From assembly GCA_016699425.1 (NCBI GenBank), contig CP064975.1, positions 526,098-590,097 on the forward strand: a stretch of DNA of 64,000 nucleotides, in the 5' to 3' direction. The position numbers and the translations under genes were made by a program. A model generated the notes under the pieces. That model was not told where the DNA came from and made no database searches. It saw only the letters and a program-made list of their open reading frames with translations. Of this stretch, positions 1 to 64,000 are shown piece by piece (position 1 is the first letter of the stretch; each line of letters starts with the position of its first letter). This stretch comes from Candidatus Moraniibacteriota bacterium (lineage in GTDB: Bacteria > Patescibacteriota > Minisyncoccia > Moranbacterales > UBA1568).

Positions 1-3
1 GCC

Positions 4-2079
4 TTGGTCATCTTCAATACCCAAGTCTTCCTGATCGGCCTCTTGCCCGGCCATGCACCGGTTATCCCCTTCGCCGTTTGGCCCACAGCCAATCTGTCTT
101 TCCTCACGAAACTCGGAACTGTCATCGTGACCTATTTCCTCCTCTCGGGAGTACTTGCCGCCACGGGGAACAGTGTCTTGAAACGACTGCGGGACTCAGA
201 CCGAACGGACGCGAGCTACGGATTTTTCCTCCGTATCGTCATTGGGTCGAGTCTGTGGGCGACACTCCTGGTCGCTCTCGGATGGCTCTCAGCGCTCACG
301 CCTGGGGTCATCTGGGTTTGTCTTGCCGGTATCGCACTCTTTGAATGGCGCTATCTCCTGTCTCTTTGTCGCTATTGCCTTGGGAGCGATGTCTGGCATC
401 TTGATGTGAAGAGTCCACTCTTCGCGCTCGCCCTCTTCGGACTTTTCCTCGTCGCGCTGAACCTGTCCGAAACCATCCGCCCCGAACCCACCGGTTTCGA
501 TGACATGACCTATTACATGGATCACGTCCATCGGATGCAGGCAGCACAGGCCTTCCTGCCCGGTGGAAATCCCTTTCCATTTGAACTCACCGCTGCCGCC
601 GTCGGAATCGCGAGTCATGACCAGAAGATGATGCTCGCGCTCTCACTCGGCGTGTACGGACTACTCCTCGGGGCGGCCATCCTCTTCGCCTTTGGCCGAG
701 CGATCTGGGGCGCGAATGTCGGTGCCATCGCCGCTGTACTCACGCTCTCGATACCGATGGGCGCCGCCCTCGCTCTCAACGAGACCAAACCGGACGCCTG
801 GCTTTTCCCCGTGACCACACTATTCTTTTGGTCGCTTATCCGCTGGCTTCGATCCCGCGATATGTCAGCTTGTTTCCTCGCCCTTTACCTCTTCAGTTTT
901 GCACTGACCATCAAACTCACTGCCCTCTTCCTCCTCGCGCCGCTTGGCATCGGTATCCTCATCGTGTTCCTCACCCGACAGTCAGCCACAGCAATCTGGC
1001 CGTCGTCCCGGACCATCGTGCTGGCGGGCGTCTTCGTCCTCTTGCCGGTCCTCCCCTGGCTTATGCTATCAGTAGCCACACACCCGCCCGGGCAGCCCTA
1101 TGAATTTTCACAAATCCTCGCGAGTTATCCACCGGACTCGCCGTCGCTCCACCGCGACATCGCTCTTCTCCTCACTGATCATCGGTGTCAATCAACGGCC
1201 GCTGCCGAAGACTTCACCCGCTTCGTGGGGCAGCGCGGTCCGATCGCCACTCTCCTCTTCCTCCCCTGGGATATCACGATGAACCTGACCGTGGCCGCGT
1301 TTGCGACCGAGATTGGATTCCTCTTTCTCGCCATCCTGCCTCTCTGGCTCTGGTATACATGGTCGATAGTCCGTGACCCAACACGTGAACACCTTCGATC
1401 ACCGAGCACCCAGCTCATACTCCTCTCTGCCGGATACTTGCTGGTGTGGCTATGTCTCGCACAGCGTGTCCCGTGGTACGGATACCCTGTCATCGCGCTC
1501 CTATCGCTACTCGCTGCTGAAGCGATCAGCCGAAGCCGGTCAGTCTCAATCGCACTGTTTCGTTTCCTGGCAATTCTCTTCGTGGTCGGCCTCATCGGCA
1601 ACACCCTCGTTCGGATGAAGTTTTCCGGCTCACCAGAACACTTCCGCTATGCCGCAGGAACCCTCGAAGCCAGTGACTACCTCGATGTCACTTTCTCCGG
1701 TCTGAAGACGCTCAAGAGCGCCATCAATCGACCGTCCGCGCCCCGAATCTATATCACGGGGTCCCGCCTCTGGTATGCTGTCGACGACCACGCTGTCCGC
1801 GCCTACAATGATCCTCATCTCGATACCTTCAACTGCCTCTTCGACACCGGTGGATCAGACGGGGTGCTCGAAACATTCCGAGCCCTCGATATCCAGTACG
1901 TCTTCTTCTCACGGATACTTCTCCGCGAACTTCAGCACGACCAGAACCAGACCTTTCGAGCCAAAATTGAACGCTTCACTGATTTCGCCGGCCACTCGCT
2001 CCGCGTCGTCTGGGGCTCTGCCGATTACATGCTGTTCGAGGTGCCACCGGCCCCCTTCGTCCCAACTGACACTCAATAG
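4..2079 (+). CDS. Large polytopic membrane protein, possibly a GT-C-fold glycosyltransferase (ArnT/PMT-like); may be 5' partial because the frame is open to the window edge
   Basis: 691-aa ORF with GC3-rich codons, >10 predicted TM helices and a C-terminal soluble domain. No stop lies between window position 1 and the first start codon. Confidence 0.6.
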   Translation: MVIFNTQVFLIGLLPGHAPVIPFAVWPTANLSFLTKLGTVIVTYFLLSGVLAATGNSVLKRLRDSDRTDASYGFFLRIVIGSSLWATLLVALGWLSALTPGVIWVCLAGIALFEWRYLLSLCRYCLGSDVWHLDVKSPLFALALFGLFLVALNLSETIRPEPTGFDDMTYYMDHVHRMQAAQAFLPGGNPFPFELTAAAVGIASHDQKMMLALSLGVYGLLLGAAILFAFGRAIWGANVGAIAAVLTLSIPMGAALALNETKPDAWLFPVTTLFFWSLIRWLRSRDMSACFLALYLFSFALTIKLTALFLLAPLGIGILIVFLTRQSATAIWPSSRTIVLAGVFVLLPVLPWLMLSVATHPPGQPYEFSQILASYPPDSPSLHRDIALLLTDHRCQSTAAAEDFTRFVGQRGPIATLLFLPWDITMNLTVAAFATEIGFLFLAILPLWLWYTWSIVRDPTREHLRSPSTQLILLSAGYLLVWLCLAQRVPWYGYPVIALLSLLAAEAISRSRSVSIALFRFLAILFVVGLIGNTLVRMKFSGSPEHFRYAAGTLEASDYLDVTFSGLKTLKSAINRPSAPRIYITGSRLWYAVDDHAVRAYNDPHLDTFNCLFDTGGSDGVLETFRALDIQYVFFSRILLRELQHDQNQTFRAKIERFTDFAGHSLRVVWGSADYMLFEVPPAPFVPTDTQ

Positions 2080-2183
2080 TCGTCCAACAGCAAAAACGCC
2101 GATGAGAGAGCGCTTCTCCTCGACCCTTCCTCTTAACGAAAATATTGGATCACGCCAAGGCTAACGCCTCTTGGAACGAACGG

Positions 2184-3449
2184 TTAGCGGTCGTTTCGAA
2201 TAAACCGGAGCATGATGAGCGTGAGTGATGCGACAAACAGAATCAGTGCTCCCGGCAAAAGATACGGGTACCGCTCTGAGAAAGGAAGGGGTGGCGCTAC
2301 CGGAGCGACGTATGCAGCATTCACATACCGAGCACCCGAGACCGCTTCTGTCGCCGAGGATGGGTCGAGATAGGCGACGTATTGCTCGAAATCATAGACC
2401 GGCCGATGCGCGCCAGGATTTCCGAAATAGACAGAAAATATCCCGGCTTGTTTCGCTTCAAAGACCACTTCCCGGTAGAGCGATGCGAGACGGAGCGTAC
2501 CGAGCGTGAGCGACTGATCGTCATAGTCGAGTATCCGAAGGCGGAGGTACCGATCAAACGTCTCCGGAAAAGTAACCTCGGTCTTTTCGCCAAAGAAACG
2601 AGGCGTAGCGTACCGAAAGATATAGTCCTGACCGAGACGGCGCCAGGTAACCCTGTCATCCCCCGACTCAACAATGACACTGCGATTGAAATTCTTCTCA
2701 TCGATTTCGAGTTTCACCCGGCTGGCAGGGATTCCTTCTGATCCCTCATCAATCACGATCATACTCTCTTGGGATTCGGCATCTTTGTCCATCTGGTACG
2801 GGAGTTCCCGAAAGACTTCCCTGGCCGAGACGGTCTTGGTCTGGCGTCCGGTAACACCGAGGATGACGACCGGCGAACCCTTGGGATCGTCGATGACGAT
2901 CTTGAGGGAGGCAAACGTGCTCGTCGGGATAGAAATTGTCGTACCGGTCGCGTGGAAATTCCCCCGCCCATCCAGATAATCATAGATGTAAGCGTTCTCG
3001 CGAAGGACGCGCCAAGAGGTCCTGTCATCCGATCCGTACACAGTCACGTTGCGTTGAAAATTTCTGGATGCGGTCCGGATACTGAGCTCATTGATCGGAC
3101 CAGCCTGGCTCGTGTCGATGATGACGCTCGTCGATTCTCCTGGGACGGAAGAATTGTTTGAGATTGGGAACGCTAGAGACTGCACCTCGGTCGTCACTCT
3201 AGCAGCCGAGAGCTTGTACGGGACTTCCTTCCCCTCCGGCGAGATGATCCGGAGATCCGAGAGGTCACTCTTCGATCCCGAGAATACCTCGTCATCGATC
3301 GCAAAACGAACCAGTCCTGGAGACTGGACCGTCAGCTCCTTGGTAGAGAGCCAGTCTGACAAGCGGAAATCTGCTGAGGCGACCGAGGGTAACGAGAGTA
3401 GTACCCCGACCCCGAAGAATCCACCAACGAAAGCACTTTTGAGCAACAT
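2184..3449 (-). CDS. Secreted, C-terminally membrane-anchored protein resembling DUF3999-family partners of DUF2339 proteins
   Basis: N-terminal signal peptide (MLLKSAFVGGFFGVGVLLSLPSVASA), repeated beta-rich segments and a C-terminal TM helix. It lies 19 nt downstream of the DUF2339-like gene on the same strand. Confidence 0.6.
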   Translation of the reverse strand: MLLKSAFVGGFFGVGVLLSLPSVASADFRLSDWLSTKELTVQSPGLVRFAIDDEVFSGSKSDLSDLRIISPEGKEVPYKLSAARVTTEVQSLAFPISNNSSVPGESTSVIIDTSQAGPINELSIRTASRNFQRNVTVYGSDDRTSWRVLRENAYIYDYLDGRGNFHATGTTISIPTSTFASLKIVIDDPKGSPVVILGVTGRQTKTVSAREVFRELPYQMDKDAESQESMIVIDEGSEGIPASRVKLEIDEKNFNRSVIVESGDDRVTWRRLGQDYIFRYATPRFFGEKTEVTFPETFDRYLRLRILDYDDQSLTLGTLRLASLYREVVFEAKQAGIFSVYFGNPGAHRPVYDFEQYVAYLDPSSATEAVSGARYVNAAYVAPVAPPLPFSERYPYLLPGALILFVASLTLIMLRFIRNDR

Positions 3450-3467
3450 AGGGGCAGAAGTTAGTCG

Positions 3468-5405
3468 CTAAATAATCTCCCGAAACCGCTCCCGATAGCG
3501 AGTGTACAAGAACGAGATCGACAGGAGCACGATGCCGAGCACGATCGATGAGATGATCCGATAGAGCGGGCCGAGACTCCAGAGATCATGGAAAAACAAC
3601 TTGAGAAGCGCGAACACGAGGAGGAGCAGTCCACCGATACGCGGCCAGCGGGATTTCCGAAGCATCCCGAACGCAAGCAAAACGATAGCGTACGCGATCC
3701 AAAAGAGCGACAGGGTTACGCTCGCCCAACTTTGGAGACTCCGGAGTTCCTCGCGAGCTGCCCGGCCCGGATCATAGTCCGCCGTATACCCCAAGGATGC
3801 CGTAGTGGCATCGACCGCGCTGATCCGGGTGTCATAGTAATAATCTATCTCCATACTGCCTGCGGAGACAGCAAAGAAATTAGCCGTAAAGAAGAACAAA
3901 ACAATATATGATGATATGGTCGCTTTCCAGCGGAGATCCTCTGTCGAGTCAAGACCGCGCTGCGCGAGATATCCAAGCAGGAAAAGCACTCCGACCGCAA
4001 ACAGGTACGTCAGAAATCGTCCATTGAAGATCGCACTGGATCCCGGATCGATATGGAACGGTTCGATGATGATGAGACGCAGGAAGGTCAGCGCCGCCAC
4101 CAGCAATCCGAACTGCAGGATCGCTTGGTGCCGCGTGTAGATGCCGTAAGCGAAGATGACGAACATCTCGACGATCCAGGCCAGGGTGATAACATTACCT
4201 CGGAACTCGATCGGGATCGCCAGCGTGAGGAATCCGATCGAAAGGAAAGAGAGCAGCGCCCGGAGCGTCGAATCGTTGGGAGAAAATGCTTTCGCGGCGT
4301 AGGCGAAGAGGAAATAGTACAGACCGAGCAGAGCGGTGAAGTACCCCATGAAAGGACGATACTCAACCCACAAGAGACTCCAGACACCGACAAAGTAGAT
4401 AAGCGGCAACAGGAGTGTCAGCGCTCGGTCAGCCGTGAGCGGCTCGTTCAGTCCAGCTTTTGTCTCGGTCTTGGATCGGATCCGATAGGCGAGGAACGAT
4501 ACGGAGTACAAGATGAAGAAGAGTGTCATGAACGTCAGGGCGACCAAGAGTTGGCTGTCACTATAAAACTGCCCTGACCAGGCCAGGTATATGAAGACGG
4601 TTGCAATCGATCCGAGTACGTTGAGTCGGTACCAGGATTTGAAGAATGAGACAATCAGGATGGCGATATCGAGGATGAGAATATACGAGAAGAGCGCGAC
4701 GGGGTGGTTTTCGCCCGAAGAGATAAGTATCGGGGTCATGAAACCGCCGGCCGAAGCCAACACAAGGATGAGCTGCGCATCGTACCGAATTGCCAACGCC
4801 ATCCCGGACGCCGTCACGAGCGTAAAGGCTCCATAGGCGGCCCAGACCGGCAGGAGGTGATAGAACTGATAGGCCGCAAAGAAAGAGAGGTAGAGAATCA
4901 CAATCCCCCCGCCGGTCAGGAGGTACGCGTATCTCGGATACTGCCGGATGAGCTTTTCACCCAGTCCGAGCAGCCCGACGCCGATCGCGATACCGATGAT
5001 GACCCGACCCGTCTCCCCGATCCAATCGTTGTCGAAGGCGTATTTAAGGAAGAAGGAAATCCCCAGGATAAGGACCACGATACCCGCGACCGAAAACCAT
5101 TTCATGCCGAGTTTCTCTTCAAAGGAAGCCGAGTGAGCAGCCGGGGTCGGTTGTTCAGCCTTCTTTTCCGTGTACACCGGAGGAGCGGGAGGCGTTGGCG
5201 GGGTCGGTGGAACGGGCGATGCAAAAGCGGTTCCCTCGGGAATCAATGGTGCCGTTCTGGTTGGCTCGGCCGTGGGCGGTGTCACCTGATTAGCATGCTT
5301 CAGCGAGGCAATCTCACGGCTTTGCTCCTCCAGCTGGGTATTCATCTTGATGAGCAGCTCGCGAAGCGACGCATCGTTCTCATTCTTCTGATCTTCTGGT
5401 TCCAT
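3468..5405 (-). CDS. Large integral membrane protein resembling the DUF2339 family
   Basis: 645 aa with an N-terminal coiled-coil (…LEEQSREIASLKHANQ…), a Pro-rich linker, then ~16 TM helices. Assignment is from architecture recalled from the family, not a search. Confidence 0.6.
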   Translation of the reverse strand: MEPEDQKNENDASLRELLIKMNTQLEEQSREIASLKHANQVTPPTAEPTRTAPLIPEGTAFASPVPPTPPTPPAPPVYTEKKAEQPTPAAHSASFEEKLGMKWFSVAGIVVLILGISFFLKYAFDNDWIGETGRVIIGIAIGVGLLGLGEKLIRQYPRYAYLLTGGGIVILYLSFFAAYQFYHLLPVWAAYGAFTLVTASGMALAIRYDAQLILVLASAGGFMTPILISSGENHPVALFSYILILDIAILIVSFFKSWYRLNVLGSIATVFIYLAWSGQFYSDSQLLVALTFMTLFFILYSVSFLAYRIRSKTETKAGLNEPLTADRALTLLLPLIYFVGVWSLLWVEYRPFMGYFTALLGLYYFLFAYAAKAFSPNDSTLRALLSFLSIGFLTLAIPIEFRGNVITLAWIVEMFVIFAYGIYTRHQAILQFGLLVAALTFLRLIIIEPFHIDPGSSAIFNGRFLTYLFAVGVLFLLGYLAQRGLDSTEDLRWKATISSYIVLFFFTANFFAVSAGSMEIDYYYDTRISAVDATTASLGYTADYDPGRAAREELRSLQSWASVTLSLFWIAYAIVLLAFGMLRKSRWPRIGGLLLLVFALLKLFFHDLWSLGPLYRIISSIVLGIVLLSISFLYTRYRERFREII

Positions 5406-5424
5406 AAGGTAGAGCGACTAACAA

Positions 5425-5796
5425 TTAGAGGAAACGAGGAGTCATGTAACGCAGTATGCTACCGGCAAACAGCACCATGAAAACCCAACGCGTGAACACC
5501 CCGTATGGGATATATCGTCGCCGCTTCCAGAAATACACAATGAAGAATATATCCAGGACGACAGTGAGGAACGGGAGGAAAATTAGGAAGAGAAGTGGGA
5601 CGATGAAACCGATGAGAAAGTCCGACACGACCGATGTCTGAGGAGCGTTGACGGTCGGGACAACTCCATACACCACTCTCGCGCTCGCCACGATATCTTC
5701 TTCTGAGTAACCGGAAGTCCTCAGCACCGAGATGAGTGCTTCTTTGGCATATCGTTCCTTGTTCTCGCGGAGATACGAGATCGCCTGGTCGCTCAT
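5425..5796 (-). CDS. Small membrane protein, hypothetical
   Basis: 123-aa ORF with a soluble N-terminus and 2-3 TM helices. It is tightly linked (19 nt) upstream of the DUF2339-like gene. Confidence 0.45.
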   Translation of the reverse strand: MSDQAISYLRENKERYAKEALISVLRTSGYSEEDIVASARVVYGVVPTVNAPQTSVVSDFLIGFIVPLLFLIFLPFLTVVLDIFFIVYFWKRRRYIPYGVFTRWVFMVLFAGSILRYMTPRFL

Positions 5797-5802
5797 AGAG
5801 AA

Positions 5803-6744
5803 TCAGTTCTTACACGCCCCTTCCGAACATCCATTCGGACAGAAATATATCTTACTCCATGAAGACTGCGGTCCGCTCGGAAGGAACGCGCCGCAACCAC
5901 TCTCCATGACGTGGCTCGTGTCACGACAGACTTCGAATTCACTGCCTCGAAGGAATAGATCAGCCCCATCCGTATCCGAACACGAAGCCGATAGATCTAT
6001 CGGGTAGATATCCGGGAAAACCGCTGTCTGGCGATTCGGACTGACCGAAACGGATACCGTATGTTCCATCCCGTTCTTCGTGAATGTTTCGACAGAATAC
6101 TCCCCTGCCAGGATATCCCTGAAGAGACAGATCCCATTCTTATCGGAGAGTCGACTGAGAAGATACCCTTCGGCTGGATACCCAGCGGTGGTAAAGAGCC
6201 GGCACAACGCACCCGACACGAAACCGCCGCCGCCATCGATGACGAACACCTGCAGACTCCCGGCGGACTCCTTGGGCGAAGTGAGATATCGAAGTTGACT
6301 CTCAGTCAGCGGGTGGGCAGACACTGAAAGTCCTAAGTCCCCGAATATCAGAGCTGATTTCCGACCCGTCCGCGCCGGAACCCTGTTATATGGATCCGGA
6401 GATACCGATCCGGGATTGGCCTCTTTAGTAGCCACAACACTCCCCGAAGTCAGTGGTCCTGGGTGCAGTTGTTCGATGGAACCCTGCTGATTTCGGATGT
6501 TTCCAGCCGCCTGTTGCACGGCCTTCAGTTTCGAGTTATTTTCCATATCCTCCTGATACCGACGCTCCTGTTCGGCACGCTCACTGGCTCTTTTCGTGAT
6601 CAATTCCCGGTTTGCACCGGTAAGTGCGATCCCAAAAACCGTTGTCAGGATAAGAAAAACAATGCCCCCAAAGAAAAGCACTGCTTGATCCTTGTTCATA
6701 TCGTCAATCAGAATTTTTTTTATAATACCATAGGGGATTGCCAC
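5803..6744 (-). CDS. Membrane-anchored coiled-coil protein with a Cys-containing C-terminal domain, hypothetical
   Basis: The ORF has a GTG at 6744 and an alternative ATG at 6699 (MNKDQAVLFFGG…). One N-terminal TM helix. The start is uncertain. Confidence 0.5.
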   Translation of the reverse strand: MAIPYGIIKKILIDDMNKDQAVLFFGGIVFLILTTVFGIALTGANRELITKRASERAEQERRYQEDMENNSKLKAVQQAAGNIRNQQGSIEQLHPGPLTSGSVVATKEANPGSVSPDPYNRVPARTGRKSALIFGDLGLSVSAHPLTESQLRYLTSPKESAGSLQVFVIDGGGGFVSGALCRLFTTAGYPAEGYLLSRLSDKNGICLFRDILAGEYSVETFTKNGMEHTVSVSVSPNRQTAVFPDIYPIDLSASCSDTDGADLFLRGSEFEVCRDTSHVMESGCGAFLPSGPQSSWSKIYFCPNGCSEGACKN

Positions 6745-6911
6745 TGGGCAAAAACCGAAACCTCTACGCCAGCATACTCGTACCCTGTTTCAGAAGAAGA
6801 AGCGCTGTCACTAGTGACTCTCCACACTTGTCGCTACGATGTTACAATTCTTGACAAAGAACTGTGTTTCAATTACTCTGAGACGTTCCGAGATTGCTCG
6901 TTAACAACCAG

Positions 6912-6918
6912 AAGGAGT
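6912..6918 (+). promoter_or_regulatory. Shine-Dalgarno sequence (AGAAGGAG) for the 6925 start, inside a divergent promoter region 6745-6924
   Basis: AAGGAG lies 7 nt upstream of ATG 6925. This supports the internal start rather than the 6463 ORF extension. Confidence 0.5.
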
Positions 6919-6924
6919 TTCACC

Positions 6925-7725
6925 ATGACTGTTGAGAATCTCACCTCCGTGCTCAATCAAAGATCCTACACAGCGGCAATGGAGGAGTTCGGGATGGCCT
7001 ATCCGTATCAAAATTTCCCCGACGTCATCCGACACACCATTGCGCTCATATACGGGGACCAGGAAGGACATCGGGATACGCTCATTTCCTGTCGTTGCTG
7101 TATCAGTCGTCCACCTCAGCAGGAAATACGGTCCAATTTCGTTGTCGGAGTACGGTTTCGTCACTTTGGCAGACAAACGACCGTTGACCTCGTGAGCTAC
7201 CCGGTCGGCAGATTTCGTAATCTCTCCCAGGAACATGCCCGACGGCTCGACTGGCTGAGTGCTCCCACCGATGCCCAATTCGGCAACAAAGTCTTGCCAG
7301 CGCCGCTCATCGTGGCAGAGGGTGTAGTCAAAATCTCATCGGATGGTACATTGAAATTCTCAGATTCTGGTAATGATCGCCCAGAGTCGCTCTTTGGCTT
7401 CGATGTCTCGCTCATCGCAAACTCGATTGCTTCGTTCTTCGATCTCCGGACAGCGGGCGCGACGAGCCATGAGTTCTTCCACCGACTCAATTGTTTTCTC
7501 GTCGAGTACAAGGGCAGACCTGACTTCTACGAACAATTCGCACTCTGGCTATGTGAACAGCGGATTCAATTGACTCCCGCTCAGAGTGAAGCACTGATCG
7601 CGATGAAGGCACGCGATCGGGCTCAATCAGAGCACGTCGACCTCTCCACTGCCTACCTGGAAGAAATATACTCCGGGCAGTTAACGAGAATCTGCAACAC
7701 CATTCGGGCCATCCGTGGTGAGTAA
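6925..7725 (+). CDS. Hypothetical cytoplasmic protein (266 aa)
   Basis: This is the in-frame internal start of tracked ORF 6463..7725. The upstream 460 nt of that ORF overlap the minus-strand gene 5803..6744 and lack a ribosome-binding site. A strong RBS precedes 6925. Confidence 0.6.
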   Translation: MTVENLTSVLNQRSYTAAMEEFGMAYPYQNFPDVIRHTIALIYGDQEGHRDTLISCRCCISRPPQQEIRSNFVVGVRFRHFGRQTTVDLVSYPVGRFRNLSQEHARRLDWLSAPTDAQFGNKVLPAPLIVAEGVVKISSDGTLKFSDSGNDRPESLFGFDVSLIANSIASFFDLRTAGATSHEFFHRLNCFLVEYKGRPDFYEQFALWLCEQRIQLTPAQSEALIAMKARDRAQSEHVDLSTAYLEEIYSGQLTRICNTIRAIRGE

Positions 7726-7751
7726 CAGCCCCTTCGACACCACAATCACTC

Positions 7752-7783
7752 GCACCGTGTCTTCCAGACCCGGTGCTTTTTTT
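7752..7783 (+). terminator. Intrinsic terminator
   Basis: GCACCG…CGGTGC stem followed by T7, 27 nt after the stop at 7725. Confidence 0.55.
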
Positions 7784-7897
7784 AGACTACATCTGACTCA
7801 ATTGGAACTCAATCATAGCAGAACCGACGGCTTGGTCGGAACTTGGAATGGCTAAAGAGGAGTATTCAGAATGAACTTCCTCAGAAACCTATTTCTT

Positions 7898-8401
7898 CTA
7901 GCCTATTAAGGATTCTTCAAATTTCTCCCAGTACTCTGGGTAGTTCTTTTCTACAAAGGGACGCAAAACTTTCTCTGTTTTCTCCCTAGCTTTTTGTTTC
8001 TCTGCTTCGCTAGAAAATGCCGCAGCCCTATTATTATCCAGTTTATCCGCCATTTTTACCTTTATGAGGTCATCGTCCTTCGTGGAGACTATTTTTTGGA
8101 AAAATGTATCCCACGTATCACCTTGATTCCAAGTTAGAGTTTCAACACCGGCTATTACATCAGTTCCAAATTCATTTTTGAGATTCTTCACATCGTATTC
8201 TGACCACTCTCCTAAGTCGTGACAGAGAGCAATCAATACAGCTCTGGTATTCTTCACGTCAAACTCTTCCAATAAAATTCTTGCCACTCTCACTGGGTGT
8301 CGATTGTAGTTTCCTGTATATAAAGTTCTTGGAGTATCGTGATACTTTTCTACGATTCCTCTCGCCCGTTCCACAACACCTCTGTCCTGTGCCTCAACCA
8401 T
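7898..8401 (-). CDS. HD-domain phosphohydrolase (YfbR-like 5'-deoxynucleotidase family), AT-rich gene
   Basis: H…HD motif (HPVRVARILLEEF…ALCHDLGE). The tracked ORF extends to 8629, but its N-terminus overlaps tRNA-Ala, so the start was moved to Met77 (8401). The start is uncertain. GC content is ~40% against ~59% for the surrounding sequence. Confidence 0.6.
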   Translation of the reverse strand: MVEAQDRGVVERARGIVEKYHDTPRTLYTGNYNRHPVRVARILLEEFDVKNTRAVLIALCHDLGEWSEYDVKNLKNEFGTDVIAGVETLTWNQGDTWDTFFQKIVSTKDDDLIKVKMADKLDNNRAAAFSSEAEKQKAREKTEKVLRPFVEKNYPEYWEKFEESLIG

Positions 8402-8572
8402 ATTCAAAACTACTGACTTGTGAACTCCCCAGTTCTCGTAGGTTTCTAGACTCTTGTAGTATTGTTCTTGTATAAGTTTTTCTAGTATATTTGTGGACCT
8501 GGGGAGAATCCCTGCTCGCCTCTGGCGGGGAACTCCCGACTCGACAACCCGCCCCGTTAGAAAATCATTCTG

Positions 8573-8643
8573 TGGACCCGGCGAGAATCGAACTCGCGCC
8601 TCTGCAATGCGAATGCAGCGTTGTACCACTTAACTACGGGCCC
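8573..8643 (-). tRNA. tRNA-Ala (anticodon CGC)
   Basis: Manual fold: acceptor GGGCCCG/CGGGTCC with a G3:U70 pair (the Ala identity element), D-loop AGTGGTA, anticodon stem CTGCA/TGCAG with loop TTCGCAT, and T-arm GCGAG-TTCGATT-CTCGC. CCA is not encoded. Confidence 0.8.
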
Positions 8644-8987
8644 ATGTTTCCTTGAGAAAAACCTGAGCCTTTACAGATTGATAACTTTCTAACGGAGTGA
8701 GAAATGCTGCGCAATATTCACCCTCTCACCTATTCAAGTAACCCCTCCCGGCTTTACGCATCGTAAGACACCGTCGCCTGGCGGCTTACACTTACCAGTA
8801 GCATACATCGTTGCCTAAATAGGTGACAGGGCAAGCTTTTACTACAGGCCCGGATAGTTAAAAACAAAGGCAGTATAGGGCGAAAAAAGACGGAAAGCAA
8901 GCCGCCACATGGGCGTGGTCGCAGGCCTTACGAATCCGGCCAGGAACGGCTATACTAGGGAAAGTAAATACCCACTCGATCGCCACT

Positions 8988-9200
8988 ATGCATCAAATTA
9001 CCCCGCAGTATCTCGCCCGAAATCTCGCGACCGTCATCGGACTCGTCCTTGTGTGGCGTGGCATCTGGCACCTCCTCGACGGCGTCGACAACTTCTTCTT
9101 TGCCGGCAGCCACTTCTGGACGGCGATCCCCGGCATTATCATCGGACTGATTATCCTCTACCTCCCCGACAAGGATCTGAAGGAGATTGAAAAACTGTAA
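8988..9200 (+). CDS. Small membrane protein (70 aa, 2 TM), hypothetical
   Basis: ORF with hydrophobic helices. It follows a 340-bp non-coding region. Confidence 0.4.
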   Translation: MHQITPQYLARNLATVIGLVLVWRGIWHLLDGVDNFFFAGSHFWTAIPGIIIGLIILYLPDKDLKEIEKL

Positions 9201-9227
9201 CTTCCGAGATCAGCCAGAGAGCGGTCT

Positions 9228-9698
9228 TTACAATTTTTCGACGACCTGGATATCCTGCTCGAGCAAGACATCGCCCTCCCCGAAGAGAAACTTCGTCCGG
9301 AATTTTTTCCCCGCGAGAAATACAGGGAACCAGTATCGATCATCTGACCACATCATATCGTAGGGTATCGCCTCGATGGGAAACCACTCGGGACGCATTT
9401 CTTCTGTCTCAATCGGTTCCCGCTCGTAGTCAATCGCCCGAAATACGTGAGCTTCAAGCACTTCGTCTGGCCAAGCGGTAAAGCGAAACTCATGTCTTCC
9501 TGCCAGCTCCATCGCTGTAATTTCGATGCCACACTCCTCCTTTGTCTCACGCCGCGCGGCATCCTGGATGCTCTCGCCCGTCTCTACTTTGCCGCCGAAA
9601 CCATTCCAGCGACCCGCGCCGAAACCACGTTTCTTCATCCCGAGGAGGATTCTATCATCACGAATCACAAAGACAAGGGTGTAGAGCTTTCGTTTCAT
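9228..9698 (-). CDS. NUDIX hydrolase
   Basis: Nudix box GFGGKVETGESIQDAARRETKEECGIEI. Confidence 0.8.
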   Translation of the reverse strand: MKRKLYTLVFVIRDDRILLGMKKRGFGAGRWNGFGGKVETGESIQDAARRETKEECGIEITAMELAGRHEFRFTAWPDEVLEAHVFRAIDYEREPIETEEMRPEWFPIEAIPYDMMWSDDRYWFPVFLAGKKFRTKFLFGEGDVLLEQDIQVVEKL

Positions 9699-9702
9699 GC
9701 CG

Positions 9703-10833
9703 CTAGTATATCACTACTGGTGTCCCGATTGGCGCCCACTCATAGACACGTTTCGCTGGACCAACACCGAGCCGCATGCAGCCGTGCGACACCGGGGTGC
9801 CCAGATGATTCGCCCCTTCCTTGTAGCCGCCGGGCCACTCCGGCAATTCATGGATACCGTATTTCCCATCGGGCGTGATCGCTTGCCAGTACGGCATGTA
9901 GAGACTATAGGCTTTCGACCATGGTCGCGGCGCCTTGTTCTGGATTGCAAACTCACCTTTGGGAGTATCCATCCCGCGCTTGCCCGAAGAGATCATATAC
10001 GCGTCAATCGCCCGACCATCCTCAAAGAGCGTCATCACCTGCTGCGCGAGGTTGATATCGATATATTTGCCATCCAACCGCTTGGCCCGGGTGAAGCGTT
10101 TGGCATCGGCAACCCGCACAGAAAAGTCCGCATTTGCTCGCACCGGCTTCGGCGGCAGAGTTGTGAAGGTGATGGTACCGAGCGGTCGATAGGCCAGATC
10201 AGTCTCGTTCCTCCAGCGCAGCTGCATCTCTAGTGAATACTGCTTCCCCGGTTGCAGATCGCTCGTGGGGAGGATCTCGAACACCGTTTTTTCAGGATTG
10301 TTCTGATAGACGACATCGACTGGCGGATCGAACTGGAAATCGATGTAGAAGTCCCGCACGGAACGGTCGAACTCGATTCGGATCGGATCCTCGACCCCGA
10401 GGAGCACATCCGTCGATTGATCGGTGGGCGAGACTGACACGATATGCGGGAGCCGCGGACTGGCGACAGTGAAGGAGAAAATCGGCGTCCGAGCAAACCA
10501 CGACGTTCTACCTTGACCAATCACCAGCTGGTACGACGTATCGAGCGCCCAATTCTCCTCAGGCAGAATGATGAGCTGTTTGCCGAAGTCCTGCCACTCG
10601 GTCCGAAACGGGATGGGTGGAACGAGCGTGATCTTGTCGACCAGGCTCTCTGCTTGGACGGTCTTGGAAAAGTCAATGACGACTGACTCGCGCTGGCCGT
10701 TCATCGCTGCCGTTTCAAGCGCTGCCGTGACCGGGGCCTGTCGCCACTTCTCGAACGCCCCAACGCTTCCGACAAATGTGGTCAGGACGAAAAAGAAAAT
10801 GAACCAAAAAAGTACTGAGAGTGAGCGACGCAT
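9703..10833 (-). CDS. L,D-transpeptidase (YkuD domain), secreted
   Basis: Signal peptide MRRSLSVLFWFIFFFVLTTFVGSVGA. The C-terminal catalytic motif is SHGCMRL. Confidence 0.8.
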   Translation of the reverse strand: MRRSLSVLFWFIFFFVLTTFVGSVGAFEKWRQAPVTAALETAAMNGQRESVVIDFSKTVQAESLVDKITLVPPIPFRTEWQDFGKQLIILPEENWALDTSYQLVIGQGRTSWFARTPIFSFTVASPRLPHIVSVSPTDQSTDVLLGVEDPIRIEFDRSVRDFYIDFQFDPPVDVVYQNNPEKTVFEILPTSDLQPGKQYSLEMQLRWRNETDLAYRPLGTITFTTLPPKPVRANADFSVRVADAKRFTRAKRLDGKYIDINLAQQVMTLFEDGRAIDAYMISSGKRGMDTPKGEFAIQNKAPRPWSKAYSLYMPYWQAITPDGKYGIHELPEWPGGYKEGANHLGTPVSHGCMRLGVGPAKRVYEWAPIGTPVVIY

Positions 10834-10835
10834 TA

Positions 10836-11276
10836 TCAGAAATTACTTTTTAGGTTGGCACTCAACACGATAGCGACCGCCGCCGCAATGACCCCGAACC
10901 AGAGCGCTCCGTCTTGAAGCCAGACGGTCGGATCCGGCCAATGCTGGGAAATGGCTGCTCGGATATATTTCGGGGCACTGACCGACACGACCAGGACGAG
11001 TGACGCCGCGATGAAAACACCGGCCCCCGGCAGACTCCTGTCCAGCATCCGCTCGAGCACGACGAGCGCCAAACTGGTGAGGAGTGCCGGAACAATGATG
11101 CCCGCCACAATACGACCAACCCAACCGGGAGCGACCGCTGCCTGATACACTGACTCAGACGACACCCCCTGTGTCCGCCTCCAGGCTGGTCCGAACCAGA
11201 ACGGAGAATACCAGATGAACTGAGCAATGGAGTAGGCCAGGGAACCCGAGAGGATAGGGAAAAGTACGTGTGACAT
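10836..11276 (-). CDS. Membrane protein (4 TM), hypothetical
   Basis: 146-aa hydrophobic ORF. Its stop is 3 nt from the start of the L,D-transpeptidase gene. Confidence 0.5.
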   Translation of the reverse strand: MSHVLFPILSGSLAYSIAQFIWYSPFWFGPAWRRTQGVSSESVYQAAVAPGWVGRIVAGIIVPALLTSLALVVLERMLDRSLPGAGVFIAASLVLVVSVSAPKYIRAAISQHWPDPTVWLQDGALWFGVIAAAVAIVLSANLKSNF

Positions 11277-11283
11277 GACCAGC

Positions 11284-11450
11284 TATTTCAAATGCTGTTT
11301 CGCCTCTGATTCGAGTTTGTCAATCCGCTCAACCGACCGGCGAACGGCCCGGACGATGCGGTGGCGAGTGAGATAGCCGAGCGCCGCCAAGACGACGCCC
11401 GAAGCGATCCCGCCCGCAAATTCCGCCCAGAATTGTTCCCAGAAATTCAT
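11284..11450 (-). CDS. Possible small membrane protein; the reading frame appears broken by a 1-nt homopolymer indel
   Basis: ATG at 11450 gives MNFWEQFWAEFAGGIAS…. After ~17 codons the GC3-rich, protein-like frame (…GVVLAALGYLTRHRIVRAVRRSVERIDKLESEAKQHLK*) continues in the +1 frame. This is consistent with one missing G in the run at ~11395-11400. Confidence 0.25.
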
Positions 11451-11456
11451 ACACTT

Positions 11457-12044
11457 TTAATAGAATAATCGTTTCTCCTCTGTCTGTAGCAGGGTCATCA
11501 GTTCATCAAAATACGGTTGAATCTCTGGTGAAAGGGCCACCTTGTCTTTCTTATTCTGGTACAACATATCGAGGGTAATCGACTTCTCCCGCCATGTCCG
11601 ACCACCGTCGAGATACATCTTGAGAAGTGGCTCGATCTTGTCGAGGGCATAGACGAAGCGGCTTTCGGCATCCCCCCTCGTCACATAACCACGAATCGCC
11701 ATGTGCATCTCAGGGACTTCCGGAAATTCTGCTACCAGTCGTTCAGCCGCGAGCCGTTCGCGCTCAGGTTTCGAGGCGAGCAGTTCCTTGTCTTCACTAT
11801 ACACATACGTATCCCCAGCGTACACCTCGACCAGATCATGGGCCAGTGCATAGCAAAGTACCTTCTCCCGATCCAAGGGGAATTTCCCTGTATCCAGGAT
11901 ATACCACGCGAGCATGGCCAGGCTGTACGAATGCTCCTGATCGTTCTCCCACCGCTCGCTCTCTGTCACATGAACCACTCGCTCCACTTTTTGGAGTTCG
12001 TTCAGAAGCCTAGCGAACGAAAGGAGACGTTCTAGATTTTTCAC
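11457..12044 (-). CDS. HD-domain phosphohydrolase (YfbR-like)
   Basis: HSYSLAMLAWYI…ALAHDLVEVYAGD. Confidence 0.8.
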   Translation of the reverse strand: MKNLERLLSFARLLNELQKVERVVHVTESERWENDQEHSYSLAMLAWYILDTGKFPLDREKVLCYALAHDLVEVYAGDTYVYSEDKELLASKPERERLAAERLVAEFPEVPEMHMAIRGYVTRGDAESRFVYALDKIEPLLKMYLDGGRTWREKSITLDMLYQNKKDKVALSPEIQPYFDELMTLLQTEEKRLFY

Positions 12045-12075
12045 AATACTTGGCGCAACTTAAATGTGATGATCT

Positions 12076-12372
12076 TCACCATGGTGTTCCAATCAACCCG
12101 CTCCCCATAGTATCCCCGGTACGCCGCAAGCATCGCTTCCCGGCTCTCGTAGCCCTCGTGACCACGGAAATCCGCTTCTTCGATTGCTCCGAGAGTCTTT
12201 TCCGAACAGTCACGATCCGCGCCTGGGCGAACTCCTCCCCGGTCGACTTGTTGATAAACGATAGCTCATCGCCGACGGAGAGAGCCTTGTCATCGAACAT
12301 CCGCCACGTCGAAGTCTTTGCTCCAGAGAGCACCAGTTTCGATAGGCTGTCCGTAAACTTCAGCGTTTTCAT
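12076..12372 (-). CDS. ASCH-domain protein (YqfB-like fold)
   Basis: 98-aa beta-barrel protein, SLSKLVLSGAKTSTWR…. Size and pattern are typical of ASCH. Confidence 0.65.
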   Translation of the reverse strand: MKTLKFTDSLSKLVLSGAKTSTWRMFDDKALSVGDELSFINKSTGEEFAQARIVTVRKRLSEQSKKRISVVTRATRAGKRCLRRTGDTMGSGLIGTPW

Positions 12373-12382
12373 GCTTTTCGTT

Positions 12383-12838
12383 TCAGATTTTAACTCCCGC
12401 CCTCTTGATCATCCTGAAATTCCTCACCGTTTCAGAATGCATGGGCTTGGGGAACTTCCCGACCGGAAACCAGCCGATTTCATCCATCTTGTCTGGTTCA
12501 CCGATCTTCACCTTCCTCGGATCCACCTCTGCTGTGAAGAGGGCTTTCACCCAGTGAGTCGGTATTCCCTCATGCATACGGAGAGTGTTGAGGAAAGTAA
12601 TTTGTTTCAGATGCTTCGCCGTCACGCCATATTCTTCACGGATCTCCCGCTTCACGGTCTCTTCAAACGTCTCTCCGAATTCCATCGAGCCGCCGCCCGT
12701 ATCCCACACTCCCTGTTCGTCCCGGCAGCGCCCGCTCCGTCGATGCAAGAGGATATTCCCCTTCCCATCATGACAAACAAAAACACAGGTCACCCCGATG
12801 AAATCAATTCCCTTACGCACATCAAGTGACTTTTTCAT
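12383..12838 (-). CDS. NUDIX hydrolase
   Basis: Nudix box GGSMEFGETFEETVKREIREEYGV. The start was set at MKKSL (12838), which forms an ATGA overlap with the upstream gene's stop. The tracked ORF extends to 12874. Confidence 0.8.
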   Translation of the reverse strand: MKKSLDVRKGIDFIGVTCVFVCHDGKGNILLHRRSGRCRDEQGVWDTGGGSMEFGETFEETVKREIREEYGVTAKHLKQITFLNTLRMHEGIPTHWVKALFTAEVDPRKVKIGEPDKMDEIGWFPVGKFPKPMHSETVRNFRMIKRAGVKI

Positions 12839-13311
12839 AATTTTATTTTCGGATTTTGATTCCCATTTATCCACTCGGCCAGATCATCCAGGTTTTCAAA
12901 AATCTGATCGGAGAGCTCCGAAACAAACGGGTGAACCCACTCTTTTCTCTGCCCACCCTCCGCTTCCACCCATCCCCTGTATTCCGACCCATAGGGACAA
13001 AGCGTCAATACGGGTATGCCGGCGCGCTTCGCCATCACCATCTCAGCCCCGACACCTAACCCCTTCTTAGTCCGCGCATCTACTATGATCACGTCACTTC
13101 GAAGGAGCATATCCACGTCCGCATCAAATCTTTCTTTCGCGCGATATTCCGGGATATCGATAGTATTCGGATTAAGCATTTCTACCTCCATTGCAGCCAG
13201 AGCATCCTTCAAGACTCTCTCGTCTTCTTCAGACCAAAAATATTCGGCTGTACGGTTGTCACCCGCGCCCTTCTTTACGCTCCCGGAAAGAAAAATAGAA
13301 ATCTTTTTCAT
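12835..13311 (-). CDS. Nucleoside 2-deoxyribosyltransferase-like protein
   Basis: Rossmann-like protein with …DVIIVDARTKKGLGVGAEMVMAKRAGIPVL…, resembling the NDT family core. Confidence 0.55.
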   Translation of the reverse strand: MKKISIFLSGSVKKGAGDNRTAEYFWSEEDERVLKDALAAMEVEMLNPNTIDIPEYRAKERFDADVDMLLRSDVIIVDARTKKGLGVGAEMVMAKRAGIPVLTLCPYGSEYRGWVEAEGGQRKEWVHPFVSELSDQIFENLDDLAEWINGNQNPKIKL

Positions 13312-13312
13312 A

Positions 13313-13585
13313 CTATTCTATGGAGATAATCTGAACCCCGAGACGATCAACTTCTTCTTTCGAATTGGACGCATAGATGTCTTCGAGCTTGAAACGACTT
13401 ACTTCCGTCACGTGTTTTTCGATCGTTCTCCCGGTATATGTTTTCGTATCCTTGTCCCATTCCCGGAGCCGGAGCGTGTCGCCTTCGGCAATCTCAAAGT
13501 CATTCAGACGAAGTTCATACTTCTTCTTGCCTGAAGCGAGTCGATCAAAATATTCCTTGTTCAGTTTTTTTTCGACAACAGCCAT
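13313..13585 (-). CDS. DUF3850-type (ASCH-like) small protein
   Basis: 90 aa. K(K)YELRLNDF…GD.L.L.EWD pattern. The stop is 1 nt from the next gene's start. Confidence 0.6.
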   Translation of the reverse strand: MAVVEKKLNKEYFDRLASGKKKYELRLNDFEIAEGDTLRLREWDKDTKTYTGRTIEKHVTEVSRFKLEDIYASNSKEEVDRLGVQIISIE

Positions 13586-13671
13586 ACATACTTCTTAATC
13601 TACATAATTCTTCAGGAAGAATTCAACATCCGATCTCGTAGTGTCCGTATATTCCAAGTTTCATACAGTCA

Positions 13672-14166
13672 TTACAATACGTCAAAAGACGGCCTAAATG
13701 AAGGTACAAAGTTTTCGGGTGAATCGGCATACATCGCGAAAACTTCATCGCGGGTAAACCACTTAACCTGATCCACCTCCTGCGGATCAATCAAGAATGT
13801 ATCCTCAGAGCAATCAACCGTCACCCAATACCATTGCGTGAAATGTTCATATTCGTCCTTTATATGCTCAATCGGGCCAATCTTCAGATCGGATTCAGAA
13901 AGGTTGAGTCCGACTTCTTCCATCGCCTCCCTCCGGATAGTCTCTTCATAGGTCTCCCCCGCTGCATTCATTCCAACCACGGCTGCCCCCCATTTTCCGG
14001 GATAGTGTTTTTTCACAAGCGCTCTCTTTGCAAGCAAAACCCGCTTTTGACTGTCGAAAATCCAGAGTGCAGACACCCGATAGATATCATCCAGCCGAAG
14101 CAAAGAGCGCTCCTTTGCACCCAAGAGAGCATCGTTTGAATCAACAATAATAATTTTTTCTGACAT
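13672..14166 (-). CDS. NUDIX hydrolase
   Basis: GETYEETIRREAMEEVGL Nudix box. Confidence 0.75.
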   Translation of the reverse strand: MSEKIIIVDSNDALLGAKERSLLRLDDIYRVSALWIFDSQKRVLLAKRALVKKHYPGKWGAAVVGMNAAGETYEETIRREAMEEVGLNLSESDLKIGPIEHIKDEYEHFTQWYWVTVDCSEDTFLIDPQEVDQVKWFTRDEVFAMYADSPENFVPSFRPSFDVL

Positions 14167-14343
14167 AGATCACTTCTGTTTAATATTTTCCATACGATTT
14201 TATTCAGCAAATCCATTCTTCGCAAGCCACTCTGCGGCTTCGCGACTGAGTGACGCATTATTCCCCGTAAAGAGGACAAGCCACTTCCCCCGGCTTCAGT
14301 CTAAGGGTAATACACTTCATAAAAGTAGGCTCCGTGGCATTGC

Positions 14344-14934
14344 TTAAAGACTTTGTTGAGCAGTCAATTCTTCTTGAACCACTTTCCACATGGCTTGTAG
14401 CTCAGGAAAATTATGTACTGGTTCATCTGCCCAATGCAAAAGGATGGAGTCAATATCATTGCGTTCCCAATTCTTTTTTCCTAAATCAATCCTCTGTATA
14501 ATCACTTCTATTTTATCCAATGCTTTTGCGAATTTAGCTTCTTCAGAGCCTTGATTCTCATACTCCAACCATAGTGCCTTCAAAGCATCTCCCGTTTTAC
14601 TGGGAAGGACCGCGTACAAATCTTCAGCGGCTCGCATTTCTTTTTTCTGCTGATTATCGTGCGCGGCCTTATCATCTCTATCAAGAATCCATACATCCCC
14701 AGCCGTAACTTCGACCAGATCATGCACGATCATGATTTCTAAAGATTTCAATAAGTCGATTTTCAAATCAAGTTCTCTATGAAGTATCATCGCCATAAGA
14801 GCCACGCGCCAGCTATGTTCAGCAGGACTTTCTTTCCGAGAATTATCGCTTATAGAAACTTTTCGCTGTATAGTTTTGAGTTTCTCCGCTTTATTCAGGA
14901 ATGTGAGTATTCGACTCAGATTATTCTCATCCAT
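14344..14934 (-). CDS. HD-domain phosphohydrolase (YfbR-like), AT-rich gene
   Basis: HSWRVALMAMILHRE…MIVHDLVEVTAGD. GC content is ~38%. Confidence 0.75.
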   Translation of the reverse strand: MDENNLSRILTFLNKAEKLKTIQRKVSISDNSRKESPAEHSWRVALMAMILHRELDLKIDLLKSLEIMIVHDLVEVTAGDVWILDRDDKAAHDNQQKKEMRAAEDLYAVLPSKTGDALKALWLEYENQGSEEAKFAKALDKIEVIIQRIDLGKKNWERNDIDSILLHWADEPVHNFPELQAMWKVVQEELTAQQSL

Positions 14935-15003
14935 ATCCTATCGAAAGAGATTATTTCCCATGGCACCCGCCTACCGGCGTGTAGGCTTCTCTTCTGCTTC
15001 ATA

Positions 15004-15345
15004 TTAGAACATTTTTCCTCCTTTTGGAACCTTCTTTGTCGGGCTCAGCAACACCACGTCGCCGTTTTCATCCGGTACTCCCAGGGTAAGTGTTTCCGAC
15101 ACGAAAGGACCAATCTGTTTGGAAGGAAAGTTTACGACGCCGATAACCAACCTCCCGATCAGTTCTTCTTTTTTATAATGTTTCGTGATCTGAACGGAAG
15201 ATTTTTTGATACCGATTTCCTGACCAAAATCTATCGTCAGCTTGTACGCCGGTTTCCTGGCTTCCGGAAAATCCTCTACCTGTACGATTTCCCCTACTCG
15301 TATATCTACTTTTTCAAAATCCTCATAGCTGATCATACTTTTCAC
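15004..15345 (-). CDS. tRNA-binding domain protein (CsaA/Trbp111-like)
   Basis: DIRVGEI…AYKLTIDFG…SSVQI…LIGRLV. OB-fold tRNA-binding signature. Confidence 0.75.
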   Translation of the reverse strand: MKSMISYEDFEKVDIRVGEIVQVEDFPEARKPAYKLTIDFGQEIGIKKSSVQITKHYKKEELIGRLVIGVVNFPSKQIGPFVSETLTLGVPDENGDVVLLSPTKKVPKGGKMF

Positions 15346-15356
15346 TCTTTCAGGAT

Positions 15357-15845
15357 TTATTTATCTACGAATTGACCAGTTTCCTTATTCCTTTTAACCT
15401 CGTTCCAGCCATACACTTTCCCGTTCATTGCAATGTAAATACCCTTAGGTACTGTCTGGACTGCGATAACTGCAGCGCCTACATTAAACATGGCATCCGA
15501 GTCAGAAAACTTTTCTGGTCGCATCGATCCTGTGATTATGATGGTTTTATTTTGTATCTCACTCAGCTTGTCGGCGGTTTCAATCATTGTGTCCGTACCA
15601 TGCGTGATTATGATTTTATCTCCAACAGCATTTCTGCAGGCCTCAAGGATTTTCGCCCGATCATCATCGGTAAGATCCAGACTATCTTTTTTAAGTAACG
15701 AGATAATCTCATGCTCGAAGTTTGGATTTACTTTTTCTAAAATCCGTTTGACTGCCGGTTCGCCAATTTCGAAGGCATACCCTTTCGTCATACGAGGATA
15801 CTCCTTATCAATAGTCCCACCAATTTGGATAAAAGTTATTTTCAT
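15357..15845 (-). CDS. Asparaginase N-terminal-domain protein (short, 162 aa)
   Basis: IGGTID, ITHGTDTM and TGSMRP motifs of the asparaginase/glutaminase N-domain. Confidence 0.6.
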   Translation of the reverse strand: MKITFIQIGGTIDKEYPRMTKGYAFEIGEPAVKRILEKVNPNFEHEIISLLKKDSLDLTDDDRAKILEACRNAVGDKIIITHGTDTMIETADKLSEIQNKTIIITGSMRPEKFSDSDAMFNVGAAVIAVQTVPKGIYIAMNGKVYGWNEVKRNKETGQFVDK

Positions 15846-15863
15846 AACTAATTGTATACATCC

Positions 15864-18569
15864 CTACTTCCCATGACACTTTTTGTACTTCTTGCCGCTG
15901 CCACAGGGGCAGGGGTCGTTCCGGCCGACTTCAGCCGCATTGTGGATGGGTGACTGGGGCTCGGACGGTTTGACCTTCTGTTCTTTGCCCTCGGGACTGA
16001 CACCCGCGAACTGCGGGATGGTGTCCGACGCGCCCTTGTATTCGACGGCTCGCGGGACGGACGAGGTGACACCCGGATGGAGCGGCGTGATCTTGAACAA
16101 GGTGACCAGATAGGTCTTGCGCACCGTATCCATGAGTCCGACAAAGAGGTCATAGGCCTCGCGCTTGTACTCGATCAAGGGATCGCGTTGACCATAGCCG
16201 CGCAGCCCGATGCCCTGACGCAGATAGTCGATTTCGTCGAGATGATTCATCCACAGCGTATCGAGCGACTGAAGCAGGATGAGCCGCTGCAGCCGGTTCC
16301 AATCATTCTCGCCGATCGTCACTTCCTTCACGGCAAAGGCCCGCTTCGCTTCGCCGATAAGATACTCGGAGATAGCAGACTTTTTCTCGGGGTCAGTCTT
16401 CGATCGGTCCTCGCGGATACTCTCGAGTTTCGTCCGGGCCGCCTTTTCATCGAGCTCGGTGAAAAGACTGTTTGCCTCCCCTACAATATCGGTTAGATTC
16501 CACTCGCCCTCATCGCCGGCTGTATGGAAGCTGACGACGCGCTCAAATTCATCACTGACCAAACCGAGCGTCGTATCGCGATACTCGGTGGTCCGGAGCC
16601 CCTCGACGCGTTTCTTGTAGACGACTTCACGCTGTTTGTTCATCACATCGTCATAGTCGAGGACGTGTTTGCGGATATCGAAGTTGTAGCCTTCGATCTT
16701 GGACTGAGCGGATTCGATCGTCTTGGAGACCAGGCCGTTTTCGATCGCTTCATCGTCCGGCAGGCCCAAGCTCGTCATCATGCTCTTCATCCGATCCCCG
16801 CCAAAACGCCGCATCAGTTCGTCCTCGAGCGAGACATAAAACTGCGAGACGCCCGGATCCCCCTGACGACCAGCCCGGCCCCGCAGCTGATTGTCGATGC
16901 GCCGCGCCTCGTGCCGCTCACTGCCGATGATCATCAGTCCGCCGAGTGCCTGCACACCGTCCCCGAGCTTGATGTCGGTCCCGCGACCAGCCATATTCGT
17001 CGCGATCGTCACCGCGCCCTGCTGCCCGGCACCGGCGACGATCTGTGCTTCCTTCTCATGATTCTTCGCATTCAGGACCAGGTGCGGCACCCCCTCATGA
17101 GCGAGAAGTGCGGCGAGATATTCGGACTTCTCGATCGCGATGGTCCCGATGAGGACCGGCTGCCCCGTCGCATGGACTTCCTTCACCCGCGCGGCGATGG
17201 CCTTAAACTTCGCTTCCTCGGTCTTGTAGATGACATCCGGCAGGTCGCGCCGCACCATCGGCCGATGCGTCGGGATCTCGGTCACGTCGATCTTATAGAC
17301 TTTGGCGAATTCCTCGGCCGAAGTGGACGCAGTACCGGTCATGCCCGCCAGCTTGTCGTAGAGGCGGAAATAGTTTTGGAATGTGATGGTCGCCAGCGTC
17401 CGGCTCTCGCGCTGCACCGCGACGTGCTCCTTGGCTTCGATCGCTTGGTGCAGGCCCTCACTGTAGCGGCGGCCCGGCATGAGGCGACCCGTGAAGTCAT
17501 CGACGATGATCACCTCGCCGTCCTTCACCACATAGTCGCGGTCGAGCTTGAAGATGATATGTGCCTTGAGCGACTGCTCCAGATGATGGACGTACTGCAC
17601 ATTGCCACTCGCATAGATATTCTCCATCCCGAGGAGTTTCTCGACATGCTCGATACCAGCATCAGTCAGTGTGACCACCTTCATCTTTTCATCGATGGTG
17701 TAGTCCCCGCCCGCATCGTTATGCGAGTCCGCTGACGAAGCGTTTCGGGCGGGCTCTTCTACCGCTTTGAGCCGTGGGACGATCCCCGCAAAGCGTTCAT
17801 AGAGCTTGGTCGATTCGGTATCTGGGGCAGAAATGATGAGCGGGGTCCGCGCCTCGTCAATGAGGATGGAGTCAACTTCATCGACGATGGCAAAGTGGAG
17901 TTCACGCTGCACCTTCTCCTCCAGACTCGCCACCATGTTGTCACGCAGATAGTCGAAGCCGAACTCATTGTTTGTCCCATAGGTGATGTCACAGGCATAG
18001 GCTTCGCGACGACTGATCGGGAGCAGGTTTTCCATCTCGACTGACACGGCATCGATATCAGTAGACTTCGGCTCAAAGCGATACGATGCTCCCTGACCGA
18101 GGATGCAGGCCGTCGACAGCCCGAGGAAATGATACACTCGGCCCATCCAATTGGCATCGCGCTTGGCCAGGTAATCATTCACCGTCACGACATGCACGCC
18201 CTTCCCCGTGATAGCATTCAAATAGATGGGCAGGGTTGAGGTGAGGGTCTTACCTTCGCCAGTCTTCATCTCGGCGATGGTCCCGCGATGGAGCACGATG
18301 CCACCGACGAGCTGGACATCATAGTGACGTTCACCGATCGCACGGCGGGCGGCTTCACGCACGACCGCATACGCCTCGGGCAACAGATCATCGAGCGCTG
18401 TCCCCGCCGCGAGCCGCTGCCGAAATTCAGCTGTCTTGGCTTGCAGGGCCTGATCCGACAGAGCAGTCGTGGCCACATCGAAGCCATTGATCGCTTCGAC
18501 GAGCGGCCGGATCTTGGCAATTTCTCGTTCATTGGAACCGAAGAGCTTTTGGAAGAAAGACATAGGCAA
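15864..18569 (-). CDS. secA: Preprotein translocase ATPase SecA
   Basis: 901 aa with DEAD motor, preprotein-binding and helical scaffold domains, and a C-terminal zinc-binding tail [14 protein letters not shown]. Confidence 0.95.
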
Positions 18570-18637
18570 ATAAAAAAGGCTTGAATAGAGCCATTTTATC
18601 AGACCAAGGGCAGGGGGTCAAAGGCCACTTGGGGGCG

Positions 18638-18877
18638 CTAGAAACCGCAATACCCGACGCAGCTGGCAAGAGAATAGAGCAATGGTACCGCCACCGTCCC
18701 CGAGAGGACGAAGGAGAGGAGGGCAACCTGAAGTTTCGAGAGCCAGTTCCGTTTCCAGTATCGAAAGAAGAGAAAGAATAAGATCGAGAGCACGCTGATG
18801 ACGATAGCCAAAACCAATCCCGCAATCATCGGATCAGCCATTACCAGATACCCAAAGCGTTCGATTGGCGTAAGCAT
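18638..18877 (-). CDS. Small membrane protein, hypothetical
   Basis: 79-aa hydrophobic ORF. Weak support. Confidence 0.3.
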   Translation of the reverse strand: MLTPIERFGYLVMADPMIAGLVLAIVISVLSILFFLFFRYWKRNWLSKLQVALLSFVLSGTVAVPLLYSLASCVGYCGF

Positions 18878-18895
18878 AGGTCTCTCAAAAAAGTA

Positions 18896-19183
18896 TCAAC
18901 AGCGGAGCGTCGTGCCACCGACGGGCACAGTCGGGAGACTCTGCTGCCAGTGCTGGTCGAACACCCGCAGGGCGCAACCGAGGAGGCTCACGATAAGCAA
19001 GATGAGTGCAAAAGTATACGCGGCCAGACGCAACCGACGACGGACGACTGCCGAATGGACGAGCAATCGGAACAGTTCAAGGGCGAGGGCTATGACTGCC
19101 GAAAAATATCCCACCAGGTATGCCCCTTGGATCGGATACTGATACGGGCTCGACGGGATACAAGCCAGGGCAACAGACGGCAC
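18896..19183 (-). CDS. Small membrane protein, hypothetical
   Basis: 95-aa hydrophobic ORF. Weak support. Confidence 0.3.
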   Translation of the reverse strand: MPSVALACIPSSPYQYPIQGAYLVGYFSAVIALALELFRLLVHSAVVRRRLRLAAYTFALILLIVSLLGCALRVFDQHWQQSLPTVPVGGTTLRC

Positions 19184-19240
19184 CAGAATGAGCGCGAGAC
19201 CGAGGAGTGCGGTGAGGAGAAAAGGTATAGGTGGAGCGGA

Positions 19241-19588
19241 TTAAAAGCGGGCGGATTCGTCAACGACGAGCTTCTTCTTGATGGAACGGAGCCCGCGGCG
19301 CTTCAGGTCACGGCTCTTGCCCCGGTTCTTGGCGAGCTGGACTTCGAGTTCATCGATGGCGACGTCGAGCGAACCCTCGATGCTCTCCGAAGTATCTTCG
19401 GCCCGATAGAGATTGTGTGGCGTCTTCACCATCACTTCCACGCGAAATTTCCCTTTTTTGTCCCGGTCGATTTCAACTTCGAACTGGGTCACGGGATCAA
19501 CGAGCTTCTCGATCCGGACGAGCCGTTTTTCGATATAGTCATGTGTTCGCGCATCGAGCTCGACCCCCTTGGAGAGAAACCGTGTCAT
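19241..19588 (-). CDS. hpf: Ribosome hibernation promoting factor (RaiA/HPF family)
   Basis: …FEVEIDRDKKGKFRVEVMVKTPHNLYRAEDTSESIEGSLDVAIDELEVQLAKNRGK. Start set at MTRFLSKG. Confidence 0.85.
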   Translation of the reverse strand: MTRFLSKGVELDARTHDYIEKRLVRIEKLVDPVTQFEVEIDRDKKGKFRVEVMVKTPHNLYRAEDTSESIEGSLDVAIDELEVQLAKNRGKSRDLKRRGLRSIKKKLVVDESARF

Positions 19589-19661
19589 AGGTGTGGGATT
19601 ACTGATTATGTTTCTGTACTCACATGCTAGCACATCCCCGACTTCCTTTTTCGCCGTTGGC

Positions 19662-19871
19662 TTAGAGTCCTTGATACAGGCCCGACAGATTGGACAGGCT
19701 CGACAGGAGAAACGGTATGGCGAACATGAGGACGACGAGCGGCAAAACCACCACCGCGAGCTGCATGATGAAACTCCACAGCATATACTTCCGCGTCTTT
19801 TCGACCGCCACAGCCATCAACTCTTGACGTTCGGCGAGGGCGTTTAGTTTGGCTTCGAGATCGAGTTCCAT
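19662..19871 (-). CDS. Small membrane protein, hypothetical
   Basis: 69 aa: an N-terminal coiled region, then a TM helix. Confidence 0.4.
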   Translation of the reverse strand: MELDLEAKLNALAERQELMAVAVEKTRKYMLWSFIMQLAVVVLPLVVLMFAIPFLLSSLSNLSGLYQGL

Positions 19872-19957
19872 ATATGGTTATTGTAGCACTTCGGACAAAA
19901 AGAAAGAGGGGTGCATACCACGTATGCCTCCCCTCTGTTGCCCCTCCTGCCAGGCCC

Positions 19958-20209
19958 CTACAAACCCCAGGTTGCCTTGCCGCCATATGCATCAATCGAA
20001 TCCGCGAGGAGCTGTGGCAAGAGACCGTAGAAATGAGTAAGCTCCATCACCTCACTCGGGATGCCCTCGGGTGTGACCATGGACACAAAAACAGTTTCAT
20101 CGGTCTCGGTATCCGGTGTCAGCGAGACAATTACCCGAATCCCATTTTCGGGTATGCGCCAAACCTGCCCAATTCTGATCGCCCTTGTGATTCCTTCCTC
20201 GTCTACCAT
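19958..20209 (-). CDS. Small hypothetical protein (83 aa)
   Basis: Internal start MVDEEG, preceded by AGAGGAGGA 7 nt upstream. The tracked ORF extends to 20362 with an implausible Cys/Arg-rich N-terminus. Confidence 0.45.
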   Translation of the reverse strand: MVDEEGITRAIRIGQVWRIPENGIRVIVSLTPDTETDETVFVSMVTPEGIPSEVMELTHFYGLLPQLLADSIDAYGGKATWGL

Positions 20210-20572
20210 CTGAGTCCTCCTCTGGTTGTGAGTCCGATAGTGTCGCCATGATCGGACAAATGGAAAATAACTATTCCGAACAGCGTAGCGCATGTCCAAC
20301 GCTTTAGCAAGAGTCAGACATGCCTCGCCCGTCAAACAACAGCGGGGTTGCACAGGGACCATGACCCCTCGCCAACTCTCCTAAGAGCCTCTCCCCATAG
20401 GTGCTTACCTACTGCGACCAGTCAGCTTCGGTCCCCAGCCCTTCAACCCTCGTCTCCCTATCATTGGATAGGCATCCTCGGGTTTCACGTCTGGTGACTC
20501 GAAGCTTACCGGCCTCGTGACGGAGACCCTATTGGGAATAGGCTCTAAGCTGATTCAGAACCTGTCGCACGG

Positions 20573-21337
20573 TCAACTCCCAGCGATCGTATCGCGCTCT
20601 CGGCAGTAGCGCTCGATCAGGGCCAATTGCTCCGGCGTATTGATCCCGAGTCCTTCGATCGGATCCTCGATCGTATAGACGGCGACCGTATGACCATCGT
20701 CACGAGCGAACTGGATCATATCAGTGAGATACAATTCATGCGCCGCATTATTATCATTTAACCGGTCGAGCGCGTCCCAGAGCCACGCAGCATCAAAACA
20801 ATAGTAGCTCGTATTCACTTCACGGATGGCGCGTTCGACCTCGGTCGCGTCCTTGTACTCGACGATACGGTCCACGGCCCCATCCGCACCGCGCACGATA
20901 CGACCGAAATGTGCGAACTGAGCATTGTCTCCGTCAAAGTCCGGGACGACCACACTCGCGAGCACGACCGTGGCGCCCGTTTCGGCGAGAGTCGAGAGCA
21001 TCCGTTCAAACGTCGCGGTCGAGATAAGCGGATGATCGCCTGGCGTCACGAGGACGCGCGTCACCCCCAATGTCTGCAGTGCCTCGCGGGCGCACCGGAC
21101 AGCGTGACCCGTCCCAAGTTGCTCGGCCTGGTGGACATAGCTAACCCGATCTCCGAGGGCGGCCATCACCTGCTCCCGGCCGTGACCAACGACGACCACC
21201 GGCTTCTCAACCAATGACCGCGTATTGCGCAGAATTTGCTCGATGATGGGTACTCCCTGCACCGGATGCAGCACCTTGGGGAGATCCGACCCCATCCGGG
21301 TTCCTTTGCCCGCCGCGAGTATGACGATTTGATTCAT
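20573..21337 (-). CDS. glmU: UDP-N-acetylglucosamine pyrophosphorylase (GlmU N-terminal uridyltransferase domain only; no left-handed beta-helix acetyltransferase domain)
   Basis: ILAAGKGTRMGSDLPKVLH, AEQLGTGHA, VEYKDATE and YLTD motifs are colinear with the E. coli GlmU N-domain. The ORF ends at the inter-domain linker. Confidence 0.8.
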   Translation of the reverse strand: MNQIVILAAGKGTRMGSDLPKVLHPVQGVPIIEQILRNTRSLVEKPVVVVGHGREQVMAALGDRVSYVHQAEQLGTGHAVRCAREALQTLGVTRVLVTPGDHPLISTATFERMLSTLAETGATVVLASVVVPDFDGDNAQFAHFGRIVRGADGAVDRIVEYKDATEVERAIREVNTSYYCFDAAWLWDALDRLNDNNAAHELYLTDMIQFARDDGHTVAVYTIEDPIEGLGINTPEQLALIERYCRERDTIAGS

Positions 21338-21339
21338 AG
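21285..21339. repeat. 55-bp perfect direct repeat (copy A) containing the glmU start codon and first 17 codons
   Basis: Identical to 22881..22935. Similarity continues in diverged form for ~25 bp more. Confidence 0.85.
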
Positions 21340-21439
21340 GTCTAGGGACGATCCTCCACTTTGATAACGAGTAAATACCCGAGTGCTCTCGTGAAACCAA
21401 TTTCTGCCCATCATACTGCCAATCCCCTGTAGGGTAAGA

Positions 21440-22153
21440 CTATCTATCAACACGAGACGAAACCGCTCGAGCTCGGAGGAGAAATACGGTTTCCGCTTTG
21501 AGCTGATTTTTCACAAATGCTTTTTGCTGCTCATCAATCAGCTCGCCCAGACCCGCGAGCAGTGCGGTCTCTGGGATACGCTCGATGAAACTGGCACACG
21601 TTTCAAGATACTCCGGGACTGAAACGATAGCGTATGCCTTGAGTACCGCAGCATCGATATCCCACCCCTGCTTCAGAAAAAAATATACATCAAACAGATC
21701 ACGAGCAGCAAATTTTTTCCGCTGTATCAGCGCTACAAGTTTCGCCGAGAGCATCGAAGTCTTCGTCATCACGAGCGCCGCTATCCCCAGATAACTTTTC
21801 ATCTCATAGGTCGCACCGATGTTCCGCGTGTTGATTTCCACCTTGATCTGATGCTCCCCTGTACTGTATGAAAGAGCGAAGAAGATGGTGGCGAACTTCT
21901 GCTGTTCGTCTTTGATCTCACCGTAGCGCTCGAGAATCTGGCGAATCTTTCGAAAAATCAGCTCCCGGTTTTCGTTCGAATCATCAAGCAGATCAAAATC
22001 AAGATCCACCGAGAAACGAGGCAGCTCATAGAAGAGGAGAGCGGCGGTACCACCTTTGAATCCCAAAAAGGACGAAATAGACACATCAGAATAAATGTCT
22101 TTTAAGATCTGCGTCATGATAAGCTTATGCTTGGCACTATCGAGGGTGGGCAT
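21440..22153 (-). CDS. AbiEii-type nucleotidyltransferase toxin (DUF1814-like), type IV TA system
   Basis: FLGFKGGTAALLFYELPRFSVDLDFDL…DLFDVYFF. Paralogous (~45% identity) to 29848..30543. The start is approximate. Confidence 0.7.
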   Translation of the reverse strand: MPTLDSAKHKLIMTQILKDIYSDVSISSFLGFKGGTAALLFYELPRFSVDLDFDLLDDSNENRELIFRKIRQILERYGEIKDEQQKFATIFFALSYSTGEHQIKVEINTRNIGATYEMKSYLGIAALVMTKTSMLSAKLVALIQRKKFAARDLFDVYFFLKQGWDIDAAVLKAYAIVSVPEYLETCASFIERIPETALLAGLGELIDEQQKAFVKNQLKAETVFLLRARAVSSRVDR

Positions 22154-22715
22154 ACTCTTGCATATATCTCTCCAAAACCTTTTCAAGTCTCTTACTCTTG
22201 TAGAGCGGTACGATCGTCTGACAACGTTTCCAGTCTATCCCACGGAGATTGTCGAAATAGTAATCCGGAAACAGATAGAGCCGATCGAGAAACGCCCGTT
22301 CCGGGATCGCCTCAGAGAAATATCCCCGATCCACTATCCCTGCCGGATTACCGAGAATGTCATCTCGCAGTTTTCGGTAGACGATTTTCTGACCAGCGAC
22401 CACGATCTCGCGAGAGAGATAGCTCGCAATAAAAATGGAATCATAGTACTGGAAGGTGACACCCGCACGAGCCAGGACGGTCTCGAAACTCACGTATGCC
22501 GGGGTGGAGATGCGCACCGCCAGTTCGCACCGATCGTATGTTGCATCCTTTGCAAAGACCCCTCGACGCAAACGGATGAGCTTCCCCGTCCTGACATAGT
22601 ACGCGAGCTTGGATTTGAGACTGTCCATCGACTTGGTACCACTGAGAAGAGCGATCTCTCGACTCGTGAAGACCGTTTGTTTGGACCCATAGAGAGCGAC
22701 GAGAAACCCGTCCAT
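22137..22715 (-). CDS. AbiEi-type antitoxin/transcriptional regulator
   Basis: N-terminal wHTH with TSREIALL…GKLIRLRRGVFA (the G.L.R…RGVY signature). It lies immediately upstream of and overlapping the AbiEii gene. Confidence 0.7.
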   Translation of the reverse strand: MDGFLVALYGSKQTVFTSREIALLSGTKSMDSLKSKLAYYVRTGKLIRLRRGVFAKDATYDRCELAVRISTPAYVSFETVLARAGVTFQYYDSIFIASYLSREIVVAGQKIVYRKLRDDILGNPAGIVDRGYFSEAIPERAFLDRLYLFPDYYFDNLRGIDWKRCQTIVPLYKSKRLEKVLERYMQEYAHPR

Positions 22716-22880
22716 AAGTATATAGCCTATAGGTAATAATTTTTCTTACCTTCAGTTTACTATAAACCTAGACATTGTCAAGCCCTCCCCACCGTCAAGC
22801 TACTCCCGCAGTACATACCAGCAATCACCACTCGCCAATACCCAAGCGTTCCCTTTCCCCGCCTCAGAACCTTGGGCGTC

Positions 22881-22935
22881 TCCGACCCCATCCGGGTTCC
22901 TTTGCCCGCCGCGAGTATGACGATTTGATTCATAG
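22881..22935. repeat. 55-bp perfect direct repeat (copy B): remnant duplicate of the glmU 5' end
   Basis: Encodes MNQIVILAAGKGTRMGS, then diverges (SETPKVLRRG versus SDLPKVLHPV) and stops. It is a decaying displaced copy. Confidence 0.8.
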
Positions 22936-23036
22936 ATTCAGCCGTTTCCGCTCAGTCAATCCTCGCTCAGTCCTCTCCCACAATACCGAAATCCTCCGCC
23001 GAACACAAACCCGTGTGGGTCCGGCGGAGGTTGGGG

Positions 23037-23921
23037 TTATTCTGTCGGGGTGGGCGCAGGTGGCGTAGTGACTGCATCAGGGGCCACCCCAGAACCCTGG
23101 GCTTCAGGCGATATCGGCGCTCCTTCGCTCGGTGTGGACGCTATGTTTGGGACTTCCGGCACGGTGACTGGATCGGTCGGAGGCGGAATCACGACGGCAG
23201 CGTCCGATGGTGTCGAGGGTATCTCGGGAGCTATTTCAGGAGCGATCTCAGGGATTGCCTCCGGCAGCAGCGGGACCGCAGTGTCTGATCCCCCGGTGAT
23301 CGCGTCTATTTCCGGTGCTTGTATCGGTGCCGCAGCACCAGTCGACACGAGGGTCAAATCCGAAAATATGTCCGCATCATTCCAACCGATTCCGGGCGCG
23401 GGATAGGGCGCCTGCCACGCGGTGAAAGGAAAGTGAAGTGAACAGGACAGTCCAGCTGCGAGCACTGTGTCCGTCGGCAGTGAAACGATGAAGAGCCACG
23501 GTTCAGTCTCCCCCGCCGAGAGCAAACTTCCATCCACGAAGCCGAATCCGGCGACATTCCCTGCATACTTGGTCGAGCCATCTCGGAGGGCTGACAGCTG
23601 CAGCGCATCACAAAGCGCTGCATCCCCAGTCGCAGAGACCGTCGAACGATACAGAAGGGCACTCGTCCCCTGATTCTTCACCAGACCACCAAAATTGACA
23701 CTCCCGCCAGACGGAAGCGCCGTGTCACCGGTCGGATTGGTCAGTGTGTCTTCGGTCGCCAGATCGATACTCCCCCCATGCAGGGTATTCCCCCCTGACT
23801 TGGCTTCACTGGTGAAGACTGACCAGGTATCATGCGTCACCACCACGGTGAACGCGAGACCGAGGAGCACAAACGCTCCCAGACGGATTCCTTTCTTGAT
23901 GCTTGGTTTTCGGGCTTCCAT
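23037..23921 (-). CDS. Secreted protein with a SipW-cognate-type signal peptide and a Pro/Ala/Thr-rich C-terminal tail (TapA-position gene of the locus)
   Basis: N-terminus KKGIRLGAFVLLGLAFTVVVTHDTWSVFTSEAKSGGNTLHGGSIDL. C-terminal PEIAPEIAPEIPSTPSD…TPPAPTPTE repeats. Confidence 0.65.
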   Translation of the reverse strand: MEARKPSIKKGIRLGAFVLLGLAFTVVVTHDTWSVFTSEAKSGGNTLHGGSIDLATEDTLTNPTGDTALPSGGSVNFGGLVKNQGTSALLYRSTVSATGDAALCDALQLSALRDGSTKYAGNVAGFGFVDGSLLSAGETEPWLFIVSLPTDTVLAAGLSCSLHFPFTAWQAPYPAPGIGWNDADIFSDLTLVSTGAAAPIQAPEIDAITGGSDTAVPLLPEAIPEIAPEIAPEIPSTPSDAAVVIPPPTDPVTVPEVPNIASTPSEGAPISPEAQGSGVAPDAVTTPPAPTPTE

Positions 23922-23935
23922 ACGCTCCTTGTAGA

Positions 23936-24591
23936 CTAGACAATTTTCCGCCTCCGAACCGGCACCGGTGGTGGTGTGAATACCGGTCGGGATGGTTGCG
24001 GGCGAGCATTGGTACGCGGATCCGAAAAGGTCAAACGACGCGTCATGACTTTTTCTTCGACGTTCACTTCTGAATGCTCGACAGATTTCTTCCGCGCGAG
24101 CCGCCGGACCTCTTGGACGATCGACCAGGCCTCGCTGAGGATGATCAGGACCGCGGGCAAGACAATGAGCCAGATGAAACCGGACTTGGTCTGCGCATAC
24201 GCGACTGGATAGCCGAGGTAAGGAATCGCGAAGTAAGTCTTGCCGACGATTTCTCGCGGTGTCACGGTCGTCGGATCCGACTCCTCATTAGCATCCCCCT
24301 TCGTCTGATACCGTAGTCCGGCCTCGGTGACCCGTTTGTCGACGATGCGGTGCGTGACGGACTGCTTGTCACTGGTCGCCACCGTCACGATGTCCCCACG
24401 CCATAGTCACTCGCCGCTCGAACCAGGATGAGGCTTCCCGTATGCAGCGTCGGTTCCATCGAACCCGAACGGACGACGAAGAGCTTCAGCATGTTCGGCA
24501 AGGGCAAGAAGGACGAAGCCATCACCAGGACGAAGACGATGACGACTCCCGCCATGACTCCCTGGAGGATGGTACCGAGTCGCTTCAGCAT
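23936..24591 (-). pseudogene. SipW-like type I signal peptidase (S26, archaeal/ER-type), split by a 1-nt frameshift at a G4 run
   Basis: Upstream ORF 24385..24591 carries SGSMEPT and ends …SDYGVGTS*. The next frame continues (G)DIVTV…VTHRIV…TKGDANEESD, the box C-E motifs. The shift is at + strand CCCC 24394-24397. Confidence 0.7.
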
Positions 24592-24606
24592 AGTGGACGG
24601 TGGAGA

Positions 24607-26064
24607 TTAGGGCGCGAACGGTGTCGGATTATTGCGAATCTGTTCGACTTCGAACGAGACGTCCGCCTTGAAGACATCCGTCTGCGCTTCATTGCCGGTA
24701 TCGACGGGCAGATCCCAACCAATACCGAAGTAGTACGTCGTCGAGCCGACCAGACGACCATCGGCGGCCAGCCCATTGCAGAGTCCGTAATTGGTGTGGC
24801 CATCAAGGACTGTACAGCTATGTGCACTGTATGCGGCTGCCAATCCCTGCCAGATATTGTGCGTTTCACTCGGCGTATTGATCTCTCCGGGTGTGACGAG
24901 CACCGGTTCGCCCTCCTGCTGGATATTGTCACCTTCGTCGACGTCGATGCCTTTGCCCTGGAAGCCAGGTGTCGCACCTTCATCCAACCAGATGAAAAAA
25001 TTCAGATTCGAGCGCAAATCCCCGAGACCGAGTCCAGGTACTTGGCAGACACCGGGGCCTTCGGCGACTATTTCGGAACTGGTGCAAGTATTGTCATCAT
25101 CCGCCGTCACCGTGACATTCATCCGGCCCCAAGCATCATTGTCATAAACATGGAGAGAAACCGTGTCTTCACCCACGTCTCCGGGCTTCACATCGGCAAA
25201 GTTGAAGAACTTGTGCGTCGGACCGAGGTCGGTAAGCGTCCAGGTACCATCACATGGCGTCCCGATCAGGTCACCACTGGCAGTCGCCGGACATGCGAGC
25301 TCGTGCACGTCGACCGCATCGAGGAAAGTCCCGAGCGAATTTTCTGTGCCGAGATCCGCGAATGAGATCTCAGTCGTGGCACCGGTCGCAAAGAAATCAT
25401 ACGTGTGTGGCGTCCAGGCGATTGCTCCCCCGCCCGCCGTGGACACTGTATCGAGCAGTACACCATTGGCCTTCACCTCTAGAACATTTTCACTCGCGGC
25501 CGTATTCGGTCGCGGTGAGTACTGGAATGAGAGCCGATACTTCTTGCCCGCAACCGTCGGGATAGACTGCTTGATGCGGATCGAGGCGGGTTCCCCGGTC
25601 TGCGGATCGCTCGGTCCTCCCCAGTCGCTATCGAGCTCCGTATACTGGTCTCCTTCAGCAGCAGCTCCGAGCACACCCTCATGGTATTCGATTTTGGCGA
25701 GCGCAGGTCGCCCACCACCGGATGTCACCCACTGTACATCCCAGGCCAAGCCGCCCGTACTATTGTCGAAGATCTGCCATTGATTCGGGTCCGTCACTTC
25801 GGGATTCTCGAACCCACCATTCGTAATCAGATTGCCACCTGTCGGCGTGCAGGTGCCCGGCAGCTGCCAGGTATTGCCATTTTCCCCCGGCGTACAGACG
25901 AGCCCATTGTAATGCGCTTCGCTGTCCACCTTCAGATCCAGCGCACCGGCGGTGAAGGTGTTGCCGACCGAGGTCTCGGTATCCGAGAAGAACGAATACG
26001 TCCCGCCCGCGACCGCCGCCACGGCGACGAGGATGATGAATGAACTTTTCGCGACTTTCCACAT
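24607..26064 (-). CDS. TasA/camelysin-like secreted protein with SipW-cognate signal peptide (paralog 1, 485 aa)
   Basis: MWKVAKSSFIILVAVAAVAGGTYSFFSDTETSVGNTFTAGALDLKVD. Shared motifs FFNFADVKPGDVGEDTVSLHV and DVSFEVEQIRNN. Confidence 0.75.
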   Translation of the reverse strand: MWKVAKSSFIILVAVAAVAGGTYSFFSDTETSVGNTFTAGALDLKVDSEAHYNGLVCTPGENGNTWQLPGTCTPTGGNLITNGGFENPEVTDPNQWQIFDNSTGGLAWDVQWVTSGGGRPALAKIEYHEGVLGAAAEGDQYTELDSDWGGPSDPQTGEPASIRIKQSIPTVAGKKYRLSFQYSPRPNTAASENVLEVKANGVLLDTVSTAGGGAIAWTPHTYDFFATGATTEISFADLGTENSLGTFLDAVDVHELACPATASGDLIGTPCDGTWTLTDLGPTHKFFNFADVKPGDVGEDTVSLHVYDNDAWGRMNVTVTADDDNTCTSSEIVAEGPGVCQVPGLGLGDLRSNLNFFIWLDEGATPGFQGKGIDVDEGDNIQQEGEPVLVTPGEINTPSETHNIWQGLAAAYSAHSCTVLDGHTNYGLCNGLAADGRLVGSTTYYFGIGWDLPVDTGNEAQTDVFKADVSFEVEQIRNNPTPFAP

Positions 26065-26131
26065 ACTCTTTCTTTACGGATTATTCTTTCTGTTGGAGAG
26101 GAGCCTTTGCTCCGATGCTTGGACTGGAGGG

Positions 26132-27457
26132 TTACGGCGTGACACCGGTCACACTGATATTGTCGATATAGGCATGATTGGAAGCGTTTTGTCCGGCCAT
26201 GGTGAAGCGGAACATCACGCTCGCCTTGTTGTCAGCCGCAGGCGAGAGGGAGAAGGTCTTGGTCGTCCAGGGGGTTTCGCCAGTAATGAACTCGAGGGTC
26301 GTCCAGGAACTCCCGCCATCGACTGAATATTCCACCTTCAACGTTTGCGGATCGACTGGCCCAGAGACATCATCCGTCTTGCGATCGTATTTCAGAGTGA
26401 TGTCGTGGTAGCCGAGCGTGCTGAAGCTCGGGGTCGTGAGATCCTCGTTGTGATTGTTCGCGTTGCTGCTGCCGTCGAGGTCGGCATTCTTGGTACACGC
26501 CTCGACTGAGTCGCTCTGACCACCCCGATGCTTCCACTTCTTGCGCCAGCAAGTGTTGTATCCCTGATCGCCCGGCTTGGAGCAGTCGCTGAAATCTTCG
26601 GCAAAGAGGGTCGAAGTCGTCGGCGGCGCAGGCGGTTCTTCGGTACTCCCACCACACTGGAAGGAATTGTTGCGCGCCTGCGCCACACTGAAGGAAACAT
26701 CCGCGGTGATTCCATCGCTCTGCACGATGTTTCCGACCGCCGCGCCATCACAGGCGAAGCCCGTCCCACGCACGAGCGGCCCATTGGTACTCCCTGCCAG
26801 TTTGCCTTTGCCATCCTGCGCTTTCGGTGTCGCCGCCAAGGTGCCGAAACACCAGGCCTTGCCGATATACTTGGTCACTTCCGGCACCAAAGGACCCGAT
26901 CCGCCCCAGATATTGTGACTGGCATCCGCGATCGGCCAATTGCTCCCATCAAAGATATCCTTCACCAGGCCTTGTTTGAAAATCGATTCGCCTGTCTCAT
27001 ACACATTGTCCCCATCGTCCGCCCAGAAAGAGAAGTACAAATGGTTCTGCAGTTCGCCATCATTCGTTCCAGTCGTCGGATCGACGGCGACTTCCGGCTC
27101 AGGCTGGCCGTTCTCGGGCGTCCCGGTCAAGTTGACCGCCATGCAGGTCCAGGCTTTGTTGTTCTTCACATGGAGCGATATAGTGTCTTCGCCGATGTCC
27201 CCTGGTTTCACGTCTAAAAAGTTGAAGAACAGTTTGCCCGCGAGCTTGCCCAATTGCCACGAGGTCGCCGGGCTGGCCACCAATTTCCCATCGTCATCGG
27301 TGACATAGGACTCATTGTCCACCTTCAGCTCGATCACACCCGAGGCGAACGTATTGCCCACCGACGATTCCTGATCGACGAAGAAAGAATATGTCCCGGC
27401 ACCGGCAGCCGCTGCTACCACGAGTACTGTGAAGAGTCCTTTGGTTATCTTCCACAT
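26132..27457 (-). CDS. TasA/camelysin-like secreted protein with SipW-cognate signal peptide (paralog 2, 441 aa)
   Basis: MWKITKGLFTVLVVAAAAGAGTYSFFVDQESSVGNTFASGVIELKVD. LFFNFLDVKPGDIGEDTISLHV. DVSFSVAQARNN. Confidence 0.75.
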   Translation of the reverse strand: MWKITKGLFTVLVVAAAAGAGTYSFFVDQESSVGNTFASGVIELKVDNESYVTDDDGKLVASPATSWQLGKLAGKLFFNFLDVKPGDIGEDTISLHVKNNKAWTCMAVNLTGTPENGQPEPEVAVDPTTGTNDGELQNHLYFSFWADDGDNVYETGESIFKQGLVKDIFDGSNWPIADASHNIWGGSGPLVPEVTKYIGKAWCFGTLAATPKAQDGKGKLAGSTNGPLVRGTGFACDGAAVGNIVQSDGITADVSFSVAQARNNSFQCGGSTEEPPAPPTTSTLFAEDFSDCSKPGDQGYNTCWRKKWKHRGGQSDSVEACTKNADLDGSSNANNHNEDLTTPSFSTLGYHDITLKYDRKTDDVSGPVDPQTLKVEYSVDGGSSWTTLEFITGETPWTTKTFSLSPAADNKASVMFRFTMAGQNASNHAYIDNISVTGVTP

Positions 27458-27537
27458 ATACGGCGACGTTATAAGTTATCGTGTTTTCCCTCCCTCGCAC
27501 CACCCAATTGGTGATGCGAAGTGAGGAAATCACGAGA

Positions 27538-29079
27538 CTAGTTCTCGAAGTCAGTTACTTCGCCGTCAAATTCAATCCAATCGACGAAACTGGTCTCACC
27601 AATCGGTCCAGGATGTCCGACGCGGACACCAAAGAATGAGTCAGTCGAGCGCGTTTCGGCATTTGGATAGTTGGCCAATACATCAGCCCACGTACGCGAA
27701 GTAGTACCAGGAGTTGTTCCGGTAATATCCACCAAACCCACTGGCCAGGTCGGACCAGAGTAGGTCCAATTACCCGCCAAGGCGTCTACCGTCGTCCAGG
27801 TATTCACAGCCACGCCGGTCGGCACCTGCACCAAGCGACGCTGCCACGTATCGCTGTTATTGAAGTCAACATTGAAGTGGAGGTAAGGCGTCTGTGAAGA
27901 AGCCGAGGCATCATAGATCCGATACTTCAAAGATCCGATGTCCGACAGTTTCACGTCCTTGTACTTGTAGGTCGCGATGTTGTAGCGGGGATTGCCGATG
28001 TTAGTTCCGATGTAGAGCGGATCGGTGCCGTTATCGAGCACAAAGCGTGCTGCACCAACAGTATCCGGACCAGCGACAATTTCATTTGCACCACCAGTAC
28101 CTGCAAACTGGTTTGTGGTCATGATGAACGCTGCGTCATTCGAATCATTGTGAAAGAGCCAGCTGTTCGGAGCGGCGATGAGCTCCGGAAGGCTCTCGGC
28201 CAAGTCGCCCTGGCGCACGACACGTGAACAGGAGAAATTCGGATTATTGCGCGCCTGCTCCACTCGGAAGGCAACATTCGCCACAAGCGAGTCTGTCTGA
28301 GCGACATTGCCCATGGTCGAGCCATCACAAGTAATGACACCAGCTGCAGCCGTCATATTGCCTGCACACCAGGCGAGACCAATATAGCTCGTACTGCCAC
28401 CAGCGAGTGCGCCAGTCCCAGCATCTGCCAGCCGATATGTCCGGCCGCCGAGCACATCGCTCGCAGAACCGACACCATTCGAGAAGAGCGGCAACTCATT
28501 GGCTTGCCAAATATTGTCTCCCTCAGCAGTATCAACATTTGACCCCTGAAGACCCGGCGTCGTACCCGTGTCTGCCCATGCGAAGAAGTTCAGGTTCTGC
28601 GCGAGCTCGCCATCGAAGTTATTGCCCGCGTTCTCGACCGCGTCCCCGGCGTCCGTCTCCGGATCAACTGTACTGACATCATCATTCTTCGTGATATCGA
28701 TATCCACACACGCGAAGGCATCATTGGAATCGACATGAAGCGAGATGGTATCCTCACCACTATCTCCCGGTTTCACATCAGCAAAGTTGAAAAACTTTTG
28801 TGCACCGAGGTTGGTCGCTGCCCATGTACCGTCACACGCACTCCCGATAACCGGGTACTGAGGGACAGTAGCTGTTGCGCTTGGTTCAAGCTGCCACAAG
28901 CCCGCAACACAGACGGCATTGTTATAGTGCTGCTGACTATCGACGGTTAGGTCAATCGCGCCGGCGGTGAAGGTATTGCCGGTCGATGTCTCGGTATCCG
29001 AAAAGAACGAGTAGGTCGCACCACCCACGGCGACGGCCACCGCGAGCGCCACGAGGCCACTCTTCCAAATCTTTTGCAT
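27538..29079 (-). CDS. TasA/camelysin-like secreted protein with SipW-cognate signal peptide (paralog 3, 513 aa)
   Basis: Start set at MQKIWKSGLVALAVAVAVGGATYSFFSDTETSTGNTFTAGAIDL. KFFNFADVKPGDSGEDTISLHV. NVAFRVEQARNNP. The tracked ORF extends to 29196. Confidence 0.75.
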   Translation of the reverse strand: MQKIWKSGLVALAVAVAVGGATYSFFSDTETSTGNTFTAGAIDLTVDSQQHYNNAVCVAGLWQLEPSATATVPQYPVIGSACDGTWAATNLGAQKFFNFADVKPGDSGEDTISLHVDSNDAFACVDIDITKNDDVSTVDPETDAGDAVENAGNNFDGELAQNLNFFAWADTGTTPGLQGSNVDTAEGDNIWQANELPLFSNGVGSASDVLGGRTYRLADAGTGALAGGSTSYIGLAWCAGNMTAAAGVITCDGSTMGNVAQTDSLVANVAFRVEQARNNPNFSCSRVVRQGDLAESLPELIAAPNSWLFHNDSNDAAFIMTTNQFAGTGGANEIVAGPDTVGAARFVLDNGTDPLYIGTNIGNPRYNIATYKYKDVKLSDIGSLKYRIYDASASSQTPYLHFNVDFNNSDTWQRRLVQVPTGVAVNTWTTVDALAGNWTYSGPTWPVGLVDITGTTPGTTSRTWADVLANYPNAETRSTDSFFGVRVGHPGPIGETSFVDWIEFDGEVTDFEN

Positions 29080-29500
29080 AGGTTTGGTGTTATGGTTTAT
29101 GCTGCTCCGCTCGATCCCGGCCTCCGCTGCACATCGACCCATCCGCTGCTCCAGTACAGTACCGAAAGCCAGAGGATCCACGCAGTTCTCTCGCACAGCT
29201 TCCGGAGTAACCCGAAATCGGCTCGAGAGAATGAGGGAACGGAATTTGAGAGAAGCAGATTTCGCTATTTATGACTTCGACGACTCGCACTCGACCTGTG
29301 CTTTGATGTTGCAATTGATAAACGACAAGCGCCCTCCTCGCTCCTATCGTTGCTTTTTTATTTTTTTTCTTCTCCTCGAAAGTTTTGTCGAGTTGAGAAA
29401 TATGTTTGCCCTCCCACAAACACTCATTGTTTCAACAATAGAGCCGATTGAAAATAAGTCAAGCAAATAAAAAATTTTCAGAACCAAACAATGTGCGACA

Positions 29501-29545
29501 AACAAAAAATGCGGAGACGCCAGACGTACTAGCCTCTCCGCAAAA
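29501..29545 (-). terminator. Intrinsic terminator (minus strand) downstream of the AbiEii gene. It is the left copy of a ~90-bp diverged direct repeat.
   Basis: Minus strand: GCGGAGAGGCTAGTACGTCTGGCGTCTCCGC followed by ATTTTTTGTTT. Confidence 0.6.
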
Positions 29546-29847
29546 CGGCCTTGTGTCCTCAGGGAGGGAGGACGTGCACTCGGCCGAAGTCAGAAAGTTG
29601 AGAGTGAGGGCATCTAGGAGAGTGCTCATTCCAACACATCCCGACGGGACCGAGGTTTCGGTTCCCATTTTTCGGGATACTGGTCAAACGGTCGATACAC
29701 CGTGAACCTCACCGGTTCAGGTTCAGGCGTGGCCTCGCTCCAGAGAAATTCTGTACTCAGGTCCACCGGAAAACCACAACGTTACAATCACCACCGCTAT
29801 GGTAATCTCACACGCACGCTCTGCAATACGGGAAAATTTTCGGAATA

Positions 29848-30543
29848 TCATTTCTCACTCTCTCCCAGAGTTCTCAACAAGAATATTGTCTCGGTTCGTA
29901 ACTTTGCGCGTGCCCAATCTTTCTGTGATTCCGTCAGTAATTCCCCGAGTCCATCGAGAACATGCCGATCACTCATTTTCTCTAACTGTTCCACACACAG
30001 CGCCACAAGTCCTGCAAATGACATGCCCGAACGAGATTCAACAATCGCCTTATTAATCGGCCAATGATTTTTCGCAAAGAAATAGACATCAAATATATCT
30101 CGACTCGTTTTACCAACACGTTCATACATCGCCATCAATTTATGCGCAAACATATCTTCTTGTGCCATGACCAGCAGTGAGATACCCAGTATCGTTTTTA
30201 CCTCATACCGGGAACCGAAATTTCTGCGATTGACCTCAATCTTGATATGCTGAGACTGTTTGTTGTATGAAATCACGGAAATGAGATTGAAACGCTTGTT
30301 TCGAGAATCAATCATCACCCCATAATTTCTGGCAATAGTGTTTATTCCCTCGAACACTGACTGTTCTTTAGTTTCATCCAAAAGATCGAAGTCCAAATCG
30401 ACTGAATGACGATTCAATCCATAGAATAACAAAGCGGCTGTACCGCCCTTAAAGCCGAGGAATGGAGCCAGTGTTGTATCGGAGTAAATGTCTTTTAAAA
30501 TCTGTAACAATATACTCCTGTGCTTCGAATAGTCCAATGTCAT
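29848..30543 (-). CDS. AbiEii-type nucleotidyltransferase toxin (second, AT-richer copy)
   Basis: FLGFKGGTAALLFYGLNRHSVDLDFDL…DIFDVYFF. 4-nt ATGA overlap with the upstream AbiEi gene. Confidence 0.75.
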   Translation of the reverse strand: MTLDYSKHRSILLQILKDIYSDTTLAPFLGFKGGTAALLFYGLNRHSVDLDFDLLDETKEQSVFEGINTIARNYGVMIDSRNKRFNLISVISYNKQSQHIKIEVNRRNFGSRYEVKTILGISLLVMAQEDMFAHKLMAMYERVGKTSRDIFDVYFFAKNHWPINKAIVESRSGMSFAGLVALCVEQLEKMSDRHVLDGLGELLTESQKDWARAKLRTETIFLLRTLGESEK

Positions 30544-31166
30544 ACGTTTCCTCGATAATGCTCGAAATATTGTTGTACTTTTTTCTCCATTTGTTTGTTA
30601 TGATATATTGGCAAAATTTCAAATACTTTGTCCCAGTCCAATACGTCCAAATGATCGAAATGATAGTCTTTGCTCACACAAACTCGATCCAGAAAAGCGC
30701 GCTCTTTCGTCGCGACGGAGTACCCTTCCGAATGATTGATACCAGCTGGGTTGCTCAAAATATCTGTTTTCATCCGCACAAAAGAAATTTTTTGTCTATC
30801 GACGACCAGTTCTCTCGAGACATATGACGCGACAAAAATATTCCCATAATACTGAAAATTCACTCCAGTACGAGTCAATACGGTCTCGAAGCTGATGTAG
30901 GATGGGGTATATATCCGAGTCGCCAACTCAAAACGATTATACTCTCTGTCCTTCGCATAGACACCACGATGGATGCGGACCAACTTTCCCGCCTTCGCAT
31001 ATTTACTCAATCGAACACACAGTGCATTTTCTGCTGCTTCACCCCACAACAAAGCAATATCTCTCGTGGTAAAGACCGTTTTCGGAGAGCGAAGCAATGC
31101 TTCCAGGTATTCCCCTTTTTCTGGCTTTCTATTCATATATGCACTGTATATTACCTTAAAACTCAC
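30540..31166 (-). CDS. AbiEi-type antitoxin (second copy)
   Basis: TTRDIALLWGE…GKLVRIHRGVYA. Confidence 0.75.
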   Translation of the reverse strand: MSFKVIYSAYMNRKPEKGEYLEALLRSPKTVFTTRDIALLWGEAAENALCVRLSKYAKAGKLVRIHRGVYAKDREYNRFELATRIYTPSYISFETVLTRTGVNFQYYGNIFVASYVSRELVVDRQKISFVRMKTDILSNPAGINHSEGYSVATKERAFLDRVCVSKDYHFDHLDVLDWDKVFEILPIYHNKQMEKKVQQYFEHYRGNV

Positions 31167-31511
31167 TTGCAGTTCAATTATACACTAATATGGTAGTATT
31201 TGCAAGTGAAATAGTTCCTCGTTCACTATTGGTCTTTCATAAAGAAATCTTTTCCTTTTCTATCATGCAACGGAGGTAGTCTCCCGCACACGAGCGTGGA
31301 TATGGGAAAGTTTTCGGAAGTTTATAATAGGATCGTTTGCCATTGGTGACTTTTCTGCGATTGCGAGAGCTTCGCACCCCGCTATAGCCCAGATACCCGA
31401 GACACGATGCGAGCGTCAGTCCCGAAATAATGAGTCCGACAGAGAACCAGCGCTGTGGCGTGGACTCGATAGTCAATTTGATGTTGTATCAGCCATCGTC
31501 ATCTGTGGCTA

Positions 31512-31553
31512 GAAAAAAAGCGGAGACGCCAGGCGTACTGGCTTCTCCGCAAA
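31512..31553 (-). terminator. Intrinsic terminator (minus strand) after the Fic operon. It is the right copy of the diverged direct repeat.
   Basis: Minus strand: GCGGAGAAGCCAGTACGCCTGGCGTCTCCGC followed by TTTTTTT. ~90% identical to the 29501..29545 element. Confidence 0.6.
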
Positions 31554-31631
31554 ACGGACCAATAGTCCCAGGAGCAGGACGTGTTGGCCGAGGTCAGACT
31601 GTGGTGTCCAGCGGAAGGCGGCTCAGGTGAA

Positions 31632-32081
31632 CTACGCGAACAGGCTCAGCTGCCAACCACTGTAGTCAGTGTCGCCCTGTTGCCGCCAATTGTCAACCGC
31701 ATCATCTTGGCCCATCTGCGCTGACCACTGCAACGCCGCGTCTCCATGTTCGGAGACAGAGAACGGCGCCGAACCGTCGGTGAAAAGCAGTCCCTGGTGC
31801 AACGGAATCGCACTCGCCAGAGCGCACTCGGCCGAACAACAGTCGCCATTCATGTTGGCATCCCGCTCGGCCCGAGTCATCGAGAACCCGCAGACAGGAC
31901 ACGTCACGGTCGTGGGCAGATCATTCTCGACCGTATCCGTCGGGTCATCCAAATCAACTGGTTGAGTTTCTATCACAATTGCCTCCATTCGGTAAGGTAC
32001 AGGAGAAAACCAAAAACTACACCCCAGTTTACTCCACGGGGCCTCAGGCTGTCTACTGCCGGAGCAGACCCGTCCGCTCAT
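31632..32081 (-). CDS. Hypothetical Cys-rich (zinc-ribbon-like) protein, translationally coupled downstream of the Fic gene
   Basis: The start codon directly abuts the Fic stop (32082). CPVCGFS…CCSAEC motif. An alternative start is MEAIVIE at 31988. Confidence 0.45.
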   Translation of the reverse strand: MSGRVCSGSRQPEAPWSKLGCSFWFSPVPYRMEAIVIETQPVDLDDPTDTVENDLPTTVTCPVCGFSMTRAERDANMNGDCCSAECALASAIPLHQGLLFTDGSAPFSVSEHGDAALQWSAQMGQDDAVDNWRQQGDTDYSGWQLSLFA

Positions 32082-32957
32082 CTACTCACAACCGATCTTC
32101 CACACTCCCTTTTCGCGAAAAGCAGGGATATTTTGACGCCGTGCGGCATTCGATACCGCCGAAACCGATTTCCCCTGCTGCTTCGCATACACAGCGAGTG
32201 AGACGATCGGTTTCCCTTGCAAGTACGTGATCCGTTTATGAAGCGACTCTATCAACGCGAGCGAGAGCACCTTTTCCATCGTCTTCGTAATCTTTCGATC
32301 ACGGTAATCAGCGAACGCCTGATAATACATATCCTTTTCCTTGTCTCGAATGATAATAATCGGAAAGCCGAGACGCAGGAGCTGATAGGAGATGAGCACC
32401 CGACCGATCCGCCCGTTACCATCACAGAAAGGATGGATATTCTCGAAATCCAGATGGAAGCGAGCGATCTGGTCCAGAAAATAGGCACTCTGGTTGCTGC
32501 CCCGTTCTGTGATGAGCGACGCGACGAGCGACTGGACATGCTCGGGGGCTGGGGCGACATGTGTCCCCACACGGACATATTCCCCCCTCGTACGGAACCG
32601 GCCAGCGATGTCATCACGAATCCCGCCGATAAGCATCTGGTGCAAGAGGAGCATCAGGTCTTCATCCACTTCCTTCGCCTGCGATTTCTCACGGATGTAA
32701 TTGACAACCCGGGCCAAATTTTTTGCCTCAAATACTTCCCGGACCGAAACATCGCGCGAAACAGCAACATCGAGCAGGATTTTTTCGGTCTCCCGAAGAG
32801 TAAGCGTTGAATTCTCGATCGCATTCGAATTATAGACACTCTCTGGAATTTCCGCCTCATCCAATAAAATAAGGAGCGATTCCTTCCCCTTCTTGAGCGT
32901 ATCAAACTCTCGCTTGAGCGATTGGATGCGATCACGGATCGGCTTCGTTGTAGCCAT
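32082..32957 (-). CDS. Fic-family protein (AMPylase/Doc-like)
   Basis: Canonical Fic motif HPFCDGNGRIGR. Confidence 0.85.
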   Translation of the reverse strand: MATTKPIRDRIQSLKREFDTLKKGKESLLILLDEAEIPESVYNSNAIENSTLTLRETEKILLDVAVSRDVSVREVFEAKNLARVVNYIREKSQAKEVDEDLMLLLHQMLIGGIRDDIAGRFRTRGEYVRVGTHVAPAPEHVQSLVASLITERGSNQSAYFLDQIARFHLDFENIHPFCDGNGRIGRVLISYQLLRLGFPIIIIRDKEKDMYYQAFADYRDRKITKTMEKVLSLALIESLHKRITYLQGKPIVSLAVYAKQQGKSVSAVSNAARRQNIPAFREKGVWKIGCE

Positions 32958-33072
32958 AATTATTAGTGAATATTACTCAAATATGATAGCATATTCACGC
33001 TTTTTGGTCAATATTGCGTGAATTCGGCCAAGAAAATGACTTCGATTCACGCTTTTTTCGAGGTGGATCAAT

Positions 33073-34002
33073 TCAGAACCCAACGAGCTGGACTTCCTCG
33101 CGAAGCTGGATACCGAGCTGGTCGCGGACACGCTGCTTCACGACGGAAGCGAGCATGATGACGTCCTCGGCTGTGGCGGTACCGGTGTTCACGATATAGT
33201 TTGGGTGTTGGGGGCTGACCTGGGCGCCACCGATACGCTTGCCGCGGAGCCCTGCATGGTCGATGAGCCAACCGGCTGGCAGTTTGCCATCTTTGGGGAC
33301 CTTGGCCGTGTCGTGGGCGAATTCCTCGCGGAGTTGCTCATCCGAAACGAGTGGATTCATGAAAAACGATCCCGCACAACGCGCGCTTTGCGGATGCTTG
33401 GCTTCACGGACCGAAATTGTCTCCTCGGCGATCCGACCGAGTTCGGCGGCATTCCATTCCTCAAGCCGCAAGGTCGCCGAGAGGATGACGATCTCGGGAT
33501 GTGTTTTGAAATAGCTTTGCCGATACCCGAAGTCGCATTGCTTCATCGAAAATTCTCGGAGCATCTTGGCTTGACGGTCATACACTTTCACCGAGAGGAC
33601 ACTGTCCCGGATCTCGGCTCCGAACGCGCCCGCATTGCCGCGGATGGCCCCACCGAGTGAACCTGGGATACCCGCGAGCCGTTCCAATCCGGCAAGGCCA
33701 TGGCTGATCGCGAGCCGGACGATACTGAGGAGCGGTGCCCCCGCATCGGCGATGATGTCGTGACCACTGACCCGCGCCGAAGCATTGGCGACCCGGATGA
33801 CCAGCCCCCGGAAACCATGATCCGCGATGAGGAGATTGCTCCCACCAGAAAATACGAAGGTCTTCAGGGAATTGTCAGCAGCGTACTCGAGCGCTTCGAT
33901 GAGCTCCGCCACGGTCGTCACGGACGCGAAGAAATCGGCCGGTCCACCGATCCGAAAAGTCGAAAATGGGGCGAGAGGGACATCTCTCTCTACGGTGAGC
34001 AT
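33073..34002 (-). CDS. murB: UDP-N-acetylenolpyruvoylglucosamine reductase MurB
   Basis: FAD-binding domain with VFSGGSNLL, plus the C-terminal MurB domain. Confidence 0.9.
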   Translation of the reverse strand: MLTVERDVPLAPFSTFRIGGPADFFASVTTVAELIEALEYAADNSLKTFVFSGGSNLLIADHGFRGLVIRVANASARVSGHDIIADAGAPLLSIVRLAISHGLAGLERLAGIPGSLGGAIRGNAGAFGAEIRDSVLSVKVYDRQAKMLREFSMKQCDFGYRQSYFKTHPEIVILSATLRLEEWNAAELGRIAEETISVREAKHPQSARCAGSFFMNPLVSDEQLREEFAHDTAKVPKDGKLPAGWLIDHAGLRGKRIGGAQVSPQHPNYIVNTGTATAEDVIMLASVVKQRVRDQLGIQLREEVQLVGF

Positions 34003-34127
34003 AACAACGCAGCCCAGAACGGATTAGGAGAGCGGACCAGGCATCGGGATTGCCATCATGAGAAGAAAAGCACTACAACACAAAGCAGCAACGAAAACCC
34101 CGGCGATGAGCACGATGAGTTTTTTCT

Positions 34128-35555
34128 TCATAGCGTTTTGTTCTTGCGATTTGTCTTTGATGCCGCGAGGATGGTCTCGGCGACTTGCCAGACATCACCC
34201 GCACCCATGGTTATGATAACATCGTTCGGCTGCATATCGCGAGCAATTTCCGCCGCGAGGACCGCCCGATCGGGCGCATAGGCCGCCTTGTCCGGCGTGT
34301 AGTGATTGATCCGATCAACGAGCTCGCGAGCTGACACACCACCCTGAACTTCGCGCGCACTGCCATAGATGTCGAGGATGACGACACCATCGGCGAGTTC
34401 GAAACTCGTCGCGAATTCCTCGAGGAGTGCCTTGGTCCGACTGAAGGTATGCGGATGAAAGACGACAAAGAGTCGCCGAGTGGGATAGAGGTCACGGAAG
34501 GCCACGAGCGTCGCTTGAATTTCGGCCGGGTGATGCGCATAGTCGTCATAGACGAGGGCACCGCGCCGTTCACCGAGGTATTCGAACCGTCGCTTCGTCC
34601 CCGTGAAGGCCGCGATCCCCTGCTGAACCGCCAAACGATCGAGTTTCAGGTGGAGGGTCACCGCGATGACCGCGAGCGCATTTTCGACATTGTGCCGACC
34701 GGCGAGACGGAGTCGATACGGACCCAGACGCTCCCCGTGATACTCGACCGAGAATTCCTGGAGCACGCCATCCATCCGTTCTGCTTCGGGCACGACGCGG
34801 TACTCGACCGCGCGAACCATGTTCGTCGGGAGAAATCCATACGTGTAGCGGGTCGCGGCCACATCGCGCGAGAGGAATTCTGCCCGGGCCTGATCACCAG
34901 CGATGACCGCAAAGCCGTGACGTGGAATCCGAGCGAGAAAATCCGCGAACACGGCTTCATACGCTGCGACCGTCGGAAAGTAATCCGGATGATCCCAATC
35001 GACGCTCGTCAAGATAGCACCGAGCGGCTGGTAGAGGGCGAGCTTGTTCTGGTACTCATCCGCCTCGATGACAAAGTAGGGGCCCTGGCCCACGAGCGCG
35101 CTGCCGCCCCAGCTACGGATTTCACTCCCGATGACCGCTGACGGATCGACACCTGCGGCGCGAAGTACATCCGCGAGGAGCGCCGAAGTTGTCGTCTTGC
35201 CGTGGGTACCGCAGACCGCGATGGTCATCTTCTCCTGAGTCAGCGCACCGATCGCTTCGGGATAGGTCAGGACTGGCCGACCAGACTCCAGTGCAGCTTT
35301 CAGTTCCGGGTTGGTCTCCGGCGTATACGCAGTCGAATAGACAAACACTTCGGCAGTCGTTGGGAGATTGGCCGGGGCAAATGGCGTCATGACCGTCACC
35401 TGCAACCGCTTCAAAATAGCGTCGGTGTAAAAGACTTCAGCCGTGTCGGAGCCCGTCACTCGAGCGCCTCGACCGATGAGGAGTTCGGCGAGTGCCGTCA
35501 TCCCCGCGCCCTTGATGCCGATCAGGTGCCAGCGTTTGAAATCCGAAAACACCAT
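34128..35555 (-). CDS. murC: UDP-N-acetylmuramate--L-alanine ligase MurC
   Basis: IGIKGAGMTALAELL and VCGTHGKTTT motifs. Confidence 0.9.
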   Translation of the reverse strand: MVFSDFKRWHLIGIKGAGMTALAELLIGRGARVTGSDTAEVFYTDAILKRLQVTVMTPFAPANLPTTAEVFVYSTAYTPETNPELKAALESGRPVLTYPEAIGALTQEKMTIAVCGTHGKTTTSALLADVLRAAGVDPSAVIGSEIRSWGGSALVGQGPYFVIEADEYQNKLALYQPLGAILTSVDWDHPDYFPTVAAYEAVFADFLARIPRHGFAVIAGDQARAEFLSRDVAATRYTYGFLPTNMVRAVEYRVVPEAERMDGVLQEFSVEYHGERLGPYRLRLAGRHNVENALAVIAVTLHLKLDRLAVQQGIAAFTGTKRRFEYLGERRGALVYDDYAHHPAEIQATLVAFRDLYPTRRLFVVFHPHTFSRTKALLEEFATSFELADGVVILDIYGSAREVQGGVSARELVDRINHYTPDKAAYAPDRAVLAAEIARDMQPNDVIITMGAGDVWQVAETILAASKTNRKNKTL

Positions 35556-35572
35556 ACAGGGAAAACTATTGG

Positions 35573-36685
35573 CTAGTAGAGCGTCATGAGTCCACGGGCG
35601 ATTGCCTGGGCTGCATTGGGGTGATAGTAATACTTCTGGAGCGCTTCACCCATCGCGTGTGCCCGATCCGGGTGATTCACGACGTCCGCGATCACTTCCA
35701 TCAGGATATGACTGCCGAGATTGGCTTCCTCGATGACGACCGCGCCGCCGCGCCGAGCGATCTCATAGGCGTTCTCTCGCTGCTCATTGTTCGCCGCGGT
35801 CGACAAGGGCACGAGGATAGCAGGCTTGGCCAAGGCGGCGAGCTCGGCGATGGTCGAGGCACCGGCGCGCGAAATGACGACCGTCGCGAGGGCATAAACA
35901 TCGGCCAGTTCCGCTGCTGGAAGAAACGGCAGCGCGATATAGCCCTGTCCGGCTTCGAGCCCGAGCACTTGAGCATCGGCCTGCACTTTCATAAGATTGC
36001 GCCGCCCGGTGAGATGCATCACCTGATAGCCCGCCGCGAGGAGATCCGGCAGAATACGAACGACGCTCTTGTTCAAGACCTCGGCACCGAGACTGCCACC
36101 GATGACGGCGATGATCGGTCGCTCGACGGTGAAGCCGAGATTGGTCCTGCCGCGTTCGGCATCACCAGCGAGGATTTCTTCACGGATCGGATTGCCAGTC
36201 AGGGCGATCTTGTTGGCGGGGAAGAAACGCCGGGCCCGCTCATAGGCGATCGCGATACGTGACGCATAACGCGCGACCGTCCGATTGGCCCGACCAGCGA
36301 CTGCGTCCGAATCATGGATGAGGATCGGGATACGGTACAGCCAAGCCGCAAACGCGATGGGTACGGACGCAGCGCCCCCCTTGGAAAAGACAACATCCGG
36401 CATGAACCAGAGCAAATGCCAGAGTGCCTGCCCGAAAGCCGCCGGGAGCTTGAACAGATCGACGAAATTTTGCAGCGAAAAATAACGCCGCCACTTGGCC
36501 GTCGGAATAAACTTGCAAGGTATCCCGGCTTCCTCCATCGCGGTCGCTTCGAACTCGCCGCGCGAACCAATGAAGAGGAACTCGACATCGCCCTTGGTCT
36601 CTTTCACCAAAGCGCGCGCCACCGCAATCAGCGGAAACGTATGACCGCCGGATAGTCCGCCCGTGAGTACGACTCGTTTCGCCAT
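35573..36685 (-). CDS. murG: Undecaprenyl-PP-MurNAc-pentapeptide-UDP-GlcNAc GlcNAc transferase MurG
   Basis: GGLSGGHTFP and GGSLGAEVLN motifs. Confidence 0.9.
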   Translation of the reverse strand: MAKRVVLTGGLSGGHTFPLIAVARALVKETKGDVEFLFIGSRGEFEATAMEEAGIPCKFIPTAKWRRYFSLQNFVDLFKLPAAFGQALWHLLWFMPDVVFSKGGAASVPIAFAAWLYRIPILIHDSDAVAGRANRTVARYASRIAIAYERARRFFPANKIALTGNPIREEILAGDAERGRTNLGFTVERPIIAVIGGSLGAEVLNKSVVRILPDLLAAGYQVMHLTGRRNLMKVQADAQVLGLEAGQGYIALPFLPAAELADVYALATVVISRAGASTIAELAALAKPAILVPLSTAANNEQRENAYEIARRGGAVVIEEANLGSHILMEVIADVVNHPDRAHAMGEALQKYYYHPNAAQAIARGLMTLY

Positions 36686-36854
36686 ATGTATTGGTGCCTA
36701 TCTTAATCTCCGTATCGGCTACAAAACCGTTCCTTGAGCTGCAAAAATCCTGAGTCTCGTCATGTTACCTCGATTTGGTAGCCTTCCTCGCCTCATGCTT
36801 TTTTCGCACGCAAGGAACTGTTTTTCGCGGCGAAAGAGAGAATAAGGTAGGCAC

Positions 36855-37991
36855 CTATGCTTTCAGTGTAGAGTGCCGGGATATATTCAGCAAGACACCG
36901 ACCGCACCCATGAGGACCGCGAGCGAAGTCCCGCCGAAACTGATAAATGGCAGCGGGATGCCGGTCAGTGGGATGAGACCCGTGATAGCCGCGATATTGA
37001 TGAAGGCCTGGCACGTGACCCAGGCCGTGATACCGACCGCGAGCAGCTGTCCGAACATGTCTGGCGCCCGTACCGCGATGCGGATCCCACGCCAGAGGAA
37101 GAAGAGGAAGAGCGCCACGACTACCGCTCCACCGAGGAGGCCCGTCTCTTCCGCCAAGACAGCGTAGATCGAGTCCGTCACCGGCTCGGGCAGGTAGTTG
37201 AACTTCTGCCGGCTGTGACCCAAGCCCACGCCGAACCAGCCCCCGGTTCCAATCGCGAGAAACGCCTGTGTCATCTGATAGCCCGCCCCGAGCGGATCAT
37301 GTTCGGGATTGAGGAAGACGAGGAAGCGTTCCATCCGGTACGGCGCGATCTTGATGAGGACAAAAAGCGAGGCGAAGGCCAAACCGATGAGACCCACGAT
37401 ATGCCGCAAACTCGCCCCTGAAGCAAAAAAGATCGAAAGCGCAATACAGAATATGAGACCAAGCGTCCCGGTGTCCGGCTGCTTGATGATGAGAAAGCCG
37501 ACGAGCGACAAGACGACGAGGAATGGGACGAATCCCTCGTAAAAGTCCTCGGCGGTCCGAGCGCCACGCCGCGACAGCCACGCCGCGAGGTAAAAGATGA
37601 TCGCGATCTTCATGATTTCGGACGGCTGAAAGGAGAATGGTCCGAGATCGACCCAGCGGGCAGCTCCATAGACCGAGGTCCCAAAGCCCGGAATGAACAC
37701 GAGGATGAGCAAGATGAGTGCGAGGATGAACAGTGGGACGACGAATCGGCGCCAGACCGCGTACGGGATGCGTTCGGCGATGAGAAGGAGGACGGTCCCG
37801 ACACCCAGACCGAGGAGCTGCTCCTTGAAGAAATAGTACGGGTCACCGAAACGGATATTGCCGTACGAGACACCCGCGGAGGCGATCGTAAGGAGGCCGA
37901 GGCCGATGAGCGTGAAGACTGAGAGCTTCAGCCAGCGATCGCTCGGTCCGGCGTTATTCCGGAAGAGGGACCACCGGGATGGCTGTTTCAT
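36855..37991 (-). CDS. ftsW: SEDS-family peptidoglycan polymerase FtsW/RodA
   Basis: 10-TM SEDS protein. Start set at MKQPSRW. The tracked ORF extends to 38204 with a non-protein-like leader that overlaps trmD. Confidence 0.85.
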   Translation of the reverse strand: MKQPSRWSLFRNNAGPSDRWLKLSVFTLIGLGLLTIASAGVSYGNIRFGDPYYFFKEQLLGLGVGTVLLLIAERIPYAVWRRFVVPLFILALILLILVFIPGFGTSVYGAARWVDLGPFSFQPSEIMKIAIIFYLAAWLSRRGARTAEDFYEGFVPFLVVLSLVGFLIIKQPDTGTLGLIFCIALSIFFASGASLRHIVGLIGLAFASLFVLIKIAPYRMERFLVFLNPEHDPLGAGYQMTQAFLAIGTGGWFGVGLGHSRQKFNYLPEPVTDSIYAVLAEETGLLGGAVVVALFLFFLWRGIRIAVRAPDMFGQLLAVGITAWVTCQAFINIAAITGLIPLTGIPLPFISFGGTSLAVLMGAVGVLLNISRHSTLKA

Positions 37992-38655
37992 AACGTTGTT
38001 TGGTTTGGTATTGGGATTGTGCTTGGCGCCACGCGGCGATCTCGGCATGATGACCAGACAAGAGCACAGATGGGACCGCCCAACCGCGATAGGTTTCTGG
38101 TTTGGTGTATTGCGGGAACTCCACGTTTTCTCCATCAGCAAACGACTCGCCCCGAGCACTCTCTTCATTTCCGAGGACACCCGGGAGGAGCCGCGCGACG
38201 GCATCGACGACGATCATCGCCGCTAGCTCTCCGCCGGTCAAGACGAAAGACCCGAGAGACAGCTCTTCATCGACGAGATGCTCCGCGACGCGTTCATCGA
38301 CACCTTCGTACCGGCCGCATAAGAGGACGAGCCGCTCACATCCGGCGAGCTCGCGCGCTTTCGCCTGATCAAACGGCCGACCCTTGGCCGAGAGGAGGAT
38401 GATGCGCGTGCCAACCGTCTTGGGCACTGCCTGAATCGACTGGAGCGCCCGATCAAACGGCTCCACCGCCATCACCATCCCTGCTCCACCGCCATACGGC
38501 GTATCATCGACTTTGCCATGCTTGTCGGTCGTGAAGACGCGGACATCGTGCGTCCGGATCGAAATGTGTCCAGCGTCCTGAGCGCGCTTCAAAATTGAGG
38601 CCTGAAAATAGCTCTCGAACGCTTCAGGAAAAATAGAGAGAATATCGAATTGCAT
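37954..38655 (-). CDS. trmD: tRNA (guanine37-N1)-methyltransferase TrmD
   Basis: MQFDILSIFPEAFESYF…. SPOUT-fold TrmD signature. Confidence 0.9.
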   Translation of the reverse strand: MQFDILSIFPEAFESYFQASILKRAQDAGHISIRTHDVRVFTTDKHGKVDDTPYGGGAGMVMAVEPFDRALQSIQAVPKTVGTRIILLSAKGRPFDQAKARELAGCERLVLLCGRYEGVDERVAEHLVDEELSLGSFVLTGGELAAMIVVDAVARLLPGVLGNEESARGESFADGENVEFPQYTKPETYRGWAVPSVLLSGHHAEIAAWRQAQSQYQTKQRYETAIPVVPLPE

Positions 38656-38779
38656 AGCAAAAAATACTAAGTACCCCTCATACTATCATGGTCGCCCTCA
38701 GACAAAAAGAACGCCGGAAATCCAAGATTCTGGACTCCGGCGAACTGCAATAAGGCTGAGGGGCGGGGTGAGTCGACGA

Positions 38780-39568
38780 CTACCCGCAGTCCCACGGGCG
38801 CTCCGCGAGATGCTGTTCATACTTCTCTAACGTCGGGGCATTGCGGGTGGTTACGGTCCGGTGCGTCTCGGGTAATACCTGGTAACCGACGATCTCATAC
38901 ATGAGCACAGTGCGCGGCATTGGTTCAAACTCGCCTGGCTGTGGCGTACGGAGTCGATAGAAGATACGGAGCGGTTGACCGGAAACACCCCAGATCGGAT
39001 AACGCTTGGCAGCTCCGAACGGGATGAAACAGGAGAGTATTTCCTTTTTGTGAGTTTCTGGATTATCCCTCACCACGTAGATATTGAATCCCTTCTTCTG
39101 AGTGTTCCAGTCATCACCAGCTGGATAGCTGATGTAACCGTCGAGGCAGTGATTCACCGGCTGGGTGAGTTCTAGCCAGATCCCCCACTCGGTCTCAAAG
39201 CGCTGGCCACGGCCATGCTGCAGCCACCAGCCCGCAAAGAGTTCGGTCAATCCGATGCCCGACCAGGCCCACAGCTCCCGTATATCGAGCCCGAACCACC
39301 ACGTCAGGTTGATGATCACCGGGACGAGGACCCAACCCACTTGATCCCAGCGACGGTTCAGATACTGGACGAACAGCGGCGGAATAGCGCGCGCGCCGAC
39401 ATCGGTCTTCCGGCGCTCTTCATACAGCATGAGCATATCCCGCAATCGGGAAAGACCGAAACCTGACCAAGTGAACCACAGGCCAAGAATAACGGAGGCA
39501 AGGAAAACAAATGTCCCCTGCATGATTTCCGCGCCGAAAAAGGCGAAGAGAAGCGAGAGATAATCCAT
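38780..39568 (-). CDS. Membrane protein with a C-terminal soluble domain (tandem paralog 1), hypothetical
   Basis: Start at MDYLSLLFAFF with AAAGGAT upstream. The architecture is shared with 39852..40697 (IPPLFVQYLNRRWDQVGWVLVP / …RIFYRLRT). Confidence 0.55.
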   Translation of the reverse strand: MDYLSLLFAFFGAEIMQGTFVFLASVILGLWFTWSGFGLSRLRDMLMLYEERRKTDVGARAIPPLFVQYLNRRWDQVGWVLVPVIINLTWWFGLDIRELWAWSGIGLTELFAGWWLQHGRGQRFETEWGIWLELTQPVNHCLDGYISYPAGDDWNTQKKGFNIYVVRDNPETHKKEILSCFIPFGAAKRYPIWGVSGQPLRIFYRLRTPQPGEFEPMPRTVLMYEIVGYQVLPETHRTVTTRNAPTLEKYEQHLAERPWDCG

Positions 39569-39851
39569 GTGCGGATCCTTTGTGAGTGAGCGTCGATTAT
39601 GTGACGCAGGGTGAATTGGGAAGGGACGAAATCTTTCAAACATCAGTGTCATCAAATCAGCACTGACACCGACACGCGACCCAAAAACTCCAGTCGAGTG
39701 CCCATCAACATACCACAACTCGTCTGCTATGTAAAGAAAGAGCCGGAGTATCCAGGGGTGCTGGACTCCGGCGAAGGAACGAAACGGCGGGCCTACGCTG
39801 TTCAGTTTGTTTCATCTATTCCTGTCGGCTCACCTGGTGGTCGCTGAGCCA

Positions 39852-40697
39852 CTACAGTCTCGCCGCTTCCGCGTCTGGACTGACGGGTTGAGACTGCGCC
39901 AGCGCCTCGACTCTGAGGATGACGCCACTGACAGCCTCGGGCAACTCGTCGATCAGCGAGCCATCATCATCTCGCGTTTCACGCGGGCGATAGATAATCC
40001 GGACCAGCTGATCAGACCCGAAATACCGGACCGCGTAATCAGCATCAGATTCGGAGTAGACAAAGAGCCTGTGGGTCCACACTATTCGGCCATCGGCTAT
40101 CACCTTGAAGGTGATTTGCCGTCCATAATAAGTGCGTTCAAACGGCGCTGTCTGATCGGTGATCCTCCCTTCGAGGACACGGTTTGCTGCTTCCGTTAGC
40201 TGCTCATACCTGAGCCAATCGGATGTCAGTCGTACACGCCGCTGCCGCCGAAGCCACAGACCGAGCCAGACCTCGGCACCGAGGATGAGAAACCACCAGA
40301 TGTTCAGGAAGCGTTCTTCAGGCGGGAAGAGAGACCACAGACCCATATTGACGAGCAGCGGCACGAGGAACCACCCCCATACCCGCCAAACAATACCTTC
40401 GTAATACCGGACGAACTGCGGCGGCGGGATGATGGCTCCAACAACTGAATGCCGCTGAACCGCATACACCGCACACCAACCACAGAGTGTCGCCGTTTTG
40501 ACGGGTTGAAGCACGTAGACGAAACCGAGAAACACCGAGATGCCGAGAAAAACAGCGGTGTGAAACAACGGAGAAGCCCATACTTCATTCATAGCTAATC
40601 CTTTCAGAAGAAGCGCTAGTGGCGCGAGAGAGTGGGAAAGAACCGTACTGCCAATTATTCCGATAGCAGTGAAAAAGGGATAGGGCACACGCGGCAT
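39852..40697 (-). CDS. Membrane protein with a C-terminal soluble domain (tandem paralog 2), hypothetical
   Basis: IPPPQFVRYYEGIVWRVWGWFLVP…RIIYRPRET. Start set at MPRVPYPFF with AGGGGA upstream. The start is uncertain. Confidence 0.55.
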   Translation of the reverse strand: MPRVPYPFFTAIGIIGSTVLSHSLAPLALLLKGLAMNEVWASPLFHTAVFLGISVFLGFVYVLQPVKTATLCGWCAVYAVQRHSVVGAIIPPPQFVRYYEGIVWRVWGWFLVPLLVNMGLWSLFPPEERFLNIWWFLILGAEVWLGLWLRRQRRVRLTSDWLRYEQLTEAANRVLEGRITDQTAPFERTYYGRQITFKVIADGRIVWTHRLFVYSESDADYAVRYFGSDQLVRIIYRPRETRDDDGSLIDELPEAVSGVILRVEALAQSQPVSPDAEAARL

Positions 40698-40751
40698 GTC
40701 ATATCCCCTTTTCACTACTGGGAAGCCTCCAGCTTCCCACGATACCACCTC

Positions 40752-42101
40752 TTACTCGAGCGCAGACCAGGTACTCGGCCGATTCAAGATGAAACTTTTT
40801 TGATCCGTCTCGTCGCCCACTCCGATGACGGTCACCGTGACGGGCACATCATTGAGTCCCGGTTGCTTCTCGATGAGCAAATCATAGTCAGCCGCCGTGA
40901 TCGTTTTTGGCAAGACATAATTCCAGGTCACAGTCTTGGTCGTTCCGAGCGGCACCTGGACAATCGCCCCAAAGTACTTATGCCCCAGTTCGCTCCCAAA
41001 GACCGCCGGTTTGGCCGCACCAGTGACAGATTCGAGCCAGCTCCCTTCGGGCACATAGATCCGAGAAAACGACTGATAGTCCTTTGTCATGTAGTCCTTT
41101 TCTTTGGCCGTGTGCTCATAGGTCACGACGAGTTTCGCCTTGGGTGCCTCACCCGAGAGATCGATGGTGTAATCCATCTTCCGCCGCATCCGATAATCAG
41201 TCTTGAATGCATTCAGGTTTGAATCGACCGCGAGGAGATAATCCTGTTTCCACTCTTGATTGACCTCGCCGCTCCACCCGGCCGATCGGACCACCTGTTG
41301 CAGTCCTTCGTCCTTGAACGAAATTTGAATGTCTTTTTTGTGAAGGTCATCCAGAACCACTTTGAAAAGTTCATACTTTCCTGACACGGGCAAGGCCTTC
41401 GCCTTTTCGAGGATGATGTCACCGAGGAGATTCATGATGGATTTGCGTTCGCCCCGGGTAATCCCCTGCTTATAAAACGCCTGCTCCACCTGATACTCCA
41501 GATCGAGCACACCCGTCTCAGCATCGAATTCCCCTGGATAGCCGGGCACCTCGACGGGGCCGACCACCGAGAGAAACGACGTCAGGACATTGGTCGTGAT
41601 ACCGATCACCCCGTCGAGTGTCTCTTCGCCTTTACCCATCCGATAAAAATCCTCCGCTACTTTCGCATTCACCGACCAGTCCGGCGAGACATTGGAATCA
41701 CGGAGCTTGAGACTTTTGACCCCAAGTGTCTCGGGCAAAGGATATGGAGCCGGGACCGTGTCCGGAATCCGACCGTCGAAGTTGACCACATCATGCGAGG
41801 CGAAGTCCGTGATCGATCCATCCTTCACCTTCAGGATACCGAACGAGCCGATGAAGCCACCGCCCGGACGAAGCTCCATATTGTTTTGAAACAAGACGAG
41901 GAAGATACGTTCTTCACCTGCGGTATTCATGAACGCTCCAGCGAGTTTGGTCAGAGTCGCGAGATCACCCGTCAGTTCCCCGCCGAACAGTCCGTCGCCC
42001 ACATCGTTCATCCGCGTCGTCCAATAATACCCACCGACGAGGAGGATGACGACGATGACGAGGGTAGTCGTGAAGAAAAGTTTCATCGTGGGTATAAGCA
42101 A
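40752..42101 (-). CDS. Membrane-anchored extracytoplasmic protein resembling the DUF4012 family (polysaccharide-locus associated)
   Basis: N-terminal TM, then ELRPGGGFIGSFG. Assignment is from memory of the family motif. Confidence 0.55.
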   Translation of the reverse strand: MLIPTMKLFFTTTLVIVVILLVGGYYWTTRMNDVGDGLFGGELTGDLATLTKLAGAFMNTAGEERIFLVLFQNNMELRPGGGFIGSFGILKVKDGSITDFASHDVVNFDGRIPDTVPAPYPLPETLGVKSLKLRDSNVSPDWSVNAKVAEDFYRMGKGEETLDGVIGITTNVLTSFLSVVGPVEVPGYPGEFDAETGVLDLEYQVEQAFYKQGITRGERKSIMNLLGDIILEKAKALPVSGKYELFKVVLDDLHKKDIQISFKDEGLQQVVRSAGWSGEVNQEWKQDYLLAVDSNLNAFKTDYRMRRKMDYTIDLSGEAPKAKLVVTYEHTAKEKDYMTKDYQSFSRIYVPEGSWLESVTGAAKPAVFGSELGHKYFGAIVQVPLGTTKTVTWNYVLPKTITAADYDLLIEKQPGLNDVPVTVTVIGVGDETDQKSFILNRPSTWSALE

Positions 42102-42110
42102 TGATGACTT

Positions 42111-43331
42111 CTACATCTTACCACTCAAAAGCTCATTCAGACGGCGACGATAGTCTTCGCGTGTCGGTTCATGCGTTTGTGGTTCGGTCGGCTCAGTCTT
42201 CGCAACCTCCGGAAAGACCGGTTCAGCAGCGGCCGCATTAGCTTCGGCGGTCGCATCGATGTCGGCCTTCATGAGCCGAGCCTGCGCCCCCTGAAGCGGC
42301 GTGATCGGTCCGTCGACAATCGGCAAATTGTCCGGCGCGGCAGCATGCGACACATAACCCGCCGACACGTCTTCGGTCAGTCCAGCCCGTTCGGCTTCAT
42401 AGGACAGCGAGTGATTATCCTCAGGCAATTGGCCATCCTCAACCGTCCATTCTTCAGTTTCTATGGCCGCCTCCTGCTCGATTGCTTCTGCCGCCGCTGT
42501 CTTGGCATATTCCCCCGTTTCCACCGTCTCTTCCGCCTGCCCTTCAGCAGTCGTATCAATCATCTCGGACGGCATGGCTGACATGTCCGATGCAGTCGGT
42601 TCGGGTGCAACGACTGGTTCTGTTACTGATTCTTCCGGCACGAGGGTTTCCGATTCGGCCGGCGAGACCGACTCTTCATGTCCCCAATAGGTCGGCACCC
42701 GTGGCTTGAAAGTCTCGGACGAGATGACGTATTCGCCGTCTCCCGGACGACGGCTGTGCCGCTCCGGGAATACCCACTCGATCAGCCGGTAGATAGAGAA
42801 GAAAAGCGTGGTGAAAAACAGCGCCGTCGCTACTGCCGAGAAAAGGAAGCGCGGCCAGGCGGTGAAGCGCGGGATGATCACGAGATCACCAACGATGCGG
42901 ATATCGATATCGGTTTTCTGATTGTAGTACCGGCTGGCAGTCCGGACGAGCTCCGCGACGATCGCCTGCGTCAGTTGCTCTGCTTCATCACTGTCGTCAC
43001 CGTGCGACGAGACATGGATGACATCACTTTGGCCGACAGAACGGACCTCGGTCCGGTCCTGCCAGATCGCCCGACGTTCCGCGGGCGTCTTGCCGGCGAA
43101 CGGACTCTCGAGGGTATCGGTTGCCGCGTACACTGCAAGCGCAAATGACGTCTCGCGTGACAGAGCCACGAGATTGGCCGCGGCGCCGGTGGCAGAAACT
43201 GTCTTGGGCAAAATGAACAGCGACATCTCACCCGAATAGCCGCGCAGTTCGTCCATCCAGAACAGTCCCGCTGCGAGGAGGAGCGGGACGAAGACAGCCC
43301 AGAATGATCGACGGAAGAGATTAGACAACAT
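42111..43331 (-). CDS. Polysaccharide co-polymerase (Wzz/chain-length-determinant-like) with an acidic C-terminal tail
   Basis: Two TM helices flank a ~190-aa extracytoplasmic domain, followed by an E/T/A-rich tail. Start set at MLSNLFRR. The tracked ORF extends to 43472. Confidence 0.5.
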   Translation of the reverse strand: MLSNLFRRSFWAVFVPLLLAAGLFWMDELRGYSGEMSLFILPKTVSATGAAANLVALSRETSFALAVYAATDTLESPFAGKTPAERRAIWQDRTEVRSVGQSDVIHVSSHGDDSDEAEQLTQAIVAELVRTASRYYNQKTDIDIRIVGDLVIIPRFTAWPRFLFSAVATALFFTTLFFSIYRLIEWVFPERHSRRPGDGEYVISSETFKPRVPTYWGHEESVSPAESETLVPEESVTEPVVAPEPTASDMSAMPSEMIDTTAEGQAEETVETGEYAKTAAAEAIEQEAAIETEEWTVEDGQLPEDNHSLSYEAERAGLTEDVSAGYVSHAAAPDNLPIVDGPITPLQGAQARLMKADIDATAEANAAAAEPVFPEVAKTEPTEPQTHEPTREDYRRRLNELLSGKM

Positions 43332-44490
43332 GTTTGGTAATCCAGTGGTAACCGCTCGGCTGAGCATTGATCGTCTCTTGATAGACACCCGCCGTCTGGC
43401 GAGCGATGGCGTCCCAGCTGAAGGCCGCATCAATACGCGTTCGAGCCGACTCGCCGAGCCGCTTGGCCTCATCGGGCCGATTGATATAGTGCGCCATCTC
43501 CTGCTTCAGCGCTTCGACATCTTTCACGGGGAAAACCGCTCCGTACCCGCCGCGAATCACTTCGAGATTGGGAGCGATATCGGACACGACCACCGGAAGT
43601 CCATAAGCCATTGCTTCGAGCAAGGCCATCGACATCCCTTCATTTTCGGATGGCTGGACGAAGAGACCGGCATGCGTGAAGAGTGCGGCCAACCGCTTCC
43701 CTCGCAGTTCGCCGATGAAGAGGATGTTCTTCCGTCCGGCGGCCATCGTCCGCAGATACTTCTCATAGTCCGGCGTATTGGCTGGGGCACCGACGATGAC
43801 AAGTTTGTAGTTATTTGGCAATTTATTGGTATCCTCGAGCTCCATGAATGCCTTGATGAGAAAATGGATACCTTTGTGACCGACGAGACGCGAGACGGAC
43901 AAGGCATAGCGACCCGGTCGCAGCCCCCACTCCAAGAGGACATCCGGAGAGGCAACCATCTCCACCTCTGCACCGTTCGGGATATACACCGCATCGCAAT
44001 GGTAAAAATCCTTGGCGTACTGAGCGAGCTCTTGGCTCACCGTGATCGTCCGTTCGGGGACTTTGCAGGTGAAGAACTCCGCCGCCTTCAGAAAGTTCTG
44101 TGCGAAGAATCCCCACTTCTTGTGGAAGTAGTCACGGCTGTGGAAGGTCGAGATGACGCGTGTCTTCGGTTTCAGAATGCGCGGAATGATCGAGAGGATA
44201 GACGGTCCGATCGAGTGGTAATGAATGACATCGTAATCCTGAAACAGCGCGTGCACGGTCGCAAGGAAAGAATGCGTGATCGCGTCAAGGTGCTTGGTCG
44301 AGATAGACGGCAGCGAGATAAGCCGGACGCCCCGAAACGAGCTCAGCTCTTTGGGGGTATAGTTGGGGCGTGTATAGACGGTCACCTCATGCCCAATCTG
44401 CACCAGACGCGCGGAAAGCTTTTCGACATGCTTTTCCACGCCACCCGACCGCGTTGGGATGCCCTTTTGACCGATGAAAGCGATTTTCAT
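43321..44490 (-). CDS. GT4-family glycosyltransferase
   Basis: GGVEKHV… N-terminal motif and EX7E motif EGMSMALLEAMAYGLP. Confidence 0.85.
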   Translation of the reverse strand: MKIAFIGQKGIPTRSGGVEKHVEKLSARLVQIGHEVTVYTRPNYTPKELSSFRGVRLISLPSISTKHLDAITHSFLATVHALFQDYDVIHYHSIGPSILSIIPRILKPKTRVISTFHSRDYFHKKWGFFAQNFLKAAEFFTCKVPERTITVSQELAQYAKDFYHCDAVYIPNGAEVEMVASPDVLLEWGLRPGRYALSVSRLVGHKGIHFLIKAFMELEDTNKLPNNYKLVIVGAPANTPDYEKYLRTMAAGRKNILFIGELRGKRLAALFTHAGLFVQPSENEGMSMALLEAMAYGLPVVVSDIAPNLEVIRGGYGAVFPVKDVEALKQEMAHYINRPDEAKRLGESARTRIDAAFSWDAIARQTAGVYQETINAQPSGYHWITKHVV

Positions 44491-44733
44491 AGCGGTTCTA
44501 AACCAAAGGATTTAACGGTGTACAGTAGCAAAGAATGAGTCTTCTGTCAAGCCTATTTTCGACTAGAGCGACGAGTGGGGAAAATGGGCGATCAACTCAC
44601 TTGAAATCCTCATTTTGAGGAAGCCCCTGTTCCGTCGACGGATGCCTGCTGGAGCCAGTGGCTTCTGGGTGAGAAAAAAGCATAAAACTGGCTACTCTGT
44701 GCCAGTTCCATGCGACCCACAAGACACTCCTCA

Positions 44734-45669
44734 TTACCGAATCCGAAGTACCGATGAGATGGTGCCAAGACGATTGCCTTCATAACGATTGGTCGCGGTG
44801 AGCGTGAGTCCGGAGAAATCACCGTTTCCCGCCCGTACCACACGCGCGATCGCATACCGACCATTGTCGATGAACGTAGCCTTCTTGAATCCGATCGAAC
44901 CGGCCGAGCCATATGAGTTCACCTCCACACCTTCGCGGCCATTCCGGCGGATGGAATTGTCCTTGCTCCAGAATGAGGCACCGTCGATGGTCAGTTTGAA
45001 ACCCGAACCCCGGTTTTCGAGCACACGGTTATCCTCGAACCAGGCCTTCACTTCAGCGATGAGATCGACGCCATCACCATTGCCAGTGATATCGGTCCCG
45101 GTGACGATGAGGCTACGCTTGTCGGAATAGATACCGGCCAGTCGATTGTTCTTGATGACTGACTGATCGATAATAACCTGCTCTTTTTTGTCACGAGAAC
45201 CACGGTCGATGTGGATGCCGTCGCGGGTGCTCCCCTTGACGACAGAACGCACGATTTTGGCCCGGGCATGCTCCACGACGCGCACGCCATGACGCCCACC
45301 GACGATGGTGAGCTTATTGATCTCGGTATCATCCTTCATGGTGATGACCGGCTGGTCCGGATTGTCGGCCTTGATAACGACATCGTCCATGTTCTTGCCA
45401 CCGACGAGTTTGACATCCTTGGGCAGAGTGAGGTTTTCCTTGTACGTTCCCTTAGCGACATACACGGTTGTCGAGCCCTTGGCCTGCTTCAACGCCTTGG
45501 AAATAGTGCGATATGGATGGCTGTAGGAACCGTCCTGATTGCCCTTATTGTCCTCGTCGACGTAGATCGACTTGGAACCCCCGAGCACGACGACGGGGCC
45601 GAGGATCAGCGCAAAGAGCACCACGGCGAGGAGGCCATTCTTCCACTGGAGAGCGAGTGAGCTGTTCAT
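44734..45669 (-). CDS. Secreted right-handed parallel beta-helix repeat protein
   Basis: Signal-anchor. Repeated …NRLAGIYS…VTGTDITGNGDGVDL… PbH1-like repeats. Confidence 0.65.
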   Translation of the reverse strand: MNSSLALQWKNGLLAVVLFALILGPVVVLGGSKSIYVDEDNKGNQDGSYSHPYRTISKALKQAKGSTTVYVAKGTYKENLTLPKDVKLVGGKNMDDVVIKADNPDQPVITMKDDTEINKLTIVGGRHGVRVVEHARAKIVRSVVKGSTRDGIHIDRGSRDKKEQVIIDQSVIKNNRLAGIYSDKRSLIVTGTDITGNGDGVDLIAEVKAWFEDNRVLENRGSGFKLTIDGASFWSKDNSIRRNGREGVEVNSYGSAGSIGFKKATFIDNGRYAIARVVRAGNGDFSGLTLTATNRYEGNRLGTISSVLRIR

Positions 45670-45761
45670 AGTTGCGTCATTGAGCGAATAAAGCGGTAAC
45701 CCACGATGCTACCAGAAGACGCCAGTTTTGTCAATTCCCCGCCGGTCGGCTACTATGAAGG

Positions 45762-47897
45762 ATGAAAACAACACACAACATGTCCCTCCAGAGCCTGTTT
45801 GCCCCCCGGTCCATCGCCGTCATCGGGGCCTCGACGACTCCAGGAAGCGTCGGGAACGATGTCGCCAAAAATCTCATTGAGAGTGATTACTCCGGTGATG
45901 TGTATCTCATCAATCCGAAGACCGATACCCTCTTGGGCCGGGTGTGTTATCCGTCCATCGATGCTGTCCCTGGATCCATCGACCTGGCGATCATCATCGT
46001 CCCAGCAAAAATCGTCCCCGCTGTACTGCGCGAAGCGGGCGAACGACTCGTCCGTGCCGCCATCATCATCAGCGCCGGATTCAAAGAAAGTGGTCCTGTC
46101 GGTCAGGCCCTCGAGTCCGAAATCGTCACCATCGCCGAGGAATACAATATCGCGGTCCTCGGGCCGAACTGCCTCGGCTTCATCAATCCCCGACATTTCC
46201 TCAACGCTTCTTTCGCCTCGTCCATCCCGACAGCTGGATCGATTGCGTTTTTCTCCCAGAGCGGCGCCCTCACCAGCGCCTTCCTCGACCTCACCAAGGG
46301 TGTCTTCGGATTCTCGCTCTTCGCCTCGATCGGGAACAAGGCTGTCATCGATGAACCCGCCCTCCTCGAATACTTGTTCAAAGATGAGGCCACTCGGACC
46401 ATCGGTCTGTACACCGAAAACCTGTCCGATGCCGCCCGCTTCATCACCCTGGGCCGGGACAATCTCCGTTCGAAGCAGGCCAAGCCGATCGTCGCCCTAA
46501 AAGCTGGGACGACTGCGGCTGGGACCAGCGCATCGAGCTCACACACGGGTGCTGTCGCGGGGAGCGATGCCGCCTACGATGCGCTCTTCCGCCAGGCGCG
46601 GATATTTCGGGCAGCGAGTTTCGAAGCCCTCACCGAACTCCTCCTCGTCCTCGATCAGAACCCTGTCCCACGCGGCAAACGGATCGCGATCGTGACCAAT
46701 GCTGGTGGACTCGGTGTCCTCGCGACCGATGCCAGCATCAAGGCCGGACTCGAACTCGCAACACTCGCGGATGGGACCGTCGAAAAGCTCCAGGCGGTGT
46801 TGCCACCGGCGGCCAATACACATAATCCCATTGACGTGCTCGGTGATGCGCTCGCGGACCGCTATACCAAGGCACTCAATATCGTCGCGGCCGATGCGGG
46901 TGTCGACCTCCTCCTCGTCATCCTCACACCTCAGACGATGACCGAAGCAGAGCGCACGGCTGAGGCAATTGTGAAACTCCGTAAAGCATTCCCCCAACTC
47001 CCGATCACCACAGTCTTTTCGGGTGATCGGCTCGTCTTTCCTGGACAAGAAGTGCTCCGAAAGGCAGGTATCCCAAATCTCCTCTACCCCGAGTCTGGTG
47101 CCCGAGCACTCGGAGCGCTCGCTGAGTTCGGAGAGTGGTGTCGCTCACTTCGGACTGAGTCTCCGACAATCCTGGCAGTCGACACAGATCGGGCCCGCCA
47201 GGTACTCGCCGAGGCCCGCGCGGCCGGACAGACGCAGCTCGGCGAAGGATCAGCCGCTCGATTTCTGTCTGCCTATGGTTTTCCGTTTCTGAGAAGTGCG
47301 CTCGTCACATCGCATGATACAGCGGACGCTTTTGCCCGAGACATGGGTGCTCCCATCGCGCTGAAAATCGCCTCGCCGGACATCATCCACAAGTCCGATG
47401 TCGGCGGTGTCATCCTCAACGTGAAACCCGAAGAAGCGGCGGTCTCATACGAACACCTCCTCGCCACCGTCCGGATCCATGCGCCCCACGCGCGAATCGA
47501 TGGTGTCATGGCCGTTGAGATGGCCGCAGCCGGCGGACGTGAGCTCCTCTTGGGGCTGAAGCGTGAACCCGGCCTGGGTACGCTCGTCGTCGTGGGCCTC
47601 GGCGGTATCCATGTCGAGACCTTCCGGGATATCGCCATGCGCTTCGCTCCGCTCCTCCCGTCGGACATCGATGCGATGTTGGATGAGCTCCAGTGTCTCC
47701 CGCTCCTCCTCGGTACCCGCGGTGAAACCGGCATTGATCTCGGCCAACTGAAGGTATACCTCGCACTTCTGTCGCAAATCGCGGTCGACTTCCCCGAAAT
47801 CGTTGAGCTCGATATCAATCCGCTCCTCGCCTTCCCTGATGGCGCAGCCTTCCGCATCCTCGATGCCCGGCTCCGGCTCAAAAGTGATAGTAATTAA
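45762..47897 (+). CDS. Acetate--CoA ligase (ADP-forming), fused alpha/beta (NDP-forming acyl-CoA synthetase)
   Basis: N-terminal CoA-binding domain (SIAVIGASTTPGSVG…INPK), succinyl-CoA-synthetase-like flavodoxin domains and a C-terminal ATP-grasp. Confidence 0.85.
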   Translation: MKTTHNMSLQSLFAPRSIAVIGASTTPGSVGNDVAKNLIESDYSGDVYLINPKTDTLLGRVCYPSIDAVPGSIDLAIIIVPAKIVPAVLREAGERLVRAAIIISAGFKESGPVGQALESEIVTIAEEYNIAVLGPNCLGFINPRHFLNASFASSIPTAGSIAFFSQSGALTSAFLDLTKGVFGFSLFASIGNKAVIDEPALLEYLFKDEATRTIGLYTENLSDAARFITLGRDNLRSKQAKPIVALKAGTTAAGTSASSSHTGAVAGSDAAYDALFRQARIFRAASFEALTELLLVLDQNPVPRGKRIAIVTNAGGLGVLATDASIKAGLELATLADGTVEKLQAVLPPAANTHNPIDVLGDALADRYTKALNIVAADAGVDLLLVILTPQTMTEAERTAEAIVKLRKAFPQLPITTVFSGDRLVFPGQEVLRKAGIPNLLYPESGARALGALAEFGEWCRSLRTESPTILAVDTDRARQVLAEARAAGQTQLGEGSAARFLSAYGFPFLRSALVTSHDTADAFARDMGAPIALKIASPDIIHKSDVGGVILNVKPEEAAVSYEHLLATVRIHAPHARIDGVMAVEMAAAGGRELLLGLKREPGLGTLVVVGLGGIHVETFRDIAMRFAPLLPSDIDAMLDELQCLPLLLGTRGETGIDLGQLKVYLALLSQIAVDFPEIVELDINPLLAFPDGAAFRILDARLRLKSDSN

Positions 47898-47973
47898 AGA
47901 AAAAGCGCCCAGGATCCATTCGGACCCCAGGCACTCAAGACCTCGTTTGTTTTGAAATCAAGTCCAGACTCCC

Positions 47974-49337
47974 TCAATAGACCGTGATGGGACTACTCAC
48001 CGTGCAATTGTTGGCTTCATTTGACTCTGTGACCGCACTTTGATAATCAGCGCAACCCTTGAAGTAGTACGTGCCACGGGCACTGATCTTCATGCCGCCA
48101 TCGTACTGCTCGCGTTCTTCACAACCGATGCAGAGTTTGGAAGCCTCGGTCCCATCATCGGTAATGTACGTCCAGGTACCGCCCGTGCCCGGACCCATGA
48201 ACCAGTACGAGCTCCGGATTGCTGCTGGTGAGGGAGCGGTGCCGACGTTTTTCACGTACATCGCTGGATAGAACTTGCTCCCCGCCTTGATCGACGCTGA
48301 CCCACCCGCTGGACCAACCGCTCTCACGATGAAGTCGGGTTGGGGTGGTGGTTTGGGCGCCAACGTCACCGTCAGGCTGGCTGAGTTGTTGGTCTCATCT
48401 GTTTCCGGTTGTGTTCCCTGGTAGTCGGTGAAAAAAGAGAGGGTGCAGGTTCCGACCACATTCGGCAATTGAACCGGGGTGAGGGTCTCTTCCCAAGCAC
48501 TCGCACCAGCCGTGAGGCTGCTGGCCATGGTGCCATCGTCAGTGAGCAGTATGTTCGATCCCCCATTGCAGGAAACCGTGTAGGCACTGCGGATGTCAGC
48601 TGTGGCATTGACCGTGCCTTGATTGGTGATGGTGGCGCCGAGACGGACGAAGTCGCCAGCGTAGGTAGGGGCTTGGAGGAGGGTGAAGCCGCTCGGGGTG
48701 AGGTCGACATCGGGGACGTTGACTGTCCCTTCGACGACTTCAATCACTGCTTCGGTACTGCAGTTGTTGGACTCGTGCTTTTCGTCGTGCTCGCCGCCGT
48801 TGTTGTGATCGTCCTGGGGATGATCGATACAGGCGACAATATTGTAAATGCCGGGTTCCGTGATCCACTCCCGGATGACCGTATTCTTGGTCTCGGTGTG
48901 GGTATCGCCCGGTTTCAGGTTGTCGCACTGAGTCGTCGTACTGTCGAGCCTCCGCCAAGCACCGTCTCCTGAGTGGGGATCCTCCTTGTAGCCCCGGGAG
49001 AGGTAGAAGTGACTGGTGATGGTGGTGGGTTCGCCGTCCTTGATGGGACAGGTACCTTCTCCGATGTTTTCAAACTGGGCTTTGGTGTTGAAGGATTCGT
49101 TCAGGCCATACTTGTACGTCTCCGTGCCCCAGGGGGTGGTGAGCCAGGTGCGTTTGGTGATGAAATCGGGGGGGACGAGGGTGGGTGGCGCTACGCTTTG
49201 GATGGGATAGCCCTGCCCCGTACCGTAGACGGCTTTCGACGCGTTCCCGGCGACGACCGTACCCGTGTAGACATTGATGGTGTTGATGGTCCAATTCGTG
49301 CTCATCGCTTGCGCAATTTCCTGAGCACTGGCTGTCT
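47974..49337 (-). pseudogene. C-terminal ~450-aa beta-rich domain of an IS-disrupted secreted M23-peptidase fusion gene
   Basis: The tracked ORF 47974..49305 (MSTNWTINT…) has no signal peptide and no RBS. Its frame is open upstream through 49328 and joins in-frame, across IS copy 1, with the M23 segment (…GETA-S-AQEIAQA-MSTNW…). Confidence 0.7.
49329..49337. repeat. 9-bp target-site duplication TGGCTGTCT (left) of IS copy 1
   Basis: An identical 9-mer sits at 50541..50549, immediately outside the inverted repeats. Confidence 0.8.
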
Positions 49338-50540
49338 GATACCGTTACCTTTTCAGTTGATGGAAAGTGTTGTTCTTGTTAGACTAGAGCCTCAAACCGG
49401 CTGTAAAGTTGACTTTAAGCCTTAAATTTCATTCAGCATGTCAAAAAAATGGTCACGTCACTGTCCCCGCTGCAGCAGTCGTGAGACGGTGAAGAATGGC
49501 TCCCAAGGCTACAGCCATCACTACCTGTGTCGTGCTTGTGAACATTCTTTTTCTCGTTACTTCGGGCATGATCCGAGACTGCTGTGGATCGAGCATATTG
49601 ATGGGGTACCGTTTCGTAAATTAGGAGATGAATATGGTCTCTCGGGAAAACAAGCCTTCGTGAGAGTTACAAGAGAATTAGCACAACTTCCTTCCAATGA
49701 CGCTCTGACGCAAACCCTCTGTGACCCGAGACGCTTCTCGGGCATCCTTGTCATGGATGGGAAGTATGTGGCGGTCAAAGGCTTTGCGAGAAAGATTCCT
49801 TTTCTCTACGGCATTGATTACTTGACCCACGATATTCCCTTCGGGGCTTTGTATACAGCGGAAGATGAGGTGTCCTTCTCACGTTTCTTCCATCAAGTGA
49901 AGCAACTTGGCTATGATCTTCAGATCGTGGTCGCCGATGACCGCTCTGGCCTGAAAAAGGCTCTCCTGAAGGTTTTTCCGTCGGCTCGGCTGCAGCTCTG
50001 CCACAACCACTACCTGGAGAATATCCGGGTGGCTTTACGGGTGCGGAGTGAAGAGCGATACCGGCCCTTCTTTTACGCTCTCAAGGAGAGCGTGTTTGGA
50101 GAACGAGAGGATGTGACGAACGCCATTCGATCTTTTGCCGCGAGCATCAAGAGAGAGAAACGTCTGCTCAAAACATCGTAAGTGAGATAGCGTACCGGCA
50201 GGAGGAACTCTTCAATTACTTGCTGCTGCCAGGCTGTCCCAACAACACCAATCTCATTGAACTCTACAATTCCCATCTCAATGGGAGGCTGAAGACGATC
50301 AAGGGTTTTCAGAGTTTTGCTTCGGCTCAGTGTTGGTTGAATGCGTGGATGATACGGAGGAGAACCAAGCCTTTTACAGATTGTGAAGCTAAATTTAAAT
50401 ATTTGAACGGTTACCCTTCACTCTCTTTGAGTATCAAAAAACAGGCTCGCTGGCCTGAGACATTAGTAAAACTAGGCGTAGAAGCAGTAAAACTTTTTGA
50501 AAAAAAGCGCCCTACTATCAACTGAAAAGGTAACGGTAAC
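49338..50540 (+). mobile_element. IS1-family insertion sequence, copy 1 (1203 bp)
   Basis: 24-bp terminal inverted repeats (GATACCGTTACCTTTTCAGTTGAT / GTTACCGTTACCTTTTCAGTTGAT on the reverse strand). The ORF 49438..50181 encodes an InsA-like zinc finger CPRCSSRETVKNGSQGYSHHYLCRACEHSF plus an InsB-like DDE region. It is frameshifted at A4 (50170-50173) from its C-terminal part, 50220..50525. Confidence 0.85.
49438..50525 (+). pseudogene. IS1-family transposase, copy 1, split by a single-base deletion in an A-run
   Basis: LLKTS* here versus LLKNIVSEIAYRQEELFNYLLLPGCPNN… in copy 2, which has A5. Confidence 0.75.
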
Positions 50541-51323
50541 TGGCTGTCTCCCCCAACATCTTGTGGATGAATCGCATGAAGTTCCACCAGAGACTGCCCT
50601 CCGGGAGTACTTCACCCGGATCTTCAGCTGCAGCTACGGCATTGAACATGGGATGAAGGTCATCACAGATCTCTCTTCCAACTTCGAACATCCACGGGAT
50701 ACCCGCTCGAACGACTGGATCTGATAGGCCCTTGTACCACATCGTCGCAGTTTCACATGCGACAGTCTTGGGCGACCAACACACATGACCCTGACAGGCA
50801 ACCTGCTTTTCTGTTGAGGGATTGAAGGCGAAGTGCGTTTGGATGAAGGCGACTGGGTTGGTGAAAGTGTTGGTGCAAGTACTATTTCCCTCGCACGGAG
50901 TCCTCCATTCTGAGTTTGCCATCATGCCCCAACCACTTTTCGCCATAGTGCGAAACGGTCCGTCATGAATGGCGAAATGCAAATGATCACCATAATCCCA
51001 GTGACCAATCTTTCCGATCGACACACCACCTTCTACTTCGGCGTACTTAGCTGGAAGGCTGCTACACTTGAGATGACCATACACAGCAGAAAACACCATG
51101 CTTTCGGTAGTTCTGTGCTCGATAACCAGGGCACAATTACCTACACCCCACTTTTTACCATCACCATCATCGTAGCTAATGTAGACTACTTTCCCATCCG
51201 CAATGGCATATGCATCTTTTCCAAGACCATGCATCATATCAACACCAACGTGGTAGAAGCCAGCAAAGTAGCTACCATATTTCGGTGCCCCGCCAGCTAA
51301 CCAACCTGCCCCAGGCTGAAAAT
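50541..51323 (-). pseudogene. Central M23 metallopeptidase segment of the IS-disrupted fusion gene, lying between the two IS copies
   Basis: HxxxD (YHVGVD) and HxH (GDHLHFAIHDG) M23 motifs. The tracked ORF 50518..51237 reads through the target duplication into the IS inverted repeat before stopping. Confidence 0.75.
51315..51323. repeat. 9-bp target-site duplication GCTGAAAAT (left) of IS copy 2
   Basis: An identical 9-mer sits at 52526..52534. Confidence 0.8.
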
Positions 51324-52525
51324 GATACCGTTACCTTTTCAGTTGATGGAAAGTGTTGTTCTTGTTAGACTAGAGCCTCAAACCGGCTGTAAAGTTGACT
51401 TTAAGCCTTAAATTTCATTCAGCATGTCAAAAAAAATGGTCACGTCACTGTCCCCGCTGCAGCAGTCGTGAGACGGTGAAGAATGGCTCCCAAGGCTACA
51501 GCCATCACTACCTGTGTCGTGCTTGTGAACATTCTTTTTCTCGTTACTTCGGGCATGATCCGAGACTGCTGTGGATCGAGCATATTGATGGGGTACCGTT
51601 TCGTAAATTAGGAGATGAATATGGTCTCTCGGGAAAACAAGCCTTCGTGAGAGTTACAAGAGAATTAGCACAACTTCCTTCCAATGACGCTCTGACGCAA
51701 ACCCTCTGTGACCCGAGACGCTTCTCGGGCATCCTTGTCATGGATGGGAAGTATGTGGCGGTCAAAGGCTTTGCGAGAAAGATTCCTTTTCTCTACGGCA
51801 TTGATTACTTGACCCACGATATTCCCTTCGGGGCTTTGTATACAGCGGAAGATGAGGTGTCCTTCTCACGTTTCTTCCATCAAGTGAAGCAACTTGGCTA
51901 TGATCTTCAGATCGTGGTCGCCGATGACCGCTCTGGCCTGAAAAAGGCTCTCCTGAAGGTTTTTCCGTCGGCTCGGCTGCAGCTCTGCCACAACCACTAC
52001 CTGGAGAATATCCGGGTGGCTTTACGGGTGCGGAGTGCAGAGCGAGACCGGCCCTTCTTTTACGCTCTCAAGGAGAGCGTGTTTGAGAACGAGAGGATGT
52101 GACGAACGCCATTCGATCTTTGCCGCGAGCATCAAGAGAGAGAAACGTCTGCTCAAAAACATCGTAAGTGAGATAGCGTACCGGCAGGAGGAACTCTTCA
52201 ATTACTTGCTGCTGCCAGGCTGTCCCAACAACACCAATCTCATTGAACTCTACAATTCCCATCTCAATGGGAGGCTGAAGACGATCAAGGGTTTTCAGAG
52301 TTTTGCTTCGGCTCAGTGTTGGTTGAATGCGTGGATGATACGGAGGAGAACCAAGCCTTTTACAGATTGTGAAGCTAAATTTAAATATTTGAACGGTTAC
52401 CCTTCACTCTCTTTGAGTATCAAAAACAGGCTCGCTGGCCTGAGACATTAGTAAAACTAGGCGTAGAAGCAGTAAAACTTTTTGAAAAAAAGCGCCCTAC
52501 TATCAACTGAAAAGGTAACGGTAAC
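51324..52525 (+). mobile_element. IS1-family insertion sequence, copy 2 (1202 bp)
   Basis: Same inverted repeats and ~99% identity to copy 1. The transposase is broken by two other 1-nt homopolymer deletions (GG>G near 52084, TTTT>TTT near 52121). It also carries E>A and Y>D substitutions. Confidence 0.85.
51424..52451 (+). pseudogene. IS1-family transposase, copy 2, disrupted by two frameshifts
   Basis: Tracked ORFs 51395..52102 and 52035..52451 overlap in different frames. Confidence 0.75.
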
Positions 52526-52643
52526 GCTGAAAATCTGCTTTGCCAGTCGGATAGAAGAACCCGGTTTCCGTCTGATCGAAGGCATATGCCGCATTCGCGG
52601 ATACGCACAGAACCAGGAGTATGAACCTCATTACTGCCTGCAT
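52526..52643 (-). pseudogene. 5' end (signal peptide, 39 codons) of the IS-disrupted M23 fusion gene
   Basis: GGAGAG RBS, then ATG at 52643: MQAVMRFILLVLCVSANAAYAFDQTETGFFYPTGKADFQ. It runs directly into the IS copy 2 target duplication. Confidence 0.65.
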
Positions 52644-52759
52644 GCTACTCTCCTTTCAGTGAGAGTTGAGTTGTGAAGGGACTGCGGGCGTAGAGATGAA
52701 AAATACCATCCTACAGAATTCACACATTGGGAAATATATGAATTCTGTAGAGCGCTATA

Positions 52760-53398
52760 CTACTTCAGCGTTCTAAAAGACAAAAGAAAACCGTTTAATA
52801 CATCTCTTTTCACTCCGATAGAACTTGAAATATACCAGCTTTGGGGAATATTTGATATATACCCTACATTATATTTATCGATAACTATAACTACGCTCTG
52901 TTCATCAACTGTTGAACGATAGATCTTAGATTTTTCCATTTTATCCAGCTCCAGAACCTCTCTTAATTCACCAATGTTCAAGCCATCGTTATCAGAAAGA
53001 TTAACTGTGATCACGATCTTATTCTTTAACCTCCCTGCGTAATAAGCTTCTTTTTGAATCTTTTCTAAACAAGCAACACTACGTTTTGAATTTGGATCAA
53101 GCGCAATACCCCCACAGAACCAATCTTTCGGAATCTTCACTTCAAATCCAACCTCCTCATTCCGATACGTCTGCCAATCGGAAGTATCAACGGGTGTGAA
53201 GGCATATTCACCATCAATGAGATCTTTGATACCCTCGGTCCCTTCAGTTTGTGTCGGCTGTTCAGCCTGAATAGGAGCTTCTTTCACCACCGGCTGATTG
53301 ACAGTCATGGGTGGGCGGTTTTGTAGGTACCAGAAAGCACCGGCGATAACGAGCAGGGCGATGAGGGTAATGGCGAGTAGGAGGGGTTTCTGATTCAT
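52760..53398 (-). CDS. Membrane-anchored hypothetical protein, AT-rich gene
   Basis: Start at MNQKPLLLAITLIALLVIAGAFW. GC content is ~38%, well below the surrounding sequence. Confidence 0.5.
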   Translation of the reverse strand: MNQKPLLLAITLIALLVIAGAFWYLQNRPPMTVNQPVVKEAPIQAEQPTQTEGTEGIKDLIDGEYAFTPVDTSDWQTYRNEEVGFEVKIPKDWFCGGIALDPNSKRSVACLEKIQKEAYYAGRLKNKIVITVNLSDNDGLNIGELREVLELDKMEKSKIYRSTVDEQSVVIVIDKYNVGYISNIPQSWYISSSIGVKRDVLNGFLLSFRTLK

Positions 53399-53877
53399 AG
53401 ATTTGAAGATTGAAAGTAGCAAAAATTGACTGAGACTGTCAAGCCCATGATACTCTGGGCACGAAATATGGTCGAGAGAATGAAAAACGGATCCCGAAGA
53501 GCAATGCCCTCGAGACCCTTCCTGCTTCCTCCTTTCTGCTGGCGACCTCGACCTTAGTAAGGTGTCGCCGCCTCACGCGCCTCGGCCGCCCGAAGTTCGG
53601 CATCGTGGGACAGTGTCCAAATTATCCCCACGATACATCCCACCAAGACCACGACGAGGATCAGTCCCGTGGCGACCATCGCCCACCGCTCCAGCCGACG
53701 AGCCGACCAAGATCTTCTCGGTTTATATTTCCTATCTCTCACGATTCCCCCCTTGGGAAAAAAGTTGCATCGAAAAACTAATTTCCAGTGCCTGAAATGA
53801 TAGCCGATTTTCACACCAAAGTCAATCCCACATTCGCGGCCTGCCAGCGGACGGTAAGAAAAGTAAAGAGATTATCA

Positions 53878-55074
53878 TCAATTTACCCCTTTGTAGAGCC
53901 GTAAAATAGTCTGATAGTACGCTTCCGGCCGGACATCGGCCACGCTCTCATATGCCCGCTTGGACAGAGTGACTGGATCAGGATATTCGATCAGTTTTCG
54001 GATTGCCCGGACGAGGTCCTCAGTGTTTCCCGGCTCGAACAAGAAACCATTTTCGCCTTCTTGGATGCGCTCCGGCACACCGCCGAGGTTTGAAGCAATC
54101 ACCGGGATACCTCGCGACAGGGCTTCGAGAACAACATAGGGCATGTTCTCGTACCAGATCGACGGGATCATAAGGGCGCTTGCTTCTCGGAGTGCCTGTT
54201 CCCACACCTCGCCTGTTTGATACCCGAGGAATTCGATGTTCGGAATTCCCTTGGCTTGTTCGCGGAGGAGCATTTCTTCTGGTCCAGTGCCGATGATTTT
54301 CAATGGTACCGCACCCAACAAGAGTCGGCTCGCCTCGATGAGCGTCGCCAACCCCTTTTCTTTCGACAGTCGGCCGATGAAGAGAAGGTACTTCCGGACG
54401 GCGGGTACTGGTGCGGTCGGAAATGGCTGAATCGGTTGGACGACATGGGTAATCGGATAAGGGAAACCGGCCGCATGAAATTTCTCGATGAGGAAGCGAC
54501 TCGGGGCGATATAGGCGTCAACGTTTCGATAGCTACCAATCATCGCATGAAACCATTTTTCCATCGCACAAACCAAACTCTTCAGATACGAATCCTGCAC
54601 CGCCCGATCAGTAATCGCCCTCAGTCCGCTCGTATGGTCCCAGATCCGACCCCGGACGAGCAGGCTATAATTGGGCGATATCAGTTTATAATCATGCAGT
54701 GTCATCACGATCCGCACGCCATGTTTCCGAAGTGTCCAAAGAATCGACGGCGAGAGCTGATGATAGGTATTGTGCAGATGGGCGACCTCCGGCTTGAATT
54801 CCTCGATGAGTGTGTCGAGCTTGGTCGCAGCCTCATGGTTCCAGAGGATACGCAACGCAGCCCGGAGTTTGGACCAGAGTCCGGCCGCCGCGTCATGATA
54901 ATCAACATTCGAGACAAAAAATCGGCTCCACGGCGTTTCAAAATTGTCCGGATGCTCCATGGCAAAGAAAGCGACCGAGTGACCGTTTTCTGCTAAAATA
55001 TGGGCAGTATCAAAATACGCTCGCTCTGCCCCGCCTTTTAGGTAGTGGAATTTGTTGATGAGGAGTACGCGCAT
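53878..55074 (-). CDS. GT4-family glycosyltransferase
   Basis: MRVLLINKFHYLKGGAERAY… and ENMPYVVLEALSRGIPVIASNLGG (EX7E motif). The tracked ORF's upstream TTG start at 55122 was not used. Confidence 0.8.
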   Translation of the reverse strand: MRVLLINKFHYLKGGAERAYFDTAHILAENGHSVAFFAMEHPDNFETPWSRFFVSNVDYHDAAAGLWSKLRAALRILWNHEAATKLDTLIEEFKPEVAHLHNTYHQLSPSILWTLRKHGVRIVMTLHDYKLISPNYSLLVRGRIWDHTSGLRAITDRAVQDSYLKSLVCAMEKWFHAMIGSYRNVDAYIAPSRFLIEKFHAAGFPYPITHVVQPIQPFPTAPVPAVRKYLLFIGRLSKEKGLATLIEASRLLLGAVPLKIIGTGPEEMLLREQAKGIPNIEFLGYQTGEVWEQALREASALMIPSIWYENMPYVVLEALSRGIPVIASNLGGVPERIQEGENGFLFEPGNTEDLVRAIRKLIEYPDPVTLSKRAYESVADVRPEAYYQTILRLYKGVN

Positions 55075-55113
55075 AATTACAGTATAGCGCTTTTCCTCCG
55101 CCTCCCAGAATCT

Positions 55114-55773
55114 ATGGCTCAATTGGTCGAAACCCTCGCTGGCACCATTTCGAAAAAAAGCCGCGCCCGGAAATGGGCGCAGTTTCTCGCACTCATGACT
55201 CCCGGACCCGCTGATCGCATCGTCGATGTCGGCGTGAACACGATCGAGTATTCGGAGTCCGACAATTATCTCGAGCGCCGCTACGCATATCCTGCGAATA
55301 TCACTGCTATTGGGGTCGAGACCGACTTCACAACGTTCAAAGAGCGCTACCCCGCTGTCACAGTCATCACGAGTGACGGCACCCGACTTCCCTTTTCAGA
55401 TGATGCGTTTGACATCGGCTATTCCAATGCCGTCATTGAGCATGTCGGCGACCGCGCCAAGCAACTCGCCTTCCTCCGTGAACTCTATCGCGTGGGGAAG
55501 CGGGGCTACCTCACCACCCCCAATCGACTCTTCCCCGTCGAAGTCCACACCCGCATCCCGCTCCTCCATATCCTCCTCCCAAAGTCGGCATTTGACCGCG
55601 TCGCGACTGCACTCGGCAAAGGCTGGGCCACCGGCGACTACATGCAGCTCCTCTCCCGTCACGAATTGTCCACCCTCGCCACCGAAGCTGGACTGCAGCA
55701 TTTTGAAATTATCCCGAACCGCTTTCTCGGTTTCACTATGACCTTCACCCTCATATGGAACAAACACGCTTGA
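55114..55773 (+). CDS. Class I SAM-dependent methyltransferase
   Basis: VDVGVNTIEY… and AFDIGYSNAVIEHVGD motifs. The start is uncertain; the tracked ORF begins at 55045, which overlaps the divergent GT4 start. Confidence 0.7.
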   Translation: MAQLVETLAGTISKKSRARKWAQFLALMTPGPADRIVDVGVNTIEYSESDNYLERRYAYPANITAIGVETDFTTFKERYPAVTVITSDGTRLPFSDDAFDIGYSNAVIEHVGDRAKQLAFLRELYRVGKRGYLTTPNRLFPVEVHTRIPLLHILLPKSAFDRVATALGKGWATGDYMQLLSRHELSTLATEAGLQHFEIIPNRFLGFTMTFTLIWNKHA

Positions 55774-57155
55774 CCCCGAGTCCCTCCGGACCGTCGCTCT
55801 GGACTGATCCCCGTGCCTACGTCATCACCGGCGGCGCCTTTTTCCTGATCGCGCTCTTGGCTGGATTTCTTGGCTTGTCCCTCCTCTGGCCCCTCATCGC
55901 CATCCTCGGTGTCATCGCCGTCATCGCTCTCTATCGCGCTCCCCTCTTCCTCCTCGCCGCTCTCATCGTGCTCCGGATGTCACTCGACTACTCGTCACAG
56001 TTCATCACCCTCACCCTCTTCGAGCAGACATTTTCGCTCTCACAACTCCTCGGCGTCGGCATCGCCCTCTTCGGCGTCCTCTTCATCGTTGTCCGTTGGT
56101 CGACACTCGGCCGCTACCCACTCACGCTCCCCTATGGTCTCATCATCGTCTGGGGACTCGGCACGCTCGCCTATTCGATCGCCCCGTCGATGTCCCTCCA
56201 AGAAGTCCTCCGTGTCTTCGATCTCTTCGTCGTCGGCTTCATCGCCTATGCCTCGATCGGACGCTATCGCGACTACCGGCTCCTCCTCATGGCGATCTTC
56301 GTCTCGAGCATTCTCCCCATCGTTTTCGGACTCGCGCAGTTCATCCTCGGGATTGGCCTCGCGGATGAAAGTGTCTCGGCCACCCGCATCTTCGGCACCT
56401 TCAGTCACCCCAATGTCTTCAGTCTCTACCTCTTCACCGTCGCCGCCGTCGCGAGCATGTACTTCCTCGTCTATGCCAGACAGGATCGCGCGCGCCTCCT
56501 GACCGGTGCCTACATCGCCCTCGTGCTCCTCACCCTCCTCCTCACCTATGCCCGGATCGCCTGGGTATCACTCTTCGTCTTCGTCTTTCTCGTTGCCATC
56601 TGGCGCTACCGATTCCTCCTCCTGCCACTCATCCTCCTCCCCCTCGTTCTCATGACCTTCGTCCCAGCTGTCAATGAACGCGTCACCGAAGCGCTCCACC
56701 CGACACCGGACTCATCCATCGTCTGGCGACAAAACCTCTGGCATGACATGCTCCTCAAAGCCAACCTCGAAGACCGGGTCCTCCTCGGGAGTGGCATGGA
56801 CACCTTCCGCGTCTCAGCCGAGGCACTGCGCGGAGAACGCTTCGGCTCCAATGAATCCCACAATGACTTCGTGAAGTTCTATATCGACGGCGGCATAGTC
56901 GGCCTCACCGTTTTCATTCTCGCTCTCCTCGCGTTCGCTTTCCCGGTGCACCGGGTGCGCCGCCTGACACCGAGTCACAGTCTGAAAAACATGGCGACTC
57001 TCCTCGCGCTCCTCATGGTGACACTCGTGATCGCGAGCCTCTCTGACAATGTTTTCAAGAACACGCCCGTCCAGTGGATCCTCGCGATCGTCACCGGCGG
57101 CTTCCTCGCCCTGTATCACGCGTCACTTCCGAGCGAGCTCTGCGATCAGTTGTAG
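55755..57155 (+). CDS. O-antigen ligase/polymerase-like (Wzy_C-type) polytopic membrane protein
   Basis: ~12 TM helices with a large loop (…YARIAWVSLFVFVFL…) typical of the family. Confidence 0.6.
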   Translation: MEQTRLTPSPSGPSLWTDPRAYVITGGAFFLIALLAGFLGLSLLWPLIAILGVIAVIALYRAPLFLLAALIVLRMSLDYSSQFITLTLFEQTFSLSQLLGVGIALFGVLFIVVRWSTLGRYPLTLPYGLIIVWGLGTLAYSIAPSMSLQEVLRVFDLFVVGFIAYASIGRYRDYRLLLMAIFVSSILPIVFGLAQFILGIGLADESVSATRIFGTFSHPNVFSLYLFTVAAVASMYFLVYARQDRARLLTGAYIALVLLTLLLTYARIAWVSLFVFVFLVAIWRYRFLLLPLILLPLVLMTFVPAVNERVTEALHPTPDSSIVWRQNLWHDMLLKANLEDRVLLGSGMDTFRVSAEALRGERFGSNESHNDFVKFYIDGGIVGLTVFILALLAFAFPVHRVRRLTPSHSLKNMATLLALLMVTLVIASLSDNVFKNTPVQWILAIVTGGFLALYHASLPSELCDQL

Positions 57156-57310
57156 TCATTTTTCGTAAACCGCCACACCGATTCTGGTAGCTTGAGCGAC
57201 AGCGTTCGTGAGTAGAAAATATAATTGGTGTTGCGGTAAAAAAATCGGGTCCCGTCCAGATGCATCGCATCCTTCAGGGACCCTTGTGGATCAGTCGCGG
57301 GCGTTGCCGT

Positions 57311-58066
57311 TTATCGAGCGTTGCCAAGGAGAGACCGCGGTGAGATTACGGTCACGAATTGACCGGCCGTATCGCCGATCCAGTCGCTGAGCCAAGCCTC
57401 ACAGTGGTTCATACCCTGACAGTCCTCGGCCCAAGGAAGCGGTGGACTATCGCGACCCTTCCAGTAGTCCATGGCGAGTTGCAATCGTGCATCGCCGGTC
57501 ACTCGGACTTCCGCTCGGATACCGTAGACATGACCTGCAACTGCCGGAATCCTGTCGGTCCACATGTGCAGGATATGCTCCGGAATCGATTTCAGATCAA
57601 TCAGGAAGCCAGATCTACGCATGGCTACGATCGTCGGTTGTCGTTCGGGTTGACCCGAGATGAACCATTCCGGTAATCGTTTCCACTGCCCGCCACCCGC
57701 GAACGACGAACCACCATTCCCATCAAAACGGATCGAAAACTCGGTGATGAGTTTGCCGGTTGCGTGGTCCAAACGCACGATGTCAAACTCTTTGATCTCG
57801 ATCGTCGCCGGACGACTGCGATCACACGGATAGACCGTGACCGCATTCCACATCCCGAGCAGGTGATCGAAACCACGATTCGCCATCTTTGCTGCAGGAC
57901 GATATTCGTCCTTGATGGTTTCCTCAGGGAACATCGCAATACCCGTCTCTCCTGCCTGCGGGACAGCACGTTCGGGCAAGCCAGGCGCGCACGGTTGCGC
58001 CCAAGCAATTCCTGATACGAGGAGCATGAGCGCTCCGAGGAGTCTTTGCAACATGTGTTCCTCCAT
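57311..58066 (-). CDS. Secreted hypothetical protein
   Basis: Signal peptide MLQRLLGALMLLVSGIAWAQP. Confidence 0.55.
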   Translation of the reverse strand: MEEHMLQRLLGALMLLVSGIAWAQPCAPGLPERAVPQAGETGIAMFPEETIKDEYRPAAKMANRGFDHLLGMWNAVTVYPCDRSRPATIEIKEFDIVRLDHATGKLITEFSIRFDGNGGSSFAGGGQWKRLPEWFISGQPERQPTIVAMRRSGFLIDLKSIPEHILHMWTDRIPAVAGHVYGIRAEVRVTGDARLQLAMDYWKGRDSPPLPWAEDCQGMNHCEAWLSDWIGDTAGQFVTVISPRSLLGNAR

Positions 58067-58068
58067 TC

Positions 58069-58623
58069 TCAGTCGGAAAACTGGCCACTGGCTTCGGCAG
58101 CTGTCATGAGCACAGCCTTACCGTTCATGGTCCAGCGAATCGGGATGGCACGGTCGGGCTGACCGTTCGCTCGGATGAACTCCACCGAACCGGACGGCTT
58201 GTCAGGCCACACCTTGATCACCCCGTCGGCATCAACCCCGATCGGGATATAGCCGATGACGGCACCCTTCGACTCATAGCGCTTGGCCTCGAGGCGAATT
58301 GGCACGGTCACCTTATCGCCTACGATTTTGGCACAGCCAACTTTCTCGATATTCACCTTGGCCGCCGTTCCATGCCAGTTACCATGTCCCAGGCCGATGA
58401 GACAATAGGACAGGTTGCTGTTGAGTTGGACACCAGTGATGGCAATCTCGGCCTGGCCGGCCGCCTTGGAGACGAAATTCTCTATGGCTGGGCAGCTACT
58501 GTAGCCAGCCACCGTCTGAGCCCGGGCCGCCGAAGTGACAGACCAGAGCAGTGCGCCGATGAAAAGCAGCATGGCTACTGCAATGAAGTGACTGATGGGA
58601 AACGTTTGCGACTTGGATTGCAT
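58069..58623 (-). CDS. Secreted hypothetical protein
   Basis: Signal peptide ending …SAARAQT. 3 nt downstream of the previous gene. Confidence 0.55.
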   Translation of the reverse strand: MQSKSQTFPISHFIAVAMLLFIGALLWSVTSAARAQTVAGYSSCPAIENFVSKAAGQAEIAITGVQLNSNLSYCLIGLGHGNWHGTAAKVNIEKVGCAKIVGDKVTVPIRLEAKRYESKGAVIGYIPIGVDADGVIKVWPDKPSGSVEFIRANGQPDRAIPIRWTMNGKAVLMTAAEASGQFSD

Positions 58624-58873
58624 TGCAATCTCCTTTCAGTTGGTAGTGGACTTGAAAAACCCGCCAATGCTGGGTTTATTCACGCCCAGAATTGACTAAG
58701 TAATCTACTATACTATTCTATTTCTGTCAAGGATTTTTCCTTATGTGGTTTCGGATCTCTCCGCCATCACGGCGAATCCCCCCTATATCTAAAAAATAAG
58801 CAAAAAAAAGCCCTCGCAGAACGTAACTTCCGTTCTTTGAGAGCTGAATCTGCCCGATGGGCAGGGAGAGATG

Positions 58874-59584
58874 TCACTTGGCCGCAGTAGCGACCGGTTT
58901 TTCGGCATCGGCCGGCGGCAGGACGATCTTGGCCAGGTCCGTCCGCATCGCTGGCGTGACGGGCACGATATTGCCGGTGCCATCATAGCAGATGACTGTC
59001 GCAGGGAACCGCTGATCGTTGTTGGCGAGCACCATGTAGTCCCCGATACCCGACGATGAATTGTCGGTTGCCCAGCCCGGATGCCCGAGCCACGCACGAT
59101 TGCCATCTGCCTTGGCAAGCAGGAAGTTGACTGGCTGACAGTCGTACTTCACGCCGGCACTAGCCTTGCGACTGGGGAAGGTAAAGACGACTTCGTCTGT
59201 GCCGATGGGAGCTTTGGCCAAAATGACCAAGCCATTGTCGGCGGTGAGATTAACGGACGCTGCCGTCTTTCCGCCGCGCCAGTCATTGCCGAGTTTCAGG
59301 ACATAGACAGTCCCGCCCTTGAAATACTCGGGGTTGGCACCGTGCCACGCCTGACGCTTGCCAGGTTCCAGCCGCTTACTGCCGGCCTCGCCGTAGGCGT
59401 AGAGGTTCGCCAGCGACAGCTTGGTTGTACCGCCATCGGAGACAAGCGTCATGCGGGTGTCACCACCAGGAAGTACCTTGCCAACGGCATCGGTATAGCC
59501 TGCAACTGCGAGGTCGCCGGCAAGCGCGACGGGGGTTGCCAGGGCGATGAACGTCCCGAAGAGTTGCTTCATGAGTTTCTTCAT
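58874..59584 (-). CDS. Secreted hypothetical protein
   Basis: Signal peptide MKKLMKQLFGTFIALATPVALAGD. Confidence 0.55.
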   Translation of the reverse strand: MKKLMKQLFGTFIALATPVALAGDLAVAGYTDAVGKVLPGGDTRMTLVSDGGTTKLSLANLYAYGEAGSKRLEPGKRQAWHGANPEYFKGGTVYVLKLGNDWRGGKTAASVNLTADNGLVILAKAPIGTDEVVFTFPSRKASAGVKYDCQPVNFLLAKADGNRAWLGHPGWATDNSSSGIGDYMVLANNDQRFPATVICYDGTGNIVPVTPAMRTDLAKIVLPPADAEKPVATAAK

Positions 59585-59819
59585 GCTGTGGCCCCTCCTT
59601 GGAGCCGTTGTGTTGCGTTGTTAAGGTTCGTCATTTCCCTGCCGGGAAATGCCGGCAGAAAGATGACACTCCATCCTAACGGTAAATCACTTCTTTGTCA
59701 ATGCCTGAATTGTGACTTTAACAAGCCGCGAATACAGTAGTTTCCAAATAAGCAAAAGGGGCAGGATCGAATATGATCGACCCTGCCCCTGCGGAGAATT
59801 TTCCCCGACTATATGCTAC

Positions 59820-61763
59820 TTACTGCTTGTCGCCCTTCCAGGTGTCACCGAAACGGATGCTCTCGATGTACCCCCGGCGGTTTTCCTCGACAGTGATGCC
59901 GCGGTCTGCCGCTTCGACGACCATTTGGTGCTTGCGATGGACTGCTCGTCCGACGCGGATGCCTTTGACGACATCGCACCACCACCCCCAGGCCGCGACA
60001 TCACCGCCGCGCAAGAGGTCATGGTCGATACCCGCACCGATACCGCAGATGCGGTTCGTGTCAGCGATGCCCAGACGGGCACTCAGCGACTCGGACGACG
60101 GAGTTTCGAGGAAGTAGCCAAGCTGCGCATATGGCAACACGACCGAGTCCTCGTCCTCGTACAGCCACACGCGTACACCAGCATTGGCATACACCCCGAA
60201 CCGAGAAAGCTCCTCGGTATCAGCAATCGCTTGACCGTCCCAGCTATGGTAAACGGCGCGCGACAGTGGTATGGCGAGGGTCCCAAAGACTTGCGTCTCA
60301 GGGATCAACGGTTCACCGCGGAGGCGGCGCTCGTAGTTGTTGTACCCCGCCGAGAGACCGACAAGATTGAAGTCCCGGCGGGACTCGTACTTGTCTTGGT
60401 GGAACCGCTCATGGAGTTGGCCCACCATCGGGAGAGACACTTCCGTATCCCAACCGTCATCCGAGATGTACTCGTACGCCGGCCCGACTAAGTGCATGTG
60501 ACCAGTGTACTTTCCAGCCCGTTGGTTCACGGTCCCACTCCAACTCGAAGCGGTCAGCTTGGCACCGAGGCCATGCGTCCCATCGTCATCTTCATTCCGC
60601 CAGGTGCAGTACAGCGCGGCGGCGAGGAAGTTCGAGTCAGCTTGGTCACCACCGTCGTGCCGCGGCTCATGCTCTTGGCCAATGACCAAATGCGGGTCGA
60701 AGCGGTTACAGAACCCCTTGGGCGCATCGGCCTGAGGAGTGGGAGCCGGTCCTTCTGACGCAACAACGATAGCAGGTTCTGGTGGCGGGGTTTCCGCGAC
60801 TGGGGGCTCCGCTGGAGGCGGAGGCGGTGCAAAGACCGTCTTCTCCTCGGGGAGGATGACCCAGTTGAAACAGTTCCGCATCCAGACGAGCATCTTGCCC
60901 GACGGGAGAACGAACCGCTCACCATAGACCGCCGTCTTCGCATCCCACGCCGTACGCATGGGACCGATGGCGACCACTTTGCCAGCCCGGCAAAAGGTGA
61001 CTTGTTCCAGTCGGACATTCGTCTCGATCTGGTACAGGCCCTCTTCCACCGTGAAGTGGATACGCGGACCGCCAATGAGGTCAGCGTGTTCACGTAGGTA
61101 CACCCGGTCGTCATCCGACAGACCGAGGACTTCCCACGCTTCTTCACTGATGCTCGCGATGGTGCGCTTGCCGCAACCATTGAGCGGTGCGGTACCGACG
61201 CGACGATACAGGATTTCGCCCGCATCATTCGTCTTCGGTGCAACCACAACTGGCCGATATGTCCGTGTCACGCGCTTGGCGATGACAGGTTTGTCAGCTA
61301 GTACAGCAGTCGCAGGCTTTGCGTCTGCAGGCTTGGTAGCCGGCTTCGCTACGACCTCGACCACGGTCTTGGTTTCCCGGGGCGTGATGCCTGCGGGGAG
61401 CTTCAAGACTTGGCCCACTTCGATGTGATCGCAGTTGGCAAGCTTGTTTAGTTCACAGACCACCTTGGCCTGTTTACCGAACTTCTTCAACAACTGATCG
61501 CCCCGCTGGACCGTATAGGTCTCAGAGGGAACCTTCACTGCTGGAGTCGCAGGAACACTCGGCTTTTCAGCCGCTTTGGCAGTGCCGATCTTCCCTTGCA
61601 CCTGCTGCTGTGCCATTGCTTCTGGCACCAGCATGTTACTGTACGGCCAGTACTCGAGACCGATGAAGGTCCAGAGTGCCGTCAGCACAATCAATTGCCA
61701 GACGGGTGTCCGGCACTTCGATACGTTCTTCATTTTACCGGCCTCCTTCGCCGTTGAATTCAA
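59820..61763 (-). CDS. Large secreted LysM-domain protein with a Pro-rich linker
   Basis: LysM-like YTVQRGDQLLKKFG…VGQVLKLP. PPPPPAEPPVAETPPPEP linker. The likely start is the internal MKNVSK near 61733. Confidence 0.6.
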   Translation of the reverse strand: MNSTAKEAGKMKNVSKCRTPVWQLIVLTALWTFIGLEYWPYSNMLVPEAMAQQQVQGKIGTAKAAEKPSVPATPAVKVPSETYTVQRGDQLLKKFGKQAKVVCELNKLANCDHIEVGQVLKLPAGITPRETKTVVEVVAKPATKPADAKPATAVLADKPVIAKRVTRTYRPVVVAPKTNDAGEILYRRVGTAPLNGCGKRTIASISEEAWEVLGLSDDDRVYLREHADLIGGPRIHFTVEEGLYQIETNVRLEQVTFCRAGKVVAIGPMRTAWDAKTAVYGERFVLPSGKMLVWMRNCFNWVILPEEKTVFAPPPPPAEPPVAETPPPEPAIVVASEGPAPTPQADAPKGFCNRFDPHLVIGQEHEPRHDGGDQADSNFLAAALYCTWRNEDDDGTHGLGAKLTASSWSGTVNQRAGKYTGHMHLVGPAYEYISDDGWDTEVSLPMVGQLHERFHQDKYESRRDFNLVGLSAGYNNYERRLRGEPLIPETQVFGTLAIPLSRAVYHSWDGQAIADTEELSRFGVYANAGVRVWLYEDEDSVVLPYAQLGYFLETPSSESLSARLGIADTNRICGIGAGIDHDLLRGGDVAAWGWWCDVVKGIRVGRAVHRKHQMVVEAADRGITVEENRRGYIESIRFGDTWKGDKQ

Positions 61764-61880
61764 GTGAGAAATTCAAGAACCAAGGTGGGTCGATCTGAGC
61801 GACCCACGCCTGGCACCTGGATAGGTACGAGACAATCGGGTCGCTCATGATGAGCTACTCCTTTCTGCAAACTCGCTTAC

Positions 61881-62765
61881 TTAATGCATGCAGTCGTCTT
61901 TCGCGAGCGCCATGCCCGCTTGGACGGCATACATGCCGGCTACCACTGGTGCGGCTGCGACTGATCCGCTCCCGAGCTTCAAGCTCGTGCACGAAATCAT
62001 CCGATCTGCCGCGTTTTCAACCGAGGTGAACTCGGCGAGGACAGTCGCGATGTCAGGAGTACCGACATAGGCACCGTCCCGGTCCCGCAAGAAGAAGCGA
62101 GCGGGGAACATTCCAGCCACACCATCGAGGGCCTGGCGAGCATGCTCATTGTCGATCGGGTTCAGGCGGATCACCTGCGTCACAGCGGACGGATGATCCG
62201 TGAAGAACCCAGCCGGGAGCCGATCCGGGGCGAACCCCTTCTCAAACTCCACTTTTCCCCCACGGACCGTCATCCCCCATTTCCCGCCCGAAGACAGGAT
62301 AAGGAGAGACTTCCCACGGACACGTTCCATGTCGACAATCGGTACGAAGACGGTGAAGCCCTGTACTAAACGGTCGACGACCGCATCATAGGTCTGGATT
62401 TCTCCGGGGCCCATGAAGACGATAGCCCGAAACACCAGTCTCACGAGCGGCTTCCGGGACTTGCGTGGACCATCCTTCACTTCATAGGTTCGAGCTGGAT
62501 CCACAAATTCTTCCCGCCAATACTCCGGCAAAGGTTGTGGCAATGTAACATACACTGCCCCCACACCAGCTGGTGTGAATACCTCTCGACTGATTGAGCG
62601 GTTCTGCCATGGCTCTTGGCGGCCGATTGCCTCGACTGTCCGGACCTCGTACCCGCTTTCGCGAGGGAGAGACGAACAGCCACCGAGAAACAACATAGCG
62701 AGAAGCATTCCCGCCACAAAAGATTTTTGCAACATGGGAACCTCCCGTACTTGAGTTGAATTCAA
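61881..62765 (-). CDS. Lipoprotein, hypothetical
   Basis: Lipobox LFLGGCSS after a hydrophobic signal. The start may be the internal MLQKSF. Confidence 0.6.
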   Translation of the reverse strand: MNSTQVREVPMLQKSFVAGMLLAMLFLGGCSSLPRESGYEVRTVEAIGRQEPWQNRSISREVFTPAGVGAVYVTLPQPLPEYWREEFVDPARTYEVKDGPRKSRKPLVRLVFRAIVFMGPGEIQTYDAVVDRLVQGFTVFVPIVDMERVRGKSLLILSSGGKWGMTVRGGKVEFEKGFAPDRLPAGFFTDHPSAVTQVIRLNPIDNEHARQALDGVAGMFPARFFLRDRDGAYVGTPDIATVLAEFTSVENAADRMISCTSLKLGSGSVAAAPVVAGMYAVQAGMALAKDDCMH

Positions 62766-62895
62766 AACCTGGTTGTTAAGTGACTTAATCGAAACCTTTC
62801 CTCTGGAGTACTTCCCTCAAGTGAGAGAAACGATCCAGAGGAAGCTTCGGTCGGCCCGCTACCGCGGAGTAAAGCCGAAGCCCTCTTTCAAATAC

Positions 62896-63543
62896 TTAGT
62901 GTTGTGCGAAAGAAACCGCCTTGCCACCGGGATGGTCCGCTTGCTTCAACACAATCCAGGTCGCGCGGACAAAGACGCCGGCGAGAAAGCCGAGCACCGC
63001 GAGGACAAAGAGTTCTTTCGGAGTCGGATTGCGATCAGTGATCGGACCCGAGAGGACACGGACCTCGACAGCTTTCTCCTCGCCACCACGGAACTCCGTG
63101 TTGCGATGAATGAGCACATCGGACAAGGCTTCCATCGTCTTGCCGGCCTCGCGCTCCGTGTCGGCCTTCACCGACACTGAGAGCATGCCGAGCTCGATAT
63201 TCTTTTCGACCGAAACCATCGAGCGCCAAGCCGAGAGCCGTTCCCGTTTGTCGGTCGGGAGGAAACCTTGCGCGCTCACCTTGCCCGTCTCGATGACGGC
63301 ATTGATGAAGCGTTCGCTGTACATCGACTCAGAGAGCACCTTGCCCAGGTATTCAGACGACTTGAAGAGCGTATAGAAGTCCTGAGAACCTGATAATTGT
63401 ACCACCATGAAGTCGGTCCGGACTGCATAGCGTGGCGAGATCGCCGTCTCGACGAAAAAGACCGCGGCAGCAATGAAGAACCCGAACAAGAGGATACTCC
63501 CCTTCTTTTCCTTAAACAAAGCCACAAAATTGGTCATTGGCAT
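62896..63543 (-). CDS. Chain-length-determinant (Wzz)-like small membrane protein
   Basis: Two TM helices flank a ~150-aa periplasmic coiled domain. Confidence 0.5.
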   Translation of the reverse strand: MPMTNFVALFKEKKGSILLFGFFIAAAVFFVETAISPRYAVRTDFMVVQLSGSQDFYTLFKSSEYLGKVLSESMYSERFINAVIETGKVSAQGFLPTDKRERLSAWRSMVSVEKNIELGMLSVSVKADTEREAGKTMEALSDVLIHRNTEFRGGEEKAVEVRVLSGPITDRNPTPKELFVLAVLGFLAGVFVRATWIVLKQADHPGGKAVSFAQH

Positions 63544-63778
63544 AGCCTTTGAGCGATAAAGAGGTAACGCCCGATAGTAGCGAAAAAGAAGACTTTTGTC
63601 AAGCCGGGCGTGATATTCCGATCACTTGGAAACAGCGAAACGAGTTCGTCTCACGGCTTCTGGATATTTCTCGGCCCATCGAAACCGGACGGTCAGAAAA
63701 GAAGACCGCCGTTACCAATTGAACGGTAACGGGGTCAATACGGCTCCTGCGTGTCGCACTCCATGGCCTGACGACTAT

Positions 63779-64000
63779 TCAGAACCAACCCGAGAAACGG
63801 CTCCAAAATTGCAGCCTTATGATGTCGTTCAAGGTGACGAGCACCATGAGGAGGAGGAGGAGAATGAAGCCGATTTGGTGCACATAGCCTTCGATATGTG
63901 TGCTCACCGGTGAGCCTTTGATCTTTTCGATGAGGACGAAGAGGATGCGCCCGCCGTCCAGGGCCGGGATCGGCAAGATGTTGATGATTCCGAGATTGAT
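63779..64000 (-). CDS. rseP: RIP metalloprotease RseP (site-2 protease), C-terminal end; the gene continues beyond the window
   Basis: C-terminal …LLPIPALDGGRILFVLIEKIKGSPVS…FILLLLLMVLVTLNDI matches the RseP C-terminus. The frame is open to position 64000. Confidence 0.75.
   Translation of the reverse strand: MNLGIINILPIPALDGGRILFVLIEKIKGSPVSTHIEGYVHQIGFILLLLLMVLVTLNDIIRLQFWSRFSGWF

Follow-up and report, generated by a model that had tools for sequence, protein, structure and literature searches.

A gene for a predicted secreted M23–CARDB hydrolase in a Moranbacteria genome, very probably divided into three pieces by two insertions of an IS256-type element

Insertion sequences of the IS256 family, as described in ISfinder, are 1.2–1.5 kb long, end in inverted repeats of about 20–30 bp, and generate target duplications of 8–9 bp; IS256 inactivates genes for surface factors, such as the ica operon of Staphylococcus epidermidis. 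In the 64-kb stretch of DNA from a Candidatus Moraniibacteriota bacterium analyzed here (hereafter, the window), one IS256-type element has very probably inserted twice, independently, into a gene encoding a predicted 748-aa secreted M23–CARDB hydrolase, splitting it into three pieces. The element resembles the family in its length of 1.2 kb (1203 and 1202 bp in the two copies), its imperfect ends of ~25 bp (24 of 26 terminal bases matching), the 9-bp duplication at both copies, and the single ORF found in intact relatives, whereas it departs from the family in its low NCBIfam scores, its host belonging to the CPR, and the broken transposase frames of both window copies.

The two IS copies, both on the plus strand, occupy positions 49338–50540 (copy 1) and 51324–52525 (copy 2) and are 99.4% identical, with 2 substitutions and 5 single-base homopolymer indels between them. 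Their inverted ends (GATACCGTTACCTTTTCAGTTGAT... and ...ATCAACTGAAAAGGTAACGGTAAC) include a 22-nt perfect core that is observed four times in the window, with an expectation of zero. Copy 1 is bracketed by the 9-bp duplication TGGCTGTCT (49329–49337 and 50541–50549) and copy 2 by GCTGAAAAT (51315–51323 and 52526–52534); these distinct duplications agree with the two independent, same-orientation transpositions put forward in the preliminary description. Both visible copies sit in the hydrolase gene, and no further copy was found in the remaining 60 kb of the window. As in a composite transposon, two copies of the same family flank a 783-bp passenger (the M23 module, in the unit 49338–52525). 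This possibility was rejected, however, since the outer flanks TGGCTGTCT and GCTGAAAAT differ and each IS has its own duplication pair; the passenger is, moreover, collinear with the host gene, and the IS–M23–IS unit therefore formed in place instead of arriving as a composite. The transposase ORF of copy 1 (49438–50181) ends early, at 247 aa, with an A4 run in place of the A5 run of copy 2 and of a third, public copy (L004), and its remainder continues in another frame (50169–50525). The frame of copy 2 is broken by several 1-nt indels, so that both window copies are frameshifted relative to the public one, by either real decay or uncorrected homopolymer errors. A programmed −1 frameshift of the IS1 type was also considered and discarded: the break in copy 1, at CTCAAAACA, has no slippery heptamer and is absent from the two other copies.

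The preliminary description had termed the copies IS1-like, an assignment that is not borne out by the transposase, which is of the Mutator/IS256 type with 43.9 bits for Pfam Transposase_mut (PF00872; cutoff, 21) and, slightly below the cutoff of 27.6, 27.0 bits for MULE. The top NCBIfam matches were NF033543 IS256 (E = 6e-16) and NF048019 IS256_Zn_var (E = 1e-12), neither of which reached the equivalog cutoff of 150 (58.3 and 47.9 bits, respectively). Because these scores lie far under the cutoffs, the predicted protein places the element in a distant branch of the IS256/Mutator superfamily and not as a close IS256 equivalog. Visual inspection of the motifs VMDGKY, VADDRSG, and NLIELYNSHLNGRLK gave candidate D-D-E residues (D107, D167/168, and E275). 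Features shared with the IS1 family are the 9-bp target duplication and an N-terminal CxxC...CxxC zinc ribbon, and the likeness to InsA is limited to this ribbon (transposase residues 8–40), which gave 28.5 bits with the IS1/IS1595 Zn domain (NF050000; cutoff, 28) and 17.5 bits with the Pfam InsA ribbon (cutoff, 26.1). No InsB-type DDE domain was detected with NF033558 IS1, which covers only residues 9–40 (21 bits; cutoff, 100), or with Pfam DDE_Tnp_IS1. Also in contrast to the IS1 family, in which InsA and InsB′ are joined by a −1 frameshift at A6C, intact relatives of the element (P0121, P0127, and L003) have one continuous transposase ORF of 345–360 aa.

The interrupted gene runs on the minus strand. 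Piece 1 (52526–52643) comprises the start codon, the signal peptide, and residues 1–39 (MQAVMRFILLVLCVSANAAYAFDQTETGFFYPTGKADFQ), including a duplication copy, and is preceded by a Shine–Dalgarno-like GGAGAG (52648–52653, minus strand), read directly from the sequence 4 nt ahead of the start ATG at 52643. Piece 2 (50541–51323; residues ~37–301) carries the M23 peptidase domain and a Cys-rich region, with a duplication copy at each end, and piece 3 (47974–49337; residues ~296–748) carries a helical linker, three CARDB-like β-sandwich domains, and the stop codon. The two copies thus lie after codon 39 and after codon 298. In-silico excision of 49338–50549 and 51324–52534, each containing one IS and one duplication copy, joins the pieces into a minus-strand ORF of 748 aa with zero stop codons, identical to that derived in the preliminary description, of which the 443-aa ORF (47974–49305, beginning at an internal Met of piece 3) and the GGAGAG ribosome-binding site were likewise found. 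The two insertions have turned the gene into a pseudogene: at most a 46-aa peptide can come from piece 1, the catalytic piece 2 is left without a start signal or signal peptide, and the CARDB-bearing piece 3 lacks a signal peptide. Return to a working gene would require two precise excisions.

A survey of relatives yielded 151 homologues of the reconstructed protein, more than 20 of them full-length (coverage of 91–100% of the query). Those encoded by an intact single gene are 700–785 aa long and up to 64% identical, the named ones coming from Candidatus Moranbacteria MAGs. They align without interruption across both junctions (for example, P0003, '...GEIASAQEIVQTVQTTWTINT...', and P0011, '...GFFYPIGKDDYAPGAGWLAK...'), and the N-terminus of piece 1 aligns with the intact P0002, P0003, P0011, and P0017. 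Because of these alignments, the three pieces are regarded as one gene for a secreted M23 fusion protein, as had been claimed; a syntenic intact gene is also present in the sister strain described below, and no intact orthologue arranged as three separate genes was found among the relatives. That the pieces instead represent three genes, one for a small secreted peptide, one for an M23 protein, and one for a CARDB protein standing alone, joined in frame by coincidence, has practically no probability, even though CARDB-only proteins of ~430–480 aa do exist in relatives (P0016, P0025, P0029, and P0032): these carry their own lipoprotein-type signal peptides, unlike the 443-aa ORF of the window, and conserved sequence spans both junctions in the full-length proteins. 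Every break, moreover, coincides with an exact IS end and a target duplication, and the separate-gene reading was ruled out on these grounds. Searches of public data turned up no intact N-terminal module nearly identical (>70%) to that of the window.

The reconstructed protein is predicted to consist of a Sec signal peptide, an M23 zinc metallopeptidase domain, the Cys-rich region, the helical linker, and three CARDB-type domains. The domain and structure predictions proposed in the preliminary description placed both domain types above the Pfam cutoffs, with 36.3 bits for M23 (PF01551; cutoff, 28.7) and 56.7 bits in 2 stretches for CARDB (PF07705; cutoff, 22.7), and gave an AlphaFold model with a mean pLDDT of 82, in which helices continue through junction 1. 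The HxxxD motif corresponds to His61–Asp65 (YHVGVD, residues 60–65), the middle His to His120, and the HxH motif to His150–His152 (HLHFAIH, residues 150–156); Asp65, His120, His150, and His152 do not vary among 39 homologues. Residues ~50–162 are matched by a solved M23 chain (9gy1_A; E = 0.0027; query from residue 22, aligned query 29–141). The CARDB part is modeled as all-β with pLDDT above 90 (residues 500–748, 80–96) and has Foldseek matches only to tandem Ig-like proteins. Its three repeats of ~126 aa (378-nt period) end in an E-x-N-E/N-x-NN-like motif at residues 483, 606, and 732. The HxxxD, middle His, and HxH motifs, the signal peptide, and the presence of C-terminal non-catalytic domains are common to M23 endopeptidases of the LytM/lysostaphin type, whereas the latter domains are here three CARDB-like Ig-fold domains, with a Cys-rich insert, rather than SH3b or LysM. 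The 748-aa product is hence a putative secreted peptidoglycan hydrolase, whose CARDB-type β-sandwich domains presumably bind a surface.

In a sister strain (L001) whose flanking 9 kb is 97% identical, the corresponding position holds a single intact gene, next to the ADP-forming acyl-CoA synthetase gene that also adjoins the locus in the window (98% aa identity). The DNA of piece 3 is 97% identical to that strain up to window position 49185, where the identity stops inside the gene. In place of the window-type N-terminal module the sister strain carries another M23 head, with the break-points of the exchange near codons 28 and 345; ~29 relic codons at its positions 8984–9070 still preserve the window-type start and signal peptide, with the Shine–Dalgarno stretch AAAGGAGAGTAGCATG retained at 8969–8986. 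The M23 part has a GC content of 0.50, against 0.58 for the CARDB part and 0.41 for the upstream gene. These features mark the locus as a variable site of lower GC that is prone to recombination, at which the sister strain has swapped its entire N-terminal catalytic cassette. In relatives, a contig or MAG carries several paralogues, among them lipoprotein versions that lack a head and others headed by CHAP, the same C-terminal CARDB module being paired with a different M23 head, a CHAP head, or no head. The family appears to evolve rapidly and as a mosaic, in the manner often seen for surface proteins under diversifying pressure. No paralogue of the hydrolase gene is present within the 64-kb window, and redundancy in this genome is inferred from the relatives.

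Apart from the insertions, the 2.2 kb of gene pieces contain no stops or frameshifts, and comparison of the CARDB part with the sister strain gave a pS of 0.081 and a pN of 0.0049 (ratio, 0.06; neighboring gene, 0.24). Because of this lack of other lesions and the low ratio, both insertions look recent. The transposases are frameshifted in both copies; decay after insertion fits uneasily with a very recent date, the alternative being sequencing errors in repeats.

It is very unlikely that the arrangement is an assembly artefact, in which cells with the IS at one site and cells with the IS at the other were merged or the IS copies were mis-polished. The five homopolymer indels between the copies, set beside 9 kb of unique sequence that differs from the sister strain by only 6 gap events (at most 1 inside a homopolymer run), follow the pattern expected where repeats escape short-read polishing, and short-read assemblies from the same run series break at the IS (contigs of 1.3 kb and 2.6 kb). 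However, all junctions are clean with a perfect 9-bp duplication, the intervening piece is unique sequence that stays in frame and has intact genes as homologues, and the sites are only ~2 kb apart, a distance that single long reads would cover and over which a merged chimera would be unusual for assemblers. For the occurrence of two insertions in one gene, the preliminary description had suggested selection for loss or a hot spot. For a random second insertion, the expected chance of hitting the same 2.2-kb gene is ~3.5% within the window and ~0.2% in a 1-Mb genome, values that make pure chance uncomfortable; some bias (selection, target preference, or local reinsertion) has therefore probably contributed. 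Insertional bias, by target-site or DNA-structure preference, a lower-GC region, or local hopping near a resident copy, can be entertained tentatively: the copies have the same orientation, lie 783 bp apart in a lower-GC segment (0.50, versus 0.58–0.60 in the flanks), and are the only ones in the window. On the other hand, no clear motif emerges from a comparison of the two 9-bp targets and their flanks, and each copy has private mutations relative to the public one, so that one did not simply arise recently from the other; we know of no documented case of local hopping by IS256-type elements.

Adaptive loss, in which knocking out a secreted lytic or adhesive enzyme was favored and two independent events were retained, is unlikely. 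Its benefits might be to spare the host cell damage or to escape recognition via a surface protein, and besides the small random expectation, the reduction of the window-type N-terminal module to a relic in the sister strain and the diversifying appearance of the family would be in keeping with it. Nevertheless, one insertion already abolishes the gene, and selection therefore cannot explain the second, which adds no benefit; the sister strain swapped in another head, so that function was not lost, and the pN/pS ratio indicates that the CARDB part was strongly constrained until recently. Since the gene is one of a multi-copy, mosaic family and its locus is prone to recombination, we infer that two insertions in a redundant copy were tolerated and not selected for; such tolerated loss is no less likely than selection or a hot spot.

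In textbook terms, the case is a clear but ordinary IS-made pseudogene. Its annotation should change from three fragment ORFs and two broken transposase genes to one disrupted gene and two IS256-family copies, not IS1. The case shows that a small CPR genome has IS256-type elements that are, or were until recently, active, and it marks a site at which IS insertions coincide with cassette exchange between strains. The M23/CHAP–CARDB family could plausibly serve these presumed episymbionts as a tool for attaching to or opening the walls of other cells, a role also speculated for M23 genes of other Patescibacteria (PMC9530719, PMC11393006). A highly speculative reading, to which we give very little weight, takes the IS–[M23 head]–IS unit (49338–52525) as a snapshot of IS-mediated cassette shuffling. 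If it were true, recombination between the direct copies would delete the head, the unit mobilized in trans could reach another tail, and IS256-type elements would drive domain swapping in a CPR surface-hydrolase family. This reading draws on the position of the same-orientation copies, which nearly coincide with the ends of the catalytic head (codons 40–298), almost the segment exchanged with the sister strain, and on the pairing of the CARDB tail with an M23 head, a CHAP head, or no head in the wider family.

The locus further points to a multi-copy, mosaic family of secreted M23/CHAP–CARDB hydrolases in Moranbacteria, upstream of which a partner gene is conserved. Directly upstream of the hydrolase gene lies an intact ORF for a predicted membrane-anchored protein of 220 aa (52760–53422, minus strand) with no Pfam match. 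Judged from gene neighborhoods, this ORF is a conserved partner of the hydrolase family in relatives, its homologues adjoining the hydrolase gene just upstream and on the same strand in at least 14 related loci.

The M23-CARDB hydrolase gene of this Moranbacteria genome (minus strand, 47974-52643) is doubly disrupted by insertion sequences, and the disruption is real and cleanly resolved. The two 1.2-kb elements, copy 1 (49338-50540) and copy 2 (51324-52525), both on the plus strand, are 99.4% identical, and each starts with GATACCGTTACCTTTTCAGTTGAT and ends with ATCAACTGAAAAGGTAACGGTAAC. In the window, the perfect inverted core of 22 nt was found four times, always at one of the four IS ends (0 expected from shuffling). 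Copy 1 has TGGCTGTCT at either flank and copy 2 has GCTGAAAAT, as target duplications. In-silico deletion of 49338-50549 and 51324-52534, each comprising an IS and one copy of its duplication, gave the empty sites …CCTGAGCACTGGCTGTCTCCCCCAAC… and …CTGCCCCAGGCTGAAAATCTGCTTTGCC…, and a minus-strand ORF of 748 aa that runs from an ATG at 52643 to a stop at 47974-47976 with no internal stops; a Shine-Dalgarno-like motif, GGAGAG, is located 4 nt 5′ of the ATG. The IS boundaries, the two distinct duplications, the in-frame 748-aa reconstruction, and the GGAGAG motif, all claimed in the preliminary description, were thereby reproduced. Arrival of IS-M23-IS as a composite transposon was ruled out, because the outer duplications are unlike each other.

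A search of 5.8 billion proteins with the rebuilt sequence returned 151 homologues, more than 20 of which are full length (700-785 aa; coverage, 91-100%; identity, 38-64%), with Candidatus Moranbacteria/Moraniibacteriota metagenome-assembled genomes (MAGs) as their named sources; a scan of species-representative genomes (26 loci) gave the same taxonomic picture. The alignments are unbroken both at the copy-2 junction (...GFFYPTGKADFQ|PGAGWLAGG... in the window, ...GFFYPIGKDDYAPGAGWLAKD... in the homologue P0011) and at the copy-1 junction (...MLGETAS|AQEIAQAMSTNWTINTIN... in the window, ...LLGEIASAQEIVQTVQTTWTINTVN... in the homologue P0003). Relatives consisting of the CARDB module only (about 430-480 aa) have their own lipoprotein-type signal peptides, whereas the 443-aa ORF of the window is without one. 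The alternative that the three segments belong to separate genes is therefore refuted, and the proposal of one interrupted gene holds, with more than 20 full-length relatives spanning both junctions. An exact look-up of the 443-aa and 239-aa fragment ORFs found neither on record.

In the rebuilt protein, Peptidase_M23 (residues 60-157) and CARDB both score above the Pfam cutoffs. The M23 signature residues are found in YHVGVD (60-65), VYGHL (117-121), and HLHFAIH (150-156), among which Asp65, His120, His150, and His152 do not vary across 39 aligned homologues; by sequence, the nearest protein of solved structure is the M23 peptidase 9gy1_A. The C-terminal 400 residues comprise three repeats of ~126 aa, each closed by a CARDB-like E-x-N-x-NN motif, in agreement with the 378-nt period of the DNA (family D7). 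An AlphaFold model of the 748-aa product, computed from the 39-sequence alignment (mean pLDDT, 82), shows a β-rich M23 head, a Cys-rich middle, and three confident β-sandwich domains, with the modeled helices 281-293 and 299-308 running across the copy-1 junction. A Foldseek search of the whole model against the PDB retrieved just generic tandem Ig-domain proteins (integrins and complement), and nothing for the Cys-rich middle.

The label "IS1-like" given to the elements in the preliminary description is wrong. For profile searches, the copy-1 transposase was repaired by adding one A at 50169, as in copy 2 and a third copy, to give 362 aa. The repaired protein matched Pfam Transposase_mut (43.9 bits; cutoff, 21), with MULE just missed, and its top NCBIfam matches were "IS256 family transposase" and "IS256 family transposase, variant Zn-binding type", both well under the equivalog cutoffs. 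The likeness to the IS1 family is limited to an N-terminal CxxC...CxxC zinc ribbon (residues 8-40), and the IS1 catalytic (InsB) domain was not detected with Pfam or NCBIfam profiles. All 1376 transposase homologues have Mutator-family Pfam labels; most are on contigs of 1.2-1.5 kb, typical of collapsed repeats, and P0121 (99% identity), P0127, and the element of the metagenome locus L003 each have a single continuous transposase ORF. The size of the element, its 24/26-bp inverted ends, and the 9-bp duplication are also consistent with the ISfinder descriptions of the IS256 family.

Both copies were compared with an independent, 99%-identical copy in a Logan assembly of SRR11674000 (L004). Copy 1 alone lacks one A at each of two sites (A8 to A7 at 49442 and A5 to A4 at 50169), and the changes private to copy 2 are two substitutions and three 1-nt deletions; hence, neither was simply copied afresh from the other. 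Owing to the A4 change, the copy-1 transposase stops at 247 aa, ahead of NLIELYNSHLNGRLK, a putative catalytic-glutamate motif, and the copy-2 frame is interrupted at several places. A programmed frameshift or transcriptional slippage in copy 1 was rejected, the A-run being just 4 nt without a slippery heptamer, and the two other copies and all relatives being in frame. Homopolymer indels (at 49442, 50098, 50133, 50169, and 50436 in copy 1 and the equivalent positions of copy 2) account for five of the seven copy differences, whereas at most one of six gap events lies in a homopolymer run in the unique 9 kb compared with the sister-strain locus L001; the differences may thus be leftover sequencing errors in repeats missed by polishing. 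The transposase gene also starts on an A-run, ATGTC(A)7TGG in copy 1 (49436-49445) and (A)8 in copy 2 (51422-51432) and L004 (about 173-181). The ATG is in frame with the zinc ribbon only with A7, and A8 needs a start at an upstream TTG; this difference may come from sequencing noise or from a switch prone to mutation or slippage.

The best match to the rebuilt protein, P0001, is encoded on contig JBATAY010000031 of MAG GCA_049662085.1 (locus L001), where it is followed by a convergent gene for an ADP-forming acyl-CoA synthetase with 98% amino acid identity to that of the window. Across 9 kb (window 40138-49185) the two strains have 97.3% DNA identity, which ends sharply at 49185, within the hydrolase gene and ~150 nt from the copy-1 site. 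On the gene-upstream side of this breakpoint, L001 has a markedly different M23 head, and L001 8984-9070 retains, as a relic, a window-type gene start with ribosome-binding site, start codon, and signal peptide (MQAVMRFILVLVALSAFAPTSYALDQTET; including LDQTET). Based on the different head and the window-type relic, the N-terminal catalytic cassette has been swapped between closely related strains. Across the wider family, the CARDB tail occurs behind M23, behind CHAP (PF05257), or by itself, and single CARDB repeats are mosaic too, as seen in P0025, near-identical in the first repeat only. The GC contents likewise support a mosaic locus: the CARDB part is at 0.58 and the M23 part at 0.50, compared with 0.41 for the upstream gene and 0.60 for the flanking synthetase gene. 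No IS-end relics were found at the L001 breakpoints. Following the relic, L001 contains unrelated DNA, an additional copy of the partner gene, and then the different head. Just 3′ of the hydrolase stop, a 62-bp stretch (window 47896-47957) is 98% identical to L001 679-740, downstream of a CHAP-type paralogue, and may be a shared terminator or a recombination footprint. Many MAGs with this gene family bear the title "uncultured Bdellovibrionales bacterium" (L007-L010, L012, L014-L018, L021, and L022), and single matches were in bins labeled Accumulibacter, Undibacterium, Methyloglobulus, and Electronema; such names probably do not reflect the true hosts but are placeholders or result from mis-binning of CPR contigs.

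The partner ORF, located directly upstream (52760-53422, minus strand), is intact and encodes a protein of 220 aa with an N-terminal membrane anchor and no Pfam match. A homologue lies just upstream of an M23/CHAP-CARDB gene, on the same strand, at no fewer than 14 Moranbacteria loci (L005-L007, L009-L013, L017, L018, L020, L023, L024, and L028), ~0.5-1.8 kb 5′ of the hydrolase match; by this gene order, the hydrolase family forms a conserved two-gene unit with the partner, whose role, speculatively, may be in immunity, anchoring, or export. For other Patescibacteria, a role of M23 peptidases in lysing host walls has been put forward, as speculation only (PMC9530719, PMC11393006).

Apart from the IS insertions, no stop or frameshift interrupts the 2.2 kb of gene pieces. 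Comparison of the window with L001 over 400 common CARDB codons gave 22.5 synonymous and 4.5 non-synonymous differences (pS, 0.081; pN, 0.0049; ratio, 0.06; 0.24 in the neighboring gene), and almost all of the divergence seems to have arisen under purifying selection. From the low ratio and the intact pieces, we infer that the loss of function was recent relative to the strain split. Knock-out by an IS in this manner is a well-known kind of event, including the classic inactivation of surface-factor genes by IS256-type elements.

As to why one gene was hit twice, the probability of a random second insertion into the same 2.25-kb gene is ~3.5% for the window and ~0.2% for a 1-Mb genome, and therefore some bias is likely. 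A regional bias behind the second hit, the hot spot of the preliminary description, is a live alternative, although no obvious motif is common to both target sequences. Adaptive loss of the hydrolase, also suggested there, is weaker, since selection for loss alone does not account for a second insertion after the gene had been killed. We favor tolerated or neutral IS accumulation in a dispensable, recombination-prone gene: once killed by the first IS, the gene would offer a safe landing site for the second, the family is multi-copy in relatives, and the locus is variable, with a lower GC content. The IS pair, in direct orientation, brackets the catalytic head nearly exactly (codons 40-298; IS-[M23]-IS). 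Because the bracketed head is the segment swapped between strains, such pairs might be thought to promote cassette deletion or shuffling; the support is a positional coincidence, and we regard this idea as very improbable.

The 22-nt IS end had no match in species-representative genomes, a set that does not include the source genome. In JGI metagenomes it was found just in L003, containing a 64% amino acid-identical relative, and in L002, a solo end, and a second site for this IS was not found there; among the other fetched loci, its core was present only in the IS-derived L002, L003, and L004. The 24-nt end at L002 1978-2001 (a metagenome contig) is solitary and perfectly conserved, lacks a transposase or IS body in its vicinity, and may be a solo end or a deletion remnant. 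The L004 flanks show no target duplication, and this 1.3-kb contig is probably a collapsed repeat; it is therefore uninformative on target choice. Short-read public contigs break at the IS, and L031, a 2.6-kb Logan contig with the synthetase gene, ends short of the hydrolase gene. The 99%-identical IS copy (L004, SRR11674000) and the exact neighboring acyl-CoA synthetase protein (L031, SRR11674038) come from one SRA series, which probably represents the habitat of the window organism. No papers were found on Moranbacteria with insertion sequences. Elsewhere in the window, an AbiEii toxin/AbiEi antitoxin pair (29848-31166, minus strand; type IV toxin-antitoxin or abortive infection) occupies a patch of 41% GC against the window mean of 54%. 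A second low-GC patch (12835-15845; 42-46%) adjoins secA (15864-18569) and holds small nucleotide-metabolism genes (NUDIX, HD-domain 5′-deoxynucleotidase-like, and asparaginase N-terminal domain).
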